This document shows, one piece after another, positions 1-64,000 of a DNA stretch of 64,000 nt. The notes under the pieces are model-generated. The model saw only the letters and a program-made list of their open reading frames with translations. It was not told where the DNA came from and did not search any database. The stretch is from contig CM060733.1 of the NCBI GenBank assembly GCA_030704615.1, positions 44,454,001-44,518,000 of the forward strand, written 5' to 3'. The position numbers and the translations under genes were made by a program. The stretch's first letter is position 1; every line of letters starts with the position of its first letter. Source of the DNA: Takakia lepidozioides. Lineage: Eukaryota > Plantae > Bryophyta.

Positions 1-339
1 TTCCAACCCTGTTTATCTTGGAGGATCCATAAGAAAGGAGGTGCAATTCTGATCTATAATGATGCTCCGTCAGTACTTGCGAAGCAGGTAGATCCATCCT
101 CGGGAGGTGTGTCACTGATCTTCCTGTCTCAGTCTGGAGGGTTAGAGAACCGTCTCTGAAAGAAGAGAGACAAAATGTAGTCGTGAGATGTTGTTTGCCA
201 TAGCCTTGTGGCCCTAGACCCCGCGCCCAGTTTGGGCGAAACAAGAGGGAACAGACACTACCTTTGTGAGGGGCTCACTCCCATAGTGGGACTTTCCTTG
301 AGAGAGAGAGAGAGATCTGAAAGAGACAGGGTTTGGCAG

Positions 340-3300
340 GCAACGTGGCACAAGGGACATGCTTTGGCACAAACAGTGTTTTCGTGCCTCTATTTGTTGA
401 AGCTAGAGCGCACTGCTCCCAATGCCTTGCTTTATGCCTTCTGTAAATGTACACGGGCCACTTGTGGGTTGGTCCGTATGGCTGTGGCCCTGGCTGACAT
501 CCATGAGGTATGTCCTTTACTCATCTTCAACAAGGTCTCCTTTTGACAGGTCTGTCTTATATGCTGCTTTGAAGGTTGAATCTTAGATTTTCTAGATCAC
601 CTGTTATTTTTGCCATCAAAGACTGAAGCATAAACATATGCTGCAATGCACGTCACTCACTCACTTTCTCCACCAAGTTTCGGGAAATCACCAGCCATTC
701 ACTTTGTCTTGATTAGAGTCCCTGCAGTTTTGGTTGGGGTTAGAGGATGACTGTCAATGTTGATTGGGGGCTATAACAAGCTAGAGCTCGGATGCTTATG
801 TGACAAGGCAGGAAGAGGACTTCGTCACAATTGCATATGGGTTGCCAGTGGAGGGGGAAGGTGATGCCAAATGCTTGTCTTCTTTGAATGCCGTTGAGGA
901 AGCTGTGGCCCGGCAGCTGCGGGGATGTAAGACCAGCACTTCAGTCAAGAAAAAAGGAGTGGAAGGTAAGTAAATTTCCTCTCACTCCCCGTGGCTCAAC
1001 TAGGCAGCTTTGTGGGTGGGACAGAAATATGTTCGTTACAGCCAATGATCAACGTGCACCTCCCTTTGTGCCTTTGGGGATTTGGCAGGTAGCTCAGGTA
1101 AGTTTCTAGTAAGCAGGTGGTGTTGGATCTGTACTATCTACCTCATGATTTCGATTATATAAATAATCATTTCACTCCAACTGAGTTGGCACATTTGTAG
1201 AAAACTAAGCCTAGAAGAAAACGGCCATGCAGATTTGGAATCCCTACAAGATGATCCTGCCTTAGAAGAGGGTTTTTGCCAAGCTACTTTGTGTCGTTTG
1301 CGGTTTCGGAAGGTACTTCCTTTCCTCACCTCTGTCTACTTCGTTCATCGCATAGCAGTTGCGGTTTTAGCTTGCATCTGTTGAATAAATCACCACGTCT
1401 GTCCCTGTATCAGTCTCCAGCTTCATCTTTTTTCTGTAAAAGTGTCTTTTTCTTTCAATTCTCAGCCAAGTGATTGGCTCTCTCCTACTGTCTTTAGCCA
1501 CAAAATTGTTTGTATCATAGCAAGTCCCACTACTGGAGTGAGCCCCTCGCAAAGTTAGTGTCTGTTCCCTGTTGTTTGGCCCAAACTGAGCGTGAGTATA
1601 TGGCCACAAAGCTGTGGCAAACAATGTGCGATGCTATATCCACAAGGCATTGTGAATATGTCTCTCTGGTGTCTTCTGGTTTCTGGTGCTCTTTTTTAGC
1701 AGGGACCTTTAGTTATGAGAACGCAAAGTGCCTCATAACTCACCTGCTTCTGTCTAGTGGAATGTTTGGAGTCTGACTTGTTCTTTTTCCTATGTTGTTC
1801 TACTGTGTTGTATTACTGTAACCCCGGGGCTTACTGTGGCTCTGATTGATATATATATATATATATTTTTCTTCATAGCAGGTCCCAAGCTTCTGTTACT
1901 TGCTCCCATTCTGCTCTTCTCTTGTCCGTACTTTCTTCTCTATGCTCCCTGGAGTTGCAACAGAGCCATGGCAAGCCAAGCACAGTTCATGCAGCTTTTG
2001 AGATCATTTTTCACTTAACGAGAGTGTACTTAAACTTAATTGACCTCTTCCTCTCTGTCGTGTCCATCAGGCATTTTACCACGCATTAGTCTACATGGAC
2101 AAACCTCAAGGAAGAGGGCTGGAGATGGCACGCAAACACATAGCAGCAGCTTTGCTGGAGATTGGGGCCATGCGCTCTTCGTCCTCATTCCTAGCCTCAT
2201 GTCCAACTCGTCATCCCGAGGGTGCATGCTTACAATCTTCTGAGGAAAGCCCTTCCACAGCATCAGGTAGAGTGGCAGTTGGGTTTGATGAGAGTGTGAA
2301 CCGAAGGCTGTTGGCTCCTACGCCGCCTCGATCCATCAAAATCCTTCAATGGGAAGATGTACGCTCTTCTTCTTCCTTTCTTTCAAGGGGTTTGAGTCCA
2401 GTTAGAGCATTTACAGGGTATTCGCCTCAGGTGCACCTTTTCCTTCGGATCGCTTGGTCCACAGTGTGTTGGAGACCTCTTTTGATATACAGGAGTCTGA
2501 ACCAAAAGCAAATAAACACCCCAGAAGTTTTATTTTCATATGTTAGGACTGAGGATCAGCCAAACAAATGGGTTTAATTTGATTCGGACATGATGGTGAG
2601 TTGCAGGCATTGAACTATTTTGAGCAGCTTCTACAAGACCTCGACCGCATATGCTCCCTTCCAGTCACACTAGGGCTTGAGGAGTTACTACAGTTTGTGG
2701 TGGACTTTCAAAAGTCTCAGCCGGAGCTATTTGCAAGAGCTCGCCTGCAGGTTCACTCCTGCACTCAAGGGACTGGGGGTTTTGGGACATATCCTTGATG
2801 GAATTTACTTAGTAAGGTCCTCGTGTCTTGCTAGGATTCGTCCACTACTTTGAGTTACTGTTATGTGGTATCGTAGGAGTGATTGACTGATGGTAGTATG
2901 CTGAAAGCTGTTTGCCTAGTTTCACAATTTCGCTCATTGCCCATGTGTCTTACTTCCTGAGCATCCACATCTGTTTCTGCTTGCCTTATGTGGGCGTGTT
3001 TGTCTCTGTATTCCTCACAGATATAGCTTGCCCTTATGAGTTTTAGAGCTGGTTATTGCTTTGATCATTGCATATAAGGCTCATTGAGGAGAATGGGTGC
3101 AGTTACTACTTCTCCAGGATGGAAAGCTGCTGGGGCGGGAGCCTTTGGCAGATGTTCTAGTGAAGGCACTCAGCATGCCCCACACTGTTCCGAGCATAGA
3201 TCTGCAGACTCAGACTTTTGTGTCACATTCTGCTCGGGTAAGAAATCTCAAAGTTGGTCCAACCCATGCAAAAGTTTATTTACTTCATATGTTTATGGCA

Positions 3301-6300
3301 TAACGATCTTCAAGAGAAGCGTAGTGTCTAGTTTTAACAAGTGAACTGACAGCAACAAATTGTTTTTGTGTTGTTTGTTAGCTCTATGTGATGTATCAGC
3401 AGTACTTACTCTTTGAAGATAGCTCTAACGGTCAGATATGTTTGATGTGTTTAGAGTTTGTTGAGACATGGAAAGAATTGTTCATCCATACTGATCTCAT
3501 GTCCCCTTTCTTTGCGAATGTGCCATTTTCAAGTGTTGTTACCTGGTTTCAATGGAAAATTAGCCTCTGTGAGAAAGTTTTATGACATAGACCAGGTTGT
3601 GGATGTTGGGACCATGGGCACAGTTAACGCATCATTTACTGAAAGTACTATGCACAAACACAGCGTGGCAGCGGCGTAAGCTGGGAAGAGTTATCCAAGA
3701 GTGGGGCAACCTTCTACAGCAGGTGAGTGTGCTCATTCTTCACTTCTAGTCCAGTTGGATGAGGACACATTTGGTACTTTTCTTAATTTGGCAAGGTTCT
3801 GGATTCTCAAAGATAAGTTGAAGTCTCCACCTGGCCCACTCTCTGTGTCCCTCGTGTCCCTGTAGTGCAATTACAGCCACATGGTTACATTTGTGCTACC
3901 CAGACAACTTCATTGTGCTGTTTACTCCACATTGCAACTAGCCCTGTAGCCATGGCCGTCAAGTCAATCTTAGGTTTATGGTAGCTTTGCTGGTTCACTA
4001 TTATAGTTTCTTGTGTGATGCCAATTCTGGCCTTTGGATTATCATTAGCCGTGACTGGGAAGAGTGGCAATGTCAGACAGACTTCCATTCCCATGGTTGA
4101 TTCCAGGAGGGTCAGTATCCTGCATGGACTTGCCCTTAAGGGTATGTATAATGAAATTCCTAGGGAGCAGATTCTGGCTGAAGACCAAGTGCATAAAGGT
4201 TTCCATGTCTGTCCTGCTTTTATGTGCACAGCTTCTTGTTTTGGATTGCAGAGCACAGTTCACACTAACATAATGTCATTTCCCTTTGGAGTCTTACTGC
4301 ATCCTATGGGGTGTTTGGCAGGCCGAGTTTACACAGGACAGCCCACTTCACAAACTTCAATTTGGGCTTCCTTATGAGAAGGTAATGTTACAGTTTATTG
4401 TACATTGATGTTGCTATGGATCGGGCTATGTGGGAGGTATATGATGTATTGAAGCCAGCTGGAAGGAGGGTTAATGGTTCATAACTTGGGTCAACCTTTG
4501 GCATAATAAGTAGTAAGCCCTCCAGGGAATCATTCTTGCTGGCAGCAGGAGTTACCCATGTATCCATTTGAAGACTAACTGCATTGAAGGTGCCCTCTGG
4601 TTGTATTTGCACGTTGTCCTAGCTCCCGTAGGGTAAGGGATACTATAATGAGGCATGTAGTTCAAACAGCAAGCACCCTTTGGTCTCGGTTCCTCTTCAT
4701 AGAATGGCCACGTCATCGTTGATAGTAGAAACATGTAAAACTAGGTAGGCAGAATCTCAGGGTCTTAAGGATGGGTGATGTATGCAGAGCTGGTGGACAG
4801 ACAATGTGGTGTTGGCTTGGGCAGCGGAGCAGACATGCTGGATGGTTGCCCACTATCTCATGCTTGGCTTCCAGCTGGATCTTTATTCACCCAGCGAGTA
4901 CTGCATGGTCTACTGGTATTTTATCTTGCTGTTATTTTGAGCAAGAATGCAAAGAATTATGGTCGTATGCTTATTTTGTCTTTGTAAACACTCTCATAAT
5001 TGGGGAGATCACCCAATATGATAGCTGACTGGCATCCTTGCAGACAGTAGATTCTTATCATGTCTTTTTCCAGCCATATGTTTTGTTCGTGAATATTGTC
5101 TTTTTGTACATTTCTCTGATACAGGCCTGTGTCTGACACTGAAAGGTGTGCGATGGCTTGGGGTATCACAGGTATCTGGACCATGTCTTGTTAACTCTCT
5201 TGCACTACAAGTTGGCCAAAGAGAAGAGCCTGTTTGAGCGCCAGCCCTCTGCCCTCCCCGAATCACCTGACTCAGGTCTGTCTTCCCTCTTCATCTATCT
5301 GGGACTGTCGATCATTGAAGAGTTAGTTTTAGTACCTGTTTTGTGAGCAACAACAGTAGAAGTGACTCGTTAGCATGGGCCAGAAGAAGAGAACTTGGAC
5401 CTTTTCCCAAACAATCATTGTGTCAGCTGTCCTATTCAATAGCCTGGCGCTTCAATGAAATAATGACCGTGTTAGCGGACCAGACCCCGTTATCACCTTC
5501 GACAGCATCATGAAATGAATCTGCACTTCTTCTGGGCTGATATCTCATCATCTTAATCTCTCATTGTATGTTGGGGCCAAACTAGTTCTGTTCGTGTTAT
5601 ATGACAGCTGTGCAGTTTTAGAGTGTTAAATCTTCTTTGAAACTCTGAGGAGCAGAATGAGATGAAAATGGGGTGTGTTTTTATCACTAATTAGAGCTAA
5701 TGTCATGGATACGGACTGTCACAGCGTTTTACAGAACCTTCCTTACAGCCCTTGATAGGAGACATAGCTGCACTAACATTTACCACTGGTTAGTTGATGG
5801 ATACATCTAGTTCTTTTCCATGCCATCATGTTTCTGATTTCTGTTCTGGAAAACTGCTTTGAAACATGCTCTGAAATTATGTCCAGTTGTAGCCTGCCCA
5901 ACAGGAAGACATCACCCCTTGTCTTCTAACTGCTCCCAACACCTAAGCTTCTGAATTGCTGGAAAGCTGAAAAGAGGGTTGTAAATGGACCGCACCCTTT
6001 TTAAAACAACCGCACCGAACCGTGTTAACCTTAGATCAGCAGGATCAGTGCAAGACAGATAAAGAAAGGGGGCAGGAAGAGAGTCATGACGGTTGGCGTT
6101 GCCTCCATAGGCTCACACGGAAGGCATCACTTGCTCTGTTGTATTCTTCACCATCAGCCAAAAAGAAGGGGAAGAAGAAAAAGGGCAGCTCCTCTCTGAA
6201 GTCGGCCACAACCGCAGCCAAGGACATCCGCCTTACCTCCTCTGTTCTTCTTCTGCAGTGTTACGTTGACCTCTGCAAAGGCTTTATCTGGGTTAGTCCT

Positions 6301-7564
6301 CTGTCTCTAGTTTCTTCTGCGTTTTCATTTCCTCTCCCCTTGCCCTTTTCTGTTGATGGTGTGCTTGGCAGTGGAATTGAAATCCATGTCTCTCCTGTTT
6401 CCGGGGTATGGCTGTTGTAACTGTTCATGACTTCTAGTCAGAGCTAGCTTGTAAATGATGATCAATTCCTGTAACCAAATCATCGGTGGTCCGGAACTAT
6501 GTCACAGCACACACTAATAGAGATCAGTTGATGACTAATTGTGTAGAACACTTTGTCAAACTCTTATATTCTGGGTGTGCTCCTCCTTTCAGGTCCGCAC
6601 GTCCAGACTAGCAGTGCATGCCATGGCCTGCAATTTTGGTTGTAAGAATGCATTTGTGTGCTAGTGATGTTGTAGTTCAAGCGGACAGAACAGTAATAAT
6701 CTCCACATGCATGAAGCAGATGTTGGCAGCTTTGTCAGAGGATCACAAACTTGTTCATCGCAACACCATCTTCAACACTGAACACGAGGTTAGTCAGGCT
6801 TGACTGAGCAGAGGGTTGGCATGTTTGTTATATGTAGAATGTAAGTTGTACTCAAGGCATGGCTGGGTGAACAGAGGTTTCTTCAACGGTTTGAAGTACT
6901 CCACAAAGTGTTTGTGCCGGAGCCCATGTCGTACTTCGACTTCAAGCAAGCAACCCACCAGAAGCACTTCTCAGTAAGTTTTTTTATTCTTGACTCTCCT
7001 ATGGCAGTGGTCCAGAAGTTGTCATCAGGCTACTTTCTTCTGATCTACGAGCCAGGCCACTAGAATCACCCTTGTCCCTAACTACAGGGCAATTCCTATG
7101 TGTATCAGGTACCTGGTTGAAAGACTCTATATGTAAGATGTATGCACCAAGTGTTTTATGGCTCATAGGATCTCAGGTTGTTGAAGAGTTCTCCCCGCCA
7201 TCCATTTCTTCTCATCAATGGCCAAAATTTTCATGGTCCATTTTGTGGAGATTCTGATTTTGACAAATGTTTTGGATGGCTGGTCTTGTAGGTGAAAGAG
7301 CTGTACCAGCTCTCATATGATCATTTCATGGCAGTCCAGCAGCACCTGCAAGAGCTTGGACCTACGGCTGCAAAAGCTTTAGAGCTCTCGGCAGTGAGCC
7401 GCTTGCAGCGGGCTGTTGACATCCGACAATTGGAGCAAGTGGCCCTCCGAAACCGAATCGCTTTGCAAATTGCTCACCAGGCTGGACCTGGGGACAACTT
7501 GCGTGTCTCTTTTGACTTTTCACAGCATCCCTGTTTTGCTGTGGCTGTTGTGAAAAAGTCATAA
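340..7564 (+). CDS. NAA35: N-alpha-acetyltransferase 35 / NatC auxiliary subunit (MAK10), 5' exons outside the window
   Basis: GT-AG exons at ~340-507, 812-965, 1233-1312, 2071-2358, 2607-2750, 3103-3237, 3624-3722, 4788-4915, ~5172-5275, 6158-6291, 6720-6788, 6875-6973 and 7292-7564. They give [77 protein letters not shown] and C-terminal [19 protein letters not shown], collinear with plant MAK10. One small exon between 3722 and 4788 may be unresolved. Confidence 0.93.
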
Positions 7565-8645
7565 TATATGTGGCTTGGCTTTGCCATCAGTTGGCATTTA
7601 GAGGTCAGACAGGAATTCTGGAGGATTGCGTAAGGAGAGATTGACTGCCGTTTCCTACAAATCAGTCTTTGCCAAGTAGTTTGGCAGACTGTCCGTTAAG
7701 CATCGGTACGTCTGTGCCCTAATTCGGGGGGCATGGCTGTTGCAGCAGTACATCCTTCAAATATCTTCCGTCTGGGTTGGTTTTTTCAGCTGTGTTCTTT
7801 GCAAAGCTTCAGAACACCGGATCACATCTAGTAACTGGCAGGGGGGAAGTCTGCTGGATGTTCTTGGTTAGGTCCCATCAACACGAACATTTCAGAGTGA
7901 AATGCTGTAGGGTACTACTTTTGAGACATGAGAGAGATTGGTAGAATGGAGTGGTTGGGATGGTTAGGTCTCGTTCCCTTTCAATTCACCAGACCGAGGT
8001 CTAGAGGGTGAGGTGCTTTTGTGGACCTGTTTTGTGCCTGGTGGGTAAGTTATGAGGTTAAGGGATTTGGGAGCATGTATTTACGGTCGTGTAATTGTTG
8101 TATACCCATGATCAAGTGGACCACGTGATTTTTTTTTACAGGTGTTCATTGACTCTTTTTTCGTGTAATCAACTGATCCAGTGGTGGTTTGTCAGGCCTT
8201 TTGTCTTCCCCTTTTAGACAATTCCGTCTGCAAGGCTGGCTGTCCCGGCTTTGGAAGAAACTTGTTATACAACGCTACTGCAATTAGATCTTGGGTACTG
8301 GTTCATCAAAATGAGAGAAAAAAAAATTCCTCGGTTGCAAATAGGTACAAATCCCTCCATCCTAAGGGGATCATAAGTTTACACAACCCAAGGGGGCAGT
8401 AAGTCCCATCAAGCTGATGAAGTTCAAATTTGCCAGGGAAGCATACATCAGGTGCAGCATACAAGCACTTCTTAGAATCAGGCTGGCTGGATAAGTGACC
8501 AGGGGGAGAGGGAAGGGGGGATTGTGAGAGGCGGTGTAGTATGTTTACCTTACATACCAAGGACCTTTTGAGGTCCTGAAGTCAACTATCCTTACTCAGG
8601 CCCTCATGCAGGCCAGCTCCGGTTGATCAAAAGTAGAGAAATAAC

Positions 8646-10285
8646 CAGTGTTGGGCGGTTCTTGCATTTGTGAAGGAACCTTCGGTTCCGGTTCCACAAT
8701 ATTTCAAGAGACAGTTCCAGATCCGGTTCCGGTTTTTTTTTATTGAGCAGGTTCCGGACCGGTTCTGGTTACCAGTTAGTTGCTGATAAAAACCACGGTT
8801 CCGGTTAGGTTCTGGTTCTTTTTATTTATTTTTTAAAGAATATTTGGTTAAATGGTTGCATTACCCAAAGAGAGGCTACCTAGGAGAAAGAAGATCAATT
8901 GAATTGACTTACCCTTCATTTTATGTCATTGAGGACAATGACCTGCCTTTGGGAGGGAGAGCTTGCTAGGTGCCTATGGCCGGACTGGAACCATGAACCA
9001 GTCCACCAGATAAGAACGCAACTGCTGAAACTTCGGAGCTCCTTACGGACACCTGCAGGTGACGAGAATTCGGACAAGCTGGTGGCTTCAGGAAGTTAGG
9101 GATTTGGAAATGAAGGGGATGCAGACAGCGTGACGATGGAGAGCATGGTTGTGGCATAGGTTTCTTGGGCAAGCCTGAACTGAAAAAGAAGATGCACAGA
9201 TGACTCGAAGGGAGAACCTGCAAGTCGAACGAGTTGTATGATATGTGCATAGAGGACAAAATTATATATAGCATGGTGCGGTGTTGGGTGGACCGGAAGT
9301 GTAATCCGGTACTATGTTGTTAGTGCTAGGGATGTAGAGATGAGCGGTGGTCTTTCTTGCTGACAGGAACTAGAATAGTGATGCCATCTCTACATGGAGA
9401 AGTGTACAAATTGTGAATAGAGTTCCAGTAAGGCAGGTTCATACTGGTTTTGAACTGAATTGGATCCCTGTGATAGTGAACAGATAAGTGCCTTGACACT
9501 AGCGTCGGCTAGTTGTTGAGCCTTGGTTAGTGACTTCAACAGCTTGTAAAACACTTCTCCGTGCACTGTGAATTTCAAATCTCCCTACATGAATCATCTT
9601 TGCTCCTTCACATAACCTGCGATAGCTTAAAATGACAATTATATAAATCTTGGTGAACCCAATCAACGTTTGTGCAACTAGAGTTTCTCTAAATATTATG
9701 TTTAGTGGAAACTCATTGCATGCTGTTTGAATAGCAGTGCCGGAACGAGCACAGAAGGAGGGGATGGGGGCAGCTGATCAATTTAATTAGATTTAAAATA
9801 TTTTATCAGTCCGGGAGATTAAATAGCAATGTATTCACATATTTTAACTAAAATCCAACGATTTTATCTGGCAAGTATTGGCATCTTCTAACATTTTCAT
9901 TAATGAACTTAGCCAGGATATCATGGAGCTAGAGATTGAACCCAAGATCTCATGGTGTTGAAGCATTGAACATAGAATGTCATGGCCTTCAAGCATTGAA
10001 CCCAAGATCTCATGGAGCTTGAGAGCATTAAAGAAGTTTTGCCATGGGGCTGCCATGTAATGCCAAGGGTTCAAGAACATGAACCTGTTTTTATCCCCAT
10101 GCGCCCTGTTCTTCGGTTCTCACACCCAGCAGGAACCGCTGGTTCGGTTATGTGCCGATCCCCATTGGCAGGTTCCGGTTCTGGTTCCGGGTCAGGTTCT
10201 GTAGGAATGGGCCGGTTCTGGTCCGGTTCCGGTTAACCTAAACCGGCGGTTAACGTGGGTCCCGGCGGGTAAGCGCCCAACACTG
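8646..10285. mobile_element. Non-autonomous hAT DNA transposon
   Basis: TIRs CAGTGTTGGGCG (8646) and CGCCCAACACTG (ends 10285); perfect 8-bp TSD GAAATAAC at 8638-8645 and 10286-10293; dense GGTTCC/CCGGTT subterminal motifs at both ends; no transposase ORF. Confidence 0.9.
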
Positions 10286-10329
10286 GAAATAACCTGTTTA
10301 AAAGTAACTTCACCTTGAGGAGCCAAACA

Positions 10330-10434
10330 CAAGGCTCATGGGACACTATCAAGGGAATGGGAAGAAGATTCTACCACACCCGACAAGGATTGGAACCCAG
10401 AGTCATCTGGGTGGCGGTCATCCAACTGAGCTAC
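10330..10434 (-). mobile_element. tRNA-derived SINE-like fragment
   Basis: Minus strand reads GTAGCTCAGTTGG (A box) ... GGTTCCAATCC (B box) and shares GCCACCCAGATGAYTCTGGG and GGGTGTGGTA with the copy at 50382. Confidence 0.6.
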
Positions 10435-11427
10435 AAATTTAGTAAGAGGCAGCTCACTATACTACAAATTAATTGAATATGGATATGGGTTTGAACCTGC
10501 GTTGGGCAGGCATATTGACTTCAATATACCCTTAGGGTATAAGTCAAATCACTTACCCTCCCGGGTATGGATAAGTTGAAATCTCAAAATTTTATTTACC
10601 CTCCGGATATGGGTAAGTTAACTTTTCAGATTTAGGGCAAGTGATAAAAGAGGCCTGGAAGTTGAATGCTGCCTCAGCGGGCCTGCCTGCGTGGCCCCAC
10701 TCCCGCCCTCCGCCTCGACCCCCCTCGCGGCCCGCAGTCACCGCTCCAGGCGCCCCCCTCCCGCTCCACCCGTTGCCCCCGCGCCGGGTCCCTTGCTCCC
10801 GAAACTACTGTCTCACAATGAACTCGGTGTTACTGTACTGCATGCATCCACCATGCATACCCCATGAATGCAAGAAATACATCCATGACATCATGACTTT
10901 GCCATCATACAGTTGGGTCACCCGACATCCAAGGACTTCACTTCGCTGCCATGATTCCGGACGCTGGTTTCCATCTGCTTGTTTCTTGCAATTGCCGAGG
11001 AAGATCGAAGTCGGGTTCACTTCAGATGCAGACGCAGACGCAGAACTGTTTTGCTTAGAGACATTGTTTGTGTCGTTTGAGTAGTTTGTTATTGACAAGA
11101 GTGTCTACCGCTGCCTTCCTATTACAACTCCCCTAGTTTCGTTTATCGTAGCTTCTCCCCTTCTTCTTGGGGAAATGTGTCAGGCAGTCTCAGGATTAGG
11201 TTGAGCTCAGCGACTATCTTAGGCTTAGAGTGCTATTCCTTTTTACGATGGATGTGTTGTAGCGGGGCATTTGGTTTATCTGGCCGATGAGTTCCTTGTA
11301 CAGATTGCCATCTTGTGATCTCTTTCCTGTGGACCCACATGCTTACATGTTAGCTTAAACTCGTTGCAGACACGGACAGAGAGTGGTTGATTAGAAGCGT
11401 TGTTGGAGGCACATAGAGGAGTGAGAA

Positions 11428-12302
11428 ATGCTGTGGGTAGACGAGTACCGGCCGCGGACGCTTGGCAAAATGATGGTGCATGTCGAGGAAGCCCAGCATC
11501 TGAAGAATCTGGTGAGAACTTTGCATCTTTGCAAAATGTTGTCTTGATCTCAAGAGGTTAACTACAGCAAGCACGTTGCGAAATCTACATTGATAGGTTT
11601 GTCACAAGTGCGCAAGGTAACTAGAAATGCTGCGAGGCTCAAATGTTATCGACTTTCCTCTATGTTCTAGAGGTGTCAAGGATAAGTAAGGACGACATAG
11701 GGCTTTGATTGCCAACCTACTGCAGCGTGTGGCATCAGACCCCGTGCATATATTGGATTGACCATATAGCGTTTCAATTTTCACAGAGGCTGGCCATTTG
11801 GCTATCCACACCGGCGTCGCCAGCCCTGCACCACAGTGTAGCAGATTGATATACAACTAAAGCGTGTGCAGGTTGTTTGTTTACAATGAGATAAGACCTG
11901 ATGTGTTAAGCTCACATTCGGGAGTGGGTCTTTGACAAAATATGGAGGGACGGACTGATCTTTGCTAAGAAAGTATGAAAGACACTTTATGAAGCTAATT
12001 GGGAGTCCAAATGGCTTATGGTACAAATGCACACAGAGGTGTAGAGAAAAGATACTTCATAACGCCCACAAGGTGCCTTCAGGCCCTGCAAGACAGTTTG
12101 GGTCTCACAAGGCCTATGCCAAACAATGGGAATCTGTAGAGAGTGTGTTGAGGGAGAAAGAGATGAATGATGTTCTCTGTGTGGTTGACAGACAGCACAG
12201 GGAGATTGTCCACACTTGCTGTTCTATGGTCCCACTGGAGCAGGCAAGAAAACCCTTATTATGGCATTGCTCCGAGAGATGTATTGCATCACTGCTGAAA
12301 AG
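11428..12302 (+). pseudogene. RFC3: Replication factor C small subunit (human RFC3 / yeast Rfc5 type), first two coding exons only
   Basis: Exon 11428-11511 MLWVDEYRPRTLGKMMVHVEEAQHLKNL and exon 12192-12302 TAQGDCPHLLFYGPTGAGKKTLIMALLREMY (P-loop), with GT-AG intron retained. No further RFC exons found downstream. Confidence 0.85.
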
Positions 12303-13149
12303 GTTTCTCTCTCTCTCTCTCTCTCTCTCTCATTCTCATCTTGGGTAGAATACTTCAGGTGGAATTAAGTGATTCTTTCCTATGGATATCCTGAAACTGA
12401 CAAGTCTATACTTGCTGCAAAATTCATTCCCTGGCTAGGGCCTTGTGGGATTTATTGAGTGCCCATTTGCTGGTTTGAATCTAGGGTTTCAGAATCCTTT
12501 CCCTGCAATTTAGTATGATCAAGTGTTCAACAGAATGCCTCAATGATCTTTGATCACGTGGAATATAATGTTGGCAGGATTTACCAAGCATGGGTGTGGT
12601 AGGAATGCTTCTGATCCCTGTGGATCAATAGCTACAGGAAACCTGCGTCAACTGGAAATAGCAGCGCAGCAACACAATTGATAAAACTAGGCATTGCTAA
12701 TGAAGGCACCTTCTTCAACACATTTCAGCCTGTTTTTCCCTGTTATCAGACTCCCTAAATTTTCAGGTTGAATCCTGCAAGTTAACTCGTTGGCAGATCT
12801 ATGGTGGTTTTGGAGTGATTTTGACATGTTACTGCCAATGTGGCAACAAGAAAGTATCGAAGAACAGATAACAGAGACGAAGAGAATCTCTGGAATAAAT
12901 ATGTTTCCGACCACAGTCAAGGGTGGAACGATCGAGGCAAAAAGGTGAATGCCTGTTGGAAGCGCAAGTCAGCATATGAACTAATGTGATAAGTAGGGTT
13001 GGGGTGTTTACTAGAACAAATCTAGGCTGTAATTGTCAGCTGCTAGCAGCAAGGCAAGGATGTATGCATGATTTGTGCAGAGCGTGGATAGCTGAAGGAG
13101 CAGGGATAGAGTTTGGGTCTGGAATGAATACTTTTCTGACCCCAGTGCT

Positions 13150-13335
13150 TGTGTTGTGCTTGTGCAAGCCTGGCAGCCCTGGAAAAGGGCAAAGAGGTCC
13201 ATGATGACATCATCATCAAAGCCGGAATTGTACCTGGTGGGCATGTATGCCAAATGTGGCAGCATTGAGGATGCAAAGGGAGTAGTTGACAATATGGCTG
13301 AACGAGGTATAGTGTCGTGGAGGGCAGGATATGAA
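13150..13335 (+). pseudogene. PLS-class PPR fragment
   Basis: ALEKGKEVH...LVGMYAKCGSIEDAKGVVDNMAERGIVSW, frameshifted. Confidence 0.8.
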
Positions 13336-15279
13336 GCTGCATGCCTTTTGCTTGATTTTCTTATGTGTGCTTGCTGCTTTTAATGTTGGGTGCTTGTTTC
13401 TGTGTGTTCCTCAAAGCAGTGTTCCAACAATGTGGTCCCGTGCCATTGTATGTATGGAGTAGCGATTTGTCTTTGTACTGAGTTGCAATGTCTGTATTTC
13501 ATGTTTATGTGTGCTCTGAGTGGATGTGTAACTGATTGCCTGTATTTGGTGTACTGCTGCTTCGGTGTGTGGTTACGTTTTTTCCATGGTGCTTGTGGTT
13601 GTAGAGGAAACACAATACTGTCATACCAGTCTAGAATATGTATTACTGCATGTATGTTTTTGTAAGGATAATGGTAGGAGTTTCAGTATAATGACATACA
13701 TCCTCGCTTCAAGGTTACCATGTATTAGTCCCCACTTAGTTGGATGTTTGCAGATCTCATCAGTGTAGTTCATTTCACTGCACTTAATGTACCCCACTTG
13801 TATGCCTTGCCTTAATGTCTTCAGTGGCCTTCCTGCTTCATGGGCAATGTTTTCATAGATGTCGAGACATGGAAGCTACGTGGGCACTGACTCCTGGTTG
13901 CCTTTGTGCAGGAAGGTCATATGAAAGTGGAAAGCAATTCCACAACGTGTACCTCTTTACTTACCAGGTTTCCATTCACAAAGAATATAGCTGCAAGAGG
14001 GACAATTGATGCAGTACATGGATGACAATGTGGCTGTGCCAATCATAAGGGTTATGTGTGATATTGAACTCTCCTGGAGGTCATGTACTTATTACCCAGC
14101 AGAATACGTCTTTACGTCGACAGAATTCAGGTTTCATTCTCTGGGTTCATTGCTGTACCAGCAGGATGTTGGCAGGATTCACCATTTCCCTTGTTGGCAA
14201 CCTGCTCAAATGGATAGAGACGAATAAAACTCGGTATGCATGGTTTATGCATTCTCTATTCAGTCTTTGGACCTTGGTATGCTCTAGTGACTGCCTTCTC
14301 CAGTGCTCCAGCAGTGGTTCAAACATGCTTTCACATCTTCAACTTCAATTTTAACGCAATATTCTAAGCCTCATCTGTAATATATGGAAGTTTAATTCGA
14401 AGTGCGACATCCATCTAATTACCAAATTATATGCAGCCATTCACCGATAAACTTGAGAAGAATATGCCAGATTCTTTCTGCAAAGAAAATGATAGGGGAA
14501 AATTCACATATTGACCTTGTTCCATGTGCATCACTACACTCAACTTCACAGCTGCAAATAACATCTGCCATGGATGAACGAAAACAATACTTCTATTATT
14601 GTACCACAAGCTTGATACTGCAAACTAAGAATGTAGACCTTTGTTCTCAAAATACAATGATAACCAACTTAAAAAAGAGTCACCAACTCATGAAACAAGT
14701 GCTTCAACTGTGATGCAAGCAACAGTTTTCAGGCAGCACCTTGGTGATCAGAACTGAAAAGGCAAGACCAATGCCATAAGTGTATTGGGTAATTCTGCCA
14801 GGGGTAACCTCTGCTATTGACATAAGAACCAGCATGAGATCGTGCTCCAGCTTACCATGCCAAGGCATGGAGTGTGGACACTGCTGCAACACAAGTGCCA
14901 TCACAACTTTTGTGACCCACAGATATAGAAACAGAAAGCTCCCTGTGTATATGAAATGAGGCAGTACCAACAAGTGTGTGCCAGAAACTCAACAGCTTGT
15001 TATTATTCATGCTTGAGCAGTTGAGGATAAGTACTATTCCCTTTCACATATACACGCCACAATTTACACTTTGCAAAACTTAGAAAGACTCAAGTTTACA
15101 AGCATTTGAAGACCAAAACTGCATGTATTCAACCTGGGCGGAAGCCACATTGTGGATACAACAAACATCATTAGAAAGGAAGGCATAGATTTCAGGTCTG
15201 TAACCGTCATGGGTCATTAGAGGAATATGTTGGGTTACATGCATACAAGCAATGGTAGTTGGCCACTCATTTTAGTGGT

Positions 15280-15720
15280 GCTTCTCACTGTGGAAGCCAA
15301 GAGAAGAATTTTTGTGTTCCTCCTCCACAATATGCAATGCCAACTCTGTCAAGTACGTACCCAGCCTCCCTCGCTTCCCCAGACAGTCTCTGTTTTTCAG
15401 CATAGATTGCATCAATTTGAGGATGCACTTGATCTTCTACACTGAATGCATGACTCCATTCTGATACCTGTCTTCCATTATTTTTCCCACCTATGCTGCA
15501 TCGTTCCACCCGCCAGCATTGAGAACACAAATGAAAGTGGCCATGTTGGGTTATACCCCTTCCTGTATCATTTGCTTATAGCTTGTGAAAGCCTCCCTAC
15601 CATCCCCATGCTAAGAATATCCTGCAATCATTGTGCATCCACCACACTCCTGCACTTGGCATATATGTTGACAATGGTGTTAAGTAGAAAGATGCTTGAT
15701 CATGTGAATCCACTTAGGAT
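15280..15720 (-). pseudogene. PPR fragment with E+/DYW-domain start
   Basis: HAFSVEDQVHPQIDAIYAEKQRLSGEAREAGYVLD followed, after a frameshift, by ...LGFHSEK (DYW HSE motif). Upstream MIAGYS/KQMIQEGV-type PPR remnants. Confidence 0.75.
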
Positions 15721-18700
15721 GATGTGAGCGTGCACTTGTTGTCCCACCTCTAGGTCTTTACTTTTATGCACTGTCACTAGAGACAAACACAAGTACTGGA
15801 GTCTGCTGAAACACCTTCTGGATTCAATATGTGGAACACCTGATCTTTTTAGTCAACCTGCACTACATAGTGCCCTCAAATCCCAAGTACGAGAAGAGTT
15901 GATGTTGACTCCCGTCCTTGGTCCTGCTTAGAAAGTAGGGGTTGTGGTGGAGGTTCTTGGTTCAGAAAGTTGTGCCTGATTCAACTCTGCCATCATGCAT
16001 TACTGAAAACTCTTGCCAGAATCAGACTCACAGAATAAATTATAGTGTAGCAAAAACTACTTCAAAACATGATCTGATCTTCATGAGGACGGCCTCCTTG
16101 CAACATAGGTTTTTGGGTTGGGCACCCTTTCCAAATTGCAGCATCAGACAAATATACGAACTGGGTCAGCAACTGTCATAAGATCACCATCTGTTTAGGC
16201 ATGGACTGCCACTTCTAATAGCTGTGTTCACATTGTATTGACAAAGTTACAGAACATATAGAAGATCCATTTCACAACAATATATAAGAACTCTCTTCCT
16301 TTGAATATACAACAGGTGGCTCAAGAATGACAACTAAGGAGACACCTTTGCACCTAGCAAAGGAGGGAGTGTCATACTGGAAATGTCCTGACAATCCCCA
16401 TCCACCATACCTTGCCACAGACTACCCCCTGGTTACTTGCAGATTCTCCAACCGACCATCCGTTGACGCACATTCTTTGTCACTATCAACCCACAGTATC
16501 TCCTTGATGCTCCTGATCTTGAAATCTAGTGGATGGATCTGCACCCAACAAAAAGGAACAGATACTTCCCCTAGCCTTTTATAACATCCACAGCAAGCCC
16601 AGTGGCATGGCATCTCCTGTATCACAAGTCAAATGTAACCTCTTCAACCAAGCACTCATAATATCCTACATATGTATGCATAAGGGAAACTAGATTACCC
16701 TCAAACAATTTGCTTCCAGCGGGAACTCACACATTTGAAAGCACCAAGATGTCCAACCAGAGGCATCACCCCCTTCTCTAGCCCATGGATGTTCTGCACA
16801 GTCAATTGATCCCACTCACAAATAACACATTATCCAAAACAGCAGAAATGAACAAACTGGTCACAAGGGTGCGGATCCTCGACCATATTTCTTCCTGGAA
16901 CAAAACCAATATTTACCATTACATCAGCCCTCTAAGCAAATTGGCACTGCCTGTGCAAGACAGTTCTGGTATGTCTAGTTGAATTCACACCCAGTGGGTA
17001 AGAACCCCACAACCAACTTCAAGAGGGGTTACATCGACACAGATATGTCCTAGCTGTAAGGTCCAAGAATAGGCAATTATTACCTCTTGCTCTCTTTTTG
17101 CTCCTTGGCGGATGTCACCACTCTTGCCTTTCTCCCTTTTCTTCGGAGGTCGTGGTTTCCACTTCTTGGCTGAGAGAGTAACCGCCTGAAAGAGTCATGG
17201 AAGAAGGGGGCGCCATGGAACTCGGTTACTGGTACTGTATACAGACACATGAAACAGTGAACTCAAAACAATCCTTCAAACCTAAACAGGACTGTTACCC
17301 TAAACACTTCAAGGAAACAGTACTTGCAGCAAACTACATTGAAAACTGATGTATACTTCTAGGAGAACCCCATGTTCTCAGATGTAGATATATGAGAGGG
17401 TTGTGCAACCATCTATGAATCGACTGACTGAGGAAACTGTTGCCAAAAACACTCGTTGGACCCTATACATGACTGTTACTGGAAACAGTTAAAGGAAACA
17501 ATACTTCCAGCAAATTTGTAAGGGCAGAAATGAAATGCTTGTATTCGAATCCCAGGTTCTGAGATGCAGGTTTATGAAAGGGACGTGCAGCCATCTATAA
17601 ATCGAGTAAAGGAAATGTCAAGAAGGTGACAAACATGATTGTATACGTATTTCTCTGGGTTTTGCTTCACCTCCTTCACCTCATTTCCAGACATGTCTCT
17701 CGGGAAGCAAGTCGAAGCATACACAGAAAGCACAACGTAACTCTGTGAAAATTCGTGACACAATGGCGAGTCCCCAATTTCGGAGACAGAGAATGAGGGG
17801 ACGAAGACGCTGGGGACATGTGGTCAATCACCTCGATGACAACAAACATCCGCTAAACGACGTCCATTCGTTTTGGAGGTACATTCAATGCTGTTTCAAA
17901 TTTGAAATTTGAAATTTGAATGTTCAAGATCTCCAATATGTGTGTCTATGCTCTAGGTAGGGCTGGTTCAAATTTCTGTTCACGGGTCTCCAATATGTTT
18001 GTATGAGGAGGCATGTGAACACATACAGGACTGTATGATGGCAAGGTCATGATGTGATGGATGTATTTGTTGCATTCATGGGACATGCATGATGGATGCG
18101 TGCAATACAGTAACACTGAGTTCAATGTGTGGCAGTGTTTTGACGAGCAAGGGACCCGGCGCGGGGGTGGCGGGTAGAGCGGGAGGGGGGCGACTACAGG
18201 CGCCGCGAGAGGGGGTCGAGGCGGAGGGCGGGGGTGGGGCCACGCAGGCAGGCCCGCTGAGGCAGCATTCAACTCCCGGGCCTCTTTTATCACTCGATAT
18301 AACCCCCCGGGTATGGATATATGTGCCAAAATATTCCCTGAGGGTATGAATAGTTTCCGGGTATGGATAGTATTTCAATTAATATGTAATTTAATGGTGT
18401 TATATATATAAACGCCTCCTAAAAGAAGGAATTGAATAGCAAGGAGGACGAGGATGGCGATGGCGGAGCCCAGTGGTCGTTTCGTTCTCTCGCACCAAGC
18501 TCACTGCAGCTCGTGTTCAGTAGATGTTCACAACCTCGCTATCTCTCTGCGCTTCTTGAGCATCCTATTCATATAATTTTTGCGGGAGGATGGGTACTAA
18601 AAATCATCTTGGTAAGGCTGCGTTATAGTTCATCCTTGTTTTCTAGCTTTCATCTCCTCTAGACAGCCTGAACCCCTAGCAGAAAACTCTAGAGCCGCCA

Positions 18701-21700
18701 AATCCTTCCTTCTTCCTTCTTTCCAGCCCTCGTATGCAGCCCGCCATCGTTCTTCACTATAGTACTTCTTAAGCTTGTGCCTAATCCAAGGGTTTAACAC
18801 TGATATCTGGATTAGCTAGGGTATTTACCTCTTCTACCAGTCAGTCTCGCCTTTTCTGCGTTAGCAATTTCCTACTCTGTCAGATAGATCTGCTTTTTAG
18901 TTTAGCAAGTGCGCTTAGTTTGGGAGTTCTTCCATTTCTCTAGTCAAGCCTTTCTTTCATCATCGTCTTAAGTGCTGCTTAGTTTCTTCTTCAATGGCCC
19001 CTGGATTCTTCAAATCCCACTTCAAAGATTCGATGGAATCAAGATTTTCTACTGGAGGAGCTCATCAGCAGCAGAGGAGAAGTCAGCCCTCAACTGGGAC
19101 CGGTTTTTTCCGGGCCCACCAAGAGCGCTCCAGGGTCCTCTCCAGCAACACCCCAGTAAGATTTTTCTCCCCTAGCCCGATTTCCCCCATTCAGCCCTTC
19201 ATCAAATTTCCAAGACTTCACCCTGTTCCGGAGGAGAACACCCTTCCACCACCGGCAGATGACGACTAGTCCAATGGCACAACAGCGCATCAGGACGAGC
19301 TGGACAAAGACTATCCTCTCATCTTGTTGAACATCTCAGACCTTCAGAAAAGAGTAACGTCAATGGAGGAGCATGGAGGAGCATGGTATCTTAATTCATT
19401 TTCCAGGAAAGAAGGTTGATAGGGCCACGGTTCGTGACTGGGCAATAAGACACCTTGGAGGTTCGGGAGAACTCAACCAGTTGTTCTGCCATGCCAAAGG
19501 CCGGGGTTTTTTTTCCATACTTTTCGAAACCAGGGAAGCTGCCAATCAAGCCCTTGCGTTCAACCCACACACAAAAGGATTTAACGTCAATATTTTCCGT
19601 TGGTCCTCGAAAATGGGCCATAGGAATGGCAAACTTTGGGGGCCAAGGATTGTGTCAGTGCCCTACATTCCAGACCAATGCTTGGTAAATCTACCGGACA
19701 TAGCCAATCACTTCGGCTCTTACCTAGGTTGCTTGGCAGTGTTTGATCCTCAAATGTGTACACTGAGCCTAAGACAAGATCCTTCAACCATGCAGACAAC
19801 ATACCATTAGGAACGCTTCCTTCGGACGGCTCGCTCACGGATAGATACCCTCAGATCTTGCCACTTTTCTCCTCTGACTTCTTTCCTAAAGGCATACAAA
19901 TACAAGCCATAACCATTTCCAAAATTCCACCAGACCAATTCCAGGCGGTGCCTGACAGCCCTCAACCTCCATCCACACGAGGTATATTTATTCGAGTCAG
20001 TAAAAAGACTCAGAAACCACCAGACCCATTTGTTTAGGTCACATCCTTGAGACCTCGCAACAGTGCAATTCAATTCTCTTACCGTCATTCAGGGCCATCA
20101 AATTCGACGTTCGGTCTAGGCCTTGAACTCTCTCCTTATGTCACTTAACATCCAATCATGGAACATCAGAGGCCTGGGGGCAGACTTGGCGTCACTAAAA
20201 AGGGTGAAAATCAAGAACTGGCTCGCCCCCTTCCTAACCTCTGATTCAGTGATCTTCCTACAGGAGCACAAACTAGATCAACATAAAATCGATAATCTCA
20301 CAAACCACCTCTGGCCTCTAACCAACTCCCTGTGGAAACCCACCTTGGAAGGGACAAGGGGGGGGACAACAATCCTTCTATCCCCCCTCCATCCATCCTT
20401 ATCTATCGGCAGAATCCATTTGGCTCCCTGGAAAGCTCCAGTTCTATTCAATTACCCTTCCAAACAACTCTGGCTCCATAGGCCTGGTAAATATATATGC
20501 GCCAAACTCTTCCACCAAGAGAACACAGTTTTGGTCCACATTGAACTCCAAAATGAGAGACCAGCCTGAAATTGACAGTTGGATATTATCAGGAGACCTT
20601 CAACACGGTTGAAGCCCAGCAGGATAGAAGGGGTCTTAGATCATTTAACCCCAATCATCAAGAGGAGATGGACCAATGGCTCTCTTGTATGCAAAACCAC
20701 AGCCTAACTGAGGCTACGCCAATCTTCGGCCAGGCTTCAAATCTAAAATTCACCTGGACATTAAATAATAGAACAATGGCAGACCTATGCATGGCGCACC
20801 TGGACAGATCCTACATATCCCTAGATCTGGTGTAACTATCAAGAAGGCTCCCCCAAGAGCCAATACCTTTAGGGTTTGACCATGCTCTGATCTCGCTCTC
20901 TGTTTAGTTCCCATGAAATCAATGTCGTGGCAGAAGCATTTTCAAAATCAACAACTTGTTACTGAAGTTGCCTAGCGCAGGGTCTTGGACAAGCCTGGGC
21001 AAGGGCTAGGCTCCCGAATCAAAACCCTACGGAAAAATTTATAGCCAAGCTCAAAGCTGTCAACGTTGAAAGTCAGAAATGAGCAATGCACTGTCTATCA
21101 TCAGAAAAAAAAAGGTGGCTGCCTTGCAAAAATGTCTAAAAGTCTGTTAGGCCAGAATGGAATTGACCAGATGTGATGAACATACATATCATACCTATGT
21201 TCAGGCCAGATGCAACCTTGATTTCTACCATAAAATTCAGGAAAGAAAGCTTTAGGCTGCAGGCTGGTGTCAACTGGTCTACCAAAGGTGAGAAAATGAC
21301 AAAATACTTCTTTGACAAGACACAACTTTGACCATCTCTGAACTCATTGACCAGACTTCCGGATTATCTGCCACTACACCCAAAAGCCCTAGCAGAATTT
21401 TCCAGTAAATATTTCCAGCTTCTATTCAAAAGTGACCTTACTGATCTCACTCCTTCCCCCCTCTGAGACTGCCTATTTGGCACAAACACCCACCATACTT
21501 ACTGGCCAAAAAGCTTCATTTCTTGAAGGGGAACTATCTGAATTAGAGCTGGAGGAAGCCTTGCAGAAATTACAAAACAATAAGTCCCCCGGCATGGACG
21601 GACTTTCCGTGGAATTCTACAAGGCAATGTGGTCGGATATCTCCTCTGACTTATAGCAAACCATTTGTTTGTACAAGGATTTATGCCCCCTGCCCTATCA

Positions 21701-23989
21701 CAAGGTGTTATCACCTTGTTGTACAAAAAAGGGGATAGAACCAACATTTCCAATTACAAACCCATTACCTTGTTGAATGTAGCATATAAAAATTGTAGCG
21801 AAAGCATTGGCTCTCAGATTGTAGCCTCTCCTACCATCACTAATACGGCCCAATCAAACTGGGTTCATAAAAGGTAGATTCATCTTAGATATTCTACTTT
21901 TAGCTCAAGAGGTACCCGATTATGCTTCCATAACAGACTAGGCCATTGCAATGCTTGTTCTGGGATTTGAAAAAGCGTTCGACAGGGTAGAATGGCCCTT
22001 CCTCCTTGCAGCATTGGCTAGGATAGGCTTCTTGCCAGACTTCTGCAGATGGGTGCGCATTCTTTTAACCACATCCTCCAACAGGGTCATTGTTAATGGT
22101 TACATCTCCTCTTCATTTCCTCTACAAAGATATGTATGGCAGGGGTGCCCATTGGCCCATTTTCTCTTTCTGGTGGTGGCTGACACCTTGGGTTATCTGC
22201 TGGATCACAACCACAATATCAGGGGACTCAAGATCACTAACTGCATTACACGACAACCTAGTCATCTCATAGATTCCATGTTCGTTGACGACACATTTCT
22301 TATACTTCAAGCAACAATGGAAAATCTAAACTCGGCAGGAGACGGTCTTAACGCCTTTTGCTAAGCCTCGGGCTTCAAGGTTAACTGGAATAAAACTTCG
22401 GCCTTGCTTGTCGGAGATTTATCACAATCCACATTGGGTTCACTGCCTACGTGGGGATCAAACCAGGGTCTGAAGTGGCTCAAACTGGGGGAGACAACAA
22501 CCCTGCTGGGTTACACCTTTGGAATAGACCTTACAGATGAACAAAAATTCACCCCTGTGCTGCAAAAGCTTAAAAACAACTCATATACTGGGGCTCGAAG
22601 CATCTATCCCTCACAGGTCGGGTCTTGGTGGCGAACCAAATCTGCTCAGCTGGGATGTGGTATTACTCTTCTTCCTGGCGCCCTGATTTGAAACAAGTCC
22701 AAGAAGCCAGGCGCCTCCTTAGAAACTTCATCTGGGAGGCTCACAAAGCTACAGACAACAAACGACCACAAGTAGGCTGGAAACAAATCTGCCTTCCCAA
22801 AAAAAAAAGGTTTGGGAGTCTTGGACTTGGAAACTCAAATCAATGCACTTCTTGGAAAATGGATTCCACGATTCCTAGGGCCTGAAGGAGGCTGCTGGAA
22901 GTTTCTGGTCTACGACCACATCGTAGCCTCCTCTCCCCTCAAAGTGCCCACTTGGCAACCCTCGTTGCGCTGCATAGTACACGGATTCAACCTCAAAGCA
23001 ACATGATCAATTCTTTGGACAAACATTTGGCGAGCATGGGGTAAGCTCTGAAAAAACCTGGTTAAGGCCCAGCCCAAGACCTTCTACGAAGTGCTAAGAC
23101 AACACCTTTTCCTCAATACAAACTCATCGAACCCTTCTCAACGCAGTCATGCCAGACGCTGGTCTTGCTGGGACAAGCTGGGAATCAGCCAGATCAACAA
23201 CATATGGAAAAATAGGTCCCTCCAACCCGTAGAATCGATCTCAGACCTGGTAGACAAGGGAAGGGCGAACAAGGGATATCAGGCCCTCGTCACTTCCATA
23301 AACCCTCAATAGTTAGTTATACTGGGATCAGGTGCTGGTGGATAATATGTGGGGCTTGGCCATTTACCAGGGTCAGCTATCAGTCATTTTTGTACAATAC
23401 GCAACACCAGAGCAGTTTACAATCTTCAGCTTTCACATTAACACAACCACTCTGACACTTACTCTTTCTTCAACAATTCCCCAGCTCATTCAACCAATAT
23501 TTCTAACCCCGATTTGGATTTGCTGCTGGTCCTCACAGGACAAAGCATTCAACCAACCCTATTTTAACTAATTCTGGACTTTTGGCTTATTCGAACATGG
23601 GGTAGACTCCTACTCTACTATACTCGATATAACTTATAGTAATTTTGATTGAATCTTCATGTTGACAAGCACAATATTCAGAGACAATGCCATTGGAACG
23701 ATGGTTTGGGTGTGAGAAGGGCAGTAAAATATTAAAATAGCTTGAAACATTAGGAAGATGATCTACTAGGGTAGTAAAATAAGGTTTGGGGTGTAACTAG
23801 ATATATTAAGTGCAATAAGGTGTGGTGACTCGGAGAAGGGTTTAGGTACCCTGGTAGACTGTTTGCTACGCAGGGGCAAATACTTCTTGTAGATGATGAG
23901 CCATCAAAGGGCATGCAAAACCCACAAAATACTGGATTCTTCTCTTTCTCATTCAAGCCATCACCAAACAGCTTGCGTGACCGGGATGA

Positions 23990-24884
23990 TATGACAAAGG
24001 CAGTATGGCCATATATATCGGATTACAATAGTGAGAACCGGACAACACTACAACAGATTGCGGTATTTATGACTGTATATATTACTATTCTGCAGTCATA
24101 AACGGTACATATGACTTCTATGACTATAAGTCGTGCAAACCAAGTGGATACGATGAGTACATGATGGTACGGTCCGGATGACTATAGCAGATAAACCAAG
24201 TGATATCTCTCACTGCAGTCATATATACCATACTGCAGTCGTCGTTGCCGCGCCACGTGGCGAGGCGCAATTGATTAAAAAAAAATCAAAATTTTCAAAA
24301 ATTAAAAAAAATGTCAGACGCCGCGTCGTACCGCGTTGTGCCACGTGGCATAATGCATATTATAAAATGAAAAAAAAAACACATGGCAGCCCATCTAAGG
24401 TGCCACATGCTATCCCTAACTCGCCTACTAACCCTAGGGCCATCTTATCCATTTGATTATACTTAGAGGAGTTTGAACCTCCAACCTCTTTACTGTAAAA
24501 GTTATAGTTCACTACCTGCTAACCAATACACCCATTAGTCATTTATGTGATCATATGGTGTTTTAAATGTATTATACACACCAAATTACAAAATCCCCAG
24601 TAGTCATCATGACTATTTAACTTCATCCATGTACATTGTAGTCATGGAAATGACTATCAGTGGTGAGCTAAATCTGGTCAATTGTCGTTGACCAGCCTTC
24701 CGCCCATTCTGGAGCCATGTAGTCATATAGACGACTATTTAGATAGTCGTCTATATGACTACAGTCGTATGAACGATTGCGGGAGGTCAATTTCATATAA
24801 AAACATGGTACAGTCATGGTCAAAGTCAAGAAAACCATGACTACCACGGTTTGGTAGTCATAATTACCGCGATCTGTTGTAGTG
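23990..24884. mobile_element. CACTA terminal fragment 1
   Basis: Ends in ...GATCTGTTGTAGTG (reverse complement CACTACAACAGATC) with many ATGACTAT/TAGTCAT subterminal repeats. Partner end not found. Confidence 0.65.
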
Positions 24885-25399
24885 CAAAGTGGTCTCATAA
24901 GCCTATTGGTCAATGCCTGCTGGGCCTGGTATGGAAGATATATTGATCCTCATGTTTGGATCCCACAACAAAAGGAACCCGATTACCTTGGTAGGCACGT
25001 GGATCCCACTGTTATGTTGTTTGTTCATAATTTGATATCTTCTAGTGCGAAGACCGTTGCAAGTGGTTATGGTAACCGGAGGCGTCTTCGGACACATGCC
25101 TTGATTGCGAGCCGTTTGGGAGGAGGCTCAATATTATTAATGAGTTAGTATAAGCCGTAACGGTTCTATGATTCATACTTGTATTTCTGTGTAGAATGTG
25201 TGGAGGATTATATAATTCGTTGTTATATAGTGCACAAATAGCCAAATAATTATAGATATATCTCTTTATTTCTATTATAGATTATATTTATTCATATATC
25301 TTATATTATTTCTGGACCAAACAAAAGTCCAAAATTAGTTAAAATAGTGTTTGAACCGTAAAGATCCCGCCATTTTCAAAATTCAAATTAAAAAAATAC

Positions 25400-25708
25400 T
25401 CAGTAAGCGACCCCCAGAGCGTCACATTTAACTAGTGACATTTTTTTATTTTTTTCTTTTTTTCTTTTGTATGGCTATAGCGACGCCCCGGGCAGTCATT
25501 GCGACGTTTGGGGCGTCGCTAGTGGGGATTTTCAGGGGGTTTGGATATGCGACCTCCCCGGCGTTGCCTTAAGTCCTACATGTGTGACGTTCTCATAGCG
25601 ACACCGGAGGCGTCGCATATTTGCGATTTTCGCGGGCCCGAAAATAGACGAATAGCGACGCCCGAGACGTCGCTAGGGCGTCGTTAACCCCCCCTGAACG
25701 GTGTAGTG
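25400..25708. mobile_element. CACTA terminal fragment 2
   Basis: Ends in ...ACGGTGTAGTG (reverse complement CACTACACCG) with AGCGACGCC/GGCGTCGCT subterminal repeats. LINE sequence resumes immediately at 25709. Confidence 0.7.
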
Positions 25709-27615
25709 CTTGGACAAGAAAACCCATTACTGGCAAAGCACCAATCTTTTACCTGGTTTCTCACCTGCCCGCTGGCAGATTTGTAGTTTGACCCAAGGGA
25801 GTGGAATTGGATGGATACCCCTTCTTTATCTACTCGGTGAAATTGGTTATTCTCTCATCAACCCGCCTTGTTCCTTTACATTAAAGTGGTCCACAAAATG
25901 GGGCAACAGACATTTCACTCAAGGCATCTGGGATAAAATCTGGAAAGACATTTGGAAGAAAGACTGAGCAGCAAAAATGTGTGGTTTTTTTTGGGAAACT
26001 GACACACGGAATACTCCCTGTCAAACAAGTGATACATGGAGACTAGCATTCCTGCACTCTTTGTCTTGCAGAACCAAAGTCCATTGAACATTGTTTGTTG
26101 TTCTGTAATCTGTCAAGTAGGATCTGACGAGTGGTCCTTGGTTTCTATTTCATTGGGCTTCCTTTCCATCTCCACGACCCTCTCCGTCTATTTTGCTTCT
26201 CAACTTTCTGCCTGGTCAATCCCAGAATGTCTGCCCAGTATGGGCATCTCTTAGCGCCCATATTTTGTGGGATTTGTGGAAAACATGTCGTGCGCACTAG
26301 TGCTTAGGTCCCTCTAAGTCCAGGTAGCCACAAGATGTGATAGTGACCATAGCCTCACTAAGTCCTCCACCACTATCCCTACTACACTCAAACTCGATAG
26401 ATCAAGAGGCCGGGTGCAAGAGTTGCCCCATCGTTAGTCGCCGTCTTGCAACTTGTGAACTTGAGCTTGGGATCTTGTGTATTGACTCCTATGAGCTTGG
26501 CCTCCCATGTCTTGTTAGCTGCCTCCAGTCATGTCCACTGCCACTATCCCAAGCAGTGTGGACACAACCAATCTCCGTTAGGAACCTTCTCAAGAGGTGG
26601 TGTCAAACATCCCTTATGCCAACCCCTTGAGCATCGATCACACACAAGCATGGTGGTTGCCCCTTTGGCAGACCCACAGAGCATGCACCTCAAACCTGCA
26701 GGTACCACTGCCAAGTTTGGGTCAACTCTGTCATCGACATTGGGAAGGTGACATGACGCACAATTACGCACATGGCCCTTCCAAGTCATGCCATCCCGAC
26801 CCTCCAAGATCAGGACCCCTGAGGGCAACACCTCTCGAACCCTCAGAATAACACACCCTGCAGTAACATCCAGAGTCGTAGGAGCGGTCTGCTGCAAATA
26901 AACATAGTTACCAGGGCTAAACCTCCGAACCCCAGGACGATATCCTCCACCACGTATAGTGGCATACCTCAACGTATCACGGTGCTGTGCAATGGCAAGG
27001 TTCTCAAAAGCCATGGGCATGACTTTCTTGAACAACTCTGCACGCTGATCACATGCACGTATTTACATATCCGGATCGTCAAGGTTAAGGACTTGAGCAG
27101 TGTCCCTACGAATGGCTGCAGGCAAATCCGGCTCTCGGCCAAAGAGAAGAAAATATGGTGAGAAGGAGGCAAGTGATGTTTGTTTGCTGAACCTGTAGCC
27201 CATGAATAACCAAAGAACCTGAAGATCCCAATCTCCTAGGTGTCCTTGCAAGCCATACTTGCGCAAACCCCTCTTCACCGTTTGAAGAACTCTCTCTGCC
27301 AAGCCATCGGCCTCAAGATGATCCCGAGAAGTGGTGCGGTGGTCTATCAAGGCTTTATCACACAAAGCCTGAAACTCCCCTAAGAACTCTCTCCCTTGGT
27401 CTGTGAGTACCTCAGCTGGAGCACCAAATCAGCTAAGCACATGATCCAAGAATGCATACGCAGCCCCCTCACTAGCCTTGTCAGGCAATGGAACCAACTC
27501 AATCCACTTGGAGAAGTGCTCCACCATCACCAACATATATCTGTGGTGGCGCATAGTCAGTGGCAACGGTCCTGCAAAGTCAAGACTCCACTTGTAGCCC
27601 AATCCCATGATTGGT

Positions 27616-30600
27616 CACTAGAAGAGAAACCGGCTTTTTCCACGGTTTTTTCCACATTTTTTGCTGTGGAATCAGCCACAGTCCACACCTGCCGTGGGTG
27701 TAAGGAACGACTAGTGCTTTCGGACACCCCGTGGACGGCCTAGCTCTCGGGTGGCCCTGTGGAAAAGTCCACGGGTGGCTTTTTTCACGGGAGGTTTTTT
27801 CCATGGGTGGGCTTTTTTCACGAGGTGCATAGTGACATGGCCGCTGACATGGCCGATGACATAGCTGATATGGCAGAGTGTGAAAAATGCCATGTTTCAC
27901 GGCGGATTTCACACCTTGAACAAGCCACTATGCGACACGTGTCATATTTCACACCTTCGACAAGTCACTATGCAACACGTGTTCGTTCCTGTGTGGTGGT
28001 ACACATTAATTAATTATTATTTGCTTTCCAATATTAAGTTTGAATATTAATGGATTTAATTTATTGTTATTATTATTATTATTATAGGAAAAATGGACAG
28101 TGGCCTAGATGAGAACATTATTAAATAACAAAATATTGAAATTATGTTTTTAGAAATTATATTTATTCGCTCAGATACTAAAACACACCCTTTGCAGGGA
28201 AGGAGAGTTTGCCTTAGTGTCTATGTTGAGTTGCGTCTCCTACTCTCTGTAATCTAATAGACATTCATCTTTTTCCCTCAGTTGTCCCACCCTTGACTGC
28301 GGTCAGAAAAGCATTCATTCCACAGCTTCTCCTCATCTTTGTTACATGTTTCTGGATACTTTCCTATTGTCACTTTGGCAGTATCATGTCAAAATCACTC
28401 GAAACTATGTACCATCTACCCATGAAGGTTTCTTGTAGCTAACCCTCCATAGGGAATCATAAATAATCTGGAGCTTGAAATCTGGCCCTCTTGGATGACA
28501 CTCTATCCCTGCTCCTTCAGCTATCCATGCCTCTGCACAGATCATGCATACATCCTTGCATTGCTGTTAGCAGCTGACAATGGCAGCCTAGATTTGTTCC
28601 AGCAAACACCCAACTCAACTTATCACACCAGTTCCTATTCTCAATTGCATCTACCACTCTGTAATCCAAAGGCATTTACCTTCCAAGACGGTTGTCCCAA
28701 CATTGACTCGGGTCAGAAAAGTATTCATTCCACAGCTTCTCCTCTCTGTTACCTATTTCTGGATACTTTCCTATTGTCACTTTAGCAGTATCATGTCAAA
28801 GTCACTCCAAACTATCAAAGGTTCATTCAACCAGCTAACTTGCAGAATTCTTAAAACATGAAAATTTGGGGCGATTCTGATAAGAGGGGAAAACAGAGTG
28901 AAATGGGTTGAAGAAGGTGCCTTGATTAGCATTGCCTGATTTTATCAATTGTGCTGCTGCTGCTGCGGCTTCCAGTTGACCATCTACCCATGCAGGTTTC
29001 TTGGAGCTATTTTTCCACGGGGAATCACCCCTTCCCGCATCATTGCTCATAGGTCTCCAAAGCCTCCATCCGCGCCCTTGTTGTGCATATCCTGCAATCA
29101 TCGCACTCCAAGACACCACATCTCGTTCAGCCATACTGTCAAACACTTCCTTTGCATCCTCGATGCACCCACATTTTGCATACATGCAGTCCACCAGGGC
29201 AGTGTTCATAATGACATTGGGTACAATTCCAGATTTGACGATGTCACCATGGACCTCTTTGCCCTTTTCCAGAGCTCCCAGGCTTGCACATGCATTACAA
29301 ACAAATGTGATGTGGTTGGGCTTCACCCCTTCGCGCAGCAGTTGCTCATAGGTCTCCAAAGCGTTCCTACCACACCCATGTTAAATCCTGCCAACATTAT
29401 ATTCAACGTGATCAAAGTTCGTTGAGGCATTCCATTGAACACTCGGTGTGCATTCATGATGCTCCTGCACTTAACATACATGTTCACAAGGGGGTTGAGG
29501 AAAAAAACACTTGGTGTGAATCCACTTTGGATAATGTGACTGAAATGCTCCTTGGTTTAGAGGATGTAGAGCCTCTTTCAGCTTGCGTGCCTCACAAAGC
29601 ATCTTCAAATGCCCAGAAGAGCAAGAAGAGGCATTATGGACTCCCTCTCTTGATCCTCTTTTAGAAGCTGTGGTATGGTTGAGGTGCCTGATTTAAATCA
29701 GGGCTGCCAGGCCTGCAATGGTCTGCCAGGCCAAGCCTCCATCCCACGTCCCTGTTGTGCATACCCTGCAAGCATCGCACTCCACGACACCACATCTCGT
29801 TCAGCCATAGTGTTGAACACTCCCTTTGCATCCCCGATGCACCCACATTTGCCTACATGTCCACTAGGGTATTGTTCAAAATGACATTTGGTACAATTCC
29901 AGCTCTGAAGGTGTCACCATGGACCTCCTTCCCCTTTTCCAGAGCTGCCAGGGCAGTACAATTCCAGCTTTGATGATATCCCCATGCACCTCTTTGCCCT
30001 TCTCCAGGGCTGCCAGGCCTGCAATGCACACAAACATGATGTGGCCGGGCTGGACCCCTTCCCCCATCTGTTGCTCATGGGTCTCCAAAGCCTCCATCCC
30101 ATGTCCCTGCTTTGCATACCCTGCAAGCATCGCACTCCATGACACCACATCTCGTTCAGCCATAGTGTTGAACACTCCCTTTGCATCCTCGATGCACCCA
30201 CATTTTGCATACATGTCCACCCGACTATTGTTCAAAATGACATTTGGTACAATTCCAGCTCTGAAGGTGTCACCATGGAACTGCCAAGGCAGTGTTTCGA
30301 ATGACATTAGGTACAATTCCAGCTTTGATGATATCCCCATGCACCTCTTTGCCCTTCTCCAGGGTTGCCAGGCCTGCAATGCATACAAACATAATGTGGC
30401 AGGGCTGGACCCCTTCCCCCATCATTTGCTCATAGGTCTCCAAAGCCTCCATCCCACGTCCCTGTTGTGCATACCCTGCAAGCATCGCACTCCACGACAC
30501 CACATCTCGTTCAGCCATAGTGTTGAACACTCCCTTTGCATCCCCGATGCACCCACATTTTGCATACATGTCCACTAGGGTATTGTTCAGAATGACATTT

Positions 30601-32082
30601 GGTACAATTCCAGCTCTGAAGATGTCACCACGGACCTCCTTCCCCTTTTCCAGAGCTACCAGGGCAGTGTTTAGAATTACATTAGGTACAATTCCAACTT
30701 TGATGATATCCCCATGCACCTCTTTGCCCTTCTGAAGGGTTGCCAGGCTTGCACAAGCATTGCAATGCACACAAACATGATGTGAGAGGGCAAAACAAGT
30801 TGAAATAGGTCAAAGAAGAAGATGCCCTCACCACATTGTCCTTGAGGTTGTGTCATGACTTGACCGACCATCAACCCAAAAGGACCTCTTGTGTGTGCTG
30901 CTTGTGTCTGTAGTCAGGTAATGTCGGATTGGTCTGTGAGATCGAACCTCCACAGTGTAGCTGAGTAGGCAAAGATTGAAACACGGCCTGCTATGACCAA
31001 GCTAACTCTCCCAAGAACGGCAAGCTTGCAAGAATGTTGCGAGCTTCCCCTCGTCTCATCTCCTCCTTCTCTCCTCCTTCCTGCATCATTTGCTCAACGC
31101 CTCCATCCCACGCCCCTGCATATCTTGCGATCATCGCGTTCCATCCCTCGGCTACATGGTGTGGCGCAGAGAACAAAAAAAAAACGCCAAGTCCCAGCCC
31201 TCCTCTGTGTTCACGATTACTCTAGTGGGCACCTTATTAGCAACTTTTTAACTTTTTTAAACCTAATGGGCAACCTTATTAGCAACTTTTTGACTTTTTA
31301 ACCTTTTGCACTTTGATTCATTCTAGGTCAGAGGCTAAAGTCCTGCTATCAGACTTGCCTAGAAAACCAAAACACCACGTAGACAAACATTTGATAATGG
31401 TAATAAAATATATTACCATTGGGCTGGTTTGAACACTTGTTAGTAAATTTAGATTAGGATTTTTAGGTTAGGATTTTTTCGAAATATTCTGGTTTTTTCT
31501 TTGATGTGTGAGATGACAAAGTCCAAGCATGTCACATAAACAAGGAGTTCAACGTAAGGATGATGCAAGTGATTTGTGGCAAAAAGTGTAAATCATGCCT
31601 ATGCCTATTTGTCCTAGTTGTGTCATAGGTTGCAACGAAACGGGGCCACCTTTGAATGCGATCCCCATGCTCATTTCACCAAGGGCATTATAGACTTCAT
31701 AATGTAGAGATTGAAAATGGGGTGTATTCTTCACTTGCTAGTACCATCGTGCAGATTTCTAAACATGAACATGAAGTTCATAATCATTTTCCAAGGGCAT
31801 CATTCTCAAACTCCCCATACACCACAATCAGTGGAAATAATTGTATGTTCCCATTTCACACAGGTGTGTAACATGCCATGTAAACTAAGCCAACCCCTGC
31901 CACGTTCATGGCTGTTTTCACACCGTTCTTGCCTGGGGTGTGGACAACATGTGAGACACCCCACAGTTAGGGCATATTTAGACCCACACCTTGGCTCAGT
32001 GTACAGACCCGTGATAAAAGCCGTGGAATGTGCCAGGTGTGAGATGGCAGAGCCGTGGAAAAATCCGGTTTCTCTTCTAGTG
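27616..32082. mobile_element. Non-autonomous Pack-CACTA element carrying PPR gene fragments
   Basis: 18-bp perfect TIRs CACTAGAAGAGAAACCGG / CCGGTTTCTCTTCTAGTG; 3-bp TSD GGT (27613-27615, 32083-32085); CCACGG/CCGTGG subterminal repeats. Removal restores integrase ...QLHPLP-IMGLGYKWSLDF. Confidence 0.93.
28835..30780 (-). pseudogene. PLS-class PPR repeats (fragmented, tandemly duplicated)
   Basis: Repeated ALEKGKEVHGDIIKAGIVPNVILN-LVDMYAKCGCIEDAKGVFNTMAERDVVSWSAMLAGYAQQGRGMEALETYEQM units with frameshifts. Confidence 0.9.
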
Positions 32083-33189
32083 GGTAAAGGATGCAACTGT
32101 GGTGTAGGGGCGTTGAATGAAGCACGCACCCTGTCACACACCATGCACCTAGCCACGAACTGTTGCACCTCTGTATGCATACCACGCCACCAATACTGCC
32201 CCTGCAGTAAACTATGAGTGCGTCGCACTCCAAAATGCCCCAACTCCTCATGGGCATGCCGCACTAACCCTGCACGCTGTGTGGGGTGAGGCACAATCCT
32301 CATCCGACCATCCTCCCATACTCGGAGCAGGTGTATCCCCTCCCACTTGAACCTCTTGGCTCGTTGCAGGATCCGATCCCTCTCCTTGGCAGTTATAGTG
32401 GCTGCCATGTCTCTAGTACGGAGGTAGTCCAACACAGCTGAATCCTCATGTATATCTCTGGCACCACCTGGCTCATCACTAGCCTCAGGGTCCTCAGACA
32501 CTCCGTCTACAGTCATCCCTGTTGTAGGTCCAACCTGACCTCCCGATGCCAAGATGCACAAAAAAGCAGATGCATGCCATCCCAACACCATCTCCTCGTC
32601 CGTCTCACCATGCCACCGAGCTCCAGTGTCATCCTGCTGGCTCGTGCATGGATTGCGACTGAATCCATCCGCATCCCTATTGACCAAACCCGGTCGATGC
32701 ACAACCTGAACATGTCTCTCATGCTCCTCCACCGTAGTATGAGAGGCAAAGCAATTCATGTAAGCCTCAGGAACCGCCGTATATGTCGTCTCTCTCCTCT
32801 ATAGGTCCAATGTCAGGCTCCCAATTGCCCTTCGTAACTGCAACCTTAAGTCCAGCAGACTTAGAGGTAGAGGACGCGTCCCGTGGTTGCTATGCCGCAA
32901 CCTCTTGAGCAGTACTCCCTGCCTGCTCAGTCAATGACAAGGCCTCATCCTGCCCCATCATCTCATCCTTGAAGACCTCCTCAACCAGAGAAGAATCCCC
33001 AACCTCATCCATCACAGCCGCCTTGGCTGCCAACTCCCTCTGAACCTCGAGCAACTCCCACGTGTGCCATGGATGTCTACACCATGTGGTCCTCACCGGC
33101 TCGCCCCCACTCACTGCCTGTACCGTCTCGGTAGGCAGAGAGACCGTCAAGGAAAATGCACTCCGCACTCTTCGTTGCTCAGCCATAGC

Positions 33190-34140
33190 CAAGCTGATAA
33201 TCCAGGTCAAGCAATTTAGATCCATTGCTTGCCCCAACACCTGACGACGTGATGCCTCAGAAAGAGAAGGCACCGCCGTGGTCCCAGTGGAAAAACCCAT
33301 AGCCCGCTCTCGCTCGTTGGCATTAGGCTCCACTAATTGCTGCAACTAAGCATCCCATAAGAGGCCAAGTCCATTATCCCGGAAAACATGCGATCCTGGG
33401 AAGCTGAGTAGTGTAGGTAATGTTGCTCGTGGTTGACCCACCTTGTTGACCACTGCCAAAGGCGAACGGTCATCGTGTCTCACACGCTGAGACGGCCTCC
33501 CTATGTCCAGAATGCTATCCACTATGAGATGTGCTGGCCGCTGCACCCCATCAAATGCACGCTTAAGCAGTGGGGGTGGCATCAAGTTAGTCCACCATAG
33601 CTGTGGACGATGAGCCCATGACCCCACTGTAGCTGCATCTAGCAACACTGTTGACCCAAGCCACGACCGGACTTGATGCACACTGGCCATCACCCCGGCC
33701 GGAGAATCGCCCATCAGTGGCACATTCTCCAAGATGTATGCTGGAGATACAGCTTGATGAAGCTACAAGTGGCGCAAAACCCGCACCATCTCCCAAAACA
33801 GACCCGATCTCGAGTCTCGCAATCCATTGTCATGCCTGGCTGATGAATACCCTTGGCATGGCCAACCTGCCACTACCAAATCAATGAAGCCAACCCGCTC
33901 CAAATCCTGCGCCCCCAGCAAAGAGCTGTCTGCTAGCAAGGCCTGCTGATATCCACGAACCGCAGACATCAGCAACAACTCAGGGTACTACTGCGCCAAC
34001 TGAGCAATATGACGGAGTGAGTCGCGTCGTGCAGTCTCATCCCTCTCCACATACAGGTTATGCCAAACTCGTACACCTGCCTGTAACACAGCAGCCAATC
34101 CAGTGCTAATCCCGCCAAACAAGTCCAGAAGACAAATGCT
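33190..34140 (-). pseudogene. C5-cytosine DNA methyltransferase domain (Dnmt3-like) inside the pol polyprotein
   Basis: All in one frame and in canonical order: motif I ICLLDLFGGISTG, II LYVERD, IV DLVVAGWPCQG (catalytic PC), V SRSGLFWEM, VI YILENV, VIII AHRPQLWWTNL, IX EPNANERERAMGF, X RRQVLGQAMD. Three in-frame TAG stops (33988, 33763, 33346). Confidence 0.92.
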
Positions 34141-34559
34141 TTCATCCCGATACTGCCACACAATAGGTGTAGTGTCCAATGGAGACAACTGAGGTGGTCT
34201 TGGTGCAATCCCCGCATTCTCCTCCTCTCCTGACGGTACAAAAGCCTCCACCCAGGTTTTTTGCACCCGTCGATCAGCATCCCGCTGCAAATCCTTGCTC
34301 GTGCCCCACAATGGAGTCTGAGCAACCATGGTAGACAACTCCGCCATACCATACATATCATCCTGCTCTCTCGGAGGTGGCATATCCTCTGAATGAGCGT
34401 TGCCCTCAAGCAACTCTCCAGGCCAACTCACTGCCGCTGTGAATATTGCTAGTGTCGGCATCTTGCCTCGCTGGGCAAACGCAACTCCTCCTAAGAACGT
34501 CACGGGGAGCTGCACACGCCGGCCCTCCCCTGACTGCCATGTAGGCCTATAAGAAGCTG

Positions 34560-34930
34560 ACTCCTCCCAAAAATCCAGGGTGAAGCCCATGGGGTACAAC
34601 ACTGCCCCACCAACCAGGAGACCGCGTCTGTCACAATGGCCTTGGCTTGCATCACTGAGCCATCTGTAGGGTGATCCGGCCATAGTCTGATAGCCAACTC
34701 ACGCCGTGTCATGCCCCGAGCCTGCTCCGATCCTCCCAGAGACGTCTGTATCTGGAAAGGACAATGCTCTATAACCGCCTTCGTGAGGCCCAGGCCTGCA
34801 ATAGCAGCTCTGCCTAGCATCAATGGCTGAGCTCCCGAGTCCAACAAGACCCGCAGTGGCTGGTACCTCTTGCCTGCCGGTCCACTCAAACAGAAAATGC
34901 CATCCTGGTTGTCTAACATGACAACTCCAG
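34560..34930 (-). pseudogene. Retroviral-type aspartic protease
   Basis: LRVLLDSGAQPLMLG catalytic motif (~34850) and downstream LVGGAVLYPMGF after a small frameshift. Confidence 0.85.
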
Positions 34931-35599
34931 GTGTAACCATGGCGCGCTCAATGGTTGGCCTAGCTGGCAGTTCCATCAACCTGGCAGCTGCAGCTTGCCA
35001 TGGCGCCAGCGTGGCAGTCTTGACCCTCAAACCCGAGGATCCCTCTGACACTACACCTCCCACTATCTCCGCAGAAGATGAAGTAACCTCCCCACTCTCA
35101 CAGAGTGTAGCTGCCAGCCTGAACACCCGGCGTCGCAATCATGGTAGCCGAGAACAATGGAGCCTGGCACACAGATGTGGCCGCTCCTAGCAGCACACTA
35201 GCTGCGTAGATTTGGCAACACTAGGTAGTGGTGCTACCCATGTAGCTCTCCCCAATGGCATAGTAACCTCCGCCTCGGTAACAGTCGGGCGAGAACTAGG
35301 TGCCATGGATGGCGTCGACACTGTCTCCGCCAATGTGAATGACTGAGGAAGCCTAGCCCAACGGCTTGCCTCCCCACGTTGTGGATCCAATTCCATCTCT
35401 GCACCTCGTGGCTCAGGAACTCGTGCTGTTCCTCGAGTCACGGCTGCAGCAGACTCCACCTGCACTAGTGGTAGTGTTGCTCCGCACATGAATCCTACGC
35501 CTCCCATATCTCCTCCCTCAGGAGCAAGAGGTGGACCATCCGGCCTTGGAGCCGGTACCACCTGAGCTATAGCCATGGCAGCGAGCCTCTGCTCTAGCT

Positions 35600-37043
35600 G
35601 CTGAAGCCGGTTGGCCATGCCTTGGTCAACACCCTGACCTCCGTGTCCTTGGCCATGTTGAGCTTGCCCTTGGCCTGCACCTCATGCCTGGCCACCTCGT
35701 CCTCTCTGGGCTGCTCCACCTCGCCCCCGGCCACCATTGTTCCCTTGGAACTGGTCTGGGCGCAACTTAGGATGCAAACCATAACACTGGGCTTCTCCAT
35801 GCCCGTGCTTGCCACAATGCCCACACTACAACTCTGCAGGCTATGCATGTGCCGGCCCTTTGCCTCCCTCTGGGCAATCCTTCTTGACATGGGGTCCTCC
35901 ACATATCCAGCACACCACATCCGCCCATTGTTGGCCAGCAAATGAAGGGAGAGACCCCTGCATCTGAGGTCCTCTCTGCCCTTCCCTGAGCTTCACCTGA
36001 GCCCCCTTGTTGCGTTGAGCACGTTGAGGTAGTGGTTGGCTAGGAGCACCTCTACCCCGACCACTACCCCGTGGTGTCTCCTTAGCAAATCCCACCACGA
36101 CCACTCGTTCCTCCACCATGTTGAGCTCTATCCGCTCTACCAGCAAAAACACATTCGCTAAGGTGGGTTGGGCCGCTTGTAGGAGAGTTGCATCCCGCAC
36201 CCTTCTCCTCAGCTCCTTGTCCAATATCCCATACCAGAATTGGACTGCTTGAGCTTCCGTAACCCCTTGGGTTACATTTATCAAGCGCCTCATGCGAGTG
36301 AAAGCCTCCCTCAAGCTCTCAGTAGGCTTCCGTTGGAACTCTTGCAAGCTCCGCAACTTCTCTGTCATCACCCCTTGGTAGTTTCCTCTGAACTCTTCGA
36401 AGAACTCCACAACAGGGTTGAAGGCAGGCACGGGTACTGGAGCTGGTGCGGTAGTGGCTTGGGTGGACGTCGTAGCTACGGTACCACCAGTCCTACTAGT
36501 CCCACTGCTGCTTGCTGAAGCTGCCGGTGTAGCGGCAGGTGTAGCCACTGCCCTCGTGATTCTAGTGGCCCTAGTGATGGAGACATAGTCGGGTGACCAG
36601 TACATCCTCCACTCCTCGATCTCAACCTCATGCCCCCGCCTGAACTCATGGTAATCATCCATAGGCGGCCCCTCAAGGTGCTGAAACATCCCCTTCTATG
36701 CCATGAAAGGCGTAAATAGTTGTGGATTGCGCATTTGCTGCAAATCACACCAACTATCAAACTCTTGGATAAAATCATCCAACTCGATGGTGCCCACCGC
36801 CCCAGAGTATCTTCGTGGCCCCTTGGTAGCTCCATACATCTCCTCCATTGTGTCCCACAACAATGGCAATGAAACAACTTGCATCGCCGGTATGAGTCCT
36901 CCTGATTCACAATCCGAATCAGAACCTTCCGTAGAAGACACAGGAGGTGAAGGTGGCCTAAACCGGACACCTCGTCTCGTGTACCCATTAGTATCGCTAG
37001 TGCTCAAACCGGCACTGTCCCCAGCAACTAGTGGCACCTCCAT
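35600..37043 (-). pseudogene. gag: Gag with two zinc knuckles
   Basis: IELDDFIQEFDSWCD, FQRKPTESLREAFTRMRRL (major-homology-like), CWICGGPHVKKDC and CGHCGKHGHGEAQC. Same frame as the protease, broken only by in-frame stops. Confidence 0.85.
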
Positions 37044-37789
37044 GTTGACACTCAACCGGTCATGAACATGTCCCTAATCCCCTCTCCACAAGGTAACCGG
37101 GTAGAGAACCTGTTGCGGCTTATGGTTTGGAATACTAAGTTCCTAACATAGCCTACACCTGTACCTGCATCCACCGCAAGCACTTCTATGGTTAGCTGGT
37201 CATCACCTCCAACCTCACCACAGGAGAAACAATGATGGTCTGGCTGGTCATCACCCGAGCCTCACCATCGACAACATGCTCTAGGACTGGTCGGTGATCA
37301 AATCCGGACCAATCACCTATAAAAACAAGCGCCCACACAAAACTAGCATGGCGCACAGTCAAGCATGCAGGTATGGAGGGGATCCAAACACAAGAAATCG
37401 GAACGACAACTCCCCCACACCAAAAACAACTCCAGGGTGTTGCTCCTGCAAGGACACCCCAGCCCAAACCCGGACTGACTCTTGCCTCCACCTACGGAAA
37501 GGTCTTGGCCTAATGAGAGGGTGGAAACTACGAGGAAGAGAAGCTAAAGCAATGCCTAACCTCAGCATGCCCTCATCCCAACACTCTTTTTCTCCTCTCT
37601 TTCCTCACTTGCATGACCATGGAAATATTATGAAGATACTCCTCAAACCGCCCTCCACAAGCTTTTAATTCGGCCTTCAAGACATGCCAGTCCTTAGGCA
37701 GTCCACCAGTGCCTCCACGAGTCAGCACAGGCCGTCCACAGATCAACACGGGCCACCACAGACCAGCACAGGCCCACACAGATCACTGG

Positions 37790-38870
37790 TCATAGCCGTC
37801 ACAGCCCTACAAAGGTCACAGGGGTCACAGCCCCAAAGGCCATAGCCTCTCACAACCCCTCACAGCCCGTCACAGTCTGTCACAGCCCTACACAGGTCAC
37901 AGGGGTCACAGCCCCAAATGCCACAACCTGTCACAGCCCCTCATAGCCCGTCACAGCCCCATAGGCCACAGGGCACAGCCTGTCACAGCCCCTCACAGCC
38001 CGTCACAGCCCCACAGGCCACATGACACAGCCTATCACAGCCTGTCACAGCCCTACACAGGTCACAGGGGTAACAGCCCCAGCCACAGCCTATCACAGCC
38101 CCTCACAGCCCCATAGGCCACAGGGCACAGCCTGTCACAGCCCGTCACAGCCCCACAGGCCACATGGCACAGCCTGTCACAGCCCTACACAGGTCACAGG
38201 GATCACAGCCCCAAAGGCCACAGACCGTCACAGCCCCACAGGCCACAGGGCACAGCCTGTCACAGCCCCTCACAGCCCGTCACAGCCCCACAGGCCACAT
38301 GGCACAGCCTGTCACAGCCCCAAAGGCCACAGCCCGTCACAGCCCGTCACAGCCCCACAGGCCACAGGCACAGCCCACCACAGCCTGTCACAGCCCGTCA
38401 CAGCCCCACAGGCCACAGGCCACAGCCTGTCACAGCCTGCCACAGGCTGTCACAGCTCGCCACAGCCTGTTACAGCCCGTCACAGCCCCACAGCCACATG
38501 GCACAGCCTGGCACAGCCTGTCACAGCCCCTCATAGCCCGTCACAGCCCCACAGGCCATAGGGCACACTTGTCACAGCCCGCCACAAGCCTGTCACAGCC
38601 CCTCACAACCCCTCACAACCCCACAGGCCACTGGGCACAGCCTGTCACAGCCCCTGACAGCCCTCACAGCCCACAGGCCACATGGCACAGCCTGTCACAA
38701 CCGCCACAGCCCCTCACAGCCATCACAACGTGTCACAGCCCGTCACAGCCCCACAGGCCATAGGGCACAGCCTGTCACAGCCCACCACAGCCTGTCACAG
38801 CCCACCCAGCCTGTCACAGCCCATCACAGCCTGTCACAGCCCGTCACAGCCCCACAGGCCACTCATGACA
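37790..38870. repeat. Complex tandem array of short CACAG-core units (GTCACAGCCC, CCACAGGCCA, GGCACAGCCT)
   Basis: Dozens of CACAG-core units over ~1.1 kb, upstream of gag within the Ty3-related element. Confidence 0.95.
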
Positions 38871-39297
38871 GTTTAGCCATTTCTCCAAGGGGTTTAGCCA
38901 CGCCAAGCTAGGGTTTGTGTCTCTTGGACTCTATGCTTCTTTGCACCGAGCTATGGCGGCTGTGAAGAAATCAGCAAGGTATTCTTGCTCTTTCGGCTCC
39001 CACACACCACCAATAGTAGCCCTAAAGCCATGAGGAAGATGGTTGCCACAAACCAAGCCTTCTTTCTCACTTAGACTCCCCAAATCCGCCACTAAACTCA
39101 ATGGCAAACAACCAAGCCTTGCCGGTTTCCAGCCCTTGTGAGCACTCATTCAAGCGTTTCCCTTGGCCATAGCATCTGTCTTAGAGCCTATTTCCAGCCC
39201 CTACACCTGCCACTTCAAGAGCCATGCTCTATCTAGGCTTGAGGTTGAAACCCCAACTCAGAACACGCTCTATAAGTGTCGGACTGTCACATAAGAG

Positions 39298-39720
39298 CAG
39301 ATCAGCCCCTTACCTTCTCTTCTAGTTCTCTATTAAAGCTTGAAAACAAAATCCCAATGGACTGAAGGCATGCTCCACACATGCCCCACTCTCACCACCA
39401 GAGAATCAGCCCCTTTGCTTTCTTTCTTGCACCCACCAACCTGAAAATACACGCTTCAGCGGGCTGGAAGCATGCTCCACACATGCCCTATAGGGAAACC
39501 AGCCCCTTCCTTCCTTTCTTGCACTCGCAAACCTGAAAGTACAAGCCTTCAATAGGCTGAAAGCATGCTCCACACATGCATTGCTCTCACATAAGGGAAG
39601 TCAGCCCTTCCCTCTTCTTTGCTTGCCCTCCAAGCTTGAAGATGGAAGCTTCAATGAGCTGAATACATGCTCCACACATGCAACCTCTTCACACAAGAGG
39701 TATCAGCCCCCTATCTTGGC
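39298..39720. repeat. ~100-bp degenerate tandem repeat, 4+ units
   Basis: CAGCCCY near 39301, 39406, 39499, 39601 and 39703; CATGCTCCACACATGC near 39369, 39471, 39564 and 39666. Confidence 0.8.
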
Positions 39721-41348
39721 TCCTTAGCTCCTTGATGCTCTCTAAGACAAGACTAAGCATTCCACAACCCTTGCCAAGCTCCTGAAACCCTAAGGCTTAC
39801 ATTTCCATCCACAAGACATTCCTCTTGTGGTGCAAGAGCTCTTCTTCCAAGCTCTGAAACCCTAGGTGCACATTCCATGGCCTTGCCGCTCCTCTTAGCT
39901 CCTGTTCCAGCCCTGCTCTTGCCATGACAAGAGCCCTCTCGATGCTGAAGCTCGAGATTGAAACCCAATCTCAACATACTCCACAAAGTGCACTAATTTG
40001 CCCCAAGCCAAATCAGCCCTTTCGCTTGGTCTTGCAATCCTGTAGCATGGTGCTTTCATCTCTGAAGCTGAAGATCGATGCCAAGGTCTACCACCTCGTA
40101 ACCCACATCGCCTCCGCTTCTAACAACCAAGAGCTCCACGGTGCTCCTTGCATAACAACCTGGTTTCTCTCATTCTCAAGCAAAAACCACAAGTGCTACA
40201 ACTAACTCGTATCTGGCACTCACAGATACGAGCTCATCTTTCTCGAGTGATAAAGAAGAAGAATACAAGCACAAGCTCATGCGAGTTCACAAAGCTAAAG
40301 CATAAACTCATGCATATATAAACTCATCACTCAAATACAAGTCAAGCCAAGTGCACCCCACGCCATGGGGAATCCACACTACGGCGCCATAGCTAGGCGC
40401 GGTGAGGCTCAACTCGAGAAATAGATAAGCCTCCCGCGCTTGCCGTGAAGATAACCACTCCAGGGCCTAAATCTACCTTGACCCCTGGATTGACACTTGG
40501 GCCAATCCCAAATGTCAATATGTAAAAGCTAGTTATTTCCTAGCTAGTTTCACACTAGTGGTAAAATAACTTGACAAACAAAATGTGCCTTGGTTTTTGA
40601 GGGGAAACCCCAAGAGGCAGATCAGTCTTGTTTTATCATGATCTGTTAACTGAGGGGAAAGCGTGCGTTGATGTTTGTGCAGCTATTCCCAGAACTATGG
40701 AACAACGAGGGAGGAAGCTGCTTCAACATTTCCAACACTCAATGCTCGGCTCGATCTTCCCAACTTGTGCTTTACCTGGCAAATCTCCATCCCCCCCTCA
40801 ATGGGAAGTCCTCTGGTGAGGGGGATGAGGCAGACTGCAATTGGCGTCACAAGAGAGATCGAGACCCAAAGTTTAGAACTCAGCTGAGATTCTGAAACCT
40901 GGACGTCCAGTCGACTGTCTCTACTCTACTTCCTCTTCAGCTCCCGAGCACTTCAATCAAGCCATCGAGCTCCCAACTTCATCATTATTTCGTACTGCTC
41001 TTTCTATAGCTTAATGCCTCCTGAAGCTTAACTCTCTTGCAGCTCAGATCTCCCTCGGAGTACCATTGCACATTTAGATACATATGGGTTGCCTATCTCG
41101 TAGATCTTACTTAGCAAATCTTTCACACTTCTGACATAGCATCTCCTTAGCAATTACAACTCCCCCCTGCATTCGCTCCCCCTCTGGCATCTGCTCTCTC
41201 TCCTTTCGCTTCATTAGCTGGTTAGCTAGGGTGACGGGAAAGTTTCCCCACACTAAGCCTTCACGGCCTCTACGATGGTTATTTTTTCCACCAGTGTGAC
41301 TACTTTTTTCATTAATTTGATTAAAAGAACATATGTCCCCTTTCTTGG

Positions 41349-41390
41349 TTATATATATATATAGATATATATATATATATATATATATAT
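41349..41390. repeat. (TA)n microsatellite
   Basis: Direct reading. Confidence 0.9.
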
Positions 41391-41439
41391 CTTGTTTGAA
41401 TTTTACGTATATCCAAAACTATTTCCTCATTCAAAATAA

Positions 41440-42500
41440 ACACCCGCCGGGTATCCCAATCCAAGCTTGGTTGGCTAAAGAAACATTTGCCTAGATAGGG
41501 GGGAAAGAACTGCAATTTTTGCAGCTGGATCCAACAGAATGGATGTGGAAATTTGGTTCTGCACCCAAGCTTTTTTTCACTTACACTGCCAAGAAGGCTT
41601 ACCAGGCTCTCCTTAATGCGTCTCTTGTGTCAAGTAAATGGAATGCTAGATCAGGGCATGCAAACTTTGATATGGAAAACTGGAACTACATATGGAAAAC
41701 CACTTGGGATAAGTCCAAACTTGCTAAACTAAGTGCCTTTCTCTGGCAGATTGCCGACAGGGTTTTGAAAGTAGGCCAGTTCTTAGGTTTCCAGGATGCT
41801 CTCCTTTGCAGATGCTGCCCAATTTCTACGATTGAAACCTTGGAGCATTGCCTACTCTTCTGTCGGGCTCCCATGGCCGTTTGGCACCCCTGGCTTTCTA
41901 CCGTTCGTGGGGATCAGCCCATACAGGGCCCATTGCACTCCTCAATTACAATCAAGCTGATAAATCTAAGGCCTATGATTGTCCTGTCTTCGAACTTTAA
42001 GGACTGCAAAGCAATAACCACTGGTCCCTCATCTTCAGCTTCCCCGGAGTTTGAAAAATCCAACATCAACTGGAAACATATCAAAGTAGCATCCCGAGCT
42101 AAACTTCATTTTCATATATAGCCTTATTTCCACTTCTCCCCAATAAGTTCAGGTCTGTTTTAGTTGAAGATTTTTGCAATTTGCTTCTTCTGCCTAACAA
42201 GGGCCCCCATCTCGGGGCTCCTACTCAAAGCTTCCCATGTTCTAGCCAATAAGGCGCCCTTCCTCGTTAGGGCAGCGATCATCATCCAGGTCTTGGATCG
42301 GCTCTCTTTTGGGCTCTAGTCTAGAGTCGGATTATGGTTCTTATGGTATCTCCAACACGTTCCTCGTGTGATAGGCCTCATGGCGGCCTTCGGGCATGTA
42401 AGGGTTTTAATTTTTTTTCCCTTCAATAATCATTAATAAAACTAACAAGGGCTTCCGTTCATTCCCTTTCAATTTAAAGAAAAAAAAAGAAAAAAAAAAA
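41440..42500 (+). mobile_element. 5'-truncated LINE 3' end with poly(A)
   Basis: ORF 41519-42121 has LINE zinc-finger region FLWQIADRVL...CRCC...ETLEHCLLFC; A-tract at 42476-42500. Confidence 0.8.
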
Positions 42501-43689
42501 CCTATAATTTTTGGGCTACCAAGAACTCCACAATTAGTAAGTAACCCAAGTATCAACTTAGGCACTTATTTATTCACACGACAGGACCCAGATTCCATGA
42601 CACTCCCATTAGGCCCCAAAAACAAACTGTAGAATGTAGAATGGGCCCTTCAAGACATGAGGAGCCCGGGAGACCATCCCCATCGTCCTTGTTAACATCA
42701 TGCACCCAATAATGACTCAGGGGATGAGGACGAATACCTCAACCATACTATCTACCATTGTTTGGTGACCAATAGTCTATGAGCCTTGCAACAATGCTAT
42801 GATAAGACACCGACAGGTAGGGAAATGATTTTTTCCACTCCAATGGATGGGTTGTTTGAAAGTTGGGATGCACCACTAAAATACTCTAACCTATCCTACC
42901 CTTATGTAAAATTGCAAGTAATTCATTGCCCATGAAACCTGGGTTGGAATCTGGCTACAACATTATCCAGTGATAAGGATGGCACACTTACATGTAGCAA
43001 GAACCTTCAGAAAAAAGGCCAAAAAAGGCCAAAAAAGGCCAAGTACAAAAAATAAGACATGCTGCATAGGCATGCTCATATTCTTCAAGGATACCAACCA
43101 AAGGACTTGTGGTGGTAACTAGCGTTGGGCGGTTATGTCAGTGAGGATATGAGCTAGGGGCCGGACTCCTCAATATGAAAACACATTAAAAGCACACCGG
43201 CCCGAACTTATGAGGAAACAAAGATTTTTGTTGCCCAAAGGACATGCATAATGTACACTCATTTTTTCCTTGCTTAAATGGTTTCTTCTTATAGAAGCCC
43301 GCCGGTCATGTCTAAGGGCAGGGGCAGGCAGGCACATACAAGCCCCCCTTGGTAGGTCTTTGGGAAGGTAAAAAGCAAATGGTGGGTCCAGCCGTGAGGG
43401 ACCACAAACCTGCTCATCAGGTTTTGCTTTTGGCTTCCGGCACTTGGTTTTTTTAAATGTATCTTTGTTTTGGTGGTTGGGTTTGCACAAACTAGTGGGC
43501 CGCGGAAATGGACAGGTCACATGGAAAGATACTCTAGAGATATTTGTACGACATTATAATTTTATCACATTTGTAGGTAGCCTAGTTGGATGAGATTAGT
43601 ATGTGATCCCAAGCTCAAATCCTTCACAACTAAAAAGACAGTTCTTTTCCCCGGGTTCCTTTTAGGGTGGTTAATTTTTTTTGGAATGA

Positions 43690-44600
43690 TTTTTTTTTAA
43701 GAAAAGGGGAGGAAGCCCTTTTAAGTCATATTAAGAACTCATGGAAATAATAACCATAAGAGGAGGCCATAAAGGCTTACATCATAGAGTGAGGTAACAC
43801 CCAGACCCGTCCACCTAGGGGGAAGCAGAGATTGAAAGGGCAGAGATTCACTCTCTTGGATGACAACAAGCTAACAAAATCTGCCTCAAAGAAGTGAGTA
43901 ACCTTCAGTCAGACCACAAGGTCTGCCTGAACCAGAAAGAATATCTTCCAACAGCAGAAAGATAAACAAAAGTTCTGAATCACTTATGCTACATATAGAG
44001 CATGCTTGGGCCCAGCCAACAGAAGAAAGGGTCTGCAGCCATGCTAAGCCTAAAGCGAGACAGATTAAGCCGAAGGTCCAAGAACTGCATCTGAATTACC
44101 AACAAGCCTGACTGTGCGAGAGAGGCACTGAACTAACTAACGCTTTCTACGAAGCGGCTCGAAGTTGAGATGGGCCTTGACTTTAGAGGCTCTGTTTTTG
44201 CGGTGCTTCCAGTTGATTTCTTCCAAATTGTCCCTGCTTGCCGGGGAGGGCCACGGGCTAGGTGAGTCTCCAGCCATCAGGTGGTCTATTGGCCCAGCAG
44301 GGACTATCTCCAGCCCTGGTGCAGAGGATGCCTCGAAGGGCCCAAGTTCCATCAAAGGCGTTGAGCAAGGCCGCACGCGCGCTCAAATGTCTTGAGAACA
44401 TCTGCGTATTGCTAAGACCAACATTTCCCACATTTTCCGGCCTTGAATAATTAGATCAACGTAAATGCGAGCAAGAGTGGCAAACACACAAGCTGGGGAT
44501 TTACCCTCAACAGCCAGGCACATCTCGACTTCCTCGTGCCACAAACTTAAGGCTCTGAGGCAACTCCAAAGCTGACAAGACACCCGGAACCACGTCAGAG
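43690..44600 (-). mobile_element. 5'-truncated LINE 3' end
   Basis: LSLWHEEVEMCLAVEGK and SPSPW...INWKHRKNR match the C-termini of the other two LINE copies; T-rich tail near 43690. Confidence 0.65.
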
Positions 44601-44755
44601 ATATTACAAAGAAGGACAGTCTGGATGCTAACTGTCAACTTCAGGGATCAAACAAAATATTCATTATGATATATTTAACAAGCATTGAACAATATTCTGT
44701 AAAAAGAATGGCTCTGTCCCTGTTTTCTTTTTCTTCTTAAAAAAAGATAAAAAGC

Positions 44756-47700
44756 TCAAGAATGGGTGCAAAATGCAAAGGTGGAATTAGTAGCATAGCG
44801 GGGTAGGGAGGATTTGACAGGGGCCAGCTGGAGGAGCCTAAGCTGCCGGAATCCGGAGAGATTACCGTCAGATCGCACGCGTCTTACGTTATTCCTATTG
44901 TCTTCCGCGGGCAAATCGATGGGCGAGAAGACGAGGGGATGGCAACCCATGTATGAGAGAAGCAAAGCACAAGTGTAGTGTAGTAACTCCTCCTCTCGAT
45001 TTGTTAGTTTGTTCAAGATTATGTTGATGACTGAGGTGAAGGTCTGGCCTGCAGGGGTTGAGCGTCCCTTGATCTGCATTAACAGTGATGCAAAAGCTTT
45101 TTCATGAGGGAACTGTTGCGGGAGGAACATTGGAGATTCTCGTCCATGGATCAGCGGGTACTTTGCACCAGTAAGGAAGGATGGATTTAGGCCAGTTCTG
45201 GCAGCAGCTACTAGAGCGCGAAGGTCCACCTCCTAAGGACCCGAGGAAGGACCTACTTGGGACAAATTGTTGAGGATAGGTACCTGAGGGTCGGAGAGTA
45301 TTATATGGTACACAGATATTCCTGACAGACGCCTTCGGGTGAGTGATTATGCAGACTTACTTGGACAATGTACAGAGGCAAAACGTAGAATGGGTAAGTG
45401 CAAAACAGACAGCAATGATTGTGGCACAGTACCCTTTATATCCAGAATTACTGGCGGCCCACGCTGCTTGCCTTCGTGTTTGTACACCTATGGCTCCCAG
45501 ATCTTGATGAGCAGCTGACGCAGGCTCTGATTGTGAGCAAGAAATATTCAGTTTTGGACCTTTATCAGCTTGATAAGCCCAAAAGAGAAGGCGGTGCTTG
45601 ATCAGTTCATGGTGAGAGAGTAGCTGCTCCTTCGCCATAAACGGGCCCGGATGCTCCTGCAGAGTCCACGCATTGTTAATTTCCAAGGACAGTTGTAATA
45701 AGAGCAGCCAAGTATTTAACTTGCAGATAACTGGACGTTCATAGTGCCCTTCCAAATTAGTTACCTCTGTACAACTATAAACCAGACCCTCGGAACGCAG
45801 CTCGGCCCTTAGACTCTTTAACATCCTCTGGCTCCTAGGCTGAAGGAGTACAATGGCTTGAGCTCAATTTCCTGGATCAGGTGTCTCCAATCCGCGGCTA
45901 CCCTATTTTGGAGTACGTACTAACAAACACATATAAGAAAGCCCAACTTCTCCTTACCTGTCAGTTTGTAGAGTTCCTGCTCTGTGTTCCAGCAGAGCGT
46001 CATAGCTTCACTCACAGCCTTATTAAGACGTTGCTGCAGCTGATCCTTGTAGGCAGTGAAATCTTAGCAAAATTATGGTGGACCTGCAAATCCAAAATCC
46101 AGACGACAAGTGCTTCATAAATCAACCTAGATCTAGGAGCAGCGCCATTTGCAGCATAAAGACAGATGTCAATGTATGCTAACAAGCAAAAATCTGAAAT
46201 GAAGTTGTCCATCTAGATAGCAGCTCGGCCAAGAACAAAAGTCAGATACTCTGTACACCTGGAATAGATGTAAAGAGAACTGAATCATCACTTATCTCAA
46301 GATTGAGTAGCATTAAATCTCGGCCATATTATGCCATGTACACACAGAGAAAATGACCCTGACCGCTTATAAGTTGGCCTAAATAATATCAAGCCTGACC
46401 CTCTTGCAGCACTTGGGTACTTTCCCTTTGAGGTACACGTGGGCTCTATCATATAGTTCATGCCATATATATATGACTTTGTGGTTTTCAAGGAAAGAAC
46501 ACTCACTCTTTCCAGTAGGTGACTGACTCTAAAGCCTACTCTTTCATAAATGGAACCTTGGTGACTGATCTAGGTACTGGAATCCCATCTTCTATCTACA
46601 AGGGGTTCAAGACTTACCACGAATTCATCAAGCTCCGCCTTCTCTTTTGGGCTGATATCAAGCTCATCAGGGTACAAAACACAATACTTCTTGGTTGTTT
46701 CAGCTTGAGCCTGCGCCTGCCTCCTAGTCAAGGTATGGGGTCTGATCCATAGGTGTCACAACTTGTTGACAAGCCACATGGGCTGCCAGCAGGTCTGGAT
46801 ATAAGCTGGGTGTACAACAATCGTTGCTTTCTGTTTAGCACTTTCTCAGTCTGTTTTAAATTGCCTTTGCTCATTGTCCCAGTCAGTCTGCATGATCACC
46901 CAATTTAAATTGCATCCATGTCTGATCAATGTACACCAAATGTAGTACCTCAATATGCAGCCTGGGCAGTGAGGTGGTTTTTGAAAGGTCAGGAAAACAG
47001 GAGTCCTTCTACAGCTTTGGAGAGCGAGTTGAAGACAGCGTTGGCCAGTATCAGCTATCACACTTCCGTATTGAGGATACTATTGTAAGGAGGATATGAC
47101 CATCTCAAGCTGGATGGAAAAACATTTTTATTGGTGGTACGTAACCTGGCAGTCCGATCTCTGCAGATTTGCATTCTCTGTGTCCGATAAGCCAAAAACT
47201 GCTGCAGCTCCGCAATCATTTTAGCCTGAGGGAAATCCAGTTCAGTAGCAATTAGACTCGAGTGGTGACCTGAGCACTAGATCAAATACTAGATCTACGC
47301 GCATAAAACAGGACAATAAGCGGACGAGTACTTTTTTCACTCCAGTACTTAAACCGCAAAGAGGATTATAGTAGTGAGCACTACCTCCTCGAATCTCTTC
47401 TGATCTGAAGGAGTCTCTCTGTCCATTAAGTCCATAAAGGTCAGCGCTCTGCCTGGTCCATCCTGAAAGAGATTCACCTCAGTGGCAACATGGTTAGTTG
47501 TAAGAAAATGTGTATCTTCCTCTGAATCCTCTGATTCCATGACCTTCTCCTTGCCTTTACTTTCATTGCATAGGTTTTGCATTCTGCAGTCGTTCGGCAT
47601 TTGAGTGTAGTAAACTAAGGCCCTCTCCGTGGGATCCCTGGCCTGGTGAGCAAATCTTGTCTCTGAGAAACTTTCCAACTGGGAAATTGTTGCAACTCGG

Positions 47701-48650
47701 GAACATCGATGTCCCACTGGAAGTCAGAATCTCTGGCTACTTTGCAGGTGAGGCTACCAGTCTGACCTGAAGGAAAGCACTTCACCAGAATACTGCGATG
47801 AAGGTCTTACACATCTCAGGCTTCATGAGTCCATTCTAAGTTCCAAGGGCCAAACTTCAACAGGGTACGTTACTCTAGTCCATCCGGAAACAGCTCTCCT
47901 TACTTGTTCTATGTTTGCCGCACCCTGATGTAAATCCTTCCCCTTAAGGAAATGTCTGAAACTGAAACTGTGTATGGGGTACACCTAAGCCGACAATCAC
48001 AATCCAGAATCAGCTTGAGCATAATCTTGGTTCAGATGTACGTCAAATAAGAGCTTCAAGAGGACTTATATTACATGTAAGCTTTCTCATCTACTGGGAA
48101 CCCCGGTTATTCATAAATCAGAAGAATGCCTTCCCCTAGCTCTGTGGCTCTCCCGTGGCTCATGAGATCTACTACCAGATCTGTGTCGCTTCTGCACAAA
48201 TACTTAAACATCCAGAGGCTCACTTGTGAGTAGATATGTACCTCTAAAAGGATGCTCAAGACAGAACGTATGATCTGTAAACCTATAATCCTGCAAACAC
48301 TAGAGAAAAAAATGCACCATTCGACATGAACGCACTGTTAGAGACTTCTGTTGCTCAATCATCCCAAGTTTCTGGAAACCTCATCCGATCCTAGTGAATA
48401 TCATCAATAACGTGGTTGTTCCCACATGCAGTAGGCCTGATCCAGGAAGGTAAGCAAGACCACAGTGGTACAGAAGTGAAACACAGGTAAAACTACGGCA
48501 ACGACATTCAGTGGAGGTTGGAGCTCTTCTAGAGCTAACAAAGTTGGGCAGATTTCTGGAGAGCACCTGTCGGTGTAATTGGACCACAGTAATCTGCGTC
48601 TATATATATGGTTCAATACGTTCGGCTGCAGTAAGCAGTTTGATCTAGGT
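44756..48650 (-). other. Unassigned decayed coding-like region
   Basis: Co-oriented ORF pieces of 157, 155 and 122 aa plus stop-broken continuations; no family recognised; contains a diverged inverted duplicate. Confidence 0.35.
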
Positions 48651-49133
48651 CCAAGAAAAACGTTAACACCACAGACAATGGATGAGCTTAGAGCAATGAG
48701 ACTGCAAAGCTAAGGTTTCCACTCCTCTGCTCACAAGATGAAACGAGGGTCCTTGAAGAGAAAAAACACCACAGATAATAGATCGGTGAATTAGAGAAAT
48801 GAATCTACTAAGCGTGAGATGAAGCTTGAGATTTCCACTTCTCTGCTCACAAAACGAAACTAGAGGGAACCGAGAGATCAGCATAGTCGAGCACACGCGA
48901 TGAGGTCATTGCAAAAGGATGTCCAACCTTGCCTGTAAGCATATCATGCAAAGAGAAGCCGGAAAGCAACAGAGCGCTGGTTCAGCAGGAAATTGAGAGA
49001 GATGTGTGAGCCCCGATTACAGCAGAGGTGATGAGCTTTGCAGATTGCACACGCGAAAGCCTTGAGAGAGACCAGGCATGGGAAGCGTGCTGCGCTTGTC
49101 ACTGCGATGTGACATTTCACGCGTGCCAACAAA

Positions 49134-50003
49134 TGTGGGGCCTTTCACTATTCGTATTGGGCAGGTATTGGGTATCTACTCTGGCATCGATTACCCCCCC
49201 AACTGATCTACACTTCTCAAACTCTTAGTTTTAATTCTGTGCAAGATTCTTTTGTCCTGGGTAAGGATCAGTGTTGGTCTGGTATTGGCATTTTGTGATA
49301 ACAGGCTGGTCCTGGTATATGGGTGGTTGCCACAATGAAGTACATGAAGTACCAGAGGATTGCTTGAATTTACATACCAGTCTGGTATCTATCTGTATCT
49401 ATAATGAAGGCATGGTGAATTACTTATGCACTGGTATCAATATGTACAGGTGTGATTAGCTAATTGATACCAGCTGGTATCAATGATGACGAATTCATGA
49501 GATTCAAATTCATCACGAAAACAACTAGTGAAGCATGCAAATGAGGCCAAAGTGTGTATGAATTATGAAGCTTCTAGGTGTTTTACACAACACATTTTGG
49601 TATACAAGACACCAACCAAGAGATTCACATATCAGACACAAATCAGGTCAAAAGCCACTGCAGATTCCAAAATGAGCTCATACTTGCCCATAGTGCACAA
49701 AATCTCCCTAAATCTCACAGCAGTATAGCAACCAGGCTGCAAAACGCTGAGCTCGTATCAACAACGAACCAGACGGGTCTGGTTACCGCCTCTTTTCCAG
49801 AATCTAATTCGTCTCTGCACTGGTGTCGGCCTAGGCATCTCAGATCTGGGACCAGGCTGGTCTGTTCTCTAATACCAGGGTTGTTACCAGGGTTAATTCC
49901 AGGTGCTCAGTCTGGTAGGAAGGACTCCCGGGGCTTACTAGATAGGGTTTATGCAACCAAACCAAATCCAAGTCCTTTGCTGTAATCTTAACTAGGGCCC
50001 CAC
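49134..50003. mobile_element. Possible MITE with CTGGT/ACCAG internal repeats
   Basis: GTGGGGCC near 49135 and GGCCCCAC near 49996; CTGGT is enriched in the left half and ACCAG/CTGGT throughout. No TSD established. Confidence 0.3.
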
Positions 50004-50381
50004 TGTTGCTTTTCTTGTTGGACATGTCCCCGCACTCTGATAGAGATTGAAAGAATCTTTTCTATGGCTACCTCAGTTCTCCATAGACTCTTGCCCAAGA
50101 AAGTGTATTCACCCTAAATTAAATTCATATTAATTACGCTGCGGTTATGTGAAATAAGGGGAGGATTTTGGTGCAAAAAGTTTTGAGATTGGAAAGGTCA
50201 CTATCTCAAACCTCCCAAGATAAATATCAGCAAGTGCTTATTTAACTCAAACCATCCAATCAAAGTCATTCAAATGATGTAAAGTTAAGAAGTAGGCTCC
50301 AAATGTATTGTGGATAGTACTTGAAGTGCAGGGACTCTTGTGACTGCAATAGTTCGGTAATAGAATCTCAATCAACAGTCA

Positions 50382-50620
50382 GTAGCTCAGTTGGTTAGTG
50401 CATTGAGTGCCACCCAGATGATTCTGGGGTCAAATCCTGCTACTTGATGGGTGTGGTATCCTCTTCTCCCCCTTCCCTTGGGCTGTCCCCCATTTGGACG
50501 CCTGCATGGCGAGGTGATGCCGTCAAGGTTTGGGCGGTTACCCTGGTGGCCCCATGGCAAAACCTCTTGACTTCTCCCAAGCTCCACTAGAAAAGAGTGT
50601 GTTAGTGGGCATGCTGGTTG
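50382..50620 (+). mobile_element. tRNA-derived SINE-like element
   Basis: A box TAGCTCAGTTGG (50383) and B box GGTCAAATCC (50428); homologous to 10330-10434; does not fold as a complete tRNA. Confidence 0.6.
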
Positions 50621-52869
50621 CAAATTAGTCTGAGCCCTCTTCCTCTTTCTTTCTTGTGCTCTTCTCATGGTCTATGAAGCCTCGAGAGTCCATGTCTGAA
50701 ACCTACTAACTACAAGCATGTGCATTGAATAGGCAACAGGAATTAGCTGACTAAGGCTGTTGAAAGATCCCATTGCGAGATGAGGAGGTTAAAGTCTGAA
50801 GCAATATCCTTTGGAGTTTGCAGTACATTATGCACCTCACTGCCTTCAAGGATGGACCATACAAACATGTTGACATTGAGGTGACTGACGCTATGAGATT
50901 TTGCTGGGATGTGGAGCAGGAATCCAAATTTTGCAAAGCGACAGGTGATAAGGGGAAGGGTTTCAACATGCATAACATTGTGGAGATGAGAGAGAATATG
51001 TGACAACTGGATGTATGCTATTTTTAAAGTTGTTGATCATGTGCGATAGCACTGCAAGAGACAGTGGCCCAAAATATGCACCAGGCCAGAAAGCTGTACA
51101 GTATGGAGTGGAGATGTCCCTTCTCGAATGTAGCCCATGGAGGATATCTGTACATGTATACACTTACCTATCATACATCTATAGATCCAGCTGGATACAA
51201 TAAGAGTTCTAAACCTCCCTGAGCCAGCCATGGTCCTTTCAGGGTACATATGTGGAAACTTTAATCCGAATTTGAGAAACCTGTGAGAGGCAATTGATGC
51301 AAGCCCTGCCCATTCGCATGATCACCAAACATATTACTAAGGAATCTCGCAATGATGTGGGGAGGATGGGTAGTAGTTCATGTATATATTGTCAAACCAG
51401 CATCGCTGCGACATCTCTAGAGGAAGTTAAAATTCAGTGTCTCAGTTAAGCGGCTGAGCAGCATATGAGGAGTTTATAGTTACATAGGGAACTACTTGGG
51501 AAGTGCATATAAACTTCATCGAGAGGAAGTATTATCCAGTTATCTGCAATAATACTTAGTTGTTCTTATTACAACTGCTGAAAATTAATTATCTAAGACA
51601 ATGCCTACAATCCAATGTACATATGTGCATACAAAACCTGAAGTCAGGGTTTATATCACTTTGAGGTGAGATGACACCATAAATTACATCTGCTTTATCT
51701 TCCTTTCTCTTTGTAACTTACCCCTGCACGGAAATATAAATCCAAATGCAAAATTATATGTAACCATCATAGATACAATTGTGAAGAATTATTTGTTTTC
51801 CCATTAAAAAAAACCCATAATATAAGATAGTGACATTCAAAACCCCCAGACTACATCCATTCATACGCAAGAGAAATGAAATGAAATTCCAGAGGAAGCA
51901 AATGTAATCCCTTCATATACCTTGTGACAAAATGATATCTTCCGATTCCACAACTAGCAATGGGAATTCTACAAAAATCATCAGACAAATTCAATGTATT
52001 GATACTCGTGTTGGTGTACATTTTCACTTGCAGAAATTTAGGACTGAACCAGGACCCAACAAAGCTTTAGCGTGTTTACAATAAGCCTTGGGGAATACTG
52101 ACACCTAAAAATGTGGTAGCTAGGTTTCAGTTTCCCCTCCAATACTCTTGGGATCCCATCATTTTAAAGATTTCAACTGAGTCTAATAAATGTTACTTCA
52201 GACTCATACAATGTTTAGATCATATAGTACATTTCGTGACAGTTTTTCATGTTTGGCTTACCACTTTCTTCAACAAAAAGGGCTCGAGAATGATGGTAAA
52301 ATGTCTCGTGGATCCGCAGCTTGCAGCCAAGAGCCCACCATGCAGGGAAGCAAGGGTGACGGCACACTTAACTATGCAAGTTCCCGAGAAGTTGACTTTG
52401 TGGCGAGGCATGCATCATTGAACCATTCCCTAATCCTGGGTAAAATAAAATACACAACCATCTTAGAAAGAGGGTGAGGGGACAAAATCATCAACCAGCA
52501 GTGTTGTATTCAAGAAAGTTGCCTTGATATGGCGACTAGCGACTTTCTGAAAGACAGAAAAACACAGAAAGAGAACGACTTCGACAAATAGTCCTGTTAA
52601 CCTCTGGATTTCGACTCATGACACAAGTCTACCCAATAATCCTCTTGGCGTTGGAGCAGGGTTCCAACCCACGGTATATGGAAAGTCATTCCAGAAATGC
52701 CAAACGACAGGTGAAAACTTGAGGTCCGCCACTACCAACACCAAAGGCAGGAAAAAAGAAAAGAAATGCTATTCGTCTACTGTGCAAACTCCAAGGCAAA
52801 GAGGATGTACTCATAAAGACGTCGTTTCCCATAGCTCCAAGGCAAAGAGAGAAAGAGAGAGAAAGATTA

Positions 52870-55800
52870 CCTTCATTCAATAAGCCTACCACCTGCTGTA
52901 AGTTTTGGGTCAACACATCCTGAGAGGGTATCACCGATGGACCTGCTGCTCCTGCCTCAATCCTGCCAAAAAGTTATGTCTGAATAAGACTTGATTAAAC
53001 TAACCCAAGACCACTATCACACAAATTAATCATTGATTGTCACTGGTAGAGATCATCTTGCCAGTTCCGAGCTCCAAGTATGGGCCCTTCAGCTTAAAGA
53101 TCAGGCATCAACCCTTCAGAGGCATTACACTCCATATCATCAAATAAGCACAGGCATGAGCAAAGCCTTGCACCAGCTGGTCATTAAATGCTAAGCCACT
53201 TTCAAGCAATTTCCGAATGCCATGAATCAGAGTGTTTTTCATCCTTTTCTTTCATCTATGAAGAGACAGTTGTCCCATATTTTGCACTTGCTAGGTCACA
53301 ATCGGGGCAGATTACCTAGTTCAAACCAGGCAAGGCAATTTGAACATCTACTTTGCTTGAACAAAAGAGCCCTGGAACAAAAGATTATCAATCTGCTTGT
53401 TTGTACATTGGCTCACAAGACTTAGGATTCTTCGAATGCAAACACATTTGAAAAATTGGGCACACCTCAGAAGCCAATTTTCTCAATAAAGAGTACGTCC
53501 TCCTATTTGTCAGGATGAGGGGTCTCTCCAATAGACATAAAGGATGATGATAGTGACCAAATCACCATTACAGGTTGGAGTAGCTTTCTCAGGATAAGAC
53601 AGAAGGCTAAGTGGTTCCTTTTCACGAATGAAAACCAATGTTACCATTACGTATTTGCCAAATGCTATGGTATGGCACCGTACTATGCCTCTGGATGGCA
53701 TTATACAGCACGGTCACCTCCAATCGCTTTCACTCAGCCTCAAAGCAAATTGGAAATAAATGTGCTACAACCTTCAAACAGAAGGAATCACCCCCTCCCT
53801 GATTTGATATTGATTGGAAACATTGAAGCTATAGGGCTGACTGGAACCTGTAATGACTGTGCAATGCTAGAAACATCACAAAACCCAGTCCACGAATGAA
53901 GGGGCCGAGGAATACCTACCGTGCCAAGCTGTAACTCTCCACAGCCTGTAAAGGATGGAGTGACAATCCCTCATTGGTGGGAATCATTTGACCCGGTAAA
54001 TCCACAAGAACCGCGCTTTTGCCAAATGTAGAAGTGACATCAAGCATGCCTGATGGCATCTCCCATTGCTTGTCGTTCACTGACACTGTCATTGTAGTGG
54101 ACTCGCAAGGACCTGGCACACCCACCAGGTTCTTTGTCAGATCTGTCTCAGAAATGGTACTGGATTGCTTGACATGGTCATAGCGTGGAAATGTCTTTTG
54201 CTCAGGCCACAGGACTGCCAGTGACCCTTCTACCGTCAACTACCACCAGACAGGATCGTCAGCAGATTGTCACTGTGAAGTTGGCGAATCAAATGCCGTA
54301 AATAAGAGCAGTCCCTTCTCTGAAGGGTTATCCAAGTACACAAGCACCCTTGCCTTTCATCTTTCTTTTTCTGTCTCAACTACTGGGACATCTTAGAACC
54401 ATTTCACACAGGCCTGTGCCATCCTTCTTGTTCTCCTTCCTGCAAGTTTCTTTACAGTGTAAGCAAATGCCAGGAAATTTCACCCTGGAAAAGAAGAACA
54501 GCAGAACCAGTTTCGAAGAATCAAAGAGGAGCTTGGTTGATGTAAGAGCAGGTTGTCACCTTGCTCAAAACTGTTGTCAAAACCAACTCCTTTGTTGTAC
54601 GAAATGCCAGGTTTCAGGTCTCCTTGGGGATGCATGAGCACAGACGACACAGTATCTTGCTGGTCAAACTGTCCGGACCTCTGATCAAGTGCCCCCCCAC
54701 CCCCTGCATCAGAACTTGCTCCGCCATTCGTATCTCCGAAGCCTCCAGAGTCATTTTGGTTCTGGTCTTCCTCCAGTCTTGGTCGCTTCTCTCTGGGAGA
54801 GTCCACATCCGTATCCACCTCAGAGTCGCCATCCTTGGGGGTAACCTGCAAAGGACTCACTTCGACCCAGTCATTTCTGCCCCATAGGAGGTTCAAACTA
54901 AAAATGAGCACCAATTGACCAACCTAATACTGGCCGAAACAAAATGAACGACAAACGACAAACTAAAGTCTGCCTTATCAGAACTCTTACTGAGTATCCC
55001 TTGCCAAGAACTCGGTAGTATGGATCGGAACACATGCTAAATAAAAGAAGATGCATGAAGGTAACACGTATGGTCCTGCCTGCTACCCTTGTTGGCAAGA
55101 AAGGACAGAAGGTGTGGTGTCATCAATTGACCTTTTGATCACTTTGCCATCCATTCAAGGCTGCTGCCTACCTGTAGATGTTTTCTCTTTGCCCGCGCTT
55201 TCCGATTTTGGAACCAGTTGTAGACATTGGTCTCAGCGATCTGGCCATGCTGACTTAACTCGGCAGTGATCTCCTTGATGCGCTGCTTATTGGGCGTGCC
55301 ATTCCCATGCTCAAACAGCCTCTCCAGTATTTGCAGCTGGTTCTGGCTAGGTGTCCACCTCAGGCGGGTGGTCGTCTTGTGGTTCGGTGTTCCCATCATC
55401 TGATCGTAGAGCATGTGTTGGCCTCCCCCAGTTACGCCTGTGAACAATCCCCAAGTGAAAAAGTATGACTGTCAGTCTACATCTGCAGCCCCAAGAAGTG
55501 CCTCAGGTTCTCTTGCACAGGGTCATAGCATGCCCGGTAAACGTTCTGGTTGACCTACCCCTACTCATTCTATTTACCCATAAAATCCCAGGACTGTGAT
55601 TGACCCCTACCCACCTAGTGAGCAGCCAAGGGACGTAAAGGACGTGGCTGATGGAAACTAACCACAGTCACCAAGGCTCAAGAGATGCACCTCTTCTGCC
55701 ATGAGACACTATTTCAATCATAGACATCCTTTCAACACCTAAGCAGTGCTGACCTCAGAACCCCAACCCCTCTGGTGGTGTAGTTTAACCAAGATGTTAC

Positions 55801-57628
55801 ATGCGTGGTAAATTTGTGACAAAAATACACCTAATATTATGAACAGGTTAACCAAGTGAAAAAGACTCCACATAAAATCACCTGAAACTTTTGGGACGTT
55901 CTGGGAATGGAGTTAGAAATTAAGCTGACCAATTTGTTTGATCATTAACTTAGATTCATCTGTCCTCCGCAGAACAGATCCATCTAGAGTGTCCCAAGCC
56001 ATCCATATTCCCAGATGGAAAAAAGGGAAGGCAATGGATTATGACTGAGAGAGACAGATCTTCATGCAAGTACATGAGGGCCAAAGAGCACATGTGTCAA
56101 ATAAGGGCAACAGACACTGGGACAAACCAGGCATAGGAGGCTGCTGAGAAACACTAGCTTTGTGCATCTCCACCAGCTGCTGACATATGGTTGCATACAC
56201 TGAAATCTGACGCCGCAATATCTCTAGCTGCTCATCTGTCATCACCTGAACCAACCATCTGTTTCAGTCAATATAAGCCTAATCCAGAAAACATCAGGTA
56301 GAATAACCTAATGTCCTTATGTAGGTTTTCATCATCCTGTCAGTATATTATAGCATAAACAGGCCTGAAACCATATCCTAGTGGTGTCTACAAGACAAAA
56401 GATAGTGCATGTGACTGTCAAGATACGTAAATTACAAGCCGAGTATAACTAGCATAAAACAATAATACTGTTCCTATTTGGGGTAAAACATGTAGCCTGG
56501 TATAGCCACAAGGAAAAAATTGAGTCATTTGCCATTGGACAAGTCATCATTAACTTTGCAAACCTCTCTTTTATAAATGCATTGCAACAGCATTCAGTGG
56601 CAGAGGATAATTTGTATCAGAAAATCACCAACTGACAATGTGGCCGTCCCATGAGCTTACAGCTTTCACTTGAATAGCTCACTTACCAAACAACACCTCA
56701 TGTTGTGTTAAATTAATGGGATGACCAGCCCAGAAAGGGATATGTGAGAACTACCAGTTCTGTTACTGATGTACTGAAATCATAGCTACTGAATGTATGA
56801 CAGCATCATGGGATCGAGACTCATAACATTGGAAAGCCGGACATTATTACGAGTTGCAAAATACTGCAGAATAACTTGGGCCAGAGTGGGTTAAATTGAT
56901 CCAAATATATGACTAGTGCCATCTGCCAGTTCATTCGTTGTTTTTGTTAAACCCAATGTTGGGAGGATGATATGCAGTACCAGATGTTGGTCAGACTCCA
57001 ATTGGAATTTGGTCCTGCAGTCTGATATAAAACTCAATTCAGGGTTTACATCTGAAGGATGCAGCAATCGTTGAATCTCCCTGATTCCTGGTTCGATTAG
57101 AACTCTGACGTCAACAAAGAAAAAGACCATGGACATAGGGAGTGACTGATCCTATCAACAGACGCTTGAACTCATAGTTCCCTTCACATAGTTGACCGGA
57201 GTCGGCCTGAGGGTTTTACTCACCAGGGCATGCAACTCGACACACAACTGATGTAAATCCAGTTACAGGGAATATATTGTTGATTGCCGAGCTGGCATTG
57301 ACCTAAGACTTGACAAAAGTATACCATTCATAAACCCCACTACCAGCTGCTTCACAATCCAGAATGTGGAAATAACCAGTAAATCAAGTAACTCTGCTAC
57401 ACCTAACGCTGTTTAGATTGGAGCATGATGCCAGATACAAAAACTTAAACGGACACTGACCTGTCCAGATCCCATCGTGTATACTGGCTGAGGCAATTTG
57501 TTCTCTGACGCCGGTGTGAGAACAAGCGCCGGCCCCACTGAGACTGATTGAACCTGCATTTGCGGTGGCAGCACGGATCCTAGTGGTGCCATGTCCACAG
57601 GCCGCCCTAATCTCGCTTCCGTCCCCAT
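52870..57628 (-). CDS. WOX13: WUSCHEL-related homeobox, WOX13 (ancient/T1) clade
   Basis: Exons 57628-57461, 56245-56128 ([32 protein letters not shown]13 motif), 55437-55172 (homeodomain [13 protein letters not shown]...[16 protein letters not shown]), 54845-~54560, ~54229-53920 and probably 52962-~52870. Final stop not resolved. Confidence 0.93.
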
Positions 57629-59031
57629 GCCCTTCTCCCTTTCCGCTGTTCTTCACCTGGCTCCAAAGGGCTCCATGTGCAGGAACCTATATAAGGCCGG
57701 TCGAGGCATGGCTAATAAATCCCCCATGGTAATCAGAGGACACAAGGGAGAGGAGAACCACAACAGAAAGCGTAATGAGGGCGCTGCACATTGCACTCCT
57801 CACACCATGCCGTTGTCCCTACGAAATACGGCCTGCTGAGTGGTGGACGGATTGGACGTAGTTGTCATACCTCCAGGATGGCCTTGAGCACCACGGTCCA
57901 TTCTCATACTGAAAGCGTAGCGAGAACATCAGACCCCAACCTACTGTCCAACCCAAGCGTCAAAGGGGACCGGATACTAAATTGTGTGTGTGTAGAAGAG
58001 AAACAAAGAAAAAAAATGAAGAAAGAGACACATCGAGATAGACAGAGAGAGAGGGAGAGAGAAGCAGAAGACCTCGTTTCACAGTTGGGAGAGCCAGGAA
58101 ATTCTCCGCTAGAAACCAGGCAAGAGAGAATACAGGGCCTTCAGTACACACACATTTCACCCGACAGACGGAATGCAGACTGTTTTTAAAAACAAAAAAC
58201 CGAAATCACAAGCGATCAGAAAAACCCTTCAGAATTTCCCACACTGAGGAGCTCACAGGGAAAGAGCAAGAATTACTTTGAGCAAGGACGCAATGCATGG
58301 TCGACAATCTTCGCAACGCAACGAGAAGGGAGGAAGTGCAAGGAGAGAGGAGGGGTTCCAAGCATTTCATACTACCATAGCCTTCATCCATCCTCCGCCC
58401 ATCTAAACTTCATTCATCCTCAATCCATCCATCAAGAATGAACGCATTAGTGATGCATCCTCATCCATCCATCCAAGGATGAAATAGGGTTAGTAAGGAG
58501 TGGATAAAAAGCAAAGGAACGAGATTTTGAGATTGGCACGTGCGGGGTTTTTCAAACACGACCCGCGCAAGTCTGCCACACTAACTCTCGTCGCTGCTCT
58601 CACTGTTTGTGCGACCTTGGCGCGCTCTGCATTGCCTCTCTCTCTCTTCCTCTTCTCTGCATTGGTTTCTCCGCCAATGCAGCTACCACTGCACTGATCC
58701 TTTTGTGAAGGGTGCCCGCATTGTGCTTTTTTTTGTGTCTCTGTCTGCCAATCCAGCTTCCAATTCGCTCGGTCTTGTGCAGGTTGTGGGTCCCCCTATG
58801 TTTGTGTTGCTGACAAGGTCAGTAGATTGTTCTCCCTGAGTGGTTCTATCCTTGTGGTGCGCAGCTCGGTTTGTGATTCTCTCACAGCCTGACTATCTGC
58901 TGGGTCTCCAATTCTTTGTCGTCACCACATCATTTGTCGAGTGTTCGTCTCTCTCTGGATACAGCGCCCATTGACTATTTACTGTTCGACCTTCCTTCCC
59001 CTACTATCTGTGTTAGGCCAGCTGGAGGAGC

Positions 59032-62000
59032 ATGGGTGCATCAAGCAAGTTTTTCAAGTCATTAATAACTGTGAAAAGATCTGCAAGAGCAAGCTCATCT
59101 GACAAGGATGATGTGGTAAGACTTCACCCCAGACTCTCTGAATGGAAATGATTACTGTTGTAGTGTAATGTCCAAGCTTGCAAAGCCAGAGTTACGAGAT
59201 TCCCCAACATTGTAAAGCTCACACCTTGAACCGTGTGTGACTTGTAAGTGGTGGATGTAGCATTGATGTAGGATAGCTCGCTAATCACGCAAGGCCATCC
59301 CTGTTTTGCAGAAAAAATCAGGCCACGAGAAACTACGACGCTGGAGCTTATGGAAGAATTTATCTGACAATGGGGAAGCAGAGGAACCTGTAAAGAATGA
59401 CAGCAGCCAGATGAAGCAGGGGCAACAGCTGGCAGACAAAGTTTCTATGGAGATGCCCTCTCCAACTACTCGAGCACTTTTGGTAGCTGAGTGGGCTGCT
59501 CTTCGCATTCAAACAGTCTTTCGCGGTTTCTTGGTATGTTTGTTCTCAGCTTTATTCTTCACTTAGTCACTCGTCCCAAAGTGATTCTCCCTCCTAAACG
59601 CGCATGCATATGTATACATTTCTTCACATGAGTGTATCAACAAGCAATTAGTCAATATTGTGCTGTTGGTGCAAGCAGCTCGTCGGCCCCTCATCCAAGT
59701 GCTTGCCATGATTGAATTTATTTTGAGATAACAATTTTAACAAGCTACAGTTGTTCAAATTCAATCTGCAGACTGTCTGTTTGCTTCAGCATTGCATGTA
59801 CACCCACAGCCTCATGTCAAGGTGCCTGGTGATTTTTAGAACAATCGCTGAGAACTGTATAGCACAGCCACCACAGCTTTGGGTTGGTTGTTCCTCTTTT
59901 CTCAAAGACAGTAGCAATCGGATGGCTGATAAATAAGACCAAGCTTTACGGTTTCTGCTTATATTGACAAAGTCTACCCTCTACTTTTCAAGGACAACAA
60001 ACCTTGTGCATATGAGTACTGATGAGGGTTCCGACGTTGAACAGGCAAGAAGAGCTCTGCGTGCTCTGAAAGGGTTGGTGCGGCTGCAAGCACTGGTGCG
60101 GGGCCACACAGTGCGAAGGCAGGCTGCCAGTACCCTGCGGTGCATGCAAGCGCTGGTGCGAGTGCAGGCTCGAGTGCGAGCACGCCGTGTTCGAATGTCA
60201 CAGCAGGGCCAGACCGTCCAGCATACCATTAGGCAACATCGTCTTGAGGCCCAGCAGCATGATTCTGAGGTGACATTTCCACGTTGCACTAGTGTCAGAA
60301 TACTTTGGCATAGCTTCCCAGAGTTTTCCTTAAGGGCTACAGACAATCTACCTTCTGCTCTTTACAGAGAAAATGGCTTGCTACCGCTGCCTTACTACTG
60401 GCCTCTTAGACCTTCTGGCAGAGCTTCCAAGTGCTTCATCTTAATGGGCAGTCTTCATGTCTTCCTTTCATGGAACTTGTCCTCATTGAGACTGCACCAA
60501 CTGTATCTGAGCAAAAGGGTGCTATGCCAAGGAAGAGACCTATGCTACTCAATTTTGAAATATCGCACATAAGCTAGTGCTTTGCTTAGACAGCAGCCGT
60601 GAAAAGAGATTTTTAAAATTATTCACCTCTAGACCCTGCCAGGCTCATTCTGACATCAATCAGAACTTTAGTTCACGCAGTTTTAGTGCTTCTTGAGCAA
60701 CATACCCCATACCCATGTCTTCCCATAGGCAAGTTCCTATTGCAGTTGCTGCAGTTCCAACTCAACTGTCAGAAGACCTTACTGGCAACTACCACTTGTC
60801 AGCCTGTGCGAAAGGCCTTCTTTGTAGGTTGTATTTCCAACCTTGCAGCTGTGAAAGCAATTGTTGCACGCAAGACTGAGACAAGGATGGGCGTAGCTTG
60901 GATGGTGTGCTGGTTCAGGAACAATTCATGATCTTCAAGCAAAACTGCAGCAAAAGCAGGAGGGGATGATCAAGCGAGAGAGAGCCAGAGCATACGCATC
61001 AGCTCATCAGGTGCATGACCAAAAGAGTGTCAATATCTTTTGCTGGCAGAGCCAGCTCACTGATTATTGACAAATTAGTTTGGGAGTGAAAGCCTTCAAT
61101 AATGATGTATGGAGATTGTACTGGTAATCTGTGTTGTCCGTGTTTGGATTCAGCAAAGTAATGTGCAATGTATTTGAGGATGGTAGCTCCGCAGGGGATG
61201 CTACAGTATAGCCTGAGGTGCTATGCCACTGGTTCTGTTCTTGCAGTGGAGACCAAATGTGGGGGCAGATGCACAGATCTACTTTGATCATGATGAAGAT
61301 AAGTCACACTGGGGGTGGAGTTGGCTGGAGCGCTGGATGGCAGCTCGACCTTGGGAAAACCGTACCCTGGACCATACTGGGTTCAAGGAGGACAATCAGA
61401 CACTGCAGAGCTATGTCGAGGACTTGCCCCCTGCGCAAAGCGCTTGTAAGGGCAGTATTGCTACCGGCAGTATGCCCACATCTTCCACCACCTCTGCAGC
61501 AATGCAATTCCACAGGCAGCAGCTGCGGATGTCACAAACCTGTGACCACCAGTCAGATGCTTCATCCACTCTATGTTCATACTCCAATGCAATGCTGCCG
61601 ACCACTGAGAATGCTTTTCCCATTGGCAAGCGCAGCTACATGGCGGCCACCAAGTCTGCACAGGCCAAGGTGCGCCCTCAAAGTACACCAAAGCAGCGCC
61701 CATCCAGTGATAACGACCATGCCAAAAAGAAGCGGCTCTCTTTGCCTAATCCTGGCACGAAGTCCACAGGAGGGCTCAGTGTCAAATCCAATGTTCAAAA
61801 AGGTGCTCATAGGATGTCGATCTCTGATAGGCCCTCTGTAAGGAATGGAGATTTGCACCAAACATCTTATCAGAAAAGTGGAGATTTTTCTGAGGCATCC
61901 CACCGATCTGACAGGTTCTCTGTTAAGAGTGGGGATCTCCTTCAGAGATCTTACATCTCTGAGAGGCCCTCTCGTAACAGTAGAGAAGTTCTACAGACCA

Positions 62001-62176
62001 ACTGCCACACTGAACGCCCCTCAGGGAAGACTAGAGAATATCTCCAGTCATCTCAACTGCCTGAAAGGCCCTCTCGCAAGAGTGGAGAGTTTCCCCTGAT
62101 CTCTTCTCGGTCTGACAGGCCCTCTTTCAGGGGTGGGGATTTTGTTCAGAGATCTTACTGCCCTGACGACTTTTGA
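59032..62176 (+). CDS. IQD: IQ67-domain calmodulin-binding protein (IQD family)
   Basis: Exons 59032-59115, 59312-59533, 60045-60269, 60897-61010 and 61247-62176. [13 protein letters not shown]|[26 protein letters not shown] with the characteristic phase-0 intron, [37 protein letters not shown]. Confidence 0.95.
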
Positions 62177-62874
62177 AAGGCCTATTAATGATTTCTTAGT
62201 GCTGCTACAGACAACTACTTGATTGTGCTGTTTTCATCTGTCAATCGAGCATCCACAAATTTACTGCTAAAACACCAGATCTATCAAGGCCTTACTTTGC
62301 ATTTATCCAACATAACTTGTAAGTGTGTAGTCATACTTGATACAAGACATCCAAGGGGTAGTGTCCAGTTGGCAACAGACCAATTGCAGGCTGGAGTGTC
62401 CCCACTCCAAGGCTGGCAATACCATGATGTGGCCAGAGCTTATGATGCATCAAATGCAGAGCCCATCTAAAAGGGACCAAACCACATGCTGATTGCTTCC
62501 AAGGCCGAACCCCATTTAGAACTGGTTGATCTTGTAAGTGTTTGCATTTCTCAACTACGCATCCGAGTGAGCCTTCAATTAAACTCAAACCCAGACTAGC
62601 CTCTATCCAAGAATTGGGAACTTGGGAGTTATAGTGTACACCAATATGAGACAAAAGTCCAGGGTGACACTCACAGCTAAGTTGTCTTATCGGAGTGCGT
62701 CTCTTGAACATTCTGTTGGATTGGTCAGGAGTATATTGCGATCAAAATTTGATCCAGAACATCGCATTACATAGAAGTGAATCTAAGTTGTCCCAGTTCG
62801 GATTGGATATGCTTGCTGAAGAAGCTGATTTACATGCCTCTCAAGAATTGTACTGGGCAGACAGACCCCTTCAT

Positions 62875-63127
62875 ATACCCTGTTTTCCAACCAGACCAAC
62901 ATCCATCTCTCACCGTCACTGTACTTCAAAGGGATGATGTCCATATTCAGTCAAGCTCAATACCTTCAACCTGTCTTCCAAAACTTGGTGTAACACTTGG
63001 TCAATACCAGTGTTGTTCTGGTATTATACCTTGTTTTCCAAACAGACCAACATCCATCTCTCCAAGCTCAATACCTTCAACCTGTCTTCCAAAACTTGGC
63101 GTAACACTTGGTCAATACCAGTGTTGA
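62875..63127. repeat. Imperfect direct duplication
   Basis: TGTTTTCCAA-CAGACCAACATCCATCTCTC and CAAGCTCAATACCTTCAACCTGTCTTCCAAAACTTGG...CAATACCAGTGTT each occur twice. Confidence 0.85.
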
Positions 63128-64000
63128 TCTGGTATATAGGGTTTTATCAGGTCACAATTCTCAGCCATGGTATGAAAAGACCGACCCGGCTGGTATGCAG
63201 AGTTCCAATACCTGAATAATCCTGAATAATTATCTACCATCCGCGCGGATCGACCAATGAAACGCAGAGAGGATACAAAGATAAAACTTTTTTTTTTTTT
63301 CGTTTTTCGCCCAACGGGCTTTTCCTTCGGCCCCGTATTCTCTCTTTGCGTGTCAGGGGATGTACAGAGGAAAATAAGCAGGGAGTTCTTTTCGTTAACT
63401 CACTTCGTGGCCCTCACCCTTCGTCAAGCCCGTGAAGGTGGCACGAAGTGAAGAATACTTAATGGCTTTGCCATGGTCGCCTCGCCCCGCTTGGCCGGTT
63501 CCGGATCGACGATAAACGATCTGGGGTGGGGGAAGCGATGCGCGAACAGAAGCTGTTGGGCTCCTGCGCCTCCTCTCCCTGTATAACCCGGAGACAAAAA
63601 AAGGCTAGCCAGACGAAAGGGTGGGGAGGGGATAGATTGTTAAGGCTCCGCATGTGGCAGCGAGCAGAATTAGGCCAAAGATCAGACAGATCAATAAGAA
63701 AAATCTATTTTTGTTGCGCCCTGCAGCCTAGATGAGGAACCTACCAGACTGGTATTATTGGACAGAAAAACATTCTAATACCGAATCAATTCCAGGTTCA
63801 TACCCTGTTGATACCCGTTGATTTTGACCTGGTATTCAGAACCAAATGGTATCAACATCATTTTAGTTTTGAAATACTTAGAACCAGCTGTTAGTAAAAA
63901 CTTTCAAAAAAACAAAAAATAGACCCGGGGTAATGTGAAAAATGTAGGACCACACTCAAGACCCCCATTTTCAATACTGCTCACTTCACTAAATTACAGG

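Follow-up and report, generated by a model that had tools for sequence, protein, structure and literature searches.

A Ty3/gypsy retrotransposon family of mosses and liverworts with a Dnmt3-like methyltransferase domain and a conserved readthrough-type stop

A decayed Ty3/gypsy element in Takakia lepidozioides

The window, a stretch of 64,000 nucleotides from Takakia lepidozioides (assembly GCA_030704615.1, contig CM060733.1, positions 44,454,001 to 44,518,000), contains a whole but decayed Ty3/gypsy element on the (-) strand at 26286-40576 (all coordinates are those of the window). The element has TG...CA ends and is flanked by a 4-bp target duplication, TGTT, at 40577-40580 and 26282-26285. 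Three complete relatives have ends similar to these two, the 5' end of this copy being placed by one 9-base match in 8 kb, which has a likelihood of about 3% by chance. No pair of terminal repeats was found in this copy, and its 3' repeats appear to have been deleted. The element contains, in order, gag, a CCHC knuckle, a protease, a cytosine methyltransferase (DNMT) domain, a remnant of reverse transcriptase (RT) and RNase H, an integrase and a PHD finger. A degenerate tandem array (37788-38852, unstranded) lies within the 5' non-coding region. The stop-broken gag with its CCHC knuckle (35763-36848, (-)) was recognized by tblastn to the relative P0004 and by a PF03732 match below the cut-off (E 4.9e-4). 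The aspartic protease (34495-34931, (-)) contains LLDSGAQ at 34847, gives a weak PF13650 match (E 0.0097) and carries a frameshift near 34610-34620. Beyond the DNMT domain, the RT start, a short later piece of RT and the end of RNase H are fused over deletions (32652-32883, (-)). The integrase consists of a zinc-binding domain (32083-32294, (-); PF17921, E 5e-16) and a core with a C-terminal PHD finger (26544-27615, (-), the finger at 26553-26717; PF00665, E 1.1e-4, below the cut-off; PF00628, E 1.1e-10). It is interrupted by a nested CACTA-type DNA transposon (27616-32082, unstranded), which has a 3-bp duplication, ACC. The CACTA-type element is non-coding, with 16-base inverted ends and PPR-gene fragments at a 355-bp period, and related sequence is found inverted at 12522-13325.

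This copy is dead, as the sequence-only reading had supposed. It has lost its coding capacity to stops, the protease frameshift, the loss of a conserved arginine, deletions in RT and RNase H, and the CACTA-type insertion of about 4.5 kb in the integrase. RT and RNase H, largely deleted here, are complete in relatives, and sister contigs that come loose near 32705-32744 run on, as read from the letters, into RT and RNase H sequence. Three stops on the (-) strand lie within the DNMT domain, at 33990, 33765 and 33348. Sister copies in contigs from the same organism have sense codons at 33990 and 33765, and both of these stops are private to the window copy.

An intron-containing IQ67-domain (IQD) gene at 59000-62200 (+) is closest to proteins of Sphagnum, Physcomitrium and Ceratodon. 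Its position in a moss-only clade (support 0.81 on 152 columns) agrees with the land-plant host that had been proposed from the letters and makes a moss the likely host. Frames at 19358-22361 (+) and 41495-42121 (+) are presumably LINE remnants, with endonuclease and RT, and a frame at 2044-2574 (+) is taken to be a NAA35/MAK10 exon. CpG observed/expected ratios were 0.27-0.70 in elements versus 0.42 in the rest of the window, with no separation between them.

The methyltransferase domain and its family

The domain at 33190-34143 (-) is an intronless C5 cytosine methyltransferase domain. Motifs I, II, IV, VI, VIII, IX and X all occur within 34143-33190 in one (-) frame, with LDLFGG at 34131, GWPCQ at 33867, ENV at 33729, AHRPQLWW at 33615, ERAMG at 33315 and LGQAMD at 33237. 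The complete, intron-free motif set claimed by the sequence-only reading is thus present, and its motifs follow one another from I to X in unpermuted order, unlike those of DRM, again as claimed. The translation, with X at the stops, matches PF00145 with E 1.3e-10 and a score of 41.7 bits (cut-off 22), confirming the proposed family. One motif needs a correction: AHRPQLWW is present, but its glutamine (33603-33601) is itself damage. The family alignment has the conserved motif VIII arginine at this position in 37/38 proteins of the same domain order and in 96/97 of another order described below.

The proposed likeness to Dnmt3 rather than to MET1 or CMT was reproduced by sequence, profile and fold, each of which ranked DNMT3 first. 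For the domain sequence of this copy taken singly, the top solved structure was DNMT3A (E 2e-7). A profile of 14 family sequences matched DNMT3A with E 2.5e-25, DRM-type enzymes with 1.4e-12 and HhaI with 4e-7; DNMT2 scored far below DNMT3, and DNMT1, MET1 and CMT entries were absent from the 57 PDB matches of this profile. The predicted model of L040, a stop-free relative, has a pLDDT of 88, and its first structure matches are DNMT3A, DNMT3B and DNMT3C (TM 0.73, about 21% identity). These comparisons and the model support a Dnmt3-like domain, probably not of the MET1, CMT or DRM type. In proteins with the window copy's domain order, the catalytic Cys is kept in 37/38, the Glu of ENV in 38/38 and the two motif VIII Arg residues in 36/38 and 37/38; both domain orders show next to no variation at the catalytic Cys, Glu and Arg positions. 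A Glu replaces the Pro preceding the catalytic Cys of motif IV in 12 of the 38 same-order and 55 of the 97 other-order proteins.

Annotated proteins of Marchantia, Riccia, Calypogeia and Sphagnum include relatives with 60-71% identity. Protein searches returned 35 longer relatives and 146 of similar length (120 of the 146 among the matches listed), and in a profile search 602 clusters scored E 1e-30 or lower. The named relatives come from Marchantia polymorpha, M. paleacea, Riccia sorocarpa, Calypogeia fissa, four Sphagnum species and Closterium; hornwort, lycophyte, fern and seed-plant names were absent from the named protein matches, a minority of the rows in a word-limited search. Metagenome searches gave 273 matches, and the best 80 of the 273 loci show the order protease (PR)-DNMT-RT-RNase H (RH)-integrase (IN)-PHD. 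Copies with the same domain order, for which a search had been suggested, occur both in these loci and in named bryophyte and algal proteins. Viral contigs contributed 11 loci with short, weak matches alone (31-53% over 34-100 residues), and two of the three ESM Atlas clusters shown were phage enzymes. Among the best 150 of 17,752 profile matches to 50%-identity representatives, host DNMT3 was absent and the long matches were all retroelement proteins.

All relatives were retrieved through the DNMT domain; retroelement domains stand beside it in 120/120 retrieved proteins of at least 700 aa. Two orders were found among these 120, PR-DNMT-RT and, in a larger group, RH-DNMT-IN. Proteins P0277-P0421, one of them named Scenedesmus, are Ty3/gypsy polyproteins in which a Dnmt3-like domain follows RNase H and precedes integrase. 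In 30 proteins checked for species names, Klebsormidium and Closterium were found for PR-DNMT-RT and Scenedesmus for RH-DNMT-IN, and the latter group suggests a relocation of the domain or a second capture in chlorophytes. In three of the 14 relatives examined, most of the others being incomplete, A...B-A-B repeats were found together with 4-bp duplications and TG...CA ends, which are decayed in one of the three (L047, L067 and L086). The split repeats of these three occur together with a DDE integrase. The target duplications TGTT, AAGG, GGTC and TCTC do not fit the NCGN preference of the REXdb Phygy clade (PMC6317226).

In an unrooted FastTree analysis of 61 elements with both domains, the PR-DNMT-RT group formed a clade both for RT (0.99) and for DNMT (0.986). 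RT and DNMT distances were correlated (rho 0.58), and the DNMT tree recovered 13 of the 25 well-supported RT splits. Because shared ancestry alone yields such agreement, it indicates co-inheritance and not function. The subfamily matching named Sphagnum proteins groups with Marchantia, with Calypogeia and the window copy outside (L014 and P0037-P0043 compared with P0003-P0011); this may reflect either old paralogy or horizontal transfer.

The DNMT domain is stop-free in seven of 46 full-length copies. The comparison of dN/dS among copies that had been called for gave 0.12 (L063/L071) and 0.09 (L086/L078), with a range of 0.08-0.27 between subfamilies at dS values that are measurable but near saturation. 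Close, decayed pairs gave a median of 0.62 for DNMT (556 pairs), compared with 0.36 for RT, 0.34 for integrase and 0.61 for protease. The substitution patterns support purifying selection on the domain between subfamilies.

If the window copy alone had picked up a DNMT3 gene from its host, the affinity of the domain to DNMT3 enzymes, its best solved relatives, would be explained. This reading is given almost no credence, since the domain is family-wide, as anticipated, occupying the same position in dozens of relatives in liverworts, Sphagnum, Closterium and Klebsormidium, with broadly concordant RT and DNMT trees and purifying selection.

A conserved stop and the possible role of the enzyme

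The fourth stop of the window copy, at 32892, differs from the other three. It opens the readthrough-type context TAG CAA CCA (32884-32892, (-)), in which contigs from three samples (four runs) show no variant that reaches 2%; neighbouring bases vary. Of these 80 loci, 57 extend from the end of DNMT to the start of RT, and 51 of the 57 have an in-frame stop 14-26 codons ahead of RT. The stop is followed by CAR-YY in 49 of the 51 and by the full CAR-YYA in five, as well as in the window copy; among decay stops used as a control, the corresponding counts were 13/612 and 0/612. TAA replaces TAG in 15 of the 51. As a single subfamily, with CAA CCC, accounts for 43 of the 51, and many loci appear to be repeated assemblies of one copy or another, the counts amount to about five independent cases of the stop. 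In divergent subfamilies the stop is followed by CAA CCA, CAA TCA or CAG TTA within visibly dissimilar linkers, so that the context bases are kept while the encoded amino acids change. L071 consists of frames of 1327 and 1047 codons parted by this single stop, the DNMT-RT linker is in frame in 39/56 loci, and many annotated relatives terminate about 80 residues past the DNMT domain, at the point matching the window stop. No stable or conserved RNA structure was found 3' of the stop (z -1.0 to +1.3). Because it is unvaried in sister copies and present in 51/57 relatives with CAR-YY, the stop at 32892, judged by its conservation, is not a product of decay.

The motif of type I readthrough is UAG-CAR-YYA, functional on UAA too (PMC3542737), and leaky gag/pol stops occur in LTR elements (PMC3441728). 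The family shares with tobamovirus type I readthrough an in-frame UAG or UAA followed by CAR-YY and an open frame beyond, and differs in that the stop of the moss element is placed after protease and DNMT. The context fits readthrough of the TMV type, which would place the methyltransferase on the Gag side. The sequence-only reading had placed the domain in the pol polyprotein; it does lie between the protease and the RT remnant, but upstream of the conserved stop rather than in a continuous Pol frame. As the family-wide in-frame stop parts DNMT from RT, the domain closes a Gag-PR-DNMT frame. The stop is missing in six of the 57 loci (five in the divergent L086 subfamily, and L079) and in P0336 and P0369, which indicates that Gag-level production of DNMT is not required throughout the lineage.

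At a leaky stop, the majority product ends and a minority extends. Most ribosomes would thus very probably make Gag-PR-DNMT, with an RT-RH-IN-PHD fusion as the minor product of readthrough. From the place of DNMT upstream of the likely leaky stop we infer a Gag-level dose of the enzyme and its loading into particles; carried along with Gag, it would be present where double-stranded cDNA forms. Release of DNMT by the protease within the particle is probable. That cDNA is the substrate, as proposed for algal elements, is given a little better than an even chance by analogy. The PHD finger has CHD4, KDM5 PHD1, ATXR5 and PHF21A as its best PDB matches, and the fingers of CHD4, KDM5 PHD1 and PHF21A are readers of unmethylated H3K4. 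In 47/51 sequences, a Gly occupies the position that we take to be the Trp of H3K4me3 readers. The finger might therefore read unmethylated H3K4 and direct pre-marked cDNA to silent chromatin, a step held at somewhat below even chances; animal DNMT3 likewise couples writer and reader. On balance, we favour with moderate confidence the reading that Gag-PR-DNMT, ending at a likely read-through stop, would yield a Gag-level enzyme, be packed into the particle and probably methylate cDNA before integration. The window copy itself is incapable of any of these steps.

Bulk production would also supply free enzyme, and an active methyltransferase could instead act inside the nucleus, either where the element inserts or on copies already present, and so damp the activity of the family. 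Effects on insertion-site chromatin and slowed transposition are among the options raised by de Mendoza 2018 (PMC5890265, available text), and DNMT adjoins integrase in the larger RH-DNMT-IN group. In the PR-DNMT-RT group, however, the domain is joined to Gag and lies apart from the integrase and PHD finger that reach the target, and a nuclear role is considered rather unlikely. Less likely still is a stop that is not read through, with RT made by re-initiation or from an RNA that is spliced or transcribed separately. The commonest subfamily has an ATG two codons past the stop and the imperfect context CAA CCC, and some plant Ty3/gypsy groups divide Gag-protease and the rest into two frames (PMC6317226). 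Against this stand the in-frame linkers, the retention of CAR-YY over unrelated linkers, and the missing ATG past the stop in the window copy, L040, L063, L071 and L072.

The domain could also be kept for a role other than on DNA, binding or methylating element RNA or serving as a structural part of the particle. The low identity to DNMT3A and the Pro to Glu change of motif IV would allow this, as would the Klebsormidium domain, which was without activity in yeast (PMC5890265, available text). Such a role is nevertheless improbable, since the catalytic residues (Cys, Glu and both Arg) hardly vary, the profile score for DNMT2 is far below that for DNMT3, and retrotransposon Dnmt3 domains of Symbiodinium methylate CG according to the same source.

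The first methylation of a new plant transposon insertion is usually credited to host pathways. A family bringing its own Dnmt3-like enzyme would bypass these pathways. Since the family is present in Marchantia polymorpha, with its routine genetics and methylomes, the question of its role, unanswered in 2018, comes within experimental reach; a sharp prediction about enzyme dose follows from the conserved stop, and the stop-free subfamilies provide a natural control. Some bryophyte gene models annotated as DNA methyltransferases are parts of transposons. A broader picture is offered tentatively: a green-lineage Ty3/gypsy clade may have carried a Dnmt3-like enzyme since before the chlorophyte/streptophyte split, with the enzyme relocated in the polyprotein and set before a leaky stop in the moss/liverwort branch, and its particles might deliver pre-methylated cDNA to H3K4-unmethylated chromatin; a land-plant transposon would then write its own silencing mark ahead of host detection.

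Comparison with known methyltransferase-bearing elements

What distinguishes this family from DNMT-bearing elements already described? The available text of de Mendoza 2018 describes Gypsy-Dnmt3 (KnitGypsy-Dnmt3) in K. nitens only, as an acquisition in that lineage, with DNMT in the same ORF as RT and RNase H; the authors found no methylation in yeast, a result they called inconclusive, and considered cDNA methylation, insertion-site chromatin effects and slowed transposition (PMC5890265). The moss element is not a separate capture: the K. nitens protein GAQ93235.1 (P0393) has the gag-PR-DNMT order and falls in the PR-DNMT-RT clade with the bryophyte relatives (FastTree support 0.98, midpoint root, no outgroup). 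By this shared order and clade, the family is assigned to the lineage of KnitGypsy-Dnmt3; P0393 may be one of the published copies. As far as the available text allows comparison, the two share the Ty3/gypsy domain set with integrase after RT and RNase H, an intronless unpermuted Dnmt3-like domain and purifying selection. The A-coding-B-A-B repeat layout of KnitGypsy-Dnmt3 was seen in L047, L067 and L086 and was not detectable in the window copy. The two differ in host, algal there and land plants here, and in frame, DNMT being in one frame with RT there and parted from it by an in-frame stop here, with a single frame in the L086 subfamily, P0336 and P0369.

Host plant DNMT3 and DRM share the Dnmt3-type catalytic motifs (PMC6453930; bioRxiv 10.1101/2021.02.12.428880, available portions), whereas the element domain is intronless, lies in a polyprotein and is not permuted as in DRM. 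The Marchantia relatives have gene numbers other than that of MpDNMT3b (Mp5g09290), as given in the accessible portion of bioRxiv 10.1101/2021.02.12.428880. In the available parts of PMC12344493 and bioRxiv 10.64898/2026.05.21.726589, Gypsy-Dnmt3 is termed streptophyte and land plants are unnamed; one supplement of PMC12344493 gave no matching entry. No description of the bryophyte element or its conserved stop was found in the literature searched, although published trees may include Marchantia sequences; this is consistent with the earlier statement that such elements were not known as a described land-plant family. Three points are new: the occurrence in land plants, the conservation of a readthrough-type stop, and a second order of domains found in green algae. 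DNMT capture accordingly dates back further, and extends more broadly, than the one algal lineage described.

Two further systems provide a contrast. SymbioDIRS-Dnmt3 of Symbiodinium also carries a Dnmt3-type domain in a retrotransposon, but is a dinoflagellate DIRS element with a tyrosine recombinase and, according to the available text of PMC5890265, of independent origin; de novo CG methylation was demonstrated for it and cDNA methylation proposed. The EpiLTRs of Cymbomonas and Euglena are likewise LTR elements with a cytosine methyltransferase and a chromatin reader. They differ in having a DNMT4-related domain, an adenine methyltransferase and a chromodomain, and are called distinct from streptophyte Gypsy-DNMT3 in the accessible text of bioRxiv 10.64898/2026.05.21.726589.
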